DNA of 63,359 nt, taken from NCBI GenBank assembly GCA_050700385.1, contig JBOHGT010000392.1, positions 1 to 63,359 on the forward strand, written 5' to 3'. Shown in pieces: positions 1 through 63,359 of this stretch; the stretch's first letter is position 1; each line of letters opens with the position of its first letter. This DNA is from Pseudonocardiaceae bacterium. GTDB lineage: Bacteria; Actinomycetota; Actinomycetes; Mycobacteriales; Pseudonocardiaceae. The notes under the pieces are model-generated. The model was not told where the DNA came from. It saw nothing but the letters and a program-made list of their open reading frames with translations, and made no database searches. Position numbers and translations under genes: made by a program.

Positions 1-52
1 AGCGCCAGTGGTCGTCCGCCGGGCACGGGCAGCGCCTCCCAGGGAAGGCCAC

Positions 53-1039
53 CTAGCTCGCTATTGACGACCACCCCGAGTCGCACCGGCGCCCAGCGCG
101 CTCGGCGTGCGCGATCACCTCGGCCAGCTCGCGGGCGATCGGATCAGGAAGGAACGACGCCGCGAGCAGCCGCCCCACAGCCTGGGGTGTCGGCGCAGAC
201 CCCGGAGTGATCGTCGCGCTGGCCGGCTGCCGCCGCGTTGCCGTCAACCGGGCCCGCACCCTGGCCAGGCCCCGCACCGCCTCACCCAGCGCGGTCGACA
301 CTCCCTGGTGCTCGGCGACCACCTTCACCCCGGAGCCGGACAACCGTACCTGGTGGTCGTCAATCGACAAGATGAGGTCCCCAGTGCCATCCCACCGCCG
401 CTTCGCGATGCTGACCTCGGCCAGCCCGTCGAGTAGCGGCTCCAGGTTCTCGACGCGCGCCACCCACACCGAGTCCCGCAGCCAGCCATCGGCGCTGTTG
501 TACCGGCCCGAGACCACCCCGACGACCACGCCGTCGCGGCGTCGCACCGGTGCCCCGCTCATCCCCGGCACGACGTCCGTAGATCTCAAACGTCCCAGTG
601 GCACCTGGTCATCACGCGTGGTACCACGCCGCCACTCCCCCGATGCGTCCAGATAGCGGTAGGAGTGACCCGAGTCCTCCACGTGGGACACTCCGGTGAT
701 CGACACCCTGGTGTCCAGCTCGACCTCGTCGGTGGCGGCCAGCCCCGTCACGCACTCCGCGAGTGGCTCCCCCGCGGACAGCACGGCGAGATCGTGCACC
801 GGATCCACTCGCATAACACGCGCCTCGACTGCCACTCCGCCCTGCAGCGGGTCAACTCGCACCGCGGCATCCACGTCCCCGGAGCCGAGAGCATCCAGCA
901 CATGCCACGCCGTCACCAGGACGCCGGGCGCCACCTGGAAGCACGTACCGACCGGCAGGCCCGAGCCGTCCAGCACCCGCCCCAGGAACCCCGGCACTCG
1001 CCGATCAACCTCCACCTGCGGCTCCCGGGCCGGCGGCAC
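53..1039 (-). CDS. Trypsin-like (chymotrypsin-fold) serine protease with a non-protease C-terminal extension. It probably continues past the left window edge after a frame change.
   Basis: ORF 53..1039. Catalytic-triad contexts lie in the first ~190 aa: VTAWHVL (His), HDLAVL (Asp), GMSGAPV (Ser). The last ~15 codons look out of frame. An alternative frame reads PVRLGVVVNSELGGLPWEALPVPGGRPLA and stays open to nt 1, resembling the N-terminal region of CHAT-type proteins. Confidence 0.75.
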   Translation of the reverse strand: MPPAREPQVEVDRRVPGFLGRVLDGSGLPVGTCFQVAPGVLVTAWHVLDALGSGDVDAAVRVDPLQGGVAVEARVMRVDPVHDLAVLSAGEPLAECVTGLAATDEVELDTRVSITGVSHVEDSGHSYRYLDASGEWRRGTTRDDQVPLGRLRSTDVVPGMSGAPVRRRDGVVVGVVSGRYNSADGWLRDSVWVARVENLEPLLDGLAEVSIAKRRWDGTGDLILSIDDHQVRLSGSGVKVVAEHQGVSTALGEAVRGLARVRARLTATRRQPASATITPGSAPTPQAVGRLLAASFLPDPIARELAEVIAHAERAGRRCDSGWSSIAS

Positions 1040-1349
1040 CGTGGCTGGCCGTGTACAGCAGCTTCACCGCCAGGGTCGCCTCGCCCGAAGCGCCCGCCAA
1101 CACCACGTTGCCCTGCGCGGAGAACTTCAGACCGAACGTGACCTCGACCTGCTCCGGCCGCACCGCCCGCTCACCCATCTGCCCGATCACGTCCACCGTC
1201 GAGGACGCCACCGCCACGATCGCCGTCTGCGCCCGCTCGAACGCCTCGGCGAGCGCGTCCTGCGCCCGCCCCAGCTTCGAGGTCGGCTCCGAACCGGGCA
1301 CCGGGCTGGCCTCCACCAACAGCTCCACGTCACCGATGCGCATCGGCAT
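1005..1349 (-). CDS. Trypco2-like (trypsin co-occurring domain 2) small protein, upstream of and overlapping the protease gene
   Basis: Internal ATG at 1349 of ORF 1005..1589. Sequence MPMRIGDVELLVEASPVPGSEP...VEVTFGLKFSAQGNVVLAGASGEATLAVKL matches my memory of this family. The 35-nt overlap with the protease start suggests an operon. Confidence 0.65.
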   Translation of the reverse strand: MPMRIGDVELLVEASPVPGSEPTSKLGRAQDALAEAFERAQTAIVAVASSTVDVIGQMGERAVRPEQVEVTFGLKFSAQGNVVLAGASGEATLAVKLLYTASHGAAGPGAAGGG

Positions 1350-1481
1350 CGCCCTACCAGTCACCCGAGCCCCTCCCAGTAACACATCCGTAGCCCGGGA
1401 TCGTAACAAGATCAGCAGAACGCCGTGGTCGCGTTGCAAGGACTCGCGGTCGCACCGACTAGTCAGTCTCCTCCGGTCGCC

Positions 1482-2109
1482 GTCCCATCGCGGGCCACAC
1501 CTCACCTCCCTCCCATCAACAGTCCGCAACCGGCTGCCTACCGGCTGGCGCTGCGAGTACCCTGCACGTAGGCCTTGCACCCGCTGCAATGGCGGAGCTG
1601 ATCGCCCAAATCGCCGCTGACCTGGAGTGACGAGCCGGCTGGTCGAGCTGAGCCGCGACGAGGACCGGAGAGGAGCGTGAGATGCCTGCGCAGGACCTCA
1701 GCGTCACCCAGCGGCGGAAGAGCAGTCGCAGCTCCGACGTTGCCAACCGTGTCGAGGTTGCCATCACCGGTGCGGCGGTCGCGGCACGCGACTCCAAGCA
1801 CCTCTCCGGCGCGATGCTGGTCGTCAGCCCACGGACGTGGGCCTCGGCCACCGCCCTCGTGCGTGGCGGCAAGTTCGGCTGGGTGTCTGGTGACAGCTAG
1901 TGTGACGAGCAGCCGAAGCAGCGCTCAGGCAGCACGGTCCCTGTACGGACGGCAGAACGCGCGACATGAGTTTCTCGAAGAGTTCAAACGCGTCGTCAAC
2001 ACGAGCACACCTACCACCGTCCTTCTGGTTGGCGAAGGCGGCATGGGAAAGACTCGCTTCCTGATTGAGGTCGAATCCGCCCTGCGTGACCAGTACCCGA
2101 ATGTCACGG
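1482..2109. repeat. Direct repeat copy R1 (~630 bp): intergenic leader + DUF397 gene + first ~70 codons of the STAND ATPase. Partner at 8224..8854.
   Basis: By-eye alignment of 1482-2109 with 8224-8854. Long identical runs (gtcccatcgcggg..., ccatcaacagtccgcaaccggctgcctaccggctggcg..., ggccttgcacccgctgcaatgg...) with scattered substitutions and indels. Confidence 0.85.
1682..1900 (+). CDS. DUF397 domain protein
   Basis: 72-aa ORF with the RRKSSRSSDVANRVEVA...AARDSKH signature. GGAG-rich RBS upstream. Its stop codon lies 1 nt before the STAND GTG start. Confidence 0.85.
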   Translation: MPAQDLSVTQRRKSSRSSDVANRVEVAITGAAVAARDSKHLSGAMLVVSPRTWASATALVRGGKFGWVSGDS

Positions 2110-4391
2110 TTGCCTACGGCCGCGCGCTCGCTCAACATTCCGAGAGTAACAGCTTTCAACCGGTACGCGAAGCGCTGTCCGACCTAGTATTCGAAGCGCA
2201 ACGTGGGAAGCGTGACCGATTTTTACGGCGTATTTCTCGAAGCATGCGAGAAACCGCACCAGATTGGTTGCAAGCGGTACCAGCGGTTGGAGATCTGCTG
2301 TCAGCAGCAACCAAGACGGTGGCAAATGTTCGCCGTGCAGAACCCGAAAAAACGCCTGACGATTCTCTCGTGCGACAATTCTGCCGTCTTGTCGCAGATA
2401 TTGTTGATGAAGGCCCGTTCGTCTTATGTCTTGACGATCTACACTGGTCTGATGCATCCACAGTGGATCTCATCTATTCGTTGACACAGATGGTTGAGCA
2501 GGGAAAGTTCTTACTTGTCTGCGCTTATCGCGAAGACGCCCTTCGTATATCCCGCGACACGGCACACCCGTTGCTCGAAACTCTTTTTCGAGTCGAGCGT
2601 TATGCGCGCGTTTCTCGAATCGAGCTGGTCAATCTGGGCCCTGAGCACGTGACCCAACTGGTATCTGAGGTTCTTGGGCGACCGCCACTACCTGCGCTCG
2701 TCGAACGTCTGATGAGCATCACTGCCGGCAACCCTCTGTTTGTGCACGAATATCTGGGTCTGCTAATTGACCGGCTCGGGCGTGATGCTCCGGCTTCTGC
2801 CTATATCGACCACTTATCTCCGACAGCGGGAGGCCAGCCACCGCGTCGCGTCGAAGCTGTGATCAAAGAGCGTCTACTACGTCTGACCGATGACGAGCTA
2901 CGAATCCTCGAGATTGCCGCGCTGCTCGGACCAGTATTCTCGCCGAACGAACTGCTCGCTGTGCTGGACACCAGCGTCGATGCAGCGCGAAGGGGGCTCA
3001 GGTCGCTGGGTCGACGGCACGCACTCATTCACGCAATCGAAAATTCGCAGCGTGAGCCAGGGTACGCTTTCCACCACCCTATCGTCGCTCAGGTGCTTGA
3101 TTCTAGACTTCGCGAAGCCGACCCCTTTGATTACCAGGAGCTACATCGTGCGATCGCTGAGCATCTTCACACGAGCGGCCCACGTGATTTCAATGCTCTT
3201 GAGCGGCTTGCCCACCATACAGCGGCGTCCGGGGACAAACAGGCGGCCCTGAGCGCCGCCCTCGAGGCGGCAAAAATTGCATGGTCGATGGGCGCGGCGC
3301 GCGAGTGTCTAAGATTATTGAAGAAGGTTACGCAGGAGGTCGGCGACGATCCCTTCGGCAGCGACGATCTGCTACGGACTATAGGCCTCCGGCTACGTGC
3401 ACACAACGCAGTTGCTGATCACGACGGCGCAGTCGCGTTCGGAAATCTTCTTCTCTCCAATGCTTCATTGTTCACTAGGCTGTCCGCTCACGCCCGGCTC
3501 GCGTATGCAAGAGCACTCAGAATGACAAATAACTGGACGAAAGCACGTATACAGCTTGTACCAATGACCCTCGACGACTCGGCCTTCCCGAGAGATGTAC
3601 GAGCCGAAGCCTTACTGCTAATCGCCCAAATCCACCTCTGTGGCGTGCGCCCATCCGCTTCTGAGGCTCTTGTAGCACTAGCGCAGGCACGAACGCTCAC
3701 TGACGATCCTCAGATTGTCTATCAGATCCTCGGACATGTCGGACTGTCGCACCTCGCACTTGGTGACGTCTCCCAAGCTTTCTCGGCACTTTACGAGGCC
3801 GCAGCCGAATCTAGTCTAACGAGACATCCTCTAGATCGATATGAAGCTGTGCACTGGCTATCAAAAGCACAGATCGCTTGTCTGCGATTAGATGATGCTC
3901 TTGCCTCGATCGGCGAAATCGAGCACATAGCTGCTTCCACCGGAGTTGCGGGATCCGTTCCATTCCACTTGCGCGACCGTGCTCGTGTGTTAGCGTTGCA
4001 GGGTAGGATCAGTGAAGCCGCCCACTTGTACGCCCGCTATTTGGAGTCGGTGAGCTTGCTGATTTCTCCTGTGCAGTTCTGTCGTGCGCTAGCAACTCTC
4101 GCATGTCAAGTGTTGGAGCTCGGCGAACCAGAGCTTCTCCAACGCAGCGCTAACTTTGCGGCCGAGCTGGAGCGTTGTCTGCCTGCAACCTGCTTGACTG
4201 ACACACAGATGAGCGACGTACGGGCCGTTGTACAGATGGCGCCATACTTTCGATCAGTTTATGACGTGCGTGCCCGGATCTGTCGCGATGGGCTTGCGAC
4301 CGAGGACGAGTTCGATGCTGCGGAGGCAATTTTTCGCTTTGACGTGCCGGACCTCCGCTCCCTCAGACATCGACTGACCGGTGGAGCGTGA
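1902..4391 (+). CDS. STAND / AAA_16-type P-loop NTPase with a C-terminal helical (TPR-like) repeat region. No recognisable effector or HTH domain.
   Basis: Frame of ORF 1677..4391, with an in-frame GTG at 1902 just after the DUF397 stop. YGRQ..EFLEEF lead-in, Walker A VGEGGMGKT, Walker B LCLDDLHWSD, and a long alpha-helical repeat tail. Visibly lower G+C than the flanks. Confidence 0.8.
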   Translation: MTSSRSSAQAARSLYGRQNARHEFLEEFKRVVNTSTPTTVLLVGEGGMGKTRFLIEVESALRDQYPNVTVAYGRALAQHSESNSFQPVREALSDLVFEAQRGKRDRFLRRISRSMRETAPDWLQAVPAVGDLLSAATKTVANVRRAEPEKTPDDSLVRQFCRLVADIVDEGPFVLCLDDLHWSDASTVDLIYSLTQMVEQGKFLLVCAYREDALRISRDTAHPLLETLFRVERYARVSRIELVNLGPEHVTQLVSEVLGRPPLPALVERLMSITAGNPLFVHEYLGLLIDRLGRDAPASAYIDHLSPTAGGQPPRRVEAVIKERLLRLTDDELRILEIAALLGPVFSPNELLAVLDTSVDAARRGLRSLGRRHALIHAIENSQREPGYAFHHPIVAQVLDSRLREADPFDYQELHRAIAEHLHTSGPRDFNALERLAHHTAASGDKQAALSAALEAAKIAWSMGAARECLRLLKKVTQEVGDDPFGSDDLLRTIGLRLRAHNAVADHDGAVAFGNLLLSNASLFTRLSAHARLAYARALRMTNNWTKARIQLVPMTLDDSAFPRDVRAEALLLIAQIHLCGVRPSASEALVALAQARTLTDDPQIVYQILGHVGLSHLALGDVSQAFSALYEAAAESSLTRHPLDRYEAVHWLSKAQIACLRLDDALASIGEIEHIAASTGVAGSVPFHLRDRARVLALQGRISEAAHLYARYLESVSLLISPVQFCRALATLACQVLELGEPELLQRSANFAAELERCLPATCLTDTQMSDVRAVVQMAPYFRSVYDVRARICRDGLATEDEFDAAEAIFRFDVPDLRSLRHRLTGGA

Positions 4392-5521
4392 GCGGCGTGC
4401 GACGTATGTTCTCGCTCGATCGAAGTTGTGCTTATCTGAACCATGGTTCGTTTGGTGCGGTTCCCAAAGCCGTCCAGGACGCACAAGTGTCCGTGCGGCG
4501 CGACATAGAGGTCAATCCGCATCGATTTTATAGCCAAGAATACCCGAAGCTTCTCCGCGATGCCCGGCGGTGCGTCGCCGAGTGGATTAATCACGAAGCT
4601 GAAGGGCTCGTGTTTGTCAAAAGTGTCACAGAAGGAGTGAATGCGGTCATCTGGTCGGTACCTCTTTCAACTGGTGACGAGGTTGTTACAACGTCACATG
4701 AGTATGACAGCTTGCTCGAGGCGTGGCGGCGACGCTGCCGGAGCGCCGGAGCCAAGTTAGTAGTTGCTGATCCGTCGTACACCTCGATGGATGACTGGAT
4801 GCGTGACCTGTCGAGCTACATTTCTGACCGTACGCGTGTATTGTATCTTAGTCACATTACGTCATCGACTGCGTTACGTGTTGATATTGGTGCGCTCGTG
4901 AGCGCAGCGAGGCCCAAGGGTACCGTGGTCATTATTGATGGAGCCCATGGACCAGGACACATTCGACTGGGTCTTGGTGATATAGGATGTGATGTCTACA
5001 TTGGTTCTCTGCACAAATGGGCGATGTTTCCGCGTGGTGCTTCGTTTATTGCCGCAGCGCCTGATGTGCGCGACACAATGGAACCATCACTCGTAAGCTG
5101 GTATCATGACGAAATGCGCCTGGCCAATCGATTTGAGTGGCAAGGTACCTCGGATCCGAGTGCTTGGCTGGTCGCCGATACGGCTATTGACTTTGTACAT
5201 CGCGCCCAAGCTATGGGAGCTTATGATCGCGCGGCGCGTCTTTCGATGCACGCGGAGTCTCGTCTACTGGATATTGAAGGCGTGGTACCTGTCACGCCCG
5301 CTTCTATGCGGCCTCCGTATTTTTTTTCTGTCACGCTTGATGTCCCGGAGAGCGTACTGAGGTCCGCCCTTCATAGGGCGAACGTTTGGGCATGGACTGG
5401 TTGGTGGGGCGGGAAGACCTTGATGCGCATATCAACGTTCTTGTATAACGACAAGAGTGAAATCGAGCGCTTGGTAAATGTTGTTCGAGGAATTGTCCGG
5501 GAGACGGTGGGTTCGGCATGA
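4388..5521 (+). CDS. Class-V aminotransferase-fold PLP-dependent enzyme (isopenicillin-N-epimerase / cysteine-desulfurase-like)
   Basis: YLNHGSFGAVP N-terminus and the IDGAHGPG...GSLHKW PLP-lysine context. Its start overlaps the STAND stop (GTGA). Confidence 0.75.
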   Translation: MSGVRRMFSLDRSCAYLNHGSFGAVPKAVQDAQVSVRRDIEVNPHRFYSQEYPKLLRDARRCVAEWINHEAEGLVFVKSVTEGVNAVIWSVPLSTGDEVVTTSHEYDSLLEAWRRRCRSAGAKLVVADPSYTSMDDWMRDLSSYISDRTRVLYLSHITSSTALRVDIGALVSAARPKGTVVIIDGAHGPGHIRLGLGDIGCDVYIGSLHKWAMFPRGASFIAAAPDVRDTMEPSLVSWYHDEMRLANRFEWQGTSDPSAWLVADTAIDFVHRAQAMGAYDRAARLSMHAESRLLDIEGVVPVTPASMRPPYFFSVTLDVPESVLRSALHRANVWAWTGWWGGKTLMRISTFLYNDKSEIERLVNVVRGIVRETVGSA

Positions 5522-6435
5522 GCGTTGTGATCCCACGGTCGCTGCACGATGCGATCATTTTCCTCCAAGGAGAGGCTGATGGTGGCGAGTGGCTCCGGGT
5601 TCTCCCGGCTCGGATTGACACGTTTGCAAGCTCGTGGTGTTTAGTTCCTGAAGAGGTTCTAATCGGTGGTGCCATGTCGTGTTGCGTCGCTTGCACCGAT
5701 GCGGAGGGCGACCTCTGTGTGCTGAAGATTCCGATCGACGTAGCAACGGGGCGATTGGAAGCGGCTGCGCTCACGTTCTGGGACGAAGGGGGCGGCGTTC
5801 CGACGATCAAGCGTATTGATGACGAGTCCGGCACGATCCTGATGCGTTTCGTGGAGGGGGGTGCTGTTGGTATGGCTTCGGTCGCGTCGTTTGCGGACTT
5901 ATTGGGCAGGCTGCATGGGAGAGATCGACTGCCAGCTCGTAATGATTTCCCCGATCTTGAGTCCAACATAGCCATGCGGACGTCTTGGGCGACTGATCGT
6001 TTTAATATCCCGGAGTATTCGGAGGGTTTGATATACTTGCCGACGGCCAGGCGTCTGGCCACCCGACTGCTCGAGGACGGAGAACTTTATTCCAAACTGT
6101 GCCACGGCGATCTTCAGACGAAGAATATCCTCACAAGTGTGAGCGGTGCCTACGTTGCGATCGATCCGCTCCCGGTGGTAGGAGACCCGCACTTCGACGC
6201 CGCGTTCTGGTGTGTAATGCAAGATTCTTCAGTATCTATTCGGTCGATGCTTGCCGAGATTGGTAGGCGCCTACCGCAATTTGGGGTTGACCGTCTTAAT
6301 AGATGGGCCTGGGTAATCGCTGCGCTCGAGCTTCGGCCATACCTTGCAGCAACGAGAGACCGAATGTTGGCCTACTTGGACGAACAGCACGCGTGGATCA
6401 GATCTACGACTCTAGGACAGACTAGTACAGATTAG
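5518..6435 (+). CDS. APH-fold (aminoglycoside/streptomycin-6-kinase-like) phosphotransferase
   Basis: Brenner-type motif LCHGDLQTKNIL followed by VAIDP. Its start overlaps the upstream stop (ATGA). Confidence 0.7.
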   Translation: MSVVIPRSLHDAIIFLQGEADGGEWLRVLPARIDTFASSWCLVPEEVLIGGAMSCCVACTDAEGDLCVLKIPIDVATGRLEAAALTFWDEGGGVPTIKRIDDESGTILMRFVEGGAVGMASVASFADLLGRLHGRDRLPARNDFPDLESNIAMRTSWATDRFNIPEYSEGLIYLPTARRLATRLLEDGELYSKLCHGDLQTKNILTSVSGAYVAIDPLPVVGDPHFDAAFWCVMQDSSVSIRSMLAEIGRRLPQFGVDRLNRWAWVIAALELRPYLAATRDRMLAYLDEQHAWIRSTTLGQTSTD

Positions 6436-6438
6436 AAT

Positions 6439-7572
6439 TTGGAGATGCTCCGCGCAGGCGCTACTGTATGCAGTGATGGCGATGGCTCCGATGAGCTCAG
6501 AGACAATCATCGGGACTACCGGTGGCACCGGCTACAGGTCCCCGCAGCGGCAGCGGAATCAGCGGACTGGCGGCCGCCCTGGAACGAACAATCCGGAGGG
6601 AGAGCCTTACTGGTGCCGACGAGACTCCCTGGCTCAACCCCGCATTTCAGCTATTGGCTGGTTGATCGAATCACGGCCGCCTTGACCGCCTACGCCTGCG
6701 GAGACGCGCTCGGCCTGCCGTATGAGAACCTCCCGCCGTCGGGTGTGAGCCGTGAGGAGATCGAGCAGCTCACGCCCCGCGGTGGTTGGCAGCGGGGTGC
6801 GACCTCCGACGACACCGCCCTCACGGTGCTGGTGGCACGGCATCTGGCGGACCGGGGTGGCGCCGGTGACGCGCGGGCGTTCCTCACGGCCCTGGCCGTG
6901 CAGGCACCATCGATCACCGGGCTGGGCCCGTCCACGTCGCGGGCGATTGAGCACTACCGTTTCACGGGTGAGCTGCCCGTGACCGGTGGCACCACGAACG
7001 GGGCGGCCATGCGTGCGCTACCGGTCGGCTGGGTGACACCCGTCGATGACCCGCAACGGCGCAGGAACCTGGCCATCGAGATGGCCCGTGCGACCCACCC
7101 GGATCCCGACGCCCAGTGCGCCGCATGCGTGGTGGCGGCATGTGGATCCTGGGCGTTGGAGGGTGCCGGACCGGGTGTGTTGCTCGAGATCGCAATCGAG
7201 GAAGCGACGCAGGCGTCGCAGGCGTGTGGTGCCACTCGACGCTTGGGCGGGATGCTCGAGCAGGTCGCCGAAGGCACCTGGCGGGCTCCCGTCCAGGGGG
7301 TCAGTCTTGATCCCGCCGAGACGGTGACGGCCGCGCTCGCCTGCGTCACACACGCGCCAGACCTGCGGGAGGCACTCATCCAGGCGATCGGGTTCGGCGG
7401 CGACACCGACACCGTAGCCGCGATCGTCGGCGGCATCCTCGGTGCCGGACTGACCCGTGACGAGGTGCTTGCCGAACTGCCCTGGCATTCCGTAGTGCTG
7501 CTGCCCGATGCCGACGATATAGCGGGGATCGCCGCGGGTCTGGCGTCAGCCCGGGCCTCGTCGTCCAGCTAA
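6439..7572 (+). CDS. ADP-ribosylglycohydrolase family protein (start uncertain; an in-frame GTG at 6613 is plausible)
   Basis: ACGDALGLPYE, TSDDTAL, GTTNGAAMRALP and GFGGDTDTVAAIVGGILGA motifs. G+C returns to the high background from ~6450. Confidence 0.8.
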   Translation: MEMLRAGATVCSDGDGSDELRDNHRDYRWHRLQVPAAAAESADWRPPWNEQSGGRALLVPTRLPGSTPHFSYWLVDRITAALTAYACGDALGLPYENLPPSGVSREEIEQLTPRGGWQRGATSDDTALTVLVARHLADRGGAGDARAFLTALAVQAPSITGLGPSTSRAIEHYRFTGELPVTGGTTNGAAMRALPVGWVTPVDDPQRRRNLAIEMARATHPDPDAQCAACVVAACGSWALEGAGPGVLLEIAIEEATQASQACGATRRLGGMLEQVAEGTWRAPVQGVSLDPAETVTAALACVTHAPDLREALIQAIGFGGDTDTVAAIVGGILGAGLTRDEVLAELPWHSVVLLPDADDIAGIAAGLASARASSSS

Positions 7573-8223
7573 GAACGCCCAGCAATAAGGTGCAGGTCCT
7601 GCGGCCACACCGACACCTGCCGCTGCCAGTAGTCAGTGGGGCGACCTGGGGTCAACCGTCCGGCCGATCCATGATCGAGATGGGGTGCATGAAGACCGGC
7701 TGCGCACCCCGGATCGCCAAACTCGCCCACCGCCGACACACTACATTCGTCCGACACCGGCCGGATGTGCTGAGCGCGCCCCGGCTGGGCCGCATGACGT
7801 CCAACGGCCGACTGAACGCCCAGATCGCCGCCGAACTCGGCTGAGCCGGCGGGCCGCGCCAGGCCGCGCCGGGCCGACCTCACAGCCAGCGCAGGTCCGG
7901 GACCAAGTGTTGGCCGGAGCCGGCCAGCGGCGCTGGACCCGATCGGCTCGACAACGATGCTCCGCAGCCAGTCTCTGACGGCTGGCATCAGGTCGACGTC
8001 GATGTTGATGGTGGCCACGTTCTCGGAGCCGACACTGCTCAGCAAACAGCGCCGAGTAGCGCCACGGTGTAGCCAAACCCGGTGCCGATCCGCTGGACGC
8101 GATGGTCGCCACGGATGTCAACGCGTTCAAGAAGGTGGACCACCAGTCCGAGCATCGTCCTTGGACGTCATCCACGCCTGGTAGAAGCCGCCACCCCACC
8201 TCCGGCAGGAATGGCCGGTCGTA

Positions 8224-8854
8224 GTCCCATCGCGGGGGAGACCTCACCCTCCTTCCATCAACAGTCCGCAACCGGCTGCCTACCGGCTGGCGCCGGTGAG
8301 TATCCTGTACGTAGGCCTTGCACCCGCTGCAATGGTGGAGCTGATCGCAGCCCAGATCACCGCTGACCTGGAGTGACGGGCCGGCTCGGTCGAGCAGAGC
8401 CGCGGCGAGACCGGACAGGAGCCGAGATGCCTGCGCTGGACCTCAGCGTCGCCCGGTGGCGGAAGAGCAGTCGCAGCTCCGACGTTGCCAACTGCGCCGA
8501 GGTCGCCGCCACCGGTGCGGCCGTCGCGGCACGCGACTCCAAGCACCTCACCAGCGGTTGCTGGTCGTCAGCCGACGGCCGTGGGAATCGTTCACCGCAG
8601 CCATGCGCAGCGGTGAGTTCGGCGGCGTGTCTGGTGACCGCTGGTGTGACGAGCAGCCGAGGCAGCACTCACGCAACACCGTCCTTGTACGCTCGACAGA
8701 AACCGCGACATGAGTCTCTCGAAGGGTTCAAACGCATCGTTAATACAAACACCCCTACCATTGTCATTCTGGTTGGCGAAGGCGGCATGGAAAAGACTCG
8801 CTTGCTGATTGAGGTCGAGGCCGCCCTGCGCGACCAGTACCCCGAATATCACGG
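8224..8854. repeat. Direct repeat copy R2 (partner of 1482..2109)
   Basis: See R1. Homology ends at ~8854, where copy 1 continues into the STAND gene and copy 2 runs into unrelated lower-G+C sequence. Confidence 0.85.
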
Positions 8855-8879
8855 GATTCCCGAGCGAAAGGTGACGTGA
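8427..8879 (+). pseudogene. Decayed duplicate: frameshifted DUF397 gene + STAND ATPase truncated after ~80 codons
   Basis: MPALDLSVARWRKSSRSSDVANCAEVA...ARDSKHL is in one frame and its continuation LLVVSRRPWESFTAAMRSGEFGGVSGDRW in another (ORFs 8373..8879 and 8456..8713). The STAND N-terminus (LVGEGGMEKTRLLIEVEAALRDQYPE) then meets a stop at 8879. Confidence 0.8.
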
Positions 8880-8900
8880 CATGGTCTCAATTCTACTACG

Positions 8901-10564
8901 ATGCCGAGGACGGCACGTCCCGCGAGCACACAATGCGCCTTCCTCGAGGAGAGTACTCGTGACGGACTGTCGAATATTCGCGGAAAAGGCGCATCCGGCA
9001 TCTTGAACGAGTCAGTCCGCGTCAATAGCGAACCAGAGATTATTGGGTTCGGTGCGCTGAATGTTGACTACATCGCCAGCGCCTCCCGGCTGTCCCAAAG
9101 CATGGCCGAAGGGGTCACGCGTCTACAGCGCGCTTCGAATGGAACCGTGAAGGTCCAGTGGACGAGAATACGATCACCGATGCGATGCAGAACCTTGGCG
9201 CAGCGTCGTTGAACTCCTCGCTGGGGGGATCAGCCTGGCTGACGATCTTCTCACTGGCCCAGATGAGGGTCGGTGTGCGCCTGGGCTACGTCGGTGTAGT
9301 CGGCCGGGTGGAGGCACCGGGACTTTCGTTCATCGGTCAGATGGACGAACTGGGCATCGACCGTCGCTGGGTAGGTCAATATCCGAACCGGCTTTGCGGG
9401 CTCTGCTTGTCCTACATCGACGACACCGATCGGGTGATGCTTACCCACCCCGGTGCCAATTTCGAGATGCACAGTCATATCCAACAGAACTTCCATGATC
9501 TTGCGGCCTACCTGGCTTCCGCCCGCTTCGTCCATGTCACCTCGTTTCTGGATGAGGCGACGCCCGCAGAGGTGTTGAAGGTGCTGACCAGGGCGAAAGA
9601 GCTGAACCCATGGCTACGCATCAGCTTCGATCCCGGATTCGACTGGTCGGAGCACACGACCCTAGAGGTTGACGGCATCTTGGCGCTGACCGATATTCTT
9701 TTCGTCAACTATCGGGAGTTCAAGGCGCTGGGCCGGTATTCACACGCTGAATCCGATGGTGCGATTGCCCGCAAGGCGCTAGACCGGTGCGCCGTCGGAT
9801 GCACTATTTTCGTCACCAAACGCTATGACTTTGTTGAGGCGTTCCGTGCGACCTCTGACGGGATGCTCGTCCACCCGTTTCAGCTGCGTCGGCCGCTGCA
9901 GGAAACGGAACTGGAGGACGCGACGGGCGCTGGCGACGTCTTCGCCGCCGCGGTGCTTGCATCTTTAGCTTCACGGCGGCTACAGGTGGAGCTCGGCGCG
10001 TTCCTCGGGCTCAGCCTGGCACGACACAAGATGCGGAAAAGGGCTTCCGCCGACAATCAGATCCTGCCTGACCTCAGCAAGGGCTTTCTGCAGCAAACCG
10101 AGACGCTGTCCGGCGCCGACCTGCAGCCCACCGGAGTGTTCCTGGTGCACGATGAGAATCTGCAGTGGCGCGCTGTTCGACGTTTCATCGAGGTAGACTG
10201 TGGACTGACAACGTACGAGGTGAGGTCCGCCGATGTTGGCGAGGACAATTTGGCCGGTCTAATGCGTGAGCATCTTGCCCGTTGTAGCTTTGCGGTCTGC
10301 CTTCTCAGCGCCACGGAGACGATGGCCGACGGCCACACCCGCGCTGATCAGGATATTGTCTACCAGGCAGGCATCTTCCAGGGCCGATACGGCTTCGGGC
10401 GGGTCGCGATACTAGCCGAAGAGGGCTGTCATACATTTTCCAACATCGCCGGACTGATTCGGCTGAGCTATTCCCGAGGGCTGGTGGACAGCACCTTCTT
10501 CGAGCTGGAACGTATGTTACATCGAGAAGGCTTGATGCGACGAGGAGGCGGGCCACGTGTCTGA
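8901..10564 (+). pseudogene. PfkB (ribokinase-fold) kinase fused to a C-terminal TIR-like (COG4271 / Cap12-PycTIR type) domain, copy 1. Frame change near 9100-9135 and degenerate motifs.
   Basis: The N-terminus EIIGFGALNVDYIASAS is in the frame of ORF 8901..9212. The rest (FEWNREGPVDENTI...LGGSAW...EDATGAGDVFAAAVL...GVFLVHDENLQW...FAVCLLSA...ADQDIVYQAGIFQGRYGFGRV) is in the frame of ORF 9158..10564. It is collinear with copy 2. Confidence 0.7.
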
Positions 10565-12158
10565 GCTGTACGATCATGTTGGTGGCGGTGCTCAGCTCAA
10601 CGACTTCACGCTCGATGTGGTCGGTGTCGGGGCGCTGAACTTGGACTATATCGCCAACGCCTCTGCGTTGTCAGGGCAGACACCTTTGCGTTCGCTAACG
10701 ACGCGCATTTTCGAGTTGATTGATCGGATGGGGCCGCCACTGGAGTGGGGAACAGAACGACGTGTTGATAGTCACACGATCCACGCCGCCATCGAGGCGG
10801 TCAGCTCCGCTCGGCCGGATACCTCACTTGGAGGTTCGGCATTCAATGCTGTCTACGCCATAGCCAAGGCTCGGGCGGGGCTTCGGCTCGGCTACGTCGG
10901 AGTCGCTGGACGAGTGCCCGTCATCGGCGTGTCAAGCATCCGGCAGTTCGAAGCTCTCGGCGTCGATCACCGTTTCGTGTTACAGGACGACAAACACTTG
11001 TGTGGTATCTGTTTCTCTTTCTGTGAAGACGGTGAGCGCACCCTGCTGACTCACGCAGGCGCCAACGAGTACATGGCGGACTATATTGATCGCGAGTTCG
11101 CCGACATCGTGGCTTACCTGTCCGGTGCACGCGTGATTCACTTGACGTCCTTCCTGGACAGTAGAACCGCTGAGCGCATGCTCGCGGTGTTGAAAGCGGT
11201 CAAGATGGCCAATCGTGGCACGCTGATCTGTTTTGATCCGGGGCACGTATGGAGCGTGGATCCTACGCCGGAGATCCAGGGCATCGTCCGGATCAGCGAT
11301 TATTTACTGGTTAACTACCGGGAGTTTCGCGAGCTCGGCGAATGTGGGCCCGATGACTCGAACGACGATGTGGCGGCCAGGCTGTTGGGACGGTTCGACA
11401 GCGAGCGAAGCGTCGTCATAGTCAAGCGTCCCACCGGCATCTGGTCCTACTGGCGAGAAGGCGAAAAGGTCATTAGCGACTTCTACCCTCAGGTTCCATT
11501 GCCTGTCGAAGAGGTTGCAGACGCCACCGGAGCCGGCGACGTCTTCGCTGCTGGCCTTCTGATAGTCTTGACCAACGACAAGTTGCAAGTCGAGTTGGGC
11601 TCGCTGCTTGGCATGCGGTTGGCCAGGCACAAGCTACGATACGTCGGCAGCGCCGGCCATGCGCAGTTCGCCGAGGTTACGCGGGACTTCATCAGATCAC
11701 TCGACGCCGAGCGGCGCACCAGGCTACAACCGAAAGGTGTGTTCATCGCCCACGGAGCCAATCCCGAATGGCTGGCCGTCCAGCGTTTCATCGAAGAACG
11801 ATTCAAGCTGCCGGTGTACTCGTTTGAGAGCGGCTCCTGGGGTGGGCGCCAAGTAACCGAGGCGCTCGCCAGTTATTTGGAAAAGTGCAGCTTCGCGATC
11901 TGCGTGCTCACCGCGGAGGATTTTACTGGAGACGGCCGAAAACATGCCCGCCAGAACGTAGTTCACGAAGTCGGCTTGTTCCAAGGTAGGCACGGATTCG
12001 ACCGGGTGATGGTGCTGGCCGAAGAGGGATGCAACTTCGTGCCGCAGGCGGCCAACCCCTACACAATCTCATTTCCCCATAACGGAATCGACCAGACTTT
12101 TTATCGACTCGCCGAGATGATCCGGTCTCAGGGCTTCGGAGCAGCGGAGGTAACTTGA
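10557..12158 (+). CDS. PfkB (ribokinase-fold) kinase fused to a C-terminal TIR-like (COG4271 / Cap12-PycTIR type) domain, copy 2 (intact)
   Basis: 533 aa. VVGVGALNLDYI, LGGSAFNAVYA and ADATGAGDVFAAGLL are PfkB signatures. From aa ~392: GVFIAHGANPEW...CSFAICVLTAEDF...KHARQNVVHEVGLFQGRHGFDRVMVLAEEG is the TIR-like family signature. 8-nt overlap with copy 1. Confidence 0.8.
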   Translation: MSELYDHVGGGAQLNDFTLDVVGVGALNLDYIANASALSGQTPLRSLTTRIFELIDRMGPPLEWGTERRVDSHTIHAAIEAVSSARPDTSLGGSAFNAVYAIAKARAGLRLGYVGVAGRVPVIGVSSIRQFEALGVDHRFVLQDDKHLCGICFSFCEDGERTLLTHAGANEYMADYIDREFADIVAYLSGARVIHLTSFLDSRTAERMLAVLKAVKMANRGTLICFDPGHVWSVDPTPEIQGIVRISDYLLVNYREFRELGECGPDDSNDDVAARLLGRFDSERSVVIVKRPTGIWSYWREGEKVISDFYPQVPLPVEEVADATGAGDVFAAGLLIVLTNDKLQVELGSLLGMRLARHKLRYVGSAGHAQFAEVTRDFIRSLDAERRTRLQPKGVFIAHGANPEWLAVQRFIEERFKLPVYSFESGSWGGRQVTEALASYLEKCSFAICVLTAEDFTGDGRKHARQNVVHEVGLFQGRHGFDRVMVLAEEGCNFVPQAANPYTISFPHNGIDQTFYRLAEMIRSQGFGAAEVT

Positions 12159-12604
12159 TCCACAAGTTTCGGTGCGGACCGTCTGAGCTGTGGAACGGTA
12201 TGTCGAGTGCCTACCAAGGACCCGTGATCTCGCGGCGAGGGTCTACCTGCTCACCGAGACACATGGAGGCCTTCGCCTCCCTGGTGAAGCACACTGCACC
12301 GCAGGATCCTGCTCGCCTACCGCACCGCTGGCCCCGGGACGGCCACGGGGTAGGGGGTAGGACTGGAACGTTATCGGTCTCGTCTACCCGGACGTCCATC
12401 CGGGTGAAGCTGTAACCATCAATTTCGTAGCCGCTGTCTGTCGACGCCACGTGCGAGCCGCCGTCGCGGGTACTCACTCCGCGGCAGACCCGGTGCCGGG
12501 CTCATGCGTCGAGGGCATTGACGACATCCTCCGGACGTCCCGGATCAGCAGGTCGGCCACGAGCGCCTCCACCGTGAGCGATCACACGATAGCCAGTCGC
12601 GCAA

Positions 12605-13036
12605 CTATGACCTCAGCGCGGTGAGGGCGTGCGTGTCGAGCGGGTCCACCCGGCGCAGACCGTCGAGACAGTCGAACGCCCGATCGGTCGTAACGATCAC
12701 CTCACACCCCGCGTCGATCGCAACCGCCGCGTGCAACCGGTCAGCTGTCCCGAGACTCGATGGCGGATACTCCAGAGCTGCACGCAGATGGTCCGACGTC
12801 ACGCTGAGCAGGACGGGGAACAGCTCGGCAGCCGCCCGAGCGGTTCCCCCAGGCAGCGACGGTCGCCCCCGATGCTCGAGATGCCACACTTCTTCGATCA
12901 CGAGGACCGAGGTGATGGCCGGCAACCGCCCGTCCGCAACCTACGACATGATCTCGGTGCACGCCGGTCGCTGGGGGGCCTCGTACCGGGTGTAGGCGAT
13001 GACAACGGCATCGATGAACGCGAGCACGCTTGTCAT
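12605..13036 (-). pseudogene. vapC: PIN-domain toxin VapC with an in-frame amber stop at 12941-12943
   Basis: An ATG at 13036 overlaps the antitoxin stop (ATGA). Reading is MTSVLAFIDAVVIAYTRYEAPQRPACTEIMS-TAG-VADGRLPAITSVLVIEEVW...LHAAVAIDAGCEVIVTTDRAF, all in one frame. The track reports only the distal part (12605..12925). Confidence 0.8.
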
Positions 13037-13290
13037 CTCGGCGGCAGGAGCTTGTCGACGCGATCGTCGAGCAGCGCTTCGAGCTCGTCCGGGTCCGGCG
13101 CGGGAGCCACGACGGGGAGGGCATCGAAACGTGCCCAGCTGGCCCGGCGCTGGGGATCCCGCTGGCGTGGGAACGCCTGGTCGATCGCCTCACGCACCAG
13201 CTCCGTCACCGGCACCCCCTGGACCCGGGCCATATCCCGAAGGTGTGCCGCCTGGTCCGGCCGAAGAAGGATCTGCAGCCGCTCCATCAC
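13033..13290 (-). CDS. vapB: Ribbon-helix-helix (CopG/VapB-type) antitoxin
   Basis: MERLQILLRPDQAAHLRDMARVQGVPVTELVREAIDQ. The internal ATG of ORF 13033..13335 was chosen as start. Confidence 0.7.
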   Translation of the reverse strand: MMERLQILLRPDQAAHLRDMARVQGVPVTELVREAIDQAFPRQRDPQRRASWARFDALPVVAPAPDPDELEALLDDRVDKLLPPR

Positions 13291-13406
13291 CATACATATA
13301 GCATACACACGCTCCGAGCGAGGACGAACGGTCACAGCCGGAACGAGGGCGACGACGACACCGTTAGGATCGCAGCGTCACACATCGGTAGCCGGGAGGG
13401 TGCACG

Positions 13407-16400
13407 GTGGCGCACGGTCGCAGACCCGTAGTACCCAACCCCGGCCCGCCGCCTGCGGTGCAGCATTGGTTCCAGGAGCGCCCGTCCGAATACGCCTGGG
13501 AGCAGGACGGGCTGGACCACGTCAAGAACCTGATGCCCAACGCCGAGCCCTACCGCGCCTGGGCGACCTTCTCCTTCACCGCAGCGTCCGGACGGATCAA
13601 CGAATGTGACCTGTTGATCGCCGTACCCGGCGGCCTGTACCTGGTCGAGCTCAAGGGACACCCGGGTCACGCGGTCAACAACGGCGAGACCTGGAGCTTT
13701 CACGAGCCGGACAGCGGCCGGGTGCGGCCGCTGCGCAACCCGTTGCATCTGATCGACCTGAAGTCCAAGGAGCTGAAGACCCGGCTGGAATGGGCGGTCA
13801 AGCAGCTCGGCATCAGCGAGAAGATCCCGCGCGTCGAGCCGGCGATCTTCCTCTCGGCCCCCAACCTGAGCTCGGCGCTGGACGAGGTCCAGCGGACCCG
13901 GGTATACGGCAGGGACGACGTAGCCAGCGGGCTGCCGTGGATCTGGCGGGACTTGCTGGCCAGGCCACCGCAGCGGGAATCCAGGCCGATCACTCCGGAA
14001 TTCTCCCGGGACGTGCTGCCGAAGCTGATGGCGAAGATCGGCATTCGGGCATCGACGGCGCATCTGCGGTTCGGCGATGACTGGATGCTGCAGCCACAAC
14101 CGCTCGACGCCGGCCCGACCTGGGAGGACCGGCTGGCCGAGCGCACGGGGATCGTGCGGGAGGAAGGCAGGGTTCGGATCTACCTCACTGCCCAGCAGGC
14201 CACCGAGGAGGCCAAGCGTTCGGTCACCCGGGCGGCCCAGCGCGAGTACCAGGTGCTGCAGGGCATCACCCACCGCGGGATCGCGCAAGCGGTGCAGATC
14301 CGGGAACACCAGGGCGGCCCGGCGATCCTGTTCCACCACAAGCATTCCGATCTACGGCTGGACGCCTATCTCGCGGTGCACGGCGAACGGCTGACCCCCG
14401 AGATCCGGCTCGACCTGGTGCGCCAGCTCGCCGAGGCGCTGCGGTACGCACACCACCGCTCGCTCTACCACCGTGCGCTTGCCGCCCGCTCCGTCTACGT
14501 CTCGACCAGGGGCGACGGCTCAGCGCCGGTGCTGCGGATCATTGACTGGCAAGCGGCGGCCCGGGACTTCGACACCACGACCCTGCCCTCCATCGGCGGC
14601 AGCTCGCTGACCGGGGAACACCTGGGGGACACCACCGGCGTGTACCTGGCCCCGGAGTTCGACACGCCCTATGCCGACCCGGTCGATCTCGACATCTTCG
14701 GCCTCGGCGCGGTGGCCTACTTGATCCTCACGGCTCAAGCACCGGCAACGCAGCGCAGCGCCCTGATCGACCGGGTGACCGCCGACGGCGGCCTGCACCC
14801 GCACGCCGTGGTCGACGGCCTCGCGGACGCCCTGGACAAGCTGATCTTCCAGGCCACCCGGTCCGGCATCGCGGAGCGGCTGGACTCGGCGGACCGATTC
14901 CTCGACGAACTCGATCAAGTCGAGCAGGACTCACCGGCGCCCGAATCGAGCACGCCGAGTGTCGATCCGCTCACCGCGGTGCCCGGCCAGCAGGTTGACG
15001 GTCACTGGTGCGTGGAACGGGTGCTGGGTACCGGCGCCACCGCCCGGGCACTGCTGGTCACGTGGACCGGAGAGGATGACGAGGGGGAGGCTGCACACAA
15101 GCCACACGTGCTCAAGATCGCACTGGACGAGCACAAGGCGGCCCGGCTGCAGGCCGAGGCCCGGGCGCTGGAGCTGGTCGGCGGTGGCGTGGTGGTGCAG
15201 TTGCTGGGTGGCCCGCGCGAGCTTGGTGGCCGGACCGTGCTCGACCTGGAGTACGCCGGTGGGGCATCGCCGAGGTACCCCGGCGGGGAATCACTCGGAG
15301 CGCGGCTGCGGGCCGAGGGCAGGCTCAGCTACCACGAGCTGGAGCGCTTCGGCGGCGACCTGTTCACCGCGCTGGACCAGCTGGCCGCCAAGGGCGTGCG
15401 GCATCGCGACCTGAAACCGGACAACTTCGGCTTGTACCGCCGCGAGGACCGGTCCTGGCAGTTGATGCTGTTCGACTTCTCCCTCGCCGGCATCTCCGAG
15501 CGCGACATCACGGCGGGCACCCGGAGCCACCTGGACCCGTTCCTCGGCACCGATCGCCGGCCGGTGTTCGACGACCATGCGGAACGCTACGCGGCGGCGG
15601 TCACCCTGCACGAGATGGCGTCGAACGCCCGTCCGGTGTGGGGCGACGGCATCACCGACCCACGCACCACGACGGACGAAACGCCCACCATCGCCGTCGA
15701 ACTGTTCGAGCCCGCGCTGAGCGAGGGCCTGACCGCGTTCTTCCAGCGCGCCCTGCACCGCGACGTGGACCGCCGGTTCGACACCTTCCGGCAGATGGAG
15801 GGCGCCTGGCGGGCGGTCTTCGCGGCAGCCGACGCGGCGGCTCCCGCCACCACACCGGCGACGATCGGCACGGACGCGGACAGCCTGGAGGAGACGCGGG
15901 ACGCGGCGGTGGATGCCGCGGAGCTGGACACCCCCTGGAAGCGGCCGGGCTGTCGCCGCGTGCCGTGTCGGTCGCACACACATTCGGCGCGACAACGGTC
16001 GGCGAGCTGCTCGATGTCCGGCTACACCGGATAGCCAAAGCCCGGGGCGCTGGAGCGGTGATCCGCAAGGAGCTCAACCGGCGACACAAGCAGTGGACGG
16101 CGAGGCTGCGTCGCCCGGAGCGGGAGCAGCCCACACCGCAGCCCGCCGACCAGACGGGGCCGGACGGGGCCGCTGCGCCGGATGCTGCGGGGCCGGACAG
16201 GGCGGCCGCCGCTCGACTGACGGTCGACAGGATGGCCGCGCTGCTCAGCCCGTCGCCCGGACCCAAGGGCTCGAGGAAGAGCGATGTGGTCCGGCTGATC
16301 CTCGGCCTGCCCCGGCCCGATGACGGCACGCAACGCGAGACCGGGCAGCCGGTGTCGTGGCTTACCCAGGGTGGGATCGCCAAGCGGCTGGGGATCACCC

Positions 16401-17860
16401 AGGCCAGTGTGTCCCGCCATCACCAGTCCGCGATCAAGGAGTGGGCCGCGGCACCCTGGCTGGCCGGCGTGCGCGACGAGCTGGTCGAGGTGGTCGCCGC
16501 AGCGGGCCGGGTGATGGTGGCCGAGGAGCTGGCCGCCGCGCTGCGGGTGAGCCATGGCGCCTCCGAGGACGAACCGCCGGACCGCACGATGGCCAAGGCG
16601 TCCGCGGTGGTGCGCGCAGCGGTCGAGGCCGAAGCCTGGCCGGGCGACGACCGGGACACCGGAGCCGGGACGGAGCCGCGCCTCGCCGTGCTGCGGCGCG
16701 GCCAGCGGGTGTTGTTGGCGCTGGAGTCGCTGCCCGGCACCGACGATCCCAGCGCACCGGAGCTGGCCGACTACGCCTCCGCTCTGGGACGCAAGGCCGA
16801 CGAGCTGGCCGGCCAGGACCCGCTGCCAGGCCGCAGTGCGGTGGTGCGCGACCTGCGTGCCGTCCCGGCACCGGAGGGGCTCGCCCCGCTGGCAGACACC
16901 CGGCTCGTCGCGCTGGCGGCGGGGGTCTCGTCCCGGGTCGCGGCCTCCCCACGGCTGGAGCTCTACCAGCGTGACCTGGACCTGACCCGGGCGCTGCGCA
17001 TCTCGCAGGCCGCAGCGGGGGTTCGCCGGGACCCCGGCATCACGAACGACGAGCTGCTGGCGAGGGTGCGAACCAGGTTCCCGGAGTTGGCCATCGACGA
17101 CCGGGTGACCCATGTACAGGTCGAGGAGGCGCTCAAGGCCGCCGGTTTCTCGCTGGAGTACGAGCCCGCCGGCAAGCGGTTCCGGCCACCGGGCCCGGAG
17201 TTCGGGTGGGCGGTGACGTCGACGAGCACGGCGATGAGCAGGCACGGGCGGATGGCGGCGGCCGGGCTCGACCCGCATGCCGTGATCGCCGCCAAGCTCG
17301 CCACCGCCGTGCAACAGGGCGGGTTCCTGGCCCTTACGCTGCGGGGCCACCACCTGCCGGGGACCGCACAGGCTCTGGCCGCTGCGCACGCCGTCCGCCC
17401 GGTGGACCTCAATCGGGAGTTCCTCACCGAGTTCCGGGCGCTGGCCGCCGAGCGCGGCCAGGACTGGGGCAAGGTACTCACCATCGACGCCAGGTTCGCC
17501 GAGACCGGCCAGATCTCCCCCGGCCTGGGCTCTTACCTGCGTGCCGTCTGGGCGCGGGTCGAGCAGCAGCTGCTAGACCTGGCGTCGGAGGAGAATACGG
17601 TGCTGTTTGTGCACGACGCCGGGTTGCTCGCGCGGTACTACGACGCGGGTGGGCACGACGTGCTGGTCCGGCTGCAGGGCGCCGCCCGGCGACCAGCGGA
17701 CGTCCCGCACGGGTTGTGGCTGCTGTGCCCGGCGGAATCGACGTCGGACACCCCGACGCTGGACGGTCGGACGGTCGAAGTGCACGGTGATGCCGAGCGC
17801 GTGGTGCTCGACCGGACGTTCCTGGACGGGCTGGGTCGCGAGTCAGGCAATGCAGCGTGA
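13407..17860 (+). pseudogene. pglW: BREX type 2 / Pgl serine-threonine kinase PglW (NERD-like N-terminus, degenerate kinase, active-looking kinase, HhH-like segment, long C-terminal region). Single-base frame break at ~15931-15936.
   Basis: ORF 13407..16034 carries ECDLLIAVPGGLYLVELKGHPG (NERD-like), YHRALAARSVYV (HRD degraded), then VRHRDLKPDNF...LFDFSLAG. ORF 15638..17860 continues sensibly from PLEAAGLSPRAVSVAHTFGATTVGELL. The junction is at a C5 run. Genomic context is pglX/Y/Z, brxD and brxHI. Confidence 0.85.
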
Positions 17861-17881
17861 GCGGTCCAGGGACTACTGGCA

Positions 17882-18496
17882 GCCCGGTTGCTGCGCGTAG
17901 CCCCGAGCACGCTGCACTGGCTAGAGGGCGGCGAGCGACGGGGCAGAACCTACCTACCGATCCTGCGGGTGGAGGCGACGGGAACACGATCGGTGACCTG
18001 GGCGGAGTTCGTCGAGGCGGCGTTCCTGCGGGAGTATCGGCGCTCGCACGGTGTGCCGATGGCCGAGCTGCGTGGGTTCATCGATCGGCTCCGGGACCAC
18101 TACGGCGTGCCGTACCCGCTCGCGCACCACCAGCCGTTTCGTCAGCGGCCGGCAGCTCGTGTACGATGCGCAGGAGGGCTCAGGGCTCGCGCCGGAGTTC
18201 TGCCTCGTTGCTGTGGTCAGTGGTCAGTACGTTCTGACTCCCGCGTCCGACAGCTACTTGAAGCGGGTGACGTGGGACGACGATGTCGCGTCGGCATGGC
18301 GTCCGCACGATGACCCGGCCTCGCCGGTCCGTGTCGATCCGGAGGTGCGCTTCGGCCGCCCGGCCATCCACGGGATCAGCACGGAGATCCTGTGGGAGCA
18401 GTCGGAGAGCGGAGCGGATGCACACGAGCTGTCCGAGGCGTTCGACCTCGCCGTGAGCGACGTGCAGTGGGCACTGGCCTACGAGCACTCCCACCG
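17882..18496 (+). pseudogene. 5'-truncated, frameshifted copy of the HTH + DUF433 gene. Direct-repeat partner of 22791..23407.
   Basis: Near-identical to 22791-23407 but lacks the first ~17 codons, has a 3-nt deletion (LHYWLEGG becomes LHWLEGG) and an extra T at 18137-18139. That T splits the reading between ORFs 17888..18313 and 18051..18896. Confidence 0.85.
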
Positions 18497-19143
18497 GGCA
18501 ATCGCAGAGCACACCCAGCACCACGGGCGCCCACCGACCCCGAGGCAACTGGATCGACTCTTCGACGACGAGTTTCTTCCTCCCGGCCGCGAACAAGCCA
18601 GCACACCGGCAACTCAAGGCATCGGCGCTATGGCTGGTCGACACGTACATCGACCGTTACACCGAGGACCTGAAGCGGGTATGGGAAACCGAACGGCCGT
18701 TCGAGCTGCACCTGCGATCGTGACCGGCCGGGGCGGTCAGTCGAGCAGAGACAACTGTCGAGCAGAGCGTGCGGGGCCTGCGGAACCGGGACTTCCGCGC
18801 GAGTCCCGGCAAGGTGTGCCGCAGCTGCGACGTCCGAACCCTCTGCCGATGGAAGGCAGCCTCGTAGATGCAGCCACGAACGCCGACTCCGGGTGATCGA
18901 CGACGTTGGCCTCCGCCGTTGTCAACGGCGGTCGTCGGATCCTGATGCGCAGCGCGTGCAGGCGGCACGGCGGGGCGCCAGGGACGGTGCGCCGAGCTGA
19001 TCTGCCGTCACCGGCGGACAGCGCTGGCCACCAGGGTATTGGGCTCCGCCGACCTCGGCCGTGGCGCCGCCAGCCGTGCTCGACATACTGGAACAGGGCT
19101 ATCACCATGCTCGCGCTCGGCCGAACGGGCAATGGCTGCCCGA

Positions 19144-20040
19144 TCATCTCAGTGCCAGCAACGGCATCTGGAACAGAGCGTTGCGGTCGAACGCGCCACC
19201 GGCGGCCTGGTCGTTCCACTTGCTCACCGCCGCGGTGGCCTCCGTACTCTGCTTGTTCGTCACCGTTCGCGCATGCTCGATGAGCTCGAGGCCAGCGTCG
19301 ACGGTGAATCCCCACGTGACGACGACGTACACCGTGCCGATGTCGGTTCCGGAACGGCAGACTGCCATGGACTCGAACTCCCACGTGGTGTTGGGCCGGT
19401 TCCAGCCCGCATGGTCCTGCATGGTGGCCGGCGTGGCAGGGCCGGACTTCTTCCAGACGGTCAGCGCGCTGCCGCCCGTCCCGTCGTCTTTCATCCCGTA
19501 CCAGCCCTGCCGCTGACCGCGGTACCGGTCCACGCTCGTGGCCGACGGTGTCTGGCGCTGCGTGCTCTTCGCGTGGAAGTTGTTATTGGAGCCGGTCGCG
19601 GTCTCGACGAGCCGGACCGTCTGGATGAACGCGATCTCGTCGGCGTCGACGACGGAGGTGTCGGGCGCAAAGCTGATACCGATCTTGTACCGGTACCGGG
19701 TGCCCGTGACCAGGTCACCATCGGCACGCTCGCGGACGGTGGTCTCAAGCCTGCCGAACGCGGTGCCGGCCGACAGTTTGGCCGCTGGGACCCCCTTACC
19801 CTGCAGCTCGGCGGCGATCGCGAGCTTTAGCACCGTGCCGACGCCGCCGAGCACGGAGCGAGCGCGGATCACACCATCCTGCAGCATCCGCAGCTGGTCG
19901 ATCGTGAGATGCGACAGCTTCCTCACCGGCACGGGCAGCCTCGCCAGCGATGTCGTCGCCGTGGCCCAATCGCCGAGTCCGACAGCGTCATCGAAGGACT
20001 TCTCGTCGCGGCTGACGACGGGCCGCGACGGTGTGGGCAT
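19144..20040 (-). CDS. Hypothetical protein (no family recognised). Start set at an internal ATG; the N-terminal ~100 codons of the ORF look non-coding or foreign.
   Basis: The C-terminal ~300 aa of ORF 19144..20337 have protein-like composition (AFIQTVRLVETATGSNNNFHAKS...WEFESMAVCRSGTDIGTVYVVVTWGFTVDAG). The extreme N-terminus of the ORF (MPLSLRIDRKLDAKLKRRAAA) looks like a separate RHH remnant. Confidence 0.45.
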   Translation of the reverse strand: MPTPSRPVVSRDEKSFDDAVGLGDWATATTSLARLPVPVRKLSHLTIDQLRMLQDGVIRARSVLGGVGTVLKLAIAAELQGKGVPAAKLSAGTAFGRLETTVRERADGDLVTGTRYRYKIGISFAPDTSVVDADEIAFIQTVRLVETATGSNNNFHAKSTQRQTPSATSVDRYRGQRQGWYGMKDDGTGGSALTVWKKSGPATPATMQDHAGWNRPNTTWEFESMAVCRSGTDIGTVYVVVTWGFTVDAGLELIEHARTVTNKQSTEATAAVSKWNDQAAGGAFDRNALFQMPLLALR

Positions 20041-20377
20041 CGGGCGCCCGCTGGGGGCGGATATCACTGTGACCGACCACCCAACACGAGATCGACCCCT
20101 CCTGGACGGGACTAGATCTGCGGTCGTCCACTGCCGCTCGTCTCGACGTTGTGCAGCGCCGCCTTCCTCCTTCGCAACAGTCTGACGGAAAACGCGCACC
20201 GCCAGCACTACCCTACCCCGCGTCCCCGTCGGTGTATCAGTAGGAGCGGGCACCGAACTGCAACCGGATTCGTGCGCGGCCGCTCGCCGCTTGAGCTTCG
20301 CGTCGAGCTTCCTATCGATGCGGAGGCTCAACGGCACGTCCAGCGCCGCGCTGGGCTTGGCGAGCTCGGCGCGAGGC

Positions 20378-20480
20378 CGGTCTGGGGTGGAGCCGCCTGG
20401 GGAATCGAACCCCCGACCTGCTCATTACGAGGGGGCAGCATACCGTCTCATCCGGCCTCTACCAGCAACAATGACCCCGC
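20378..20480 (-). other. Degenerate tRNA-like element. The 3' half resembles tRNA-Thr(CGU); the 5' half does not fold.
   Basis: Minus strand reads ...CTCGTAATGAGCAGGTCGGGGGTTCGATTCCCCAGGCGGCTCCA: anticodon-loop-like CTCGTAA, variable loop AGGTC, T-arm GGGGG/TTCGATT/CCCC, acceptor 3' strand. A GGTAGAG D-arm remnant lies upstream. No complementary 5' acceptor strand, and the anticodon stem pairs at only 3 of 5 positions. Confidence 0.5.
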
Positions 20481-20764
20481 CGCAGACCCCGCACGGCACC
20501 TCGAACCCCACCCGTAGGCAGCGTTTCGCCCCACGTTCGATTCCACGGAACATCCTCTACCCACCCACAGATCCGGCCCGCGCCGTGCGGGCCGAACATC
20601 AGCGCCCGCATCGGACTGGCCGGCCGGTGCCGGGGGTACGGCCGATCGTTCCAAGGAACCAGCTCCAGCGTCGCGCGGGCCTCGGCGAAAGGCGCGAGCG
20701 CGTCGGCCGGAAGGGCGTCGATCTGGGCCTGGGACTGCTGTCGGTGGTGACCTCGTACACGCGG

Positions 20765-20965
20765 CTATAGGCCCAGCTGGGCCTTGGTGTCCGCCAGCGG
20801 CTCGTCGGCCGGGATGTCCTCACCGGTTAGCTGGGTCGCTGCTCGCCGGTACACCGCGCGGTGCGACTCGGCTCCGGCCGCGGCCGTCAGCCGCGCCACC
20901 CTTCGCCAGGACTCCAGGGTCTCCAGCACCTCGGACAGGTCCAGCGTGTCGGTGGCTCTGGCCAT
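20765..20965 (-). CDS. Small DUF6247-like protein, probably N-terminally truncated
   Basis: MARATDTLDLSEVLETLESWRRVARLTAAAGAESHR...TKAQLGL. The in-frame upstream codons (EEAAEFDREWREV) have no start codon before a stop. Confidence 0.45.
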   Translation of the reverse strand: MARATDTLDLSEVLETLESWRRVARLTAAAGAESHRAVYRRAATQLTGEDIPADEPLADTKAQLGL

Positions 20966-21722
20966 GACCTCGCGCCACTCCCGATCGAACTCCGCGGCCT
21001 CCTCGACCGGGTTCGAGACTCGCTGCGGCGGTCACACGCACACCATAGCCTTGAGCCCGGCGGACTCGGGGTTGGTGGCGCGGCCGGATAGTGGTCAGGA
21101 CTCGGGCTCGTTGTCCGGCCGGACCCGTAGCGGGACCACCCGGTACAGCTCGGTCGTGCGCGGGCCACTGGTCGGGTAGGCATAGGACACTGGGGAGTGC
21201 TGTCCCAGCGCACCGGGCCATGTCCGCCGCGCTCGGCGAAGTGCTCGACCTCGGCCTTGGCACTTCAGCCGCGGTGACACGACACGCCCGACCGGACCCG
21301 CGCGGGCCCGCGGCGCGCAGGAATGCCGCGAACTCGCGGACGGTGTCGGCGTCGCGGGTGGTGAGCTGCCCGTGTGCTTGCGCCAGCTCCAGCCAGCGCT
21401 GCCGGGAATGGCCTCATCGACGGTCGGTAGCCCCATCAGTTAAATGTCATTTCGTGTCATTCACAGTGTCACGCATCAGGCGGTGACGGCGCCCTGCCGT
21501 CCCGGACCGGGAACTGCTCGACGCCGGCATAGATCGGTGTGAGTGGCGGTTCGACGTTCGATGCGACCAGCCCGGCGTCCTGCAGCTCGCGGGTGATTCG
21601 GGCAGCGGGTCGGGTGAAGCTGCGGAGCATGCGATCGTCGGCGTAGCCGCAGATGTAGGCCGCCCGCGTTACGGGTCGCCCTGGACAACGCCAACGATCC
21701 GGATCCGATAGCCAGCCCGCCG

Positions 21723-22610
21723 ATGACCGCGGCCGAGCTGCGTCAGCGGCTCGATGACTGCGACCGGAGACGGCAGCGGTCGCGGTACTCCCAGGTGGTC
21801 GCGGAGCTGCCCGAGCTGCTGCAGCACGCCTCTGTGCTCACCGCCGAGGCCCGTCCCGCCACCGAGGTCGCCGAGACGGCATGGGCGCTGCTCGATGATG
21901 CGTACCAGCTGGCGGGTTCCGTCAGCTACCGGTTCGGCTACCTCGATCTCGCGACGCTGGCGAAAGAGCGCGCCCAACAGGCGGCCGTGCGTTCCGGGGA
22001 CCCGCTGCGCGCCGCAGTGGCGGCGTTCATGGGCACCACCGTCCGGCTGCACCGCGGAGACTACTCCGGGGTGCAGCGGGTCACCGAGCGCGCGCAGTCC
22101 GACATCGCCGAGCTGCGCAGCCCCGCAGCGCAGGCGGTGCGCGCCCAGTTGCATTTGCGCCAGAGCATCACCCACGCCCGCAGTCGCGCCGCCGACCGGG
22201 CCGACGAGCACATCGCCGCCGCCCGCGAACTCGTCGGGCTCGGTTGCCCGGCACGCCCCTACTACGGCGTGCTCGCCAGCACGGGCGACGTGGAGATTCA
22301 CTGGGTTGCGGTCCCAGTCGAGCTCGCTGATGGGACCACCACCGTCGACCGGGCCGCTCGGGTGCGCATCCCGGACGACGAGCCGCCCTCCGAGCTCGGG
22401 CGCCACTGGATCGACGTGGCGCGTGGGTGGACGCTGCATGGCGACCGCGGGAAGGCTCTGGACACCCTCAACCAGGCGCGACGCATCGCCCCGCAGCTGA
22501 CCCGCTACCACCCCAGCGTTCACGAAACCGTCCAACTGCTGGCCGAGACCGACCGCCGCGCCACCGACTCCCTCGCTGGCTTCGCCCGCTGGGCGGGCAT
22601 CCCACTTTGA
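21723..22610 (+). CDS. C-terminal (helical/TPR-like) portion of an actinomycete XRE-family regulator. The N-terminal HTH domain is missing.
   Basis: RYSQVVAELPELLQHA...IAPQLTRYHPSVHETVQLL is typical of ~400-aa HTH regulators. No HTH is encoded in any plus frame of 21480-21720. Confidence 0.55.
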   Translation: MTAAELRQRLDDCDRRRQRSRYSQVVAELPELLQHASVLTAEARPATEVAETAWALLDDAYQLAGSVSYRFGYLDLATLAKERAQQAAVRSGDPLRAAVAAFMGTTVRLHRGDYSGVQRVTERAQSDIAELRSPAAQAVRAQLHLRQSITHARSRAADRADEHIAAARELVGLGCPARPYYGVLASTGDVEIHWVAVPVELADGTTTVDRAARVRIPDDEPPSELGRHWIDVARGWTLHGDRGKALDTLNQARRIAPQLTRYHPSVHETVQLLAETDRRATDSLAGFARWAGIPL

Positions 22611-22739
22611 TGTCAGGACACCGACCCACCGCCCGCAGACTCCGCTGAACATCACCTACCGGAAGCTCGAGTAACCCGGTCGACCGACCTCACGAGTGTC
22701 GGCGACGATCTGGGGTGCACGCGATGCCACACTGACGCG

Positions 22740-23417
22740 GTGAGCACCGTCGACGTACTCGACCGGGAGATGTACTCGGAAGCCGAGACGGCCCGGTTAT
22801 TGCGCGTAGCCCCGAGCACGCTGCACTACTGGCTCGAGGGTGGCGAGCGGCGGGGCAGGACCTACCTACCGATCCTGCGGGTGGAGGCGACAGGAACCCG
22901 ATCGGTGACCTGGGCCGAGTTCGTCGAGGCGGCATTCCTGCGGGAGTACCGACGCTCGCACGGTGTGCCGATGGCCGAGCTGCGCGGGTTCATCGAGCGG
23001 CTCCGGGAGCACTATGGCGTGGCGTACCCGCTCGCGCACCACCAGCCGTTCGTCAGCGGCCGGCAGCTCGTGTACGAGGCGCAGGAGGGCTCAGGGCTCG
23101 CGCCGGAGTTCTGCCTCGTTGCTGTGGTCAGTGGGCAGTACGTTCTAACTCCGACGTCCGACAGCTACTTGAAGCGAGTGACGTGGGACGACGATGTCGC
23201 GTCGGCATGGCGTCCGCACGATGACCCGGCCTCGCCGGTCCGTGTCGATCCGGAGGTGCGCTTTGGCCGCCCGGCCATCCACGGGATCAGCACCGAGATC
23301 CTGTGGGAGCAATCGGAGAGCGGAGCGGACGCACACGAGCTGTCCGAGGCGTTCGACCTCGCCGTGAACGACGTGCAGTGGGCACTGGCCTACGAGCACT
23401 CCCACCGAGCAGCGTGA
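22740..23417 (+). CDS. HTH (MerR-like) + DUF433 domain protein, antitoxin-like, intact copy
   Basis: 225 aa. The N-terminal YSEAETARLLRVAPSTLHYWLEGG is HTH-like. The C-terminal FGRPAIHGISTEILWEQSESGADAHELSEAFDLAVNDVQWALAYE is a DUF433 signature. Confidence 0.8.
   Translation: MSTVDVLDREMYSEAETARLLRVAPSTLHYWLEGGERRGRTYLPILRVEATGTRSVTWAEFVEAAFLREYRRSHGVPMAELRGFIERLREHYGVAYPLAHHQPFVSGRQLVYEAQEGSGLAPEFCLVAVVSGQYVLTPTSDSYLKRVTWDDDVASAWRPHDDPASPVRVDPEVRFGRPAIHGISTEILWEQSESGADAHELSEAFDLAVNDVQWALAYEHSHRAA
22791..23407. repeat. Direct repeat (~615 bp, high identity) with 17882..18496. It lies inside the intact HTH+DUF433 gene.
   Basis: By-eye alignment. The offset is 4909-4911 nt, with only a handful of substitutions, one 3-nt indel and one 1-nt indel. 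Confidence 0.9.
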
Positions 23418-23655
23418 GGCTGTGGCACGCGAGGCGCAGATCCTCACCCAGCTGCGTGCCGACGTCACCTATCCCGGCGACAGATCGAGCGCCTGACCCC
23501 TGTCTGTCAGGCAGGCTTCGCAGAGCATGAGAGTGACCATCGACCGCTTGTTTGCGCTGCTCAAGGGCAACGTGTGATGGTTATCGAGTAGCGCGTGCGT
23601 CACGTAACGTGTCGACCGCCCGAGCCGATTGCGGACTTGAGGACGGAGGGCAGAG

Positions 23656-26600
23656 GTGGCGGCGAGCGGTGTTGACCTTGCGGAGCTGGTGAAGGACCTG
23701 CGCAGGCAGGTCATCGCGCTCGAAGCGGATCTGCGGTCGCGCAGCGACGAGGTTGACGAGTTCGCGGCGGCGCTGCAGAGCGAGTACGAGCAGGCGTATG
23801 AGGCCGGGCGAACGGCGGCCACCCATGGAGCGTGGCGTGACACGCGGGTTACCCAAGCTGCTGCCGCCTGGGTGCTGGCCACCGCGTTCGTCCGGTTCTG
23901 CGAGGACAACGGGCTGATCGAGTGGCCGTTCATCGCCGGTCCCGGTGAGCGGCTGGCCGATGCGGAAGAACGGCATGACGCCTTCCGGGAGCACCCGCAG
24001 CTCAATGATCGTGACTGGCTGATCGCCGCCTTCGATCACCTGGCCTCGATGAGCCCGACGGTGGCCGGGTTGTTCGACCGGCGGCACAATCCGCTGTGGG
24101 AGCTGACCCCGTCCTTCGAGGCGGCGACCGCGTTGCTCGGGTTCTGGCGGCGGCGCGGGGCCGACGGGGAGATCACCTACGACTTCACCGACGACTCATG
24201 GGACACCCGCTTCCTCGGAGACCTGTACCAAGACCTGAGCGAAGACGCCCGCAAGACCTACGCACTACTGCAGACCCCGGAGTTCGTCGAAGAGTTCATC
24301 CTCGACCTGACCCTGGAGCCAGCGATCGAAGAGTTCGGGCTGGCACCGGCCGTCGAGATCCACCGTGCCGACGGGTCCGTCGAAAGCGTGCCCACCCTGC
24401 GCACGATCGACCCGGCCTGCGGGTCCGGCCACTTCCTGCTCGGCATCTTCCACCGGCTGTTGGACAAGTGGCGGGTCGCCGCGCCCGGCGTCGACGACTG
24501 GGAGCTGATCCGGCGGTCGCTGGAATCGGTGCACGGGTGCGACAAGAACCCGTTCGCGGTGTCCATCGCGCGATTCCGGTTGCTGGTGGCCGCGATGCGG
24601 GCGGCCGGAGAAAGCCGGTTGGACCGGGCTCCGGGCTTTCCGCTCAATATCGCGGTGGGTGACTCCCTCCTGCACGGCCGTGGCGCCCCTGCCGTGCAAC
24701 TCCAAGCCGAGATACGCGACGGCGAGTTGAAGGAGCCCGAACCGCACACGTACCGCACCGAGGACGTCAAGGAGTTCATGGACTCCTGCGACCTGCTCGG
24801 CCGATCATCCTATCACGTCGTGGTCGGTAACCCGCCCTACATCACGGTGAAGGACAAGCAGGAGAACGAGAACTACCGAGCTTACAGCGCCTGTTCCGGC
24901 AAGTATGCGCTGTCGGTCCCCTTCGCCCAGCGACTGTTCCGACTAGCGATCCGCACGCTCGGCTCGGACCGCGACGCTGGGTTCGTCGGGCAGATCACTG
25001 CGAACTCGTTCATGAAGAGGGAGTTCGGCAAGAAGCTCATCGAGAACTTCTTCCCGACCGTCGACCTCTCGCACGTCATCGACACCTCAGGTGCATACAT
25101 CCCGGGACACGGCACGCCCACCGTCATCCTGGTCGGCCGCAACCGAACCCCACGGCAGTCCGATCCCATCCGCGCCATTCTCGGCATCCGGGGCGAACCG
25201 TCACAGCCCGAGGAACCCGCTAGGGGACTCGTCTGGTCCGCCATCGTCGACCAGGTCGACAAACCCGGCAACGAGTCCGAGTGGATCGGCGTCGAGGACG
25301 CCGAGCGCACCGCGTTCGCTACCTTTCCTTGGAGTCTTGCTGGAGGCGGCGCTTCAACGATTCTCGCGTACCTCGATAAAGAGTCGCGCAAAGCCGGAGA
25401 TCTGCTTAATCGCCCCATCGGATTTGCGAGCTTTCCAGGTCAGGATGAAGCGTTCTTCCTGTCAAAGCAGTGGTTCGACCAACGCGCGATTCCAAGCGTC
25501 ATGCGTAGAGCGCTCGTTATCGGCGAAATTGTCCGCGACTGGTATGAGCATTGTGATCAAGACGCATTAGTCCCGTATTCGCTAGACCAGGAACCCGTTC
25601 CCTTCGATCTGGCTACGTCGTGGGGACGGCATCTTTGGAGTATGCGCCGTGTACTCGGCTCCACTACCGGCTTCGGTGGCGAGACTCGGGCGGACTCGGA
25701 CGAACCTTGGTGGACGTGGTACCGATGGGTTCCTGAGCGATACCGAACACCGCTGTCGATTGCTTTTGCGTTTGTGGCGACACACAATCACTTCGTGCTG
25801 GATCGGGGTGGGAAGGTGTTCAAGCAGTCGGCACCAGTCATCAAGTTGCCGGAGGGGGCGAGTGAGCACGACCACTTGTCGCTGCTGGGGGTGCTCAACT
25901 CATCCACGGCGTGCTTCTGGCTGAAACAGGTGAGCCAGTCGAAGGGCAACGGTGGTATCGGTGGCGGCATCTCCGACGAGCTGTGGGAACATCGGTACGA
26001 GTTCACGGGGTACCAAGCTGCAGGGGTTTCCGCTGCCTGAGGTGCTGCCGCTTGACCTTGGCCAGGATCTGGACGGCCTCGCGCAGCGGCTTGCCACGCA
26101 AGAGTCGGCGGCTGTGTGTGCGACAGCCGTGCCGACTCGGGCGAGCCTTGGCGCCGCGCGGGCCGAGCATGAGCGAATCCGGGGGTGGATGATCGCGCTG
26201 CAGGAGGAGTTGGACTGGCAGGTGTATGGATCATACAACCTCCTTTCAGAGGCCGAGACCGGCCAGCTCACCGTCAAGGATCTCGACACCGTGCCCGGAG
26301 TTAAGCTTGGTGAGCGGGCGTTCGAGATCGTGCTCGCCCGCAAGTTCGCTGCCGGGGAGACGGAGACGGTGTGGTTCGCCCGCCACAGGTCTACGCCGAT
26401 CACGGAGATCCCGGCGCACTGGCCGGAGGAGTACCAGCGGGTCGTGCAGGTCCGGATCGACGTGATCGAGAAGCGGAGGGACATCGCGCTGATCGAGCGG
26501 CCGGAGTGCAAGCGGCGCTGGGCCTCCGAGCCGTGGGAGAAGCGGGAGGAGGAGGCGCTGCGGACCTGGCTGCTGGACCGCTGCGAAGACCCCGACCTCT

Positions 26601-27292
26601 GGTTTGCCCTGCGCGACGGGATGCGCCAGCCACGCACGCTGACCGTGAACCAGCTCGCCGACCTGTTCCGCACCGACGAGGACATGCACGCCGTCGCCAC
26701 GCTCTACGCCGCCGACCACCTCGGCAAGCGGGACCTGACCCTGGCCCACGTGCTGGCCGAGATCACCGCCAAGGAGCACGTGCCCTACCTCGCCGCCCTG
26801 CGATACAAGGACACCGGCCTGCGCAAGCGTCAGGAGTGGAAGCAGGTCTGGGACATGCAGCGCGAGGAGGACCGCACCGGCACCCGGCTGGACATCCCGG
26901 TGCCGCCGAAGTACGTCTCCGGTGACTTCCGCAAGACCTCGTACTGGGCGCAGCGCGGCAAGCTCGATGTGCCCAAGGAGCGGTTCATCTCCTACCCCGG
27001 CGCGAGCCCGGATGCCGACCCGTCGATGCTGCTGGGCTGGGCGGGCTGGGACCACAAAGATCAGGCCCAGGCGCTGGTCACTGTGGTCAACGACCGCACC
27101 GAGCAAGCCGGCTGGGGCACGGAGAAGATCACCCCGCTGCTGGCCGGGCTGCTGGAACTGCTGCCCTGGGTGCACCAGTGGCACGCAGGCTACGACGCGG
27201 ACTGGGCCGGTAACCCGGCCGAGGAGTACCAGGCTTACCTCGACGAGCAGCGGGCCAAACACCAGTTGACCGTCGCGGACCTGCAAAAGTAG
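23656..27292 (+). pseudogene. pglX: BREX/Pgl N6-adenine DNA methyltransferase PglX, copy 1. Single-base frame break at ~26007-26012.
   Basis: ORF 23656..26040 carries IDPACGSGHFLL (motif I) and VVVGNPPYITVKDK (motif IV). ORF 25952..27292 continues from TKLQGFPLPEV. It is collinear with the intact paralogue at 38581 (EFTATRLGELPLP). The junction is acgGGGGtacc. Confidence 0.85.
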
Positions 27293-27351
27293 CGGCCCGC
27301 CCCGCGACGCGCTGCCAACCATGCCGACCATGCGGGTCGAAGTCAGCAAAT

Positions 27352-27383
27352 ATAACGTTTGACGTTATTAACGTTACACGTTA
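27352..27383. promoter_or_regulatory. Two adjacent perfect palindromes (ATAACGTttgACGTTAT and TAACGTtacACGTTA) 12 nt upstream of higB. Putative HigA operator.
   Basis: Read directly at 27352-27368 and 27369-27383, in an A+T-rich stretch inside otherwise ~70% G+C DNA. Confidence 0.6.
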
Positions 27384-27394
27384 TCCTCGTCGAG

Positions 27395-27676
27395 GTGCTC
27401 AGATCGTTCGCGGACAAGGACACCGAGCGTGTTTGGCGGCGGGAGCGATCCAGGCACCTGGATCCCCACACGCAACGCGCGGCGTTACGGAAGTTGCTGA
27501 TCTTGGATGCGGCCGACGTTCTGGACGACCTCAAGGTGCCACCCGGCAATCGGCTGGAGAAGCTCCGGGGCAATCGCGCCGGACAGTACAGCATGCGGGT
27601 CAACCAGCAATGGCGCATCTGCTTCCGGTGGACCTCTGCCGGGCCAGCAGACGTGGAGATCGTTGACTACCATTGA
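27395..27676 (+). CDS. higB: HigB-type (RelE/ParE superfamily) toxin
   Basis: The in-frame GTG at 27395 of ORF 27359..27676 gives MLRSFADKDTERVWRRERSRHLDPHTQRAALRKLLILDAA...PPGNRLEKLRGNRAGQYSMRVNQQWRICFRW...VEIVDYH. Confidence 0.85.
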   Translation: MLRSFADKDTERVWRRERSRHLDPHTQRAALRKLLILDAADVLDDLKVPPGNRLEKLRGNRAGQYSMRVNQQWRICFRWTSAGPADVEIVDYH

Positions 27677-27689
27677 AGGGAGGGAACTC

Positions 27690-27992
27690 ATGCCGACAAC
27701 AGCACCGATGTCACCCATCCATCCCGGCGAGGTTCTCGCCGAGGAGTACCTTGCGCCGTGGGGGGTCACCCAGCACCGGCTCGCGGTGGACATCGGGGTG
27801 CCACCCCGCCGGATCAACGAGATCGTGCACGGTAAACGGCGTATCAGCGCGGACACCGCACTGCGACTTGCCCGCTACTTCGGCACCTCGGAACGATTCT
27901 GGCTGAACCTGCAGGGCCGTTACGACCTCGAGGTGGTACGCGACCGCCTCGGACCCGTTCTCGACGAGATCCGGCCGTTGAAGACCGCCTGA
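27690..27992 (+). CDS. higA: HigA-type HTH (XRE) antitoxin
   Basis: ATG at 27690 with a GAAGGGAGGGA RBS. IHPGEVLAEEYLAPWGVTQHRLAVDIGVPPRRINEIVHGKRRISADTALRLARYFGTS. Confidence 0.85.
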   Translation: MPTTAPMSPIHPGEVLAEEYLAPWGVTQHRLAVDIGVPPRRINEIVHGKRRISADTALRLARYFGTSERFWLNLQGRYDLEVVRDRLGPVLDEIRPLKTA

Positions 27993-28122
27993 CGACTGAC
28001 GCTGCCGTCGGACTTGCCGCATCACCGGGACCCGACGCCTGTTGTCATACTGCCAAGCAGGGGACGAGCCAGGATGACCCGTCGGTGACGGGCCTCGCCA
28101 CGACCGGAGGGGATGACCAGTA

Positions 28123-31100
28123 GTGCCCGCAGGAGAGCCCTTCCTCCGCGATGTCCTCGACATCCCCGAGTCGGTCCACGCCGGAGACTTCAAGGTCGAG
28201 CTCTCCGGCGGTTTCGTCGACACCCAGGCGCGCGTCGACGAGTACGTCTTCACCGACCAGCTCCGCCAGGCGTTCAGCAAGGCACTCGGCATCGTGCGGG
28301 CTGCCGTGCGCAATGACAGCTCCTACGCCGCCTACCTGCACGGCTCGTTCGGCTCCGGGAAGAGCCACTTCCTGACCGTGCTGCACGCCGTGCTGAACAA
28401 CGACCCGGTGGCCCGCGCCAAGCCCGGGCTGCAGCCGGTGATCGCCGACCATGACGGCTGGCTGCGCGGCCACAAGTTCTTGATGGTGCCGTACCACCTG
28501 GTCGGCGCCACCGATATCGACTCCGCAGTCCTCGACGGATACGTCAGGACCGTGCGCACGCTGCACCCCGACGCGCCGATACCGCCCGTCTACCGGGCGG
28601 ATGCGATGCTCACCGACGCCCGACGCCAGCGGGAGTTCCTGGCCGACGACACCACGTTCGTCGAGTGGCTGGGCATCGGCGCCGCTGCGCACCCCGCCCA
28701 CGGCGACGACCTGGACGTCATCGACGGCGCACCGGTCTCCGGTTGGACCCCGGCGGAGCTGGACCGGGCCTTCGCCGCGCACGCCGGGGATCCATTGCGC
28801 GCCGCGCTGGTCTCCGCCCTGCTCGCTGGGCCGATGTCCGCCTACATCCGGGGCGCGAGCGGCGACCGAGACGCCTTCATCCCGCTGGAGAACGGCCTGT
28901 CGGTGATCAGTCGGCACGCCAAGCAGCTCGGCTACGACGGCCTGATTCTGTTCCTCGACGAGCTGATCCTGTGGCTGCAGGCGCACATGTCCGACCAGCC
29001 GTTCGTCAACAACCAGGTCAGCAAGCTGGTCAAGCTCATCGAGTCCGGCGAGGCCGACCGCTCGCTGCCGATCGTGTCGTTCGTCTCCCGGCAGCGTGAT
29101 CTGTCCCAGCTCGTCGGCGAAGACGTGATGGGTGCCGACGTCAAGAACCTGGAAGCCCAGGTGCACTACCTGGCGCAGCGCTTCGACACGGTCACCCTGG
29201 AGGACCGCAACCTCCCGGCGATCATCAAGGAGCGGGTCCTCACACCGCGCTCGCCGCAAGCCCGCGCGGCGCTCGACGCAGCGTTCGCCGGGGTCGAGTC
29301 GGCGGGCGCGGACGTCAGGGACGTGCTGCTGGACGCCAACGGCGTGACCGGCGCCGACTGGGCGGACTTCCGCGCCGTCTACCCGCTCTCCCCGGCGCTG
29401 CTCAACGTGCTGGTCGCGCTGGCCGGGGTGCTGCAGCGCCAGCGCACCGGCCTGAAGCTGCTGCAGGACATGCTGCACCGGCGCCGCGCGGACATGCGGC
29501 TCGGCCAGCTCATCCCCCTCGGCGACCTCTGGGACGTGCTCGCCGTCGGCACCGGCGACGCATTCACCGACCGGCTGCGCAAGGAGGCCGAGGCCGCCCA
29601 ACGCTTCCACGCCAAGGTCCGTGGCTACCTGCAGGAGAAGTACGGCAGCACCGAGGACGACCGGTTCCGCGCCGACGACCGGTTCGTCAAGACCCTGCTG
29701 CTCGCCGCGCTGGCACCCGACGTCCCCGCGCTGACCCGGCTGACCGGGGCCCGGCTCGCCGCGCTCAACCACGGCTCCATCCGATCCCGCACCGTGGCGC
29801 CCGGCTCGATGGTGGTCAACCGGCTGCGCGAGATCCAGGCCGAGTTCGGGGAGCTGCGCGCGGACGGCGACGAGGATCCGGTCTTCACCCTGCACCTGTC
29901 CGATCTCGACATCGAGCCGCTGCTGGACGCGGTGGGCGAGCAGGACAACCTCGGCGCCCGCCGGATCTGGGTCAAGGACCAGTTGTGGAGCGCCCTGCAC
30001 GTCAGGGACACCGGCGAGTTCGTCTGCGAGCGCGAGATCGTGTGGAAGGGCACCCGCCGCACCGCCGAGTTCGTCTTCGCCAACGTGCGCGACTCCCAGG
30101 ACCTTCCCGATCTGCAGTTCAGCCCCAGCGTCGAAGGGCGTATCCGGTTCCTGCTGGACTACCCCTTCGACATCGAAGGCAAGCACCCCAGCGATGACGC
30201 CGGGCGGGTGCACGCGCTGAAGCGGGCCGGTGTCGAGGCGGTCACCATCGTCTGGCTGCCGCACTTCCTGTCCAGGCAGAAACGCGCTCAGCTCGGCCGC
30301 TTGCTGAAGATCCGCTACCTGCTGGAACGCGATCGGCTCGACGACTACGCCACGCACCTGCCCGCCGATGACCGGGTCCGGGTGCGCCACCAGTTGCAGG
30401 CCCAGCGCGACACCCTGACCTCGCAACTGACCGCCGTGTTGCGGCAGCTCTACGGCATTTCCCAGGCTGACGACGCCAATATCGGCTCACCGGTCGTTGC
30501 GGACGGCCACGTGCTGTCGCTGTTCCCGGGGCAACGCCCCACGCTGCTCGGTGGCGCGAGCTTCGAGCACAACGTGCAGCTCGCGCTGGTGAAACGGGTC
30601 GTGCACCCGCTGGAGCTGGGTGAAGTGTACGACGGTCCGCTCATCGTGAGCACCGATTGGCAGCGCCGGATCGACCAGTACGCCGCGCAGATCGGCGCCA
30701 CCGGGGACTACGGCGTCGAGCAGATCCGGGAGTGGATCGCGGGCCTCGGCTACACCGGCCTGGACAAACCGGTGAGCAACCTGATCATCGCCACCTACGC
30801 GATGCTCGCCGACCGGGCCTGGTGCTACCACGGCTCGCCGGTGCAGCAGCCGCCGGAGCTGGAGCGGATCGGCGCCGGCTACGCGCTGCGCGCCCAGGAG
30901 CTGCCCAGCGACGATGAGTTCACCGTGGCGCGAGAGCGGGTGGCCAAGCTCTTCGGCGTGCACGTTCCGGCTGTGCTGCTCACCCGCAACCTCAACCGGC
31001 TGGCGGGCGGGGTGCATGCCAAGGTCACCGACCTGGAGCCGGCGGTGACCGGGGTACGCCGCTCGTTGGATCGCCACGCCGGGGTGCTCGGCCTGCCTGC

Positions 31101-31719
31101 GCAGGCGCCGCGGGTGACGACCGGGCGGTGCGCGGCCGATCTGCTGGCCCGGCTGTCGGGCCCGCAGGACGCCACATCGCTGGTGCGAACGCTGAACGAC
31201 GCGTCGTACCCGGTGACCGACGAGGTGCTGGGCACGGCGATCAGCTCCGCACCGGCCGTGCTGGCCGCGGTGGACCAGGCCGACTGGACCCTGCTGGAGT
31301 CCGTGCGCGGGTTCACCGGGCGCGGCGACGGGCTCGGCGATCGGGCCGAGCGGCTGGTCGAGGACGTGGCGCAGACGGCGGTGGACGACGAGTTCACCCG
31401 GCCGCTGGCTCCGGTGCTGCGCGGGATGCGGGACCGAGCCGTGACGTTGATCAACGAAGCCGCGCGCCTCGCGAGTGTTGCACCGCCGCAGCCCAGCGCT
31501 AGTCCGCCCAGCCGGGAGGAGCCGCCGGCTGCCGAGACTGGCGCGCAGGACGCTACCGGCCGTCCGGCCCGTTCCCGCCTGCGGGTGCAGTCCAGCCAGG
31601 TCGAGACGGCGCTGGCGCAGATCATCGCCGACCTGCAGTCCGAGATCTGGGACTACGCGGCGGCCCACCCCGGTGTGGAGATCGAGATCAGCTGGCGCCC
31701 GGTGGACACGGACTCCTGA
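28123..31719 (+). CDS. pglY: BREX type 2 P-loop ATPase PglY (BrxC-like)
   Basis: 1198 aa with Walker [12 protein letters not shown] near the N-terminus. Positioned between pglX and pglZ. Confidence 0.85.
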
Positions 31720-34435
31720 TGGCCGCGCTCCCCGCCGTCAACCGCCGGATCATCGAGACCGTGCTGAAGGTCGAGCTGCCCTCCGCGCCTTGCCGCCGGC
31801 TGGTGCTCGTACACGGCCGGTACGAGGACCAGGCGGCCACCGAGTTCACCACCGAGATCGCCGGTGTGGCGCGCCGGGTCCGGGTCACCGACCAGCCGTC
31901 GGTGCTCGGCATCATCGAGGCATGGCAGGAACATCAGGTGGCGCCCGGCAGCCGCGACGACGTGCTGGTGGTGACCACCGGGGTGGACGACGCCCAGCTG
32001 GGCTGGGACCTGCGCGGGCATGCGGTAGGCCGCTCGACGCGCACGGTGGACCGCGCCGAGATCGTCATGCAGCGGTTCGGGGCCGGTGATGTCGACCCGC
32101 GCATCCGTCGCGAGGGCTGGCTCGTCGACGCCCTCCTCGATGCCGAGCCCCCGAGCGGCTGGCCGCGCTGTGGCTCGGTGCTGACCAGGGATCTCGCGGT
32201 CCGGGCGTTGATCGAGGCCCGGCTGGGTACCGAAGCGCTCGTCGACGGCGCGCTGGACGCCGGCGCGCTGCTCGCCTGGTCCCGTACCTGGGCGGGCCCG
32301 GCCCGGTTCGCCGCGCTGCCCGAGGCGGAACGCGCAGGCCTGACCGGCTGGCTCACCGGGACGGTCGGCGAAGGGGCGCCGGTGCTGCTGGGTCTGGTGG
32401 CAGCCGGTCGGGGACCCGACGCCATGGCGCTCGGCGTCGTCGGGTCGGTACTGGTCGATCCGATTCCGGCTGCCCCGGGCGCCTCCGCCGAGGCGGCGCT
32501 GTCGTTCGGCGGGCTGCTCGGCGGCCTGCGACCCCGGCCGGCGGAGTTGCGCGCGTTCACCGCCGTGGTCGAAGGCACCCTGGAGCGATGGGTCACCGAG
32601 GCCGAGTCCGCCGGGCCGGACGCCAGCGGGGGTAACGCCGCCCGGCAGCGCGTCCTCGACGTCGTGGAACGGGCCGACGAGCTCGCCGTCACGGCGGACC
32701 TGACCGGGGCGCTGGCCGCGAACCGGTTCCTGCCGTCGGGCTTGCAGGCCCGGCTGCGCAGCGTGGCGGCCGCGCTGTCGCCCCGTCCCCCCGAAGCGGC
32801 GGTGACGGCCGCCGAGAAGGCCCTGTCCGGGCTGCAGCAGCACCGGTTGGCGCCGCTGTCCCCGCAGCAGGTCCGACCTGCCCAGATGGCGGTGCGGCTG
32901 GTGCGCTGGCTTGCCACACCGGACCCGCCGGTGGACTCGGTGGCCGCCGGGGTACGCGCGCACCTGGCGGACTGGGGCTGGGTGGACCGCGCACTGACCG
33001 TGCTGTGGGTCGGGGACCCGGTGGGCGATCCCATCATCGGCCAGGCGTACCGAGCGGTCTACGAGGCGGCCCGGACCCGGCGGGACGCCCTCGACGAGGC
33101 GTTCGCGCAGCGCCTCGTGCCATGGACCGGGTACGCCTGCGCGCAGGCGCCGGGCGACTGCCTGCTCGTCGAGGACGTCCTGGAGAAGGTCGCGCTGCCG
33201 CTGGCCGCGGTGCGCGCCCCGCTGGTCCTGCTGCTGGACGGGATGAGCAGCGCGGTCGCGGCTGAGCTCGGCGAGCAGCTCACCCGCCGATCGTTGATCG
33301 AGGTGTCACCGGTATCGGGCCACCGCAGGGCCGCGGTCTCGGCGCTGCCCTCGGTGACCAGGGTCAGCCGGGCCAGCCTGCTCACCGGGAGGCTGACCAC
33401 CGGCGACCGGTCCGCCGAGAAGGAGGGGTTCGCCGCGTTCTGGCGCAGGCAGCACCGGGGCGCCGCGCTGTTCCACAAGGGGGAGGTCGGGGGCCACGCC
33501 GGGCACCGGCTGGCCGAACCGCTCGTCGAGGCCATGGCCGGGGACGGAGCCGTCGGCGTCGTGCTCAACACCATCGACGACGCCCTGCAGCACGGGCAAG
33601 AGGGCGATCGCACCGAATGGCGGCTGGCCGACATCACCTACCTGCCCGAGCTGGTGGACGCGGCGCGCGGTCACCGTCGCCCGCTGGTGCTGGTGGCTGA
33701 TCACGGGCACGTGCTGGAACGCTCACTCGCCGGGGAAGGCCCGGTAGCCGCGTCCGGTGTGGAGTCCGCGCGCTGGCGCACCGGCTCGCCCGGGCCCGGT
33801 GAGGTGGAACTCGCCGGGCCGCGAGTGCGCTACGGCGACGGCCGCATCGTCGCACCGTGGCGGGAGGGCATCCGCTATACCCACCGCAGGTCCGGCTACC
33901 ACGGCGGCGCCTCGCTCGCCGAGATGACCGCGCCGGTGCTGGTGCTGCTGCCGTCCACTGATCTCGTGCCGTCCGGCTGGTCGGTACTGCCGCCGGAGTC
34001 GACCGCCCCCCAATGGTGGGCGCAACAGTGGCGGGCGCCGCGACCGACCACCGCACCAGCGGCCCAGGCCCGGACTCCGGCCAGCCCGGCTCCGCCGAGC
34101 ACCCCCGGTACCCCTGCTGCGGCGGCGACACTGGGCGCCCAGGTGGTCAGGACCGATGTTTACGCCGGGCAGCGGGCCTTCGTCCGCAAGGCCCCGGACC
34201 GGCCGGTCGTGGCCACGGTCATCGATGCGCTCGCTGCTGCCGATGGACCCTGTCGCTGACCGCGGTCGCCACCACGGCGGGACGCGCCAGGCGCAACCCC
34301 GAGGGCTTCGCCGCCACCCTGCAGCGGCTGCTCAACGTCGAGGGCTACCCGGTCCTCGGCCTCACCGACGGCGGCCGCACACTGAAACTCGATCGCGAAC
34401 TGCTCCGGCTGCAGTTCGGTCTGGACCAGCCGTGA
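31719..34435 (+). pseudogene. pglZ: BREX alkaline-phosphatase-superfamily protein PglZ. The last ~60 codons are in the -1 frame (frame break ~34245-34252).
   Basis: ORF 31719..34259 carries LLLDGMS, VVLNTIDDALQHG, LVLVADHGHV and YHGGASLAEM. ORF 34013..34435 continues sensibly from LSLTAVATTAGRARRNPEGFAATLQRLLNVEGYPVLGL...LRLQFGLDQP. Its stop overlaps the brxD GTG (GTGA). Confidence 0.8.
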
Positions 34436-35778
34436 CCGGGCCATCTCCTGGGCCAACCCCGGTCAGTGCCGTCCGGCGCCGCGAGGTGGTGGACGCCTTG
34501 CGGCGGGGAACCGTGCCGCAGGCCGGGCTCGACCTGTTCGCCGTCGGTCTCGATCGTTTCGTCGCGGCCCTCGATGATGACCTGGCGACCGTCGCCCGCG
34601 GCGGGGCGGCGTTCCACGCCATCCGGGGTGAGTACGGCTCCGGCAAGACCTTCTTCGCGCGCTGGCTCGCCGAGCGCGCCAAGCGCGCCGGACTGGCGAC
34701 CGCCGAGATCCAGATCTCCGAGACCGAGACCCCGCTGCACCGCCTGGAAACCGTCTACCGGAGGTTGACCGAGCGCTTGACCACGGGGACGCATCGGCCG
34801 AGCGCGCTGCGCGCCGTGCTCGACTCCTGGTTCTACACCCTGGAGGAGGAGGTTCTCGACGCCGGCAAGGTCGACGAGCAGGACGCGCCGACGCTGGCCG
34901 GTGCGGTGGACGTGCTGATGGAGCAGCGGCTCGCCGGGGTGGCCCGCACCACACCGGCGTTCGCCGCCGCGCTGCGCGGCTACCGGCAGGCCCACACCGC
35001 CGGGGATCCAGCCACCGCCGAGGGGCTGATCGCCTGGCTGGGTGGGCAGAAATCGGTCGCTGCGGCCGCCCGCCGCGCCGCCGGAGTGCGCGGTGACCTC
35101 GACCACTTCGCCGCGCTGGGTTTCCTTCAGGGGCTGCTGACCGTGCTGCGGGACTGCGGGCACCCCGGGCTACTCGTCGTGCTGGACGAGACCGAGACGC
35201 TGCAGCGGGTGCGCGGCGACGTGCGGGAGAAGGGTCTCAACGCGCTGCGGCAACTGCTGGATGAGATCGACAATGGGCGGTTTCCCGGGCTGTTCCTGAT
35301 GATCACCGGCACGCCGGCCTTCTACGACGGCCAGCAGGGCGTGCAGCGGCTCCCACCGTTGGCGCAACGGCTGGCAACCGACTTCGCCACCGATCCGCGA
35401 TTCGATTCTCCTCGTGCAGTGCAGCTTCGGCTCTCCGGGTTCGATGTGGAGCGCCTCGGCGAGTTGGGCCGTACCGTGCGGGACCTGTACGCGGGCGCGG
35501 CCAAACACCCTGGGCGGATCGCCGCCAGGGTGGACGATTCTTATCTGGCCGAGCTGGCCGCTGCTGTGACGGGCGGACTCGGTGGGCAAGTCGGCGTCAC
35601 ACCACGCATCTTCCTGCGCAAGCTGGTCGCCGACGTGCTCGACCGGGTGGACGAGTTCGAGGATTTCGATCCGCGCCGGCACTACGCGCTCACGCTGTCG
35701 AGCGCCGAGCTGACCGAGGTCGAACGCAACGCCGCTGCCGGTGCCGGTGCCGGTGACGTCGATCTGGACCTACCGTGA
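34432..35778 (+). CDS. brxD: BREX ATP-binding protein BrxD
   Basis: The in-frame GTG at 34432 of ORF 34156..35778 overlaps the stop of the pglZ tail. IRGEYGSGKTFFARWL (Walker A), LLVVLDETE (Walker B). Confidence 0.85.
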   Translation: MTGPSPGPTPVSAVRRREVVDALRRGTVPQAGLDLFAVGLDRFVAALDDDLATVARGGAAFHAIRGEYGSGKTFFARWLAERAKRAGLATAEIQISETETPLHRLETVYRRLTERLTTGTHRPSALRAVLDSWFYTLEEEVLDAGKVDEQDAPTLAGAVDVLMEQRLAGVARTTPAFAAALRGYRQAHTAGDPATAEGLIAWLGGQKSVAAAARRAAGVRGDLDHFAALGFLQGLLTVLRDCGHPGLLVVLDETETLQRVRGDVREKGLNALRQLLDEIDNGRFPGLFLMITGTPAFYDGQQGVQRLPPLAQRLATDFATDPRFDSPRAVQLRLSGFDVERLGELGRTVRDLYAGAAKHPGRIAARVDDSYLAELAAAVTGGLGGQVGVTPRIFLRKLVADVLDRVDEFEDFDPRRHYALTLSSAELTEVERNAAAGAGAGDVDLDLP

Positions 35779-37901
35779 CCGGGGAGCTCGGCCAGCTCAA
35801 CCCGGTGCTGGTACACCACATCGTCAACACCCTGGGCTGGCGGTCGCTGCGACCGCTCCAGGAACAAGCCGTCGACCCGCTGCTGGGCGGCTCAGATGCG
35901 CTGCTGCTGGCGCCGACCGCCGGGGGTAAGACCGAAGCGGCCGCGTTCCCGTTGCTCAGTGCCATGGAACAGCAACAATGGACGGGCCTGTCCGTGATCT
36001 ATCTCTGCCCCCTCAAGGCACTGCTGAACAACCTGTTGCCACGGCTGGAGAGCTACGCCGGGTGGCTCGGTCGGCGGGTTGCGCTCTGGCACGGGGACGT
36101 CACCCAGTCCGCCCGGCAGCGCCTCCTGCGTGACCCGCCGGACCTACTGCTCACCACGCCGGAGTCGCTGGAGGCGATGCTGGTGAGCACCAAGGTGGAG
36201 CACCGGCGGTTGTTCGCCGGGCTGCGCGCCGTCATCGCGGACGAGGTGCACGCGTTCGCCGGGGACGACCGGGGTTGGCACCTGCTCGCGGTGCTGGAGC
36301 GGCTGACTCAGCTAGCCGGAAGGCCGCTGCAGCGGGTGGGGCTGTCCGCAACAGTGGGGAATCCGGAGGCGCTGCTGGGGTGGTTGCAGGGTTCGGGGCA
36401 GGGCAGCCGGCCGGCGCTGGTGGTCGCGCCGGGTGTGCAGCTATCCGGCTCCGAACCATCCATGCCCGCACCTCCTGGCGAGGTCGAACTCGACTATGTG
36501 GGCTCTGTCGGCAACGCCGCCACCGTCATCGCGTCCCTGCACCGCGGCGAGAAGCGACTCGTCTTCTGCGATTCGCGGCAGCTGGTCGAGGAGCTCGGTC
36601 AGGCATTGCGCGCCAGCGGCGTGACGACCTTCCTGTCGCACGCTTCGCTGTCGATGGACGAGCGCCGGCGGGCCGAGCTGGCCTTCGCCGAAGCCAGGGA
36701 TTGCGTGATCGTCTCCACCTCTACCCTGGAGCTCGGCATCGATGTCGGTGACCTCGACCGGGTCATTCAGATCAACGCTCCGGGCACGGTCGCGGCTTTC
36801 CTGCAACGCCTCGGGCGCACCGGCCGCCGCCAGGACACAACCCGTAACTGCCTGTTTCTGGCGCTGAGTCACGATGCTCTGGTGTCGGCCGCTGGGTTGC
36901 TGCTGCTCTGGGGCCGTGGGTACGTCGAACCGGTGACCGCGCCGCCGCAACCCCGGCACATCGTGGCGCAGCAGGTGCTCGCACTGTGCTTGCAGGAGAA
37001 CAAGGTCGGCCGCGGGCTCTGGCCCCAGTCGTGGAACGGTCTGGCTCCTTTCGATCGCTCCGCCGATCCGATCGTTCGGCATCTACTCACCGAGGGCTTC
37101 CTCGAGCAGGACGGTGAGCTGCTGTTCATCGGCCCGCAGGCTGAGGCGAAGTTCGGTCGCCGCCACTTCATGGGGATGACGGCGGTCTTCACCGCGCCAC
37201 CGGAGTTCACCGTGCTGTCGGGACGTCAGGAGATCGGTCGCACCGACCCCGCGCTGCTGACCGAGAAGGTGGACGGCCCGCGGCTCCTGCTGCTCGCCGG
37301 CCGAAACTGGCGGGTCACCTGGATCGACTGGAAGCGGCGCCGGTGCTTCGTGGAACCCGCCGACGGGATTGGCGGTAAGGCCCGCTGGCTCAGCGGGGTC
37401 GGCACCGGGGCGACCTTCGACCTCACCCGCGCCGTCCGGGACGTGTTGCTCGGCAGCGTCCCACCGGTCAGGCTCACCCAGCGGGCGCAGCGGATCCTTG
37501 CTGAGGCACGCGAGGACGCCTATGCCTCGGTTCATCCGGGTGGAACGGTCATCACCCGGCACGACGAGGACGTCCGGTGGTGGACGTGGGCCGGGTACCG
37601 AGCCAATGCCACCCTCGTGGCCACGCTCAGCGGGCTCACCGACGAGAAGCAGCGGTTCGACGACGAGGCGATCCGCCTTCGCGCCGACCTCACGCCGGCG
37701 ATGTGGCGGGCCGGCACCGCGGACGCAGCCGAGCGACTGTGCCTTCCCGAGATCGACGAAAGGGCACTGAAGGGTCTCAAATTCAATGAGGCTCTGCCGG
37801 ACGGGCTCGCGATCGCCACCCTCGCGGCTCGGCTCGCCGACCTCAACGGTGCGGCCCACGTGCTCGCGGAGCCCACCCGGTTTGCCTCGACGACCGGCTG
37901 A
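35775..37901 (+). CDS. brxHI: BREX Lhr-like DEAD/DEAH-box helicase BrxHI
   Basis: LLLAPTAGGKTEAA, VIADEVHAF and SATVGNP motifs. Its start overlaps the brxD stop. Confidence 0.85.
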   Translation: MTGELGQLNPVLVHHIVNTLGWRSLRPLQEQAVDPLLGGSDALLLAPTAGGKTEAAAFPLLSAMEQQQWTGLSVIYLCPLKALLNNLLPRLESYAGWLGRRVALWHGDVTQSARQRLLRDPPDLLLTTPESLEAMLVSTKVEHRRLFAGLRAVIADEVHAFAGDDRGWHLLAVLERLTQLAGRPLQRVGLSATVGNPEALLGWLQGSGQGSRPALVVAPGVQLSGSEPSMPAPPGEVELDYVGSVGNAATVIASLHRGEKRLVFCDSRQLVEELGQALRASGVTTFLSHASLSMDERRRAELAFAEARDCVIVSTSTLELGIDVGDLDRVIQINAPGTVAAFLQRLGRTGRRQDTTRNCLFLALSHDALVSAAGLLLLWGRGYVEPVTAPPQPRHIVAQQVLALCLQENKVGRGLWPQSWNGLAPFDRSADPIVRHLLTEGFLEQDGELLFIGPQAEAKFGRRHFMGMTAVFTAPPEFTVLSGRQEIGRTDPALLTEKVDGPRLLLLAGRNWRVTWIDWKRRRCFVEPADGIGGKARWLSGVGTGATFDLTRAVRDVLLGSVPPVRLTQRAQRILAEAREDAYASVHPGGTVITRHDEDVRWWTWAGYRANATLVATLSGLTDEKQRFDDEAIRLRADLTPAMWRAGTADAAERLCLPEIDERALKGLKFNEALPDGLAIATLAARLADLNGAAHVLAEPTRFASTTG

Positions 37902-37980
37902 CGCACGTCGCAGTGCCTTGTCGACGGCATCGTGGTCACGGGCGCATCCCAGGTCGCCGTCGGGGCCGTCGTCAGGGCCG

Positions 37981-38229
37981 TCAGGTGCGCGGGTCCTCGG
38001 GGCGCTGCCTGCCGATGACAGCGGCGACCACATCTGCCACCTGCGCAGGGTCGGTCCGCTGCAGTGCCTGCTTCCCCAGTTGGTACCGCAAGACCTCGCA
38101 GGTCACAAAGACCACGAGACCAAGCACGTAGACCGACAGCAGGACAGCGAGCTGTGCCTGCCACGGCATGTCCTTGATGGCGAACGAGATGACCAGCGCT
38201 GGCAGCGCAGGCAAGCACACGCGGATCAC
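37981..38229 (-). CDS. Small predicted membrane protein (two hydrophobic helices)
   Basis: 82-aa ORF with LPALPALVISFAI and LAVLLSVYVLGLVVFVTC segments. Convergent with brxHI. Confidence 0.35.
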   Translation of the reverse strand: MIRVCLPALPALVISFAIKDMPWQAQLAVLLSVYVLGLVVFVTCEVLRYQLGKQALQRTDPAQVADVVAAVIGRQRPEDPRT

Positions 38230-38580
38230 CTGTCCACCCCGTACTGTACCAACCCGAGCGCACCCTCAGCACTTGCGCCCGCGCCGACAAGCACCGGTGT
38301 CGGAGATCGTCCGTGTCCGGGCGCGCCGCTGGAGCGTCGCCGCGCTGCGCGGGCCTCTAGCGCGAGCTGGCCGTCCATGCCGCCTCCAGGCGTCGGGAGA
38401 GAGCGTGCCCCGCCCCCACACCACGCAACCGGAGACGTCGTGGCGGTAGACTCATCGCTAACACGAGCCGAAATATTAACCGCCGGTCGCGGTCCGGGGA
38501 AGAGCGAGCCGTCGGCCTGACAGGATGTCGACGTCCCAGCGCGATGCGGACCCGGCCAGGAGACCTGCGGAGGCCCCACC

Positions 38581-41500
38581 GTGATCGATCCCCGTTCGTT
38601 GTCCGTCGACCTGAGGCGACAGGTCCGGCTCCTGGAGGACGATCTGCGCGGCCGCGTGGGTCGTCCCGGGACCGACGACGCCGGGAGGTTGCGGGCCGAG
38701 TATGAACAGGCGGTCCGCGCCGGGCGCACTGGAGCAACCTGGTCAGCATGGCGGGACGAGCGGCTGACCCAGATCGCGGTGGCGTGGGTGCTTGGTACCG
38801 TATTTGTGCGATTTGCGGAGGACAACGACCTTCTCGCCGCATCACCGAAACTGGCCGGGCCGGGCGGTGAAGCGATAGTCGGTGCCGAGAACGCGCAGGG
38901 TCGGTACTCCGCTGCTGAGCCTGGGCCAGCCGATCGAGATTGGCTGCTGTCCTCCTTTGAAACAATCGACATGAAGCTAGCTGGGCGACTTCTGTTCGAT
39001 CGTCGATACAATCCGCTGTACCAGATCATGATTTCGCATGATGCAGCCAAGGATCTGATCACGTTCTGGCGACGACGGGACGAACGCGGCAAACCGGTCC
39101 ATGACTTCACCGACCCGAATTGGGACACCAGTTTTCTCGGCGACCTCTACGAAGATCTGTCTGAATTAGCACACAAAATGTATGCGCTTGTTCGGACGCC
39201 CGCGTTCGTGGCGGAGTTCATCCTCGGTCTCACGCTTCGCCCCGCGATCGAGGAATTTGGGTATAGGAACGTCAAGATAATTGACCCCGTGTGCGGATCC
39301 GGTCAGTTTGTGTTGAGCGCCTTCAGCCAGTTGGCTCACAGGTGGATGGAGGAGGATCCAGAACTCCGACCGGAGCAGGGAGTGCAGCGTGCGCTCGAGG
39401 CTGTACACGGTGTTGATGTAAATCCGTTCGCCGCCGCCATTACGCGATTCCGGCTCCTCGTTGCCGCACTGCGCGTCTGCAACTTCACCACCTTTGAGGC
39501 CGCGTCCAACTGCGGTTGGAACTTCAACATCGCCGTCAGCGACTCACTGTTGGAGAACCCAGACGCTCTGTCGTTCATGGAGCCAACTGCGAGTGACCTC
39601 AGTTACACAGCAGATGATCTCCACGAGCATCCGGGCGTGCTCACATCGGGACGCTATCACGTCGTGGTCGGCAACCCTCCGTACCTCACCGTGCGGGATC
39701 GGAAACTGTACAAACAGTACCGGGAGCGATACGACGCCTGTTCGGGCAGATACTCACTCACGGTGCCCTTCGCGCAGCGATTCTTCCAATTGGCCCGGCC
39801 CGCCAACCACGGCCGCGGAGCCGGTTACGTTGGCCAGCTCGCAGCAAACTCCTTCATGAAACGCGAGTTCGGCCGTGAGTTGATCGAAAAGTTCTTCGCG
39901 AAGCAGGTTGCACTTACGCACGTGATCGATACCTCGGGCGCATTCATCCCCGGCCATGGCACGCCTACAGTTATCCTTGTCGGGCGTAATCACCATACTC
40001 CCGAACGGGACGACATCTTCACAGTTGTCGGCCTACGAGGAGAGCCGGCGATACCCGCCACCCCAGAGCTGGGACTCGTGTGGCAATCACTCCTACACAA
40101 CTCGAGCCGTGCGGAACAGAGCGACGAGTGGACACAGTCCTTCCATATGGACCGTAAACTCTTGCAATCGTTCCCTTGGAATCTCGCCAGCAACGAGGCC
40201 GCCGACGTACTGCGCGCGATGTCGGATCGCCGCCGACTTATCGACTGCGTCGCCCGCATTGGGTATTACGCAAACACAGGATCAGACGACGTCTTTACCG
40301 CGCCATACCAGTCTTTCCGCCGGCTACGCACCGAGAACAATCACGCGATCATTAATGTGATCAGCGGATCAGAAGTACGGGACTGGGCCGCGAACCCCAC
40401 GCGCAAAGGCTTCTGGCCTCGAAACAAAGACCTGCGACCAGTGGACATCGAGCAGTACCCCCAACACCTCAAGCGACTGTGGCCGTACCGCACAATGTTG
40501 GGCAAACGCCCGAACTACTCGACAAGATCCTACTTTGAGGACCGCCGCCGCTGGTACGACTGGCATCACGTGACCGCCACGAACGGCGTGCACCCGTCGA
40601 TCACGTTCTCCTGGGTCGCGACACACAACCACTTCGCTCTACTGCGCGAGCATGCAGCACCCCTGCCCTCAGCTCCAGTGATCGAACTTCCGGAGAAAGC
40701 GATGCCGCAAGACCATGTTGAACTGGTAGCCCTGCTCAATAGCTCGGCTGTCTGCTTCTGGCTGAAGCAGCAGAGCAACAGCAAGGGACGTCCCACCGTG
40801 GACCAAACCGGAAGCGGTGAACCGTGGACGGAAATTTACGAGTTCACGGCAACCCGACTCGGCGAGTTGCCGCTCCCCGCAAAGTTACCCACTGAGCACG
40901 CCCGTGAACTCGATCACCTTGTGCGGGAAATCAATGCGGTTACACCGACCGTTGTTCTCACTGCCGGTACCCCTACACGTGAACGACTGACTGCTGCCCG
41001 CAAGCAGTGGGAAGCGGTGCGCTCTAGGATGGTGGCTCTCCAAGAGGAGCTGGACTGGAAAGTCTATAGCCTCTACGGTCTCGTGTCCGATGACGACGGG
41101 CTGCTGGATTCACCGGAATCGATCCCACCAGTGAAGTTCGGCGAGCGGGCATTCGAGATAGTCCTGGCGCGGAGGGTCGCAGCAGGGCGTCTAGAGACAA
41201 CATGGTTCGCGCGTCACGGCTCACCACCGGTCACGGAGTTGCCCCAGCATTGGCCAACAGCCTACCAGAATGTCGTTCGCAGGCGGATCGGCGCCATTGA
41301 AAATCAGGCCGAAATCGGAATTCTCGAACGGCCGGAGTTCAAACGTCGATGGGCTACCAACGGCTGGGATGCAATAGAGCGAGCGGCGCTGCGCGACTGG
41401 CTGCTGGACCGTTGCGAGGAATCCCAGATATGGTTCGACGATCGGGGCGGTACTAGACACCCCCGCCCTCTCACTGTCGGCCAGCTGGCCGACAGGCTGC

Positions 41501-42195
41501 GGTCAGACCGCACGCTAGTAGAAGCAGCCGGCATGTACGGTCCAGGTCAGAGCCTGACCGATGTGTTAGAGGGTCTTATCGCCAATGAACATGTACCGTA
41601 CCTGGCGTCGTTGCGCTACCGGGGTTCTGGTCTGCTCAAACGTGCCCAGTGGGAGGAAGTCTGGCGGCTCCAGCGTGACGAGGACATCGTTCGTGCCAGC
41701 GGCAAAGAGGACGCTGCGATACAAATACGCGATAAAATTCCTCAACCGCCAAAATACTCATCAGCTGACTTTCTCAAGAACAGCTACTGGCGGAGGCGCG
41801 GCAAGTTCGACGTTCCCAACGAGCGCTTCGTGTCCTACCCAGAATATCTGACGACAGGTGAGGTCAGTCTGCGGATCGGCTGGGCCGGTTGGGATTACTC
41901 TGAGCAAGCCCAGGTCCTGGCCGACCTCATCACCGAGCGAATGGACGATCACCGCGACCTCGATAGGGGCCTCCTGCCACTATTGGCTGGTCTGCGCGAG
42001 ATTTTGCCATGGCTGCATCAGTGGTACAAGTTAGAACACATGCGGGACGTTGCGTCCGGCGACGACTATGCCGCTCTTCTACGAGAGTGCATGAAGCGTC
42101 TGGCTCTGTCCGACTCCGATCTGACAGCTTGGCGACCACCGAAGTCCAAGCGAGGCCGCCCCCCAAAGGCCCCAAAAACTGATCCATCCGGGTGA
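38581..42195 (+). CDS. pglX: Second, intact PglX-like BREX N6-adenine DNA methyltransferase (1204 aa), lower G+C
   Basis: IIDPVCGSGQFVL (motif I) and VVVGNPPYLTVRDRK (motif IV). Collinear with pglX copy 1 along its whole length. Many A/T-ending codons compared with neighbouring genes. Confidence 0.85.
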   Translation: MIDPRSLSVDLRRQVRLLEDDLRGRVGRPGTDDAGRLRAEYEQAVRAGRTGATWSAWRDERLTQIAVAWVLGTVFVRFAEDNDLLAASPKLAGPGGEAIVGAENAQGRYSAAEPGPADRDWLLSSFETIDMKLAGRLLFDRRYNPLYQIMISHDAAKDLITFWRRRDERGKPVHDFTDPNWDTSFLGDLYEDLSELAHKMYALVRTPAFVAEFILGLTLRPAIEEFGYRNVKIIDPVCGSGQFVLSAFSQLAHRWMEEDPELRPEQGVQRALEAVHGVDVNPFAAAITRFRLLVAALRVCNFTTFEAASNCGWNFNIAVSDSLLENPDALSFMEPTASDLSYTADDLHEHPGVLTSGRYHVVVGNPPYLTVRDRKLYKQYRERYDACSGRYSLTVPFAQRFFQLARPANHGRGAGYVGQLAANSFMKREFGRELIEKFFAKQVALTHVIDTSGAFIPGHGTPTVILVGRNHHTPERDDIFTVVGLRGEPAIPATPELGLVWQSLLHNSSRAEQSDEWTQSFHMDRKLLQSFPWNLASNEAADVLRAMSDRRRLIDCVARIGYYANTGSDDVFTAPYQSFRRLRTENNHAIINVISGSEVRDWAANPTRKGFWPRNKDLRPVDIEQYPQHLKRLWPYRTMLGKRPNYSTRSYFEDRRRWYDWHHVTATNGVHPSITFSWVATHNHFALLREHAAPLPSAPVIELPEKAMPQDHVELVALLNSSAVCFWLKQQSNSKGRPTVDQTGSGEPWTEIYEFTATRLGELPLPAKLPTEHARELDHLVREINAVTPTVVLTAGTPTRERLTAARKQWEAVRSRMVALQEELDWKVYSLYGLVSDDDGLLDSPESIPPVKFGERAFEIVLARRVAAGRLETTWFARHGSPPVTELPQHWPTAYQNVVRRRIGAIENQAEIGILERPEFKRRWATNGWDAIERAALRDWLLDRCEESQIWFDDRGGTRHPRPLTVGQLADRLRSDRTLVEAAGMYGPGQSLTDVLEGLIANEHVPYLASLRYRGSGLLKRAQWEEVWRLQRDEDIVRASGKEDAAIQIRDKIPQPPKYSSADFLKNSYWRRRGKFDVPNERFVSYPEYLTTGEVSLRIGWAGWDYSEQAQVLADLITERMDDHRDLDRGLLPLLAGLREILPWLHQWYKLEHMRDVASGDDYAALLRECMKRLALSDSDLTAWRPPKSKRGRPPKAPKTDPSG

Positions 42196-42294
42196 CGTGT
42201 CGGGCGTCAGTCTGCATGCGCGTTGAGCGCCCCATACAAGAGTACCTGGGTGTATGGGGAAGTCGGCGGCCAGCGATTGAGCACTGCTACTTGG

Positions 42295-42709
42295 TCAGGG
42301 CCACTGCTTGTGGATCCTGCCACGGGCATAGACCAGGTAGAAGCGTGCTTCATGTCGGCTGACGGCCCTGTCGATACGCGTCCTCGCCTCATCGAACGTG
42401 CGAGCCTGCTCCGTAATAGTGAGATTCCCGCTGCTGAGACAGAACATCTTGCCATGCTCCGCGAGGGACAGCAGTTCCTCAGCCCGGTACCTGATCTTTT
42501 TGATCCTTGGTCAGCAACGCCCAGCCCCGGCACAAACCGTACTCGATCCAAGTCTCGTCCCGAACGAATTGTCCGTCATGATCGAAGTGATCATTGACCA
42601 AGCGCACTGTCCAACCCAGCTGCCGCAAGCGAGCAGTTGTCGAACGCCCGAGGGATCGATCGACGAAGAACTCAGGCTGCGATGCGGCAGATGGCTTCCA
42701 CAGCATCAC
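42295..42709 (-). pseudogene. DUF5615 / Mut7-C PIN-like toxin-like gene, frame break at an A5 run (plus-strand T5 at 42497-42501)
   Basis: ORF 42479..42709 reads FFVDRSLGRSTTARLRQLGWTVRLVNDHF...GWALLTKDQK. The +1 frame continues IRYRAEELLSLAEHGKMFCLSSGNLTITEQARTFDEARTRIDRAV... to a stop at ~42295. Confidence 0.6.
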
Positions 42710-43397
42710 GGGTCAGCCCGTACTCCTCGGCTACAGCTTCCAGCGATTCGCCCGCCCGCCACAAGGCCACCACGTTATCGACCTGCACGTTGTTCGTCGC
42801 GATCACCGGGGCTCCCCATCCGAACCGAGGATCGATGACCACGGGCGCCACGTCCGGGTACTGCGGGAGCGTCAACCGGGCGGGCGAGTCATCTCCCTCA
42901 TCCCAGGTAATGTACTGCAAGTACCTGTCGATGATCTCGCGGATCGAACGCTGCGCGTCGTACGCCCGCTCAAGGCTTCCGTTCGCATAGTCGACAAAGA
43001 TGTCGATCCCGTCGGTGGCGATGCGTCGAGTGGCGAGGCCGTACGGTGTGCCGAACTCGCGGCGAACCGCGGCGGCGGCATCGCGGATCCTCCCCTTGGG
43101 GAGCTTGAGATCGCGCAGGGAGCGCAGCACGTACGCCTCGATGACCGCAACGAACGGCACTGAGGGCCAACCCCGCTTCGCGGGCGGCACTCGGTGCACG
43201 AGCGGCTCGCCAGCGGCCTGCTCCCGGAGCCAGAAGTTGAGCGTCGAGCCGGGTAGCTGCAGGTGGCGTGCCGTCTCCCGAGGTGTCAGCAACGGATCAT
43301 GATACTTGTCAACCACCCCGTCGTCGGACCGTCCATCAATCACCCGCACACGATCGCACAACGATCTGACACGGCCACGCCCACCGCTCCGACGCAT
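42672..43397 (-). CDS. HTH + DUF433 domain protein (diverged paralogue of 22740..23417). Start uncertain.
   Basis: The C-terminal 225-240 aa of ORF 42672..43805 read LLTPRETARHLQLPGSTLNFWLRE...IDPRFGWGAPVIATNNVQVDNVVALWRAGESLEAVAEEYGLTRDAVEAI. It overlaps the DUF5615-like gene start. Confidence 0.7.
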   Translation of the reverse strand: MRRSGGRGRVRSLCDRVRVIDGRSDDGVVDKYHDPLLTPRETARHLQLPGSTLNFWLREQAAGEPLVHRVPPAKRGWPSVPFVAVIEAYVLRSLRDLKLPKGRIRDAAAAVRREFGTPYGLATRRIATDGIDIFVDYANGSLERAYDAQRSIREIIDRYLQYITWDEGDDSPARLTLPQYPDVAPVVIDPRFGWGAPVIATNNVQVDNVVALWRAGESLEAVAEEYGLTRDAVEAICRIAA

Positions 43398-43987
43398 CAC
43401 CCGTCTGTAGCAGCCCGGTCTCGCAGGCTCCGCTCGCGCACGTGCCCGCCGCATGTCCGATCCGCGCACGTCGGCGCGGCCATCGTGACCGTCGACAGCC
43501 GTACCGCGCGGGTCGACACTCTGCTCGGGTACGCACATCACCTGTGGCTCGCCTTGGCCCGCACCGGCGACGTCCATGTTGCGGCACACGCCACTGGCGT
43601 CGACCGGACGAACCTCCCCACGACGATCGCAGTCCCCCGCACCGTCGCAGAGTTCGAGCTGCTGCACGCGCCGGCGGTCGACCTGAGCGGTCCAGGGCGC
43701 CGGCTGCCGCGCAACTTTGGGGTTCGCCAGTTGGCACCCGCGATCCTCCCCAACGGCCTGGGCCACTCCGCTCACCCGCAAGCTCGCCGCCAGGCTGCCC
43801 ACCATGCGGTGGCCCGAGATCTCGAACTGGACGGCACGGAAAACTGAGAGCCTCGCCGGGGGACCGCTGATACCATGGCTGTGACTTCCGCAGAAGACGA
43901 CCCGTTTGTCACGAATCGATCAGCTATGGCCAGGCCGCAGGACCTGGTCCTGTCGCATGGCGACCCTATCGTCGCCGTCTCGAGAAA

Positions 43988-44455
43988 ATGGAGAAGACAG
44001 TGATTTCAACCAGGATGAAGATCGGGCTAGGCATCGTGTTGCTGATGGCGATTGGTTACTCCATAATAGAGATCCAGGGAGTCTTCGATCACGTTGGAAA
44101 ATCCGAATGGCCCCCTCACGCCAACTTTCATGCTATGACCGGTCTGCTGAATCTGCTGACCTTGTTCGCCATCACGATCATCCTGATGTGGCGTTACGTC
44201 GATCATGGTGATCGGCTGGCTTGGTGGGTCGTTACATTGATCGGCATCGGCATATTCGGCGGGGCGGTCACTGCTGATCCCCTCACGCACGGGGGTCTAC
44301 GGGAGGGTGAAACAGCTCTGGTAAGCGGAACCGTCGCTTATTGGTCGGGGTGGTTGGGCCTTGTCAGCTGGTTGGTCGCGATGGCGCTCGTGCGCTCCAG
44401 GCTGACGAGAAAAGGGGAATCCCCTGGGCTAGCTGAGATGCAGACGCGTTCGTAA
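43988..44455 (+). CDS. Hypothetical integral membrane protein (about 4 TM helices), lower G+C
   Basis: 155-aa ORF with repeated hydrophobic stretches (IGLGIVLLMAIGYSII, LLNLLTLFAITIILMW, AWWVVTLIGIGIFGGAV, WLGLVSWLVAMALV). Confidence 0.55.
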   Translation: MEKTVISTRMKIGLGIVLLMAIGYSIIEIQGVFDHVGKSEWPPHANFHAMTGLLNLLTLFAITIILMWRYVDHGDRLAWWVVTLIGIGIFGGAVTADPLTHGGLREGETALVSGTVAYWSGWLGLVSWLVAMALVRSRLTRKGESPGLAEMQTRS

Positions 44456-44827
44456 TCTCGGGCCAGTCGACTGCTCGGCGCAGCCGTGGTCACCGGAGAT
44501 GGCGGTATCCCGACAAGGCCAGCTCCGCCCGCCGACGGCTGCCCTGGCCGGCCGGGGTCGCGGTCGACGATCCTGTCGCGGAACTGCTCGTCCTCGCCGC
44601 AGCTGCGGGGCCGCACCGACAGAACCGGCTGCCGTGGCGGACGATGTGGTCCGGCGCGAAAAAGTCAGTTGTAGCAAGACGGGTCCGTCGGCCAATGTAT
44701 CAGGAGCGGTTCGAGCAGGCTCATCTGGCGACAGCTCTCGTCGGGCGGGCCTTCGGTGATGCGGGGAGGGAACTCCGGCTCGCACGCCAGGGCGGGCTCT
44801 CGCGGCACGTAGCAAGGAGGCGGCGCC

Positions 44828-46777
44828 ATGAGCGACACCCCGACGGGCGCCACCGGCCTGCAGTTCACCGAGCAGATGAAAGGCTACGTCGCCTTCGGTG
44901 AGCTCGACTACCGGCGGGGTTTCGGCAGAGCGAGGACAGCGGCACAAGCAGTACGCGGGCCAGGCCCAGCGGGCAGCGGAGGCCACCGAGACGAGGGAGG
45001 CAACCCTATGATCACCCGACCGTCCCGGCCAGACTCGGAGCGACCCGAGGAGCTGGGCTTCACCCGTCAGAACCGGATGGTGCCGTGGCTCTCGCCCCGG
45101 CAGCTGAGCGGCACGGCCCTCAAGGTACTGCTCTCAGCGATCTTCGGCGCCTACGCGGACAAGCGGGAGATCCAGGCAAGCCTGGAGGCAGCTCCGCCGC
45201 GCTCGTATGACGGCGACGTGTGGGTCGACTTCGTGGCCGACCTGGGCGACGCGTTCGGGCCGACCTACACGATTGCCTCGCTACTGGCCGCCGAAACTCT
45301 CGACTTCGACCCCGGAGGGCGGCCAAGCAGCACCCGGCGGGGGCAGGTACTGGTGATGGGCGGCGACCAGATCTACCCGACCGCATCCATCGACAACTAC
45401 GTGAACAAGGTTCTCGGACCATACCGGGCCGCCCTCCCCTACACCGAGCACGATCACCCGCACCTGTACGCCGTGCCGGGTAACCACGACTGGTACGACG
45501 GCCTGAGCGCGTTCATGCGGGTGTTTTGCCAGGGTCAATGGGTTGGCGGCTGGCAGACGCAGCAGAGCCGCAGCTACTTCGCCCTCCAGCTCCCCCACCG
45601 CTGGTGGCTGTGGGGGATCGACGTCCAGTTCGATACCTACATCGACCGGCCCCAGTTCCGCTACTTCGACGAGGTGGTCGGCGCCGGAGTCCAGGAGGGT
45701 GACTCGATCATCCTCTGCTCGGCGGTGCCGAGCTGGGTCCATGCCAACGAGGACAGGCCCGAGGCCTATGTGACGCTCGACTACCTGGAGCGGGCGGTCG
45801 TGCGCAAGCACGGCGCCGCCGTGCGCCTAGCCTTGTCCGGGGACGCTCACCACTACGCGCGCTACGAGGCCGAGGACGGCGCCCAGAAGATCACGGCCGG
45901 CGGGGGCGGCGCGTACCTGTCGGCTACCCACCACCTGCCCGAGGAACTCGAGCTCCCGCCCGCGGCCTCACGCGACCCGGGCAAGACCTCGCCCCCGAAG
46001 CACTACGAGCTGAAGGAGCGCTACCCCAGCGAGGGCACCTCACGGCGATTGCGCTGGGGCGTGGCGACCCTGCCGGCACGGAACGGCGGCTTCTGGGCCC
46101 TGATCGGCGTCGTCCACCTCCTTTACGCCTGGATGATCCAGGCCACCCTACGCCCGCCCGGGCAGGATCTCGCCGCGTTCTTCGCGGAGCTGTCCCTCGG
46201 GGACGCGGCCCTGGGCCTGCTCAGCAGTCCGCTGGCGCTGCTGTCCAGCGCCGCCGCCGTTTGGGGGCTGGTGGGGTTCACCAAGTCGACGGTGTGGTGG
46301 AAACGGCTCGTCGGCGCGCTTCACGGGCTTGCACACCTCGCACTCATCGTCGTCGCCATCTCGCTGGCAGCGGGGATCCTGGCGAACGTGGGAGGAGCGG
46401 CCTTCATGGTCGGCTTCGTGGCCCTGCTCGGCGTGGGCGGCGGCCTCCTGGGGAGCTGGCTCATGGCGACCTACCTGCTCCTCGCCGACAAGATCGGCTG
46501 CAACACCAACGAACTGTTCTCCGCCCAAGGGATCCGCGATCACAAGAACTTCCTGCGGCTGCACCTGGACTCGACCGGCACGGTGACCGTCTACCCGATC
46601 AAGATCGAGCGGACCCCCCGGCGCTGGCGACTGCGGCGAGGTGGTGTCCTGGGCGACCCGTGGTTCGAGCCCACCGACGGCCCGGTTCGGGCCGAGCTCA
46701 TCGAGGAGTCGGTACGAGTCGAACCCGCTCGCCCGACAGTCACGGCCAACGGCGACCTGAGGAGGGCGACCCAGTGA
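44828..46777 (+). CDS. Calcineurin-like metallophosphoesterase with a C-terminal multi-TM region (start uncertain; ATG at 45008 is possible)
   Basis: VLVMGGDQIYP, LYAVPGNHDWYDGL and ALSGDAHHYARY motifs. The C-terminal hydrophobic helices include FWALIGVVHLLYAW and LALIVVAISLAAGILANVGGAAFMVGFVALLGV. Confidence 0.7.
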   Translation: MSDTPTGATGLQFTEQMKGYVAFGELDYRRGFGRARTAAQAVRGPGPAGSGGHRDEGGNPMITRPSRPDSERPEELGFTRQNRMVPWLSPRQLSGTALKVLLSAIFGAYADKREIQASLEAAPPRSYDGDVWVDFVADLGDAFGPTYTIASLLAAETLDFDPGGRPSSTRRGQVLVMGGDQIYPTASIDNYVNKVLGPYRAALPYTEHDHPHLYAVPGNHDWYDGLSAFMRVFCQGQWVGGWQTQQSRSYFALQLPHRWWLWGIDVQFDTYIDRPQFRYFDEVVGAGVQEGDSIILCSAVPSWVHANEDRPEAYVTLDYLERAVVRKHGAAVRLALSGDAHHYARYEAEDGAQKITAGGGGAYLSATHHLPEELELPPAASRDPGKTSPPKHYELKERYPSEGTSRRLRWGVATLPARNGGFWALIGVVHLLYAWMIQATLRPPGQDLAAFFAELSLGDAALGLLSSPLALLSSAAAVWGLVGFTKSTVWWKRLVGALHGLAHLALIVVAISLAAGILANVGGAAFMVGFVALLGVGGGLLGSWLMATYLLLADKIGCNTNELFSAQGIRDHKNFLRLHLDSTGTVTVYPIKIERTPRRWRLRRGGVLGDPWFEPTDGPVRAELIEESVRVEPARPTVTANGDLRRATQ

Positions 46778-47211
46778 CGAGGCTCCGGTCAGAGACCCAG
46801 ATCGATGCACCCGCCGAGCGGGTGTGGGCCGTGCTCGCCGATTTCGCCTCCTGGTCCCGCTGGAACCCGACGCTGATCAGCGCCGAGGGCACGGCCACGG
46901 TGGGGGCCAGGGTGCGGCTGCGACTACGGCTCGGGCGTCACCTCATCACACTCCACCGGACGATCCTCGAAGTCGACCCGCCCTGCCGGTTGCGCTGGCG
47001 CTCCAGCCCGGGCATCCCTCGCCTGGTCGACGTCGAGCGCGTCTTCGACCTCGAGTCGTTAGGCCCGTCGCGGGTTCGGTTGGTCCAGTCCGAGCGCGGC
47101 AGGGGAATCCTCGCCCCTGTGCTGTTGTGGCTGCTGGCCACGCCGATCATGCAGGGCTATCAGAACCTTGGCCGGGCCCTCGGCGAACAAGTGGAGCAAT
47201 CGCATGTCTGA
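46774..47211 (+). CDS. SRPBCC (START/polyketide-cyclase-like) family protein
   Basis: The in-frame GTG at 46774 overlaps the upstream stop. SETQIDAPAERVWAVLADFASWSRWNP is typical. Confidence 0.65.
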   Translation: MTRLRSETQIDAPAERVWAVLADFASWSRWNPTLISAEGTATVGARVRLRLRLGRHLITLHRTILEVDPPCRLRWRSSPGIPRLVDVERVFDLESLGPSRVRLVQSERGRGILAPVLLWLLATPIMQGYQNLGRALGEQVEQSHV

Positions 47212-48700
47212 GCGCAATATCCATATCCGGGCGGTGGGAAACGCTGACAGCGACGCACCCGCGGCCACCCGCCGCCGACCGTCGCGATCGCGTAAGCGGA
47301 CCAACAGCCACGAGACCTTCGTCCACGACAGTATCGACAGCCTGGGTTATGACTGGGCCCGGATCGCCGAGCCACACATCACGCCCAAGTTCCCCCTGAA
47401 GGTTTACCTGCCTCGCACCACCGACGATGTGATCGAGGTGGTCAAGGAGGTGAAGTCGCTGGGACATCGGCTGGGGATCCGTAGCAAGGGCCACTCGAGC
47501 AATGACCTGGTCCTGATGGATGGCGGGAGCATCCTCCTCACCGAAAAGCTCAACGCGATCCTCGAGATCGACGAGCAGGAAATGACCGCGACCGTGCAGG
47601 CGGGCGCGGTGTCGGCTGAGGTCGATGACGTCCTCGCCACTCGCGGCTCGGGGCTTCCGGTGATCGGCGACCATGGCGACCTCACCATGGGGGGTTTCTC
47701 CTCGGTGGGCGGCATCAGCGCATCGTCGTTCCGTTACGGCCTGTTCGCCGACACGGTGCAGCGGCTCGAGTACGTGACCTGGGACGGGGAGCTCATCTCG
47801 TGCAGCCGCAGCGAGCGGCCGGACCACTTCTACAACGTGCTCCTGGGCCTGGGCAGGCATGGCGTCATCGTCACCCTGACCGTCCGCATCGTACGTATCG
47901 ACAAGTATTCGACGATCTGGCGCAACGAGCAAAGTCACGAGCGCAGCTTCGAGCGATTCCTCGAGCGCACGCAACCGTACCTGGCCGAGCCTCCGGCCGA
48001 CGCCCGCTTCATACGTGGCATGTGGGTCGACTTCAATCGCCGTTTCGGGCTCGGGCAGTTCTCCGTCTACCAGGACACCGCACAGACGCCCAACGCACGA
48101 GTGCGCAGCAACCTGGCGTACGGCTTCCTGCACAGGGTGGGCTACGTGGCCGGCCGGCTACCGAGTGCGTTGGACAAGGCACTCAAATACGTGGGGCAGG
48201 CTGGGATCCTCTTCAGCCCCAGGTATGCCAGCGTCAAGGATGCCGAGTCCTTCGCGGACAGGATCGTCGACGCCACCGTGGGCGAGCCTACCCGCTCTCT
48301 GGTGGTGATCGCCCGGGTCGGGCATTACGAGGCGCTGTGCCGCCGGCTGCTCGACTTGATGAGGGATTATCGCGACCGCCATCAATGCTTCACCGTCATC
48401 ACGCTCTACGTCAAGGGTATCCGATCCGAGTACCTTTCGGGCGGCAACCCCGACGACGCCGGCTGGTTGGAACTGCTTTTCTACCTCGGGATCAATCCCG
48501 ACCGGATGAGCGAGCAGGTGCTCGACCAGCTCGTCAACGAGCTCGACGACATCTGCATCGAGACCGGCTCCTTCCGCTACATGCACTCACGAACCACCAA
48601 GGACCCGGAACGGCGGGCCCTCGTCGACCCGAACACTGTCTCGGCCAACCGTGTCGGGTCGGTCCGGCCGGCCGCCGAGGAGGCCCCACACTTCCCGTGA
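47204..48700 (+). CDS. FAD-binding (PCMH/FAD_binding_4 type) oxidoreductase
   Basis: The ATG at 47204 overlaps the upstream stop. VIEVVKEVKSLGHRLGIRSKGHSSND...ATVQAGAV...GDHGDLTMGGFSSVGGIS. Confidence 0.7.
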   Translation: MSERNIHIRAVGNADSDAPAATRRRPSRSRKRTNSHETFVHDSIDSLGYDWARIAEPHITPKFPLKVYLPRTTDDVIEVVKEVKSLGHRLGIRSKGHSSNDLVLMDGGSILLTEKLNAILEIDEQEMTATVQAGAVSAEVDDVLATRGSGLPVIGDHGDLTMGGFSSVGGISASSFRYGLFADTVQRLEYVTWDGELISCSRSERPDHFYNVLLGLGRHGVIVTLTVRIVRIDKYSTIWRNEQSHERSFERFLERTQPYLAEPPADARFIRGMWVDFNRRFGLGQFSVYQDTAQTPNARVRSNLAYGFLHRVGYVAGRLPSALDKALKYVGQAGILFSPRYASVKDAESFADRIVDATVGEPTRSLVVIARVGHYEALCRRLLDLMRDYRDRHQCFTVITLYVKGIRSEYLSGGNPDDAGWLELLFYLGINPDRMSEQVLDQLVNELDDICIETGSFRYMHSRTTKDPERRALVDPNTVSANRVGSVRPAAEEAPHFP

Positions 48701-48746
48701 GATCCCGCTGTTCACCGCGCTTGCGGTCGACAACAGGCGTGGGGCG

Positions 48747-49319
48747 TCAGAACAGGCCGGGACGGGTATCCTCCTCGGCCCGTTGCGTCGCGGCCGGGCG
48801 AGCCGTCGGCGCGGCCGACGGTCGGATGGCCGCCGAGGGGAACGACTCTCGCAGGCCTCTGACCGCCAGTTGGTCGGCGCGCTCGTTGTCCGGGTGCCCG
48901 GCGTGGCCCCTGACCCAGTACCACTGCACCTGGTGCCGGCTGACGGCGGCGTCAAGGCGCTGCCACAAGTCGACGTTCTTGACGGGTTGCTTGCCAGCGG
49001 TCTGCCAGCCGTTGCTCTTCCATCGCGGCAGCCACTTGGTGATGCCGTCCCGCACGTAGGTGCTGTCGGTGTGCAGCCGCACCACCACAGGCCGGGTCAA
49101 GCTCTCCAACGCCCGGATCGGGGCCATCAGTTCCATCCGGTTGTTGGTCGTCTCGGTCGGCTCGCCCCCGTACATCTCCTTCTCGCGGGTGCCGTACCTC
49201 AGAACGGCGCCCCACCCGCCCGGCCCCGGATTGCCGCTACACGCACCGTCGGTGTAAATGTCCACAGCCCGCTCGGCTCCCTGGTCTGCCACATCGGCAA
49301 CATACCGACCACTGCCCAT
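48747..49319 (-). CDS. rnhA: Ribonuclease HI
   Basis: [22 protein letters not shown]...TNNRMEL...LHTDSTYV...[20 protein letters not shown]. Start set at an internal ATG of ORF 48747..49856. Confidence 0.85.
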
Positions 49320-49775
49320 CTGTGGGGACCCTGCAGCCACGCCAGGACCTGCCGGGCGTGGTCGTTCGGCGGGAAGATCGGATAGAAGGCGTGCTCGATG
49401 ACGCCGTCGCGGATGACGAGCGTCAGCCGCTTGAACAGCGTTAGAGCGCCGACGCGAAACGTCGGTAGAGCCAGCTGCTCGGCCAGGCTCAACTCGGTGT
49501 CGGAGAGCATCGTGAACGGCAGCCGGAGGCGCTCGGCAACCTCCCGCTGATAGTCGCGGTCTTGGCTCGACACTCCGAAGACCCGGGATGCGCCGGAGTC
49601 GAGCAGCTCGTCGTAGTGGTCCCGGAAGTCGCACGCCTGCTCGTGGAGCGCGACGCTCTCGCCGGCCGTGCTCGGGAGGCTCAGCTGCGGTACAGGCTGC
49701 CCGACGAGATGGTCGGCGGCCCCCGTCGTCCAAGGGCATGGGCAAGCCCGCGGGGAGCTGGCTGAGGTCCGTCAT
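49199..49775 (-). pseudogene. Peroxiredoxin (redoxin family) remnant: frame break at a G5 run and an apparent loss of the peroxidatic-Cys segment
   Basis: The ATG at 49775 overlaps the bioD stop (ATGA). [18 protein letters not shown] is in one frame. [40 protein letters not shown]...[19 protein letters not shown]...[22 protein letters not shown] is in another (ORF 49199..49573). Confidence 0.6.
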
Positions 49776-50536
49776 GATCTTCCTTGAGTCGCCGGGACGC
49801 TGCTGGTGCGGCAGGCGGTCCGGTGCAACTGGACGACCGTGCCCTGCCCATCCCACACCCCGCCGAGTTCGACGGCGAGACCTCGTCGAGCTGCCGCCAG
49901 GAAACCCGCTGGTGGGAGGGTCCCGGCTCCCTCGGGCAGTGCGCCGAGCAGCGGGACGCCCGTGACCGCGGGCAGGTCGGTGAGGTTGCAGCGCGCGGCG
50001 AGGTCCGGCCCGGGGGGCCAGCAGCCGATCACCACCCCCGCACAGCGCACATTGCGGGCGTGCAGCGCTTCCACGGTGAGCGCGGTGTGGTTGAGCGTGC
50101 CCAGCCCGGCGGCGGCAACCACCAGCACCGGCGCGGCAAGCGCGGCCGCGGTGTCGGCTAGCGTGCCGCCGTCGGCGTCGAGGCGGACCAGCAGGCCCCC
50201 GGCGCCCTCCACGAGCACGAGGTCGTGCGCGGCAGCGAGTTCACGGGTGGTGGTGGCGACGGTAGCGGGCGTCACGGGTGCGACCCCGGCTCGGCGGGCA
50301 GCGGTCTCCGGGGCCAGCGGGTCGGGGTAGCGGGCCAGCTCGCGGCAGGTCACGGCCCCGCCAGCCAGCCGATGCACCTCGTCGACGTCGCCGGGCTCGC
50401 CGCGGCGGACGCCGGTCTGCACCGGTTTGAGCACGGCGACCCGGCGCCCGGCCGCGACCGCGACCGCCGCGATCGCCGCGGTGACCACGGTCTTGCCCAC
50501 CCCGGTGCCGGTGCCGGTGACGACCAGGATCGTCAT
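49772..50536 (-). CDS. bioD: Dethiobiotin synthase
   Basis: [23 protein letters not shown] (P-loop) at an internal ATG of ORF 49772..50665. It overlaps the bioF stop (ATGA). Confidence 0.85.
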
Positions 50537-51666
50537 GCCCGCGCCCAGGCGAGTACCTCGCCCAGCACCTCGGCGACCCGGGCGAGGTCGCCGTCGGAAA
50601 GCGCGGCGTGCGCGGTGAGCCGCAGCCTGCTGGTCCCAGGCGGCACCGAGGGCGGGCGGAAGCAACCGACCCGCAGCCCGCGGTGCAGGCAGTCGGCGGT
50701 CGCCGCGACGGCCGGCTCGGGCTCACCGAGCACTACCGGAACGATCGCCGACGTCGGTTCGCCCACCCCGGCGGCGGCCGCGATCGAGGACGCGGCCACG
50801 CGTACCCGCCCGGGCAGCGCCGGGTCGGCGCGCAGGATCCGCAGTGCGGCCAGCGCCGCACCGGCCGCGGCGGGCGCCAGCGCGGTGTCGAAGATGAAGC
50901 TGCGTGCGGTGTCCACCAGGTGCTCGACGATCGCGCGGCAGGCGAGAACCGCGCCGCCCTGGCTGCCCAACGACTTCGACAACGTCACGGTGACCACCAG
51001 GTCCGGCTCTCCCGACAGCCCGAGCTCGGGCACCCGCCCGCGCCCGCCCGGCCCGCGCACCCCGAGGCCATGTGCCTCGTCGGCGAGCAGCACCGCCCCG
51101 CGGGCACGGCAGGTCGCGTGCAGTGCGCGCAATGGCGCGAGCTCCCCGCCCGCGCTACCCACCGAGTCGGTCACCACCAGCGCGTGGTCCTCGTCGCGGG
51201 CGGCGAGCGCGGCGTCGATCGCGGCGACGTCGCGCGGGGGTGCCACCACGACCCGGGCGCGGGAGAGCCGGCAGGCGTCGACCAGCGAGGCGTGGCAGTC
51301 CGCATCGGACACGACAAGGCTGCCCGGGCCGGACAGCGCGGTGACCACGCCGAGGTTGGCGGTGTAGCCCGACGAGAACACCAGCGCGGCCGAGGCGCCG
51401 CAGAACGTGGCGAGCTCGGCCTCCAGCTCGGCGTGCAGCTCGGTGGAGCCGGTGACCAGCCGGGATCCGGTGGACCCCGCGCCCCAGGTGCGCGCCGCGT
51501 CCACCGCGCCGGCCACCACCCGGGGGTCGCGGGCCAGCCCGAGGTAGTCGTTGGACGCCAGGTCGATCACCGACTCGACCGCCGACCGGTGCCGCAGCGA
51601 CCGGCGCAACCCGGCTTCCCGGCGTGCCGCCGCGCGATCGTCCAGCCAGTCCAGGACCCCGGTCAC
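50533..51666 (-). CDS. bioF: 8-amino-7-oxononanoate synthase
   Basis: [16 protein letters not shown] and [11 protein letters not shown] (PLP lysine) motifs. Confidence 0.85.
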
Positions 51667-51676
51667 GGGCCCGAGC

Positions 51677-52399
51677 CTACGAGCCCGGGTGGAGGTGGGT
51701 GGAGGGGACCATCGTGGTGTATGTCCCCGATGGCCGGGTGGTCCGCCCCCTCGGGCTCGGTCCGTCGTGGCCGAGCAGGGAGTAGCGCACGGCGAACGAC
51801 GCCGCCTCCAGCCGGGAGTGCACGCCGAGCTTGGTCAGCAACGACTGCGCGTGCGTGCGCGCCGTCGTCTTCGATACCCCGAGGCGATCGGCCATCGCCT
51901 CGGTACCGAGTCCCTCGACGATCAAGCCGAGGCACTCGCGCTCGCGCGCCGTGAGGTAGGCGGCTAGCCGGCGTGCGTCGGCCAGCTCCGGCGACGGATG
52001 TGGGGCCCGCTGGCCGGGAACCTCGACCACCACGCCATCGTCATCGACGATCCGCTCGATCGCATCGGCGAGTGCGGCGAAGCTGGACGACTTGTGCACG
52101 TAACCTTGGGCCCCCGCCTGCAGGGCTCGCACCATGCCGTCCACATCGTGATCGGCGGTCAGCATCACCACCCGGGTACGGGCACTGGTGCCGAGGATGT
52201 CGCCGATCACGTCGACGCCGTCCCCCTCGACGAAATGCCGGTCCAGCAGGCACACATCGGGCTGGTGCTCCCGCACGGCCTCGAGCACGGCGGAAATGCT
52301 CTGGGCAACCGCACGCACGACGAAGCCGTGCCTGGTCAGCAGCCCGACCATCGCCTCACCGAAGATGGCGTGGTCGTCACCGAGCACGAGAGCGGTCAC
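51677..52399 (-). CDS. NarL/LuxR-family response regulator
   Basis: The receiver domain carries LVLGDDH and PDVCLLD. The C-terminal segment is LTARERECLGLIVEGLGTEAMADRLGVSKTTARTHAQSLLTKLGV. Confidence 0.85.
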   Translation of the reverse strand: MTALVLGDDHAIFGEAMVGLLTRHGFVVRAVAQSISAVLEAVREHQPDVCLLDRHFVEGDGVDVIGDILGTSARTRVVMLTADHDVDGMVRALQAGAQGYVHKSSSFAALADAIERIVDDDGVVVEVPGQRAPHPSPELADARRLAAYLTARERECLGLIVEGLGTEAMADRLGVSKTTARTHAQSLLTKLGVHSRLEAASFAVRYSLLGHDGPSPRGRTTRPSGTYTTMVPSTHLHPGS

Positions 52400-53070
52400 C
52401 GCTCACCGGTCCCTTCGGCCGTCTCCACACCCAAGCCCGCGAACATGAGTTGGGCCCGGGTACCCCGCGGTTCTGTCGGTCGTACGAGCAGACTGCCCCC
52501 GCAGGCCTTCGCGAGACCGGTGACGATGCCCAGCCCGAGCGAAGCACTGCCGTTGCGTGCGTGACCGAATCCGGGCCCGTCGTCGGTCACCTCGATGAGC
52601 ACGTCGGGTCCGCCGCTGACGGTCACCTCGACGTGCCCTCGCGGTCCGGCGGCGCGAATGGCGTTGTCGAGGACATTCCCCACCATTCGCCACAAGTACG
52701 AGCCATCGATCCGCATGCACACGTCGTCCCCGGACAACAGGTGCACCTGCGTCCCGTTCGGCATCGCGGCGAGCGAGGTGATCTGCTCGAGCATGGGGCG
52801 AACCGACAGGACTATCGGCTCCGGCCCCTTCACCACCTTGTCCCGGACCAGTTCGGTGAGCCGCTTCAGCTCATGCTCGATCAGGTCGACGTGGCGGCGA
52901 GTGACATCGCCCAGATCAGGACCGTCGCGGACCAGTTCAACGAGATAGGAGAGTGTGGCGAGGTCTCGACCAAGATCGTGCAGCAACCCGCGCAGGGCAA
53001 CGGACGTCTCCAGGTCAGACCGTCGGCGCCCGGTTCCGCGCCGACGGTCTGGTGGCAGTCCCATCGCCAA
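52396..53070 (-). CDS. Small cytoplasmic sensor histidine kinase (no TM or sensor domain)
   Basis: H-box LRGLLHDLGRDL, N-box NVLDNAIRAA, then DDGPGFG and LGLGIV. It overlaps the response-regulator start. Confidence 0.75.
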   Translation of the reverse strand: MAMGLPPDRRRGTGRRRSDLETSVALRGLLHDLGRDLATLSYLVELVRDGPDLGDVTRRHVDLIEHELKRLTELVRDKVVKGPEPIVLSVRPMLEQITSLAAMPNGTQVHLLSGDDVCMRIDGSYLWRMVGNVLDNAIRAAGPRGHVEVTVSGGPDVLIEVTDDGPGFGHARNGSASLGLGIVTGLAKACGGSLLVRPTEPRGTRAQLMFAGLGVETAEGTGER

Positions 53071-53577
53071 CCCCCCAGCCTTCGATCACGCCCAGCTACA
53101 TGACGGTCACGCATCACTCAGATGTGTGTATCGCTGCAAGGGATAGTTGCGTTAGCACCGACAGCGACACGATCGGGCTAACTTTGCTTCCGGATCGATG
53201 GCACATGTTGATTACCAAAAGTATGCAGGACCAAGGTCTGGCTACGTCAATTGGGTGCAAGTATCACCCATTCAGCCTACCGGGGTGCTCCGATGATCAG
53301 GCCGCCATCACGCCATGACCCGGAGGCACTCGCCGGCCATGACCCACCCGATGTTCCGTCGACGAGATGTGAACCGATGAAGCCCGCTCCCCCGGTCACC
53401 AGGACCCTCTTGTACATCCTCGCCCTCTCGTGGTCGTTCCGGCGCGGTCGCCGCGCGGACCGCCTCGGGCACGATACTGCCGGCGGTGCCGTGGTGATCA
53501 GTCAGCGGCGCATTCCCTCGTTCGCCGAGGAAGGGTCCCGGCTACGATCAAGTAGGGTCGTCCAAAAGGGGTCGTCC

Positions 53578-54984
53578 ATGAACTTTCTCCGCGCCGCCCA
53601 GCGGCGGCGTCGGCGCTGGCCCCCGCGGGCGTATGGTCGCCCCAGCGGGCATCAGGTGCATGCGGCGCCGGCGACGCACCCGGGCTCGCGTCGCACGGCG
53701 CAGGGCCTCCGATGGACCGTCCTGGCCGCAGCCATCGCACTCGTGCTGACCGGATCAGGTGCCGACGTGCTGAGCGGACCAGGCGCCAAGGGGGTAGGCA
53801 TGGACCGGCCCGGCTGGGGCTTCACCCACACGCAGTTCAGTGCGGACCACGGCAGCGCGCCGGCCGTCGCGGCGGTCCAGCAGGCCTTGGCCGGCCAGCC
53901 CATGGCGCAGAACCAGCACATCATGGGCTGGGGGGCGAACAATCCCGAACCCGCCCCAGGTGTCTACCGCTTCGACAGCCTGGACAGCCGGATCGACTTC
54001 ATCCGTGCGACGGGCGGAACCCCTGTCATCACGCTGTGCTGCGCGCCGGACTGGATGAAGGGCGGCACCCCGGGAAAGACCGACTGGGACCGGCTCACCG
54101 AGGCGCCCCTCCCGGAGCACTATGCGGACTTCGCAGCCCTGAGTGCCGTGATCGCGCGTCGCTACCCGGACGTACGGCACTTCATGGTGTGGAACGAGTT
54201 CAAGGGGTTCTTCGACGAGGAGAACGACCGCTGGGACGCCGAGGCGTACACCGAGCTCTACAACCAGGTCTACGAGGCGGTGAAGGCGGTGAACCCCCAC
54301 AATCGCATCGGCGGCCCGTACATCGACATGGCGAGACCTCCGTCGGGCACGACGGGTCGCGCCTCGCCGCTGCGCGGCTCCTGGGGCACCGTGGATCAGC
54401 GGGCCCTTGACGCCTTCGACTACTGGCTCGCGCACAAGCGCGGTGCCGACTTCGTCGTCATCGACGGGCATGCGACGGCGAGGGAAGGCGGACCCGACGA
54501 GTTCGCCGCCTTGGAGAAGCTGTCGGCGGTCAGCCAGTGGGTGGGCGCGCGGACCGAGCTGCCGCTGTGGTGGGCGGAGTGGTACGTCGATCCCGCCGAC
54601 TCCGGCGGGTCGGGCCAGCAGCAGCGGGCGGTCCGTACCGCGGCCATGATCGAGATGGCGAAGAGCGGCGTGGACACGGCGCTGTACTGGAACCCCCGGC
54701 CCGGTGGGGAGGACTGCGCCACCTGCCTGTGGACCGATACCGCCGACGAGGGCGGCGGCCGCTCGCTCCCATTCCTCACGACCCTGCGGAACTTCGCCCG
54801 GTGGTTCCCGCCCGGTACCCGCCTGGAGGAGATCCCCTCGCCCGCGGCAGTGCATGCGCTCGCGCAGCCGCGCATGCTCGTGGCCGTCAACACGCTGGAC
54901 TCGCCGGTAACCGTGTCGATCGACGGCCGGGATGTGCGTCTAGCCCCCTACGAGACGCGATGGATCACGCGGGATGGCGCATGA
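53578..54984 (+). CDS. Secreted clan GH-A (TIM-barrel) glycoside hydrolase, GH39/GH5-like
   Basis: Internal ATG at 53578 followed by a basic and hydrophobic signal-like segment (WTVLAAAIALVLTGSG). FMVWNEFKGFF has the NE acid/base context. Confidence 0.6.
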   Translation: MNFLRAAQRRRRRWPPRAYGRPSGHQVHAAPATHPGSRRTAQGLRWTVLAAAIALVLTGSGADVLSGPGAKGVGMDRPGWGFTHTQFSADHGSAPAVAAVQQALAGQPMAQNQHIMGWGANNPEPAPGVYRFDSLDSRIDFIRATGGTPVITLCCAPDWMKGGTPGKTDWDRLTEAPLPEHYADFAALSAVIARRYPDVRHFMVWNEFKGFFDEENDRWDAEAYTELYNQVYEAVKAVNPHNRIGGPYIDMARPPSGTTGRASPLRGSWGTVDQRALDAFDYWLAHKRGADFVVIDGHATAREGGPDEFAALEKLSAVSQWVGARTELPLWWAEWYVDPADSGGSGQQQRAVRTAAMIEMAKSGVDTALYWNPRPGGEDCATCLWTDTADEGGGRSLPFLTTLRNFARWFPPGTRLEEIPSPAAVHALAQPRMLVAVNTLDSPVTVSIDGRDVRLAPYETRWITRDGA

Positions 54985-57900
54985 TCAGACGGCCAGCATC
55001 ACCAGCCGCTCCAGGACCACCAGGGCGAGACCGGCGAGCATCGGTACCGCGGCGAAGGTCAGCGGACGCAGCCGCCGGTGCTCGTCCGGGGGCAGCCGCA
55101 ATCGCCACAGCTCGCGCTGCACGAGGACGACCAGCAGGAACGCGAGGAAGGCAACGCCGACTGGTGTCCACGGTGTGTTCCCGATCCGCGTTCCGGTCGG
55201 GGCCGCCAGCTGCTGGGTCGGTACCGCATCCTGCGGCCCGCGGAGGGTGTAGACCACCGCGTCGGAGGTCTGCTTCACCATCCTTACCTCAGGAGCGGCC
55301 GCCAGCCGGGTCCGGAACCGATCCCCCCACCCCGCTGGGTAGCCTCCCCGCAGCTCGAGGTAGGCCTCCTGACTCCGTGTGGTCATGAGGTACGTGCCCC
55401 GACCCAGGTCGCGCAGCCTGCTGATCACTTCGGTGACGTCGTCGGGATCCCGTGGCGCCTGCATGCTGACGTAGTTGACCCGCTCCACCTCCTGGTAGCC
55501 GACAGGGATGAAGGGGGTCGCCCCGCTGTCAGGCGTGTCGGCCATGAACAAGATCCGGGCAGGTCCGTCGTGCTGGTACACGTACTCTACGGCGGCCAGC
55601 TCGCCGTCACGCGTGATCTCGTACTGTTCGTTCCCGTAGCGCGTCAGGAAAAAGCCACCCATGAGGACCAGTGCGCACGCTCCGGCGGCCATGAACCGGC
55701 GCGGTGAGCGAGGACCCGACCGGGCGTCGGGGAAGAAGACGTACGCGGCGAGCACACACGCTGCCGGCAGGGCGAACAGGTAGACCCGCAGCGCGATCTC
55801 GCCACCGTAGCTCTGCAGTGCCACCGTGATGAACGGAGCGAGCAGCAGCACGACAGCGAGGCGGTCGTCGAGGCCCCGCCGCCGGCGACGCAGCGCTCCG
55901 ACGGCGGCCAGCGCGAAGAGCCCGACGGTGAGTGCGATGCGCGCGTACACCACCAACTGCTGCTGCTCCTCGTTGCCACTTGCCCGATCCGCGACACTGG
56001 TCGAGATGTTGCCGCCCAGATCGCCGAGCCCCCCGAACATCTCCTGGAGGTGCCCCGACCAGTACGTCACCGTCATGTAGCTGATCCAGGCAGCCAGGAT
56101 CACGGTCAGCAGCACCGGCAGACCCATGGCGACACAGCGGCGCGTGAGGACGAGCCCCGTACAGGCGGCCAGCATGAAGAACGGCGTGAGCTGGTGGCTG
56201 AAGCAGGCGACGGTGAACAAGCCGACCAGGAGCAGCAGGAGAGTGGCCCGGACGGAATACTCAGCCGGTCGTGGCGGCAGTTCGCCGGTGCTGATCTCCG
56301 TGGGTCGAAACCAGGTGACCAGGACGGCAAGGAAGACCAGGTAGAGCCAGTAAGTGAAGCCCTGCGGGGAGAAGTAGTCCTGGCCGACCCAGTTGAGGAC
56401 GCAGAACAGCCAGGCGGCGAACCACTTGGCCTGCCAGCTCGCTCGGAGATTGCGCAGCAGCAGCCCCAGCGGCAGCAGGAACAGCAGGTTGCTGAGGAGA
56501 GGTGTCAACTTCAGCAACCAGACCAGGTCTTGCCAGTTGGCCTCGCCGGTCACGAACGAAACGAGGGCGAAGAAGCCCGGCCAGCTGAAGCGGCCGTCGA
56601 GCCCGGGGGCGGTCGTGCCGGTACGGCCGATGTACTCGACGAATCCCGAGTGCACCCACGTGATGGGAAACCGGGGCAGCGACTCGATCAGCGCTGTCAC
56701 CCCGTGGAGGCACCCGACCAGGACCACGAGCTGCGCGCCGAGGACGACCGGGCGGGGGCGCGGGAACGAGAGCGTGATGACGAAGGTCAGCGTGAGCAGC
56801 GCCAGCCCCACCAGCGATGCCACCGGGAGAACGGAGATCAGCCCGTACCCGTTCATCCGGTCGAGGTCGATGTCGCCGAGCGGCAGCAGGTACAGGACGA
56901 GGGCCACAGCGGTCAGCACGCAGATCCCGGCGACGGGCGCCCAGGTGCGCGTGGGGCGCCGGACCGGCTCGGGCAAGTCGGGCTCTGCCTCAGCGCGCCG
57001 CACCGGCTTGGTCACAGCGGGCACGCTCACGGCCCCGGGGGCGGACCCGGCCGGTGGCGCCTCGGCGAGGAACCGCCTCAGCCGCGGTAGCACCGCCAGC
57101 GCGACCACCGTCTGGCCGGCGAGTACCGCCAACCCCACGCCGGTGATCTGCGACACCCCCAAGTCCAGGGCGACCACATCCAGCTGCAGCCAGACCAGCA
57201 CGGAGCCGATCACCAGCGACCCGGACGCGATCTGCACGCGCGCGATCTCACGTGGCCGGTTCTGCGCCCGCAGCACACCGATCCAGATCTCCACCACCGC
57301 CCTCGGCAGCGCGGCGAACGCGAGGACCTGCAGTAACGGCCCCGCGTCGAGGTATCCGCGGCCGAGCACGCCGAGGCCGTACGGCGCCACCAGCCCCACG
57401 GCAACCGCCGCCACGAGCAAGAGCCCCAGTGCCCGGCGGAGTGCGGCCCGGCAGTTCGCGGCGAGCTTGTGGGCCTCGTAGGCTCCCTCGACCGTCAACG
57501 AGTGCGCCAGGTTGACGGCGATCAGGTTGAGGATCCCCGCCATCATCCAGGCGACGTAGAAGTAGGCGAAGATGTGCGGCGCCACGCTCGCGGCCACGGC
57601 GACCGGCACCAGGTAGACGGCGCCGAACACGAACAAGGCGCCGACATAGTCGGCGGCGAGGAAGCGACCCATCTGCGCCGGCGAGGGCGGTAGGAAGCTG
57701 TCGCCTGTCGTCCGCACGTGGCGGGGCACGAGCCGACCGAAGATCAGACCATTGATGGGCAGCACGAGGAGGGCCATCGGGATGATCCACGACAGGTAGA
57801 CACCGTCGCGCGGGAAGCTGGTCGCGAAGAGCACCAGCAGAACGATCTTGGCAATGCCGAAGAGTGCGTTCTCCACCGGCACCCAGACGGAGCTGCGCAG

Positions 57901-58452
57901 CCCGACCAGGACACCGTCCTGGATGGTGAAGACGCCGGCCGCGATCACCGCGACGACGAACCAGAGGGCGGTGGCGGGGTCGCGGAGAAGGTCGAACGAG
58001 GGCCCCCAGTATCCGAGGGTGAGGAGGAAGCCTGCGGTCAGGGCGGCGACGGCGACGGAGCTGAGCGCATAGGCGTACAGCACCAGCCTGCTCGTCCGCC
58101 GGCCGGTCTGTGGGATGAACCGGCTCAACGTGCCGGTGACGTTGATCGCGACCACCCCGGACAGCAAGGTCATGGTCGAGATCAGGGCCGATCCGCGGCC
58201 GACATCCGGGTCGGTGTAGTACCGGGCCGCCAGCAACCAGAAGCCGATACCGAGCAGCCCGGTCAGACCCGTGTTGAGCATCAAGGCATAGGCGTTGCGG
58301 GAGAAGGGATCGGCGAGGTGGCTGCGCAGCCGGCGCAGGTGTTCGCCGGTCAGACGTCCGTTCGATGACCCGGGGGACGCCCCGGCGGTACCCACGCCCT
58401 CGTCGACCGGGTCCGTGACCACTGCGAGACGGACCTCGTCGACCTCAGCCAC
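54985..58452 (-). CDS. Large polytopic membrane protein. The N-terminal part is Wzx/MOP-type polysaccharide flippase-like, fused to a second multi-TM + extracytoplasmic C-terminal region.
   Basis: 1155 aa. RNAYALMLNTGLTGLLGIGFWLLAARYY... is typical of polysaccharide biosynthesis (flippase) proteins. More than 20 hydrophobic segments overall. Confidence 0.65.
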   Translation of the reverse strand: MAEVDEVRLAVVTDPVDEGVGTAGASPGSSNGRLTGEHLRRLRSHLADPFSRNAYALMLNTGLTGLLGIGFWLLAARYYTDPDVGRGSALISTMTLLSGVVAINVTGTLSRFIPQTGRRTSRLVLYAYALSSVAVAALTAGFLLTLGYWGPSFDLLRDPATALWFVVAVIAAGVFTIQDGVLVGLRSSVWVPVENALFGIAKIVLLVLFATSFPRDGVYLSWIIPMALLVLPINGLIFGRLVPRHVRTTGDSFLPPSPAQMGRFLAADYVGALFVFGAVYLVPVAVAASVAPHIFAYFYVAWMMAGILNLIAVNLAHSLTVEGAYEAHKLAANCRAALRRALGLLLVAAVAVGLVAPYGLGVLGRGYLDAGPLLQVLAFAALPRAVVEIWIGVLRAQNRPREIARVQIASGSLVIGSVLVWLQLDVVALDLGVSQITGVGLAVLAGQTVVALAVLPRLRRFLAEAPPAGSAPGAVSVPAVTKPVRRAEAEPDLPEPVRRPTRTWAPVAGICVLTAVALVLYLLPLGDIDLDRMNGYGLISVLPVASLVGLALLTLTFVITLSFPRPRPVVLGAQLVVLVGCLHGVTALIESLPRFPITWVHSGFVEYIGRTGTTAPGLDGRFSWPGFFALVSFVTGEANWQDLVWLLKLTPLLSNLLFLLPLGLLLRNLRASWQAKWFAAWLFCVLNWVGQDYFSPQGFTYWLYLVFLAVLVTWFRPTEISTGELPPRPAEYSVRATLLLLLVGLFTVACFSHQLTPFFMLAACTGLVLTRRCVAMGLPVLLTVILAAWISYMTVTYWSGHLQEMFGGLGDLGGNISTSVADRASGNEEQQQLVVYARIALTVGLFALAAVGALRRRRRGLDDRLAVVLLLAPFITVALQSYGGEIALRVYLFALPAACVLAAYVFFPDARSGPRSPRRFMAAGACALVLMGGFFLTRYGNEQYEITRDGELAAVEYVYQHDGPARILFMADTPDSGATPFIPVGYQEVERVNYVSMQAPRDPDDVTEVISRLRDLGRGTYLMTTRSQEAYLELRGGYPAGWGDRFRTRLAAAPEVRMVKQTSDAVVYTLRGPQDAVPTQQLAAPTGTRIGNTPWTPVGVAFLAFLLVVLVQRELWRLRLPPDEHRRLRPLTFAAVPMLAGLALVVLERLVMLAV

Positions 58453-59245
58453 GGCCGCGGATCCTCAAGGCAGCGTACCGGCTGCGCCGCACCACTGCCC
58501 ATCCCGTGGTGAGAGCCCGGTCAGCGAAGAAGATCCTCGGGATGCCCTGCCCGTGGACGATCCGCCGGAAGGTGTCCAGGCTCGTCGAGCGCCGGATGGT
58601 GAGACGCGGCAGCGCCAAGAGATCAGCTTGCCCGCGGGCGGTCGCGTTCGAGACAGCAGCGGCGTGCCGGTAGCCCGCAGCGCGCACAGCGGCCCGCACC
58701 CGGGCACTGGAGTAGCCGTAGGGATAGGCGAGACCGGGCACTTCCCGACCGAGCCGGTCTTCCAGGAGCACCTTGCTCGTGCACAGCTCCCGCCGGAGCG
58801 CCGCGTCGGGCAGCTGGTCGAGCTGGGCGTGGCTGTGGCTGTGCGCGCCGATCTCGATCCCCGCCGCGGACACCTCGTCGATCTGGCTCCAGCTGAGCAT
58901 GCGGTCCAGCGGGGTGCCGGCAGCGTACTCTCCCGCGTCCTGCACCCATCCAGTCGTGACGAAGACAGTCGCCTCGCAGCCGTAACGGGTCAGCAGGGGC
59001 AGCGCCTCACGGTGGAAGTCGGCGTAGCCGTCGTCGAAAGTCAGGACGATCGGTCGCTCCGGGAGGCCACCGTCACCCAGCAGTGCCAGACCGAGGCCGG
59101 AGAACGTGAGGGGCGTGAAACCATGCTCCCGCAACAGCGCGAGCTGTGCGGCAAACATCTCGGGACGGACCGAGAGCGTCCGCGTCGCGGCCGCGGGATG
59201 CTCCGAGATGGCGTGGTACATCATGATCGGTATCGTCGCGCTCAT
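58445..59245 (-). CDS. Polysaccharide deacetylase (NodB homology domain)
   Basis: PIVLTFDDGYADF, HSHSH and LAYPYG motifs. Confidence 0.8.
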   Translation of the reverse strand: MSATIPIMMYHAISEHPAAATRTLSVRPEMFAAQLALLREHGFTPLTFSGLGLALLGDGGLPERPIVLTFDDGYADFHREALPLLTRYGCEATVFVTTGWVQDAGEYAAGTPLDRMLSWSQIDEVSAAGIEIGAHSHSHAQLDQLPDAALRRELCTSKVLLEDRLGREVPGLAYPYGYSSARVRAAVRAAGYRHAAAVSNATARGQADLLALPRLTIRRSTSLDTFRRIVHGQGIPRIFFADRALTTGWAVVRRSRYAALRIRGRG

Positions 59246-60210
59246 CAGCTGGCCACCCGGGTGCGGAGATCTCGCAGCCCGCCCTGGAGCGAGCCGACAG
59301 CGTAACCGGTGGTCGCGGACAGCAGGCCGACGGTGATCGCGGCGGGACGGGCGAGGGCTGCTGGGTGACCCCGCAGTGCTTCCGACAGGCCGCGCGTCAC
59401 CCCGCGCCGCAGGGTGACCGCCGTGTAGCTGCGCTCGGCGGACAAGCCGTCAGCGACACCGACGCTGCGGGTGACCAGTGCCTTGGACAGCCCCTCGGCG
59501 TAGCAGCGCGAGCGGAAGTAGGAGAACCGGGAACGCACCGCAGGCACCCGGTGCCAGATCACCGCTCTCGCGTCGAAGACGAACGCGGATCCCGGACACA
59601 ACCGGCCGAGCCGAATGCAGAACTCCGTCTCCTCGCAACCGAGCGGCCGTTGCGTGACGGCGGAGCGGCCGATGTGGCTCGGAAATCCCCCGGCGATGTC
59701 GAAGACCTCCCGACGGAAGGAAGCGTTGCCACCGAGCAGGTTTCGGACCCGGCCGGGCTCTCTGCCGACGAAGGTGCACCCGACGACCCAGTCGAACTCC
59801 TCCGGGAACCAGGCGGGCCGCTCGGTCTCCCACAGCGGCCGGGTCAGACCACCGGCACCGATCACGGCCTCGTCGGCGTACGAGGCACCGAGGAACCTCA
59901 ACCAGTCCGGCTCGGCCACCGCGTCGTCGTCCAGGAAAGCCACGAAGTCGCCACGTGCCACCGCGACCCCGGTGTTCTTGCCGCCGGACAGCCCCCGCGC
60001 CTGGCGGTTCTCCACGACGACCACGTCGCCCAGCGCGGACTTCAGGCGCGCGTACAGGGCGGGGTTGTGGTCGACGACGACGATGATCTCGTGAGGCCCG
60101 GCATGCTGAGCTCTCACCGATCCGACTGCCGCGAGCACGTCGTCCCAGCGGTCCTCGGTGTACGCACAGATGACGACCGAGATGGACCGCCTGGGGTGTA
60201 GGAGAGTCAT
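59245..60210 (-). CDS. Family 2 glycosyltransferase
   Basis: The internal ATG at 60210 overlaps the upstream stop. ISVVICAYTEDRWDDV...IIVVVDHNP...FLDDDAVAEPDWL. Confidence 0.8.
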   Translation of the reverse strand: MTLLHPRRSISVVICAYTEDRWDDVLAAVGSVRAQHAGPHEIIVVVDHNPALYARLKSALGDVVVVENRQARGLSGGKNTGVAVARGDFVAFLDDDAVAEPDWLRFLGASYADEAVIGAGGLTRPLWETERPAWFPEEFDWVVGCTFVGREPGRVRNLLGGNASFRREVFDIAGGFPSHIGRSAVTQRPLGCEETEFCIRLGRLCPGSAFVFDARAVIWHRVPAVRSRFSYFRSRCYAEGLSKALVTRSVGVADGLSAERSYTAVTLRRGVTRGLSEALRGHPAALARPAAITVGLLSATTGYAVGSLQGGLRDLRTRVAS

Positions 60211-61322
60211 GGCATCTGCTCCAGGGTCGGCCCCTGCTGCGGGGAGCTCCGTAGCGCCTTGACCGTGCGGCCGTACGTGCGAAGCATCCGATCGGCGACC
60301 CGGTACAGGGACGGGTGCTCCGTCACCACGTTCCGGAGCCGACGGACCGGGGCCCGTCGTGCCCAGTGCAGCGCGGCGGCCGGCACACGTCGCACGACCC
60401 GCCCCTCGGCGACGACCAGGTCCCGGCTCTTGAACGACTCCTTGTAGTCCTTGGCCCCCCGGCCCATGTCGATGTGGTCGACACCGTCGGCGGCCGCCGC
60501 CTCCGCCAGGCACAGGTGCAGCAGCAACCCGGGCGAGTGCCTGCTGAAGCGGGGGTCGTACACGGGGAACCAGGTGGGGATCACGCGATCGGAGCGCAGC
60601 CCGAAGTGCGCCGCGATCAGGTCCTCGCCCGCGTACAGCAGGGAAAGGAGACCGGAGAAGCCTTCGCTGCGCTCCTCGAGCAGCTGCTCGAGGAGCTGAG
60701 TGATCCACGGTTGAGCGAACCGGTCGGCGCGGCCCGTCCGCTGGTACTGGGCCGACTTCCAGCCCATCAGGGTACGCAGCGCCGTCCGGTCCCGGGAGTC
60801 GAAGACGAATCGCACGTCACCGACTTCGCGAGCGAGCCGACGCCGTTTCCGCGGCAGGTCTCCCAGGATCCGCGATGTGCGACGGGACGCGAGGTAGGCA
60901 TCGAAACCCCCGCTGAGGTCCATGATCGGCGACGCCGCCCGCAACACCTGGTACGGCTCGAACGGCTGCTGCCCGTCGACGAGGTGGTCGAACTCCCAGA
61001 CGGCCAGGTCACATGCCCGGAGCAGGTCGCGCGGGTCCCAGTCGAGGTCCGCAGCGTGCACCAGCCCCTGGCAGTCGGTGAGGCCGGCTGCGATCGGCAC
61101 CCCGTGCCCGAGCGGTCGCCGCTCGAAGGGGAAGAACCCCACGATCCCCGCTCCCTCGGACAGCACCGCGACCCGCGCTCGGGGCCGGAGGCGACCGACG
61201 GCGACCGTGAACTCCGGCGAAAGGAACGGGTTCGTCAACGCGGGTTGCGACCGCTGGAAGCCGCGCCACACGGCCAGCTCGGGTTCCCCCAGCTCACCCG
61301 GGTGGACTACAGCGATCTTCAC
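60207..61322 (-). CDS. CelD/FemAB-like GNAT-fold acyltransferase
   Basis: 371 aa. LAVWRGFQRSQPALTNPFLSPEF and the C-terminal LLHLCLAEAAAADGVDHIDMGRGAKDYK resemble the cellulose-biosynthesis CelD-like GNAT family. Confidence 0.6.
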   Translation of the reverse strand: MKIAVVHPGELGEPELAVWRGFQRSQPALTNPFLSPEFTVAVGRLRPRARVAVLSEGAGIVGFFPFERRPLGHGVPIAAGLTDCQGLVHAADLDWDPRDLLRACDLAVWEFDHLVDGQQPFEPYQVLRAASPIMDLSGGFDAYLASRRTSRILGDLPRKRRRLAREVGDVRFVFDSRDRTALRTLMGWKSAQYQRTGRADRFAQPWITQLLEQLLEERSEGFSGLLSLLYAGEDLIAAHFGLRSDRVIPTWFPVYDPRFSRHSPGLLLHLCLAEAAAADGVDHIDMGRGAKDYKESFKSRDLVVAEGRVVRRVPAAALHWARRAPVRRLRNVVTEHPSLYRVADRMLRTYGRTVKALRSSPQQGPTLEQMP

Positions 61323-61660
61323 GACACCCCGTTCCCGCGGTCGCCCGCTGCGGCGGCAACGACCGCGCTGACCACTCCGACCGCCGCCACCCCACCCGGG
61401 ATCGACCAGGTGTCGGTGGCTAGCATCGCCTCGGCCACCAGAGCGTTGACGACGGCGGCAGCGGCCAACGCGAGGACGGTACGGGCCAGCGGATCCAGGC
61501 CGCGCAGCGGCATCGCCACCGCGATGGCGGGCGCGACGGCGAGAAAGGCGACGGTGAACCCCGCCACCAGACCATCACCACCGTCGACCAGGGCGAAGCC
61601 GGCGGCCAGGGTGAAGCCGACCGCCAGCATGCCCAGGGCGACGACGTGCTGTGCTCTCAC
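61319..61660 (-). CDS. Small hydrophobic membrane protein
   Basis: 113 aa, almost entirely Ala/Val/Leu/Gly helices. Translationally coupled on both sides. Confidence 0.5.
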   Translation of the reverse strand: MRAQHVVALGMLAVGFTLAAGFALVDGGDGLVAGFTVAFLAVAPAIAVAMPLRGLDPLARTVLALAAAAVVNALVAEAMLATDTWSIPGGVAAVGVVSAVVAAAAGDRGNGVS

Positions 61661-62604
61661 GGCCTGACGTTCCGGGGAGACTGATCGCTGGCGGCGCCCG
61701 AGGAGCGGTGCACCAGCTGACGGACCGTCTGCACGGCGTGCCCGCTGACCCCGCTGCGGTGCTCACGCAGCACCGTGCGCAGCACGCGCGTCCCGTCCCG
61801 GAAGGTCCGCAGGTTGGACTGGCCGTGACGCCGCGGCAGTTCGAGGCTCGGCACCTCCGCGATCCGCAGCCCCGCCCGCAGTGCGGAGATCGTCATCTGG
61901 GTCTCTATCTCGAAACCGGGGGTGGTGAGGTCGAGGAAGGCGAGGTAACGGCGATGGAACGCGCAGAACCCGTAGCACAGGTCGGTGAGGTGGGCGTCGT
62001 AGAGCGTGTTCACCAGCTGGAGCAAGGCGCGATTCCCGAGCCGCCGCGTCCGGGTGATGTCCAGTGAGCCACCGCCCCCGACGAACCGCGAACCCTTGAC
62101 GAAGTCGTAACCGTTCGAGAGGAAGTGCAGGAAGTGGGGGATCTCCTGCGGCGACATGCTGCCATCGGCGTCGATCATAACGATCACGTCTCCGGAGGCC
62201 GCCAGGAAGCCGGCGCGCAGGGCGTCACCCTTGCCGGTGTGTTGCTGGGTTACGACGCGCAAATCGGGGCGGCTGGAGCGAGCAGTCACCAGGGTCGCGT
62301 CCGTGGAGTTCCCGTCGACGAGGACGATCTCGTCGACGCAGGGTGGGACCTGCTCGAGCACCCAAGCGATGTTCGCCGCTTCGTTCCTCGCGGGGATGAC
62401 CAAGGACACCATCCCGGCCTTGTGCACGGCGACGTTCCCGTTCGTCCCCACCGTCAGCGCCGCCCCGTTGCGCAGTACGTCCTTGACCCGGGGTACGGGG
62501 ATGTCATCCCCCAGCGAGCGCACGTCGACGATCGCTTCGTCGTTCGGGGACAACGGCATCGTGGGCACTGGGCCCGGTACCGCGTCCGTGGATTGAATGG
62601 ACAT
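61657..62604 (-). CDS. Family 2 glycosyltransferase (polyprenol-phosphate sugar transferase-like)
   Basis: VSLVIPARNEAANI, IVLVDGNSTDAT and VIVMIDADGS motifs. Confidence 0.8.
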   Translation of the reverse strand: MSIQSTDAVPGPVPTMPLSPNDEAIVDVRSLGDDIPVPRVKDVLRNGAALTVGTNGNVAVHKAGMVSLVIPARNEAANIAWVLEQVPPCVDEIVLVDGNSTDATLVTARSSRPDLRVVTQQHTGKGDALRAGFLAASGDVIVMIDADGSMSPQEIPHFLHFLSNGYDFVKGSRFVGGGGSLDITRTRRLGNRALLQLVNTLYDAHLTDLCYGFCAFHRRYLAFLDLTTPGFEIETQMTISALRAGLRIAEVPSLELPRRHGQSNLRTFRDGTRVLRTVLREHRSGVSGHAVQTVRQLVHRSSGAASDQSPRNVRP

Positions 62605-62667
62605 CTGCGCCTCCGTCAGGCCATGTGGTGGGCTTCACAGCAGATGTGACCCCTGGTGAGATCACGT

Positions 62668-63132
62668 TCAGGGCGGGTTGCCGTCGGCGCGCGCCCGCTG
62701 GACGTCCGCACGCAGCTCCTGGAGCACCACACCCAGTTGCTCGGGCGGGTACGAGGCATGCCCGTGACACACTCCCCGCAGTACGCCCACCAGGTGCTCC
62801 GTCGAGCAATCTTTCGGCACCCATGCGACGGCCCCCGACCGCGCCGCGTCGACTACCTGGCTCGGGTCCTGGCTCGAGGTGAGCACGACGATGCGCGCTG
62901 TCGGACACGCCGAGTGCAGCTGGCCGAGCACCAGTGGCATGACCGGGCCGAAGGGCTCGAACTCGATCGTGATCACGTCCGGACGGGCCTGGGTGACCAG
63001 CGCAGCCAGCTCGGGGTCCCCCGTCACGGCACAACCGACCACCGACAGGTCGGGCTCCCTGGACAGCTCACTCGCCAATGCCTCGGTCAGCATGCGGTGT
63101 TCATCGATGAGGAGCACGCGCACGGGTCCCAT
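62668..63132 (-). CDS. Stand-alone NarL-type receiver domain protein with Glu at the phospho-acceptor position and no output domain
   Basis: The internal ATG gives MGPVRVLLIDEH...PDVITIEFEP...IVVLTSS...VPKD. There is no LuxR HTH before the stop. Confidence 0.65.
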   Translation of the reverse strand: MGPVRVLLIDEHRMLTEALASELSREPDLSVVGCAVTGDPELAALVTQARPDVITIEFEPFGPVMPLVLGQLHSACPTARIVVLTSSQDPSQVVDAARSGAVAWVPKDCSTEHLVGVLRGVCHGHASYPPEQLGVVLQELRADVQRARADGNPP

Positions 63133-63247
63133 ACGGCAACACTGACCCGGCGCGCGGCCGATGTCGTCAGGCTGCGGTACGAGAACCTGGTACCGCGTGC
63201 GCATGAGAAGGAGGTACTGCAAACGCATGAGACGGCGTGACAGGGAG

Positions 63248-63359
63248 TCACGCGACGGCCACGGCGGCGCGGACACCCTCGCACACCCGGGTGAGGTCCG
63301 CGTCACCGGTGATGTAGGGCGGCATCGTGTACACCAGGTCCCGGAACGGCCGCAGCCAG
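63248..63359 (-). CDS. bioA: 3' end of adenosylmethionine-8-amino-7-oxononanoate aminotransferase (partial; continues off the window)
   Basis: Minus-strand reading [36 protein letters not shown]-stop matches the conserved BioA C-terminus (WLRPF.NLVY.MPPY). Confidence 0.75.

Follow-up and report, generated by a model that had tools for sequence, protein, structure and literature searches.

In bacteria, plants, and animals alike, immunity relies centrally on TIR and TIR-like NADases as effectors, and their trigger is often an open question. That question is posed by two adjacent genes of the window (the whole 63,359-nt stretch of DNA analyzed here), in whose products a small-molecule kinase of the PfkB type, with an apparently intact active site, stands where a cyclic-nucleotide sensor is usually found, being followed by a TIR-like domain. 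What role does the kinase serve, and is the pair devoted to defense? The pair looks like a candidate undescribed anti-phage module, and we propose, with a probability of approximately 0.5, that it represents a self-contained, NAD-degrading conflict module in which the kinase would act as the input and not as a processor of the products of NAD cleavage.

Organization of the locus and domain content of the two genes

The two genes, here designated copy 1 (A-type) and copy 2 (B-type) (Table 1), reside in a block with a G+C content of 0.59, flanked by DNA of approximately 0.70. An ARH gene (PF03747, 4.7e-44) is located upstream, and a PIN/RHH pair (vapBC), followed by the BREX type 2 genes specifying PglW/X/Y/Z, BrxD, and BrxHI, is located downstream; the lower-G+C block, its bordering genes, and the defense-island position given in a preliminary description of this DNA were thus confirmed. 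A repeat search around the pair revealed no direct or inverted repeats that would represent a mobile-element boundary. The 8-nt overlap of the genes (GTGTCTGA at 10557-10564) suggests translational coupling, and a GGAGG Shine-Dalgarno sequence is present 8 nt ahead of the GTG of copy 2. The earlier view of two paralogous, overlapping genes of one architecture stands with respect to the domains, the overlap, and the relatedness of the products (40% identity across 459 aligned aa), but copy 1 is not a single uninterrupted ORF beginning at 8901. The N-terminal part, with GALNVDYI (likely start, ATG 8901 or TTG 9003), lies in the frame of 8901, and the body, from approximately 9118, lies in that of the ORF at 9158-10564; comparison with an intact orthologue of 85% identity in locus L005 places a 1-nt deletion (a missing C) at approximately 9117. 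This frameshift could be a true pseudogenizing deletion or an assembly error.

Table 1. Positions within the window of the two genes and of their domains and motifs
Feature	Position	Strand	Details
Copy 1 (A-type), PfkB + catalytically degenerate TIR-like	8901..10564	+	Frameshifted; ORFs, three-frame translation, Pfam
Frameshift site, copy 1	9112..9122	+	GGGTCA-CGCG (window) versus GGGTCACCGAG (L005), DNA alignment
Kinase motifs, copy 1	9221..9937	+	LGGSAW 9221-9238, NYRE 9707-9718, DATGAGD 9917-9937
Degenerate TIR-like domain, copy 1	10133..10474	+	DQDIVYQAG 10346-10372
Gene junction	10544..10564	+	GGAGG 10544-10548; copy 2 GTG 10557; copy 1 TGA 10562-10564
Copy 2 (B-type), PfkB + TIR-like, full predicted catalytic complement	10557..12158	+	Intact, 533 aa
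PfkB (adenosine-kinase/ribokinase-like) domain, copy 2	10608..11720	+	GALNLDY 10629-10649, LGGSAFN 10827-10847, NYRE 11313-11324, DATGAGD 11520-11540
TIR-like (PF10137) domain, copy 2	11730..12137	+	GVFIAHG 11736-11756, LTAED 11907-11921, RQNVVHEVG 11949-11975

Against curated Pfam cut-offs of 25.8 bits (PfkB, PF00294) and 24.7 bits (PF10137), copy 2 matched PfkB across residues 86 to 341 (E = 2.8e-21, 76.6 bits) and PF10137 (CAP12-PCTIR_TIR) across residues 395 to 493 (E = 3.5e-17, 62.9 bits), and the main ORF of copy 1 matched the same two families (1.5e-17, 64.3 bits, and 2.5e-11, 44.0 bits, respectively). Foldseek searches with an AF2 model of copy 2 (pLDDT 78.5) returned adenosine kinases and ribokinases as the structures closest to its kinase (E ~1e-18; target TM, 0.69 to 0.81). 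With a model of residues 379 to 533 (pLDDT 80.5), the TIR-STING (Cap12) structures 9lmq and 7un8 ranked first (E, 1e-6 to 1e-5; query TM, 0.55 to 0.60), followed by ThsB, TRAM, PdTIR, and the TIR domains of TLRs, with BcmB also in the list. Profile and structure searches therefore uphold both the PfkB-kinase assignment and the Cap12/PycTIR-type TIR-like assignment made previously, and all of the motifs then quoted are present, in copy 2. The notion of a shared TIR-like domain needs qualification, as PF10137 is found in both copies but the two domains are not equivalent.

In SfSTING, the catalytic residue of the NADase is E84 on helix alphaC, with R78 and N80 holding the substrate (PMC9402430). 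Arg465, Asn467, and Glu471 (GAA, 11967-11969) of copy 2 align with R78, N80, and E84, respectively, its RQNVVHEVG segment being aligned to RDNVVFEFG of 7un8/9lmq. Copy 1 carries YQAG as the counterpart of HEVG, its catalytic Glu site being occupied by Gln (CAG, 10364-10366) and its Arg site by Asp. Among the aligned sequences, the Arg/Asn/Glu triad is kept in 16 of 16 B sequences and lost in 15 of 15 A sequences, each of the latter bearing Gln or Arg at the catalytic Glu site. Across 51 aligned B-type sequences, Arg465 and Glu471 never vary and Asn467 seldom does, and R-N-E was observed in 149 of the 172 TIR-like domains of a wider match set, approximately 11 representative clusters being degenerate. 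Only B thus retains the NADase residues, A being a pseudo-TIR; copy 1 possesses the TIR fold, but it should not be labeled an NADase.

The A/B pair among its relatives

The best 120 of 419 homologues of copy 2 all combine PfkB with PF10137. Wherever both genes are present in a relative checked, A precedes B, at 10 distinct insertion sites and in hosts belonging to the Mycobacteriales, Micromonosporaceae, Lentzea, Nocardia, Bailinhaonella, and Streptomyces, as well as in one Limnocylindrales MAG (Chloroflexota). Intact A orthologues are located upstream of B in L005 to L014 and L016 to L028, and the A stop overlaps or abuts the B start in all related loci. Copies 1 and 2 are consequently judged, from comparison of these sequences, to be an ancient, conserved, heterotypic A/B pair and not a local duplication. 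The pair also moves between unrelated chromosomal sites, as a horizontally mobile module would: the genes on either side of it change from nearly every site to the next (in Nocardia aurantia it is positioned between kdpDE and kdpFABC), and its G+C content is below that of the flanks in 15 of 15 loci measured. The PfkB-TIR-like fusion was absent from the plasmid and phage collections, in which only isolated TIR-like domains were matched, and no relatives were found on IMG/VR viral contigs.

Intact B without A was found in L001 to L004, and L015 (from a low-coverage MAG) harbors a B gene which lacks A and is itself fragmented; these A-less loci have the same deletion boundary. In the lineage closest to the window, A is frameshifted (window) or deleted (L001 and L015) while B is intact in the window and in L001, and an obligatory A/B complex is, for this reason, not certain. 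The persistence of intact B without A (L001 to L004), or with a frameshifted A (window), likewise weakens, by indirect evidence only, the candidacy of the two genes as a toxin-antitoxin pair in which A would neutralize B.

The neighborhoods of the pair vary and often include defense genes, namely, BREX-2 and VapBC (window), Cas1/Cas2 (L001), NACHT-TIR_2-WD40 (L017), NNH1-NACHT (L020), nSTAND1-WD40 (L022), CHAT-AAA_16-TPR (L005), and AAA_16-TPR (L015). STAND genes are common in actinomycete genomes, and proximity to them is therefore weak evidence. The association of homologues with defense genes that had been envisaged was seen at several loci but not at L011, L013, L014, L016, and L028, whose neighborhoods contained no recognizable defense gene. 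An accessory role in BREX type 2 was rejected, as BREX genes lie beside the pair only in the window and are absent among the annotated neighbors of the other loci. Searches by tblastn with the window proteins detected no ARH or APH homologue in any related locus; with ARH absent from every related locus examined, it was rejected as a conserved partner, and the link drawn earlier between ARH and the pair was abandoned.

A distinct kinase clade and its place among known systems

The motifs LGGS, NYRE, and DATGAGD are found in both copies and are invariant across 30 A/B sequences and 51 B homologues, and LGGSAW, NYRE, and DATGAGD of copy 1 are unchanged across all A orthologues. More widely, GxGxxNxD, GGS, the Glu of NxxE, and DxTGAGD are invariant in A, B, and 24 diverse clade members. 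Both kinase domains thus retain every catalytic motif, the catalytic Asp of copy 2 being Asp328 (11538-11540). Also retained are the Asn and Asp (in GALNLDY) with which E. coli ribokinase binds ribose, together with the GG and the Asn of that enzyme.

A sensor that did no more than bind its ligand would not require the catalytic Asp of the kinase to be so strictly conserved, and in this respect the conservation counts against the explanation that we prefer.

The A/B kinase is assigned to a distinct PfkB clade on the basis of a clade profile, with which its members score at least 250 (and up to 480) bits versus no more than 140 for ordinary ribokinases. It resembles the housekeeping ribokinases and adenosine kinases in its fold (TM up to 0.81), in GG, NxxE, and GAGD, and in the ribose-binding Asn/Asp, but differs from them in having helices inserted behind the first pair of strands and a helical extension at the C-terminus, and in being recurrently joined to immune-type domains. 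Members of the clade are fused to TIR_2, N- or C-terminally (P0246, a TIR_2-PfkB fusion, is on a 1.6-kb contig), to HTH (HTH_31), to class III cyclases, and to the peptidase half of a CBASS effector ("SAVED_peptidaseM48"), PfkB having taken the position of SAVED. One cyclase-PfkB gene (L030) directly follows a PycTM effector gene, and a stand-alone member is found among type III R-M, CBASS, Fic, and TIR_2-TPR genes; more distant stand-alone members (L035 and L036) occupy housekeeping-looking contexts. A metagenome scan using the cyclase-PfkB profile and TGAGDVF[AV]A, too general a pattern, gave, among the matches listed, one extra A/B pair (L034) together with two distant kinases that stand alone in housekeeping contexts, and no further cyclase-PfkB loci.

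Several known systems share part of this architecture. CBASS Cap12 (TIR-STING, TIR-SAVED; PDB 7UN8, 9LMQ) has PF10137 in common with the pair, is the best structural match of the copy 2 TIR-like domain, which retains the SfSTING R78/N80/E84 residues, and likewise couples a ligand-binding domain to a TIR-like NADase activated by oligomerization, as is proposed for A/B. The pair differs in that its partner domain is a PfkB domain with intact motifs and not STING or SAVED, in the C-terminal position of the TIR-like domain (a reversed order), and in its combination of active and inactive paralogues; CBASS membership was rejected, no CD-NTase (SMODS) gene being found beside the pair in the window or among the annotated neighbors of the related loci. 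PycTIR of Pycsar also carries PF10137, and a sister PfkB branch is fused to a class III cyclase after PycTM, but in that relative (L030) it is the cyclase, rather than the effector, that bears the kinase; the pair itself has no cyclase nearby in any locus and no cNMP-binding domain, and membership in Pycsar was likewise rejected. Thoeris is comparable in its TIR-based immunity, and some clade members combine the kinase with a ThsB-like TIR_2, whereas the TIR-like domain of the pair is of the effector (Cap12) type and not of the ThsB type. Assignment to Thoeris was discarded, as both genes are PfkB-PF10137 paralogues and no separate ThsA-type effector gene is present.

Of the PADLOC profiles that matched copy 2, including PycTIR (6.9e-8) and a CBASS TIR effector, the best was PDC-S35 (6.5e-13), a single-protein candidate defense gene which has the C-terminal TIR-like domain in common with copy 2; this match spans residues 383 to 492 only, PDC-S35 being 231 to 278 aa in length and without PfkB, and no PADLOC model covers the kinase part. 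The PfkB-PF10137 architecture was not found in a literature search of mostly freely readable papers, and it is absent from the text and supplements of a 2025 systematic TIR survey. The PADLOC models and the literature thus agree with the preliminary description in providing no named defense system with such an architecture.

A proposed input role for the kinase, and the alternatives

Because fusions to other immune output domains recur within this PfkB clade, the kinase is proposed to be an input module. A and B would assemble as a hetero-oligomer, in which a small molecule containing ribose, and changing in level upon infection, would be bound and probably phosphorylated by the PfkB domains. 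Ensuing closure, or oligomerization, would then bring the TIR-like domains together, and B would hydrolyze NAD+ (or a related nucleotide), leading to growth arrest or abortive infection. In the window, where A is frameshifted, B may be operating by itself, the module may be in decay, or the frameshift may be a sequencing error. The earlier suggestion of control between the two domains comes close to this reading, but its direction is reversed here: the kinase would be the input, and the TIR-like domain would be the output.

More tentatively, and with a chance that we place somewhat below even, the PfkB clade may constitute an unrecognized immune input module which senses an infection-linked, ribonucleoside-like metabolite by binding and phosphorylating it, thereby switching on the fused output, the A/B pair being a new two-gene defense system in which a pseudo-TIR subunit regulates an active TIR subunit. 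The outputs may then comprise a Cap12-type TIR-like NADase, a ThsB-like TIR_2, an M48 peptidase, and a Pycsar-type cyclase feeding PycTM. If true, this would provide a new sensing principle for nucleotide-based immunity, in which the phosphorylation of a metabolite is the trigger. It would also supply an example of a TIR pair made up of an active enzyme and a pseudo-enzyme, as well as a candidate defense system for actinomycetes, a group with few tested systems, and the kinase ligand would, furthermore, point to what the cell detects on infection.

It is unlikely that the two genes form an accessory metabolic pair, in which the kinase would make a nucleoside 5'-monophosphate or phosphorylate ribose and the TIR-like domain would be a MilB/BcmB-type nucleotide N-glycosidase active in salvage or secondary metabolism. 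The TIR-like fold is common to CMP N-glycosidases, and BcmB is among the Foldseek matches, but the Cap12/TIR-STING NADases come first in both Foldseek and sequence searches, and the phosphodiester-binding Arg is conserved. The kinase is structurally nearest to adenosine kinases and ribokinases, and the sole phage match is annotated as a CMP/hydroxymethyl hydrolase; against this, the sister fusions are PycTM-linked cyclases, TIR_2, and a CBASS-type peptidase, and it is not obvious what a conserved paralogue devoid of catalysis would do in salvage. Several neighborhoods look metabolic, including that of the Limnocylindrales pair, after which, overlapping it by 4 nt, come PurL-like, GATase, and HAD genes, yet no conserved pathway neighbors were found, and the sporadic occurrence, low G+C content, and shifting insertion sites of the pair also weigh against a metabolic role.

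Still less credence is given to coupled catalysis, as raised in the preliminary description, whereby the TIR-like domain would cleave NAD+ and the fused kinase would phosphorylate an ADP-ribose-derived product, such that a signal is made, a signal is destroyed, or depletion is rendered irreversible, e.g., by blocking phage NAD+ regeneration. The invariance of the kinase motifs in A, B, and the clade argues for real phosphotransfer, the ribokinase-type Asn/Asp (GALNLDY), GG, and Asn are retained, and fusions of the kinase with two unrelated TIR families, PF10137 and TIR_2, have arisen independently and in both orientations. By established chemistry, however, the normal target of PfkB nucleoside/ribose kinases is a free 5'-CH2OH, which ADP-ribose does not possess. 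The clade also occurs on a peptidase effector, on an HTH protein, and on a cyclase beside PycTM, none of which yields ADP-ribose, A retains the kinase having lost the TIR catalytic residues, and across the related loci no conserved third gene lies next to the pair to receive a signal.

It is similarly doubtful that the window copy is a decaying remnant, with copy 1 a pseudogene and copy 2 inert alone: copy 1 bears a deletion, PglW and the first PglX are split in the same island, and the two closest relatives lost A by deletion, but all three breaks are at or beside short homopolymer runs and could be assembly indels, copy 1 is otherwise intact, and such decay would concern the window locus only and not the family. 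The copy 2 ORF is full-length, with every family-invariant residue present and 92% identity to its relatives.

Domain architecture and catalytic residues of the paired genes

The two genes had been described in the preliminary description as PfkB::TIR-like fusions of one shared architecture which overlap by 8 nt, and the fusions and the overlap are evident in the open reading frames (ORFs), the Pfam profiles and the sequence. Profile searches of copy 2, the downstream gene, returned PfkB (residues 86 to 341; E value, 2.8e-21) and PF10137, the CAP12/Pycsar TIR-like domain (residues 395 to 493; E value, 3.5e-17), both well over the Pfam cutoff; the two profiles also matched the main ORF of copy 1, which shares 40% identity with copy 2 across 459 aa. 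The 8-nt overlap joins the copy 1 stop codon with the GTG start codon of copy 2, 8 nt upstream of which lies a GGAGG motif, and the G+C content of the pair is 0.59, versus approximately 0.70 in the flanks.

The AF2 structure predicted for copy 2 (pLDDT, 78.5) matched adenosine kinases and ribokinases (Foldseek E value, ~1e-18; target TM score up to 0.81), and the top matches of a model of residues 379 to 533 (pLDDT, 80.5) were the TIR domains of TIR-STING/Cap12 (9lmq and 7un8; E value, ~1e-6), followed in the structure search by the TIRs of BcThsB, TRAM, PdTIR, TLR and SARM1. By sequence alignment, RQNVVHEVG of copy 2 corresponds to RDNVVFEFG of the Cap12 structures; in the TIR-STING NADase SfSTING, the phosphodiester and ribose are held by R78 and N80, with E84 acting as the catalytic residue (PMC9402430). 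Because of this alignment and these residue roles, the TIR-like domain of copy 2 is predicted to harbor a complete NADase triad (R465, N467 and E471). The corresponding motif of copy 1, DQDIVYQAG, has lost the Arg and Glu of the triad, and the architecture shared by the two copies thus extends to their domains but not to equivalent TIR-like domains. Both copies retain the kinase features GALNxDY, GG…N, NxxE and DATGAGD, of which the Asn/Asp of GALNxDY are presumed to bind ribose and the Asp of DATGAGD to be catalytic, as in E. coli ribokinase.

Copy 1 does not form the single ORF from position 8901 that had been assumed. Its N terminus (…EIIGFGALNVDYIASAS…) reads in frame with 8901 and the remainder in frame with 9158, and alignment with an intact orthologue from another genome (locus L005; 85% identical) reveals one missing base at approximately position 9117 (GGGTCA-CGCG versus GGGTCACCGAG), a loss that may reflect either genuine pseudogenization or an indel introduced during assembly. 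Similar splits affect PglW and the first PglX, beside short homopolymer runs, the rest of this PglX probably lying within 25952 to 27292, close to G4 runs. Three broken genes in one island could reflect assembly indels, phase variation or decay.

Features of the window and of related loci in other genomes
Locus	Feature	Position	Strand	Remarks
Window	Copy 1 and copy 2 region	8901-12158	+	Two genes
Window	Copy 1, main ORF	9158-10564	+	
Window	Copy 2	10557-12158	+	Intact ORF, 533 aa
Window	Four genes with overlapping or abutting ends	1677-7572	+	Low-GC block
Window	ADP-ribosylglycohydrolase (ARH) gene	6439-7572	+	Profile match
Window	DUF397-like coding fragments	8427-8546; 1682-1876		75% and 57% identity, respectively, to the L001 DUF397 protein
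Window	PIN/RHH pair	12605-13335	-	
Window	BREX type 2 set			Downstream of PIN/RHH pair; PglW, PglX, PglY, PglZ, BrxD, BrxHI
Window	PglW	13407-17860		Two overlapping ORFs; break at ~15932-15942 by C5 run
Window	First PglX	23656-27292		Ends at profile position 759/1189
Window	Second PglX	38581-42195		Full-length; separate low-GC block
L001	Remnant of A beside B	9916-10005		
L015	Remnant of A beside B	~9918		
L017	Island insert	3514-12143		Pair, 1556-aa NACHT-TIR_2-WD40 gene, 8xMP gene
L026/L027	A/B pair and downstream genes	11602-15739		4-nt overlap
L030	PycTM/2TM effector gene, then class III cyclase-PfkB gene	9377-11713		Resolvase close by
L032	Two TIR domain-containing genes	5383-8331		Interleaved with three DUF4238 genes and an IS5 element

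Conservation and mobility of the A/B pair

The search with copy 2 returned 419 homologues, the best 120 of which all possess PfkB and PF10137, are nearly all actinobacterial and carry no annotation beyond "PfkB family carbohydrate kinase" or "ribokinase." An intact A-type gene (the copy 1 type) lies directly upstream of a B-type gene (the copy 2 type), with overlapping or abutting ends, at 10 distinct insertion sites, in a Mycobacteriales MAG, Plantactinospora and other Micromonosporaceae, Lentzea, two Nocardia, Bailinhaonella, several Streptomyces and a Limnocylindrales (Chloroflexota) MAG. The A orthologues share 50 to 85% identity with copy 1 and approximately 40% with copy 2, a pattern which is reversed for the B orthologues; it follows that the duplication is old and that the two genes have been inherited together, copy 1 and copy 2 representing a conserved heterotypic pair rather than a local duplication. 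When 15 A sequences were aligned with 16 B sequences, R-x-N-x-x-x-E was present in every B, as was LTAE[DN] save for one LTVED; every A has lost the Arg and bears Gln or Arg in place of the Glu, and the kinase motifs are invariant in A and B alike.

The nearest relatives of copy 2 (L001 and L015; 88 to 92% DNA identity) carry B with only the last ~85 nt of A and an identical left boundary, and thus a B-only derivative of the module circulates in Pseudonocardiaceae. A is probably not an antitoxin of B, a role disfavored by the presence of intact B without A in L001 to L004 and of a fragmented B without A in L015, loci which have one deletion boundary in common, and by the retention of B beside a frameshifted A in the window.

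Flanking genes change at almost every A/B site, and the G+C content of the pair is 1 to 11 points below that of its flanks in each of the 15 loci measured. The earlier placement of the pair in a low-GC block among ARH, vapBC (PIN/RHH) and BREX type 2 genes was confirmed. Taking known or likely conflict genes within 10 kb of the module, the window pair neighbors BREX-2, VapBC and a STAND-like NTPase, Cas1/Cas2 directly adjoin the module in L001, NACHT or nSTAND genes occur in L017, L020 and L022, and CHAT-AAA_16-TPR and AAA_16-TPR genes occur in L005 and L015, respectively. In Nocardia aurantia (L017), the pair and a NACHT-TIR_2-WD40 gene lie between kdpDE and kdpFABC, clear evidence that an island has inserted within a housekeeping operon. 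Some other A/B sites have no defense gene among their neighbors, which instead include aconitase, a sugar-binding protein and peptidases; STAND genes are common in these genomes, and the association with defense genes is suggestive but not proven.

The block at 1677 to 7572 encodes a 904-aa STAND-like AAA_16/KAP-NTPase with TPR, a class-V aminotransferase weakly similar to DndA/SspA, an APH(6)-like kinase and the ARH; none of these genes recurs beside PfkB-TIR pairs elsewhere, the APH-like kinase and ARH being absent from every related locus searched, and the block may be a separate uncharacterized module. HTH_31/DUF5753 genes occur in the vicinity of the module in L001, L015 and L019, with DUF397 genes as well in the first of these, a possible sign of a common actinomycete island background. 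In the Limnocylindrales MAG (L026/L027), the pair is followed by a 906-aa AIRS/PurL-like gene, GATase_5 and a HAD hydrolase, a possible lineage-specific operon extension or link to purine metabolism.

The kinase clade and its sister fusions

The most informative part of the locus is the kinase clade, the distinct PfkB group to which A and B belong. When representatives at 50% identity were searched exhaustively, 197 clusters were recovered at an E value of ≤1e-30, and a profile of diverse members scored 250 to 480 bits on the clade versus ≤140 on ordinary ribokinases. Besides PfkB+PF10137 proteins, some with divergent or degenerate TIR-like tails, the clade comprises TIR_2+PfkB, PfkB+TIR_2, HTH_31+PfkB and stand-alone forms, together with at least a dozen class III cyclase+PfkB proteins; no architecture compared shows variation in the catalytic kinase motifs. 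In the 699-aa metagenomic protein P0213, the PADLOC match to the CBASS effector "SAVED_peptidaseM48" (E value, 2e-59) covers only its peptidase half (profile positions 217 to 496 of 498), and PfkB thus occupies the place of SAVED. On a 193-kb contig, a cyclase-PfkB gene lies directly downstream of a gene matching PycTM and CBASS 2TM effectors (E value, 2e-56); this locus (L030) resembles a Pycsar-type system with a kinase domain on its cyclase, an arrangement of which we know of no earlier description. One stand-alone member is located among type III R-M, CBASS (SMODS, E2 and patatin), Fic and TIR_2-TPR genes. Remoter stand-alone members (33 to 35% identity) have housekeeping-looking contexts, and immunity is therefore not the sole setting of the clade.

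Proposed function and relation to known systems

As the best reading of these data, we propose that the PfkB domain is an input module which would bind, and probably phosphorylate, a ribose-containing ligand, that the TIR-like domain of B would provide the output through NAD+ hydrolysis, and that the pseudo-TIR of A may be a structural or regulatory partner. The last role is suggested by analogy with SfSTING, in which oligomerization is activating and the opposing TIR supplies a residue needed for a complete active site (PMC9402430). The mechanism favored in the preliminary description, whereby the kinase phosphorylates a product of NAD cleavage, fits in part: it is consistent with the TIR fusions but not with the peptidase, HTH and cyclase/PycTM fusions of the clade, and ADP-ribose lacks the free 5'-hydroxyl normally used by PfkB kinases. 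A metabolic pairing of a nucleoside kinase with a nucleotide N-glycosidase is possible, yet it does not account for the conservation of a dead paralogue, for the sister fusions or for the mobility. Assignment to CBASS, Pycsar, Thoeris or the BREX accessory genes was rejected: although its output domain belongs to the same family as Cap12/PycTIR, the pair lacks the CD-NTase which defines CBASS, the cyclase and cNMP-binding domain of Pycsar, the separate effector gene of Thoeris and the recurrent BREX linkage expected of an accessory gene.

In PADLOC, matches (PDC-S35, PycTIR and CBASS TIR effectors) are confined to the C-terminal third of the proteins, and no model represents the kinase part. 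The PfkB-TIR architecture was found neither in the full-text literature, as far as its incomplete coverage extends, nor in the text and supplements of a 2025 systematic TIR survey, and within these sources the view that it belongs to no named defense system stands. What appears to be new is the input domain and the organization as a pair of predicted active enzyme and pseudoenzyme, the effector domain being already known. One of the two TIR genes on Agrobacterium vitis plasmid pRvVAT039a (L032) matches the TIR-like domain of copy 2; its arrangement is another recurrent TIR-like layout, unrelated to the kinase.
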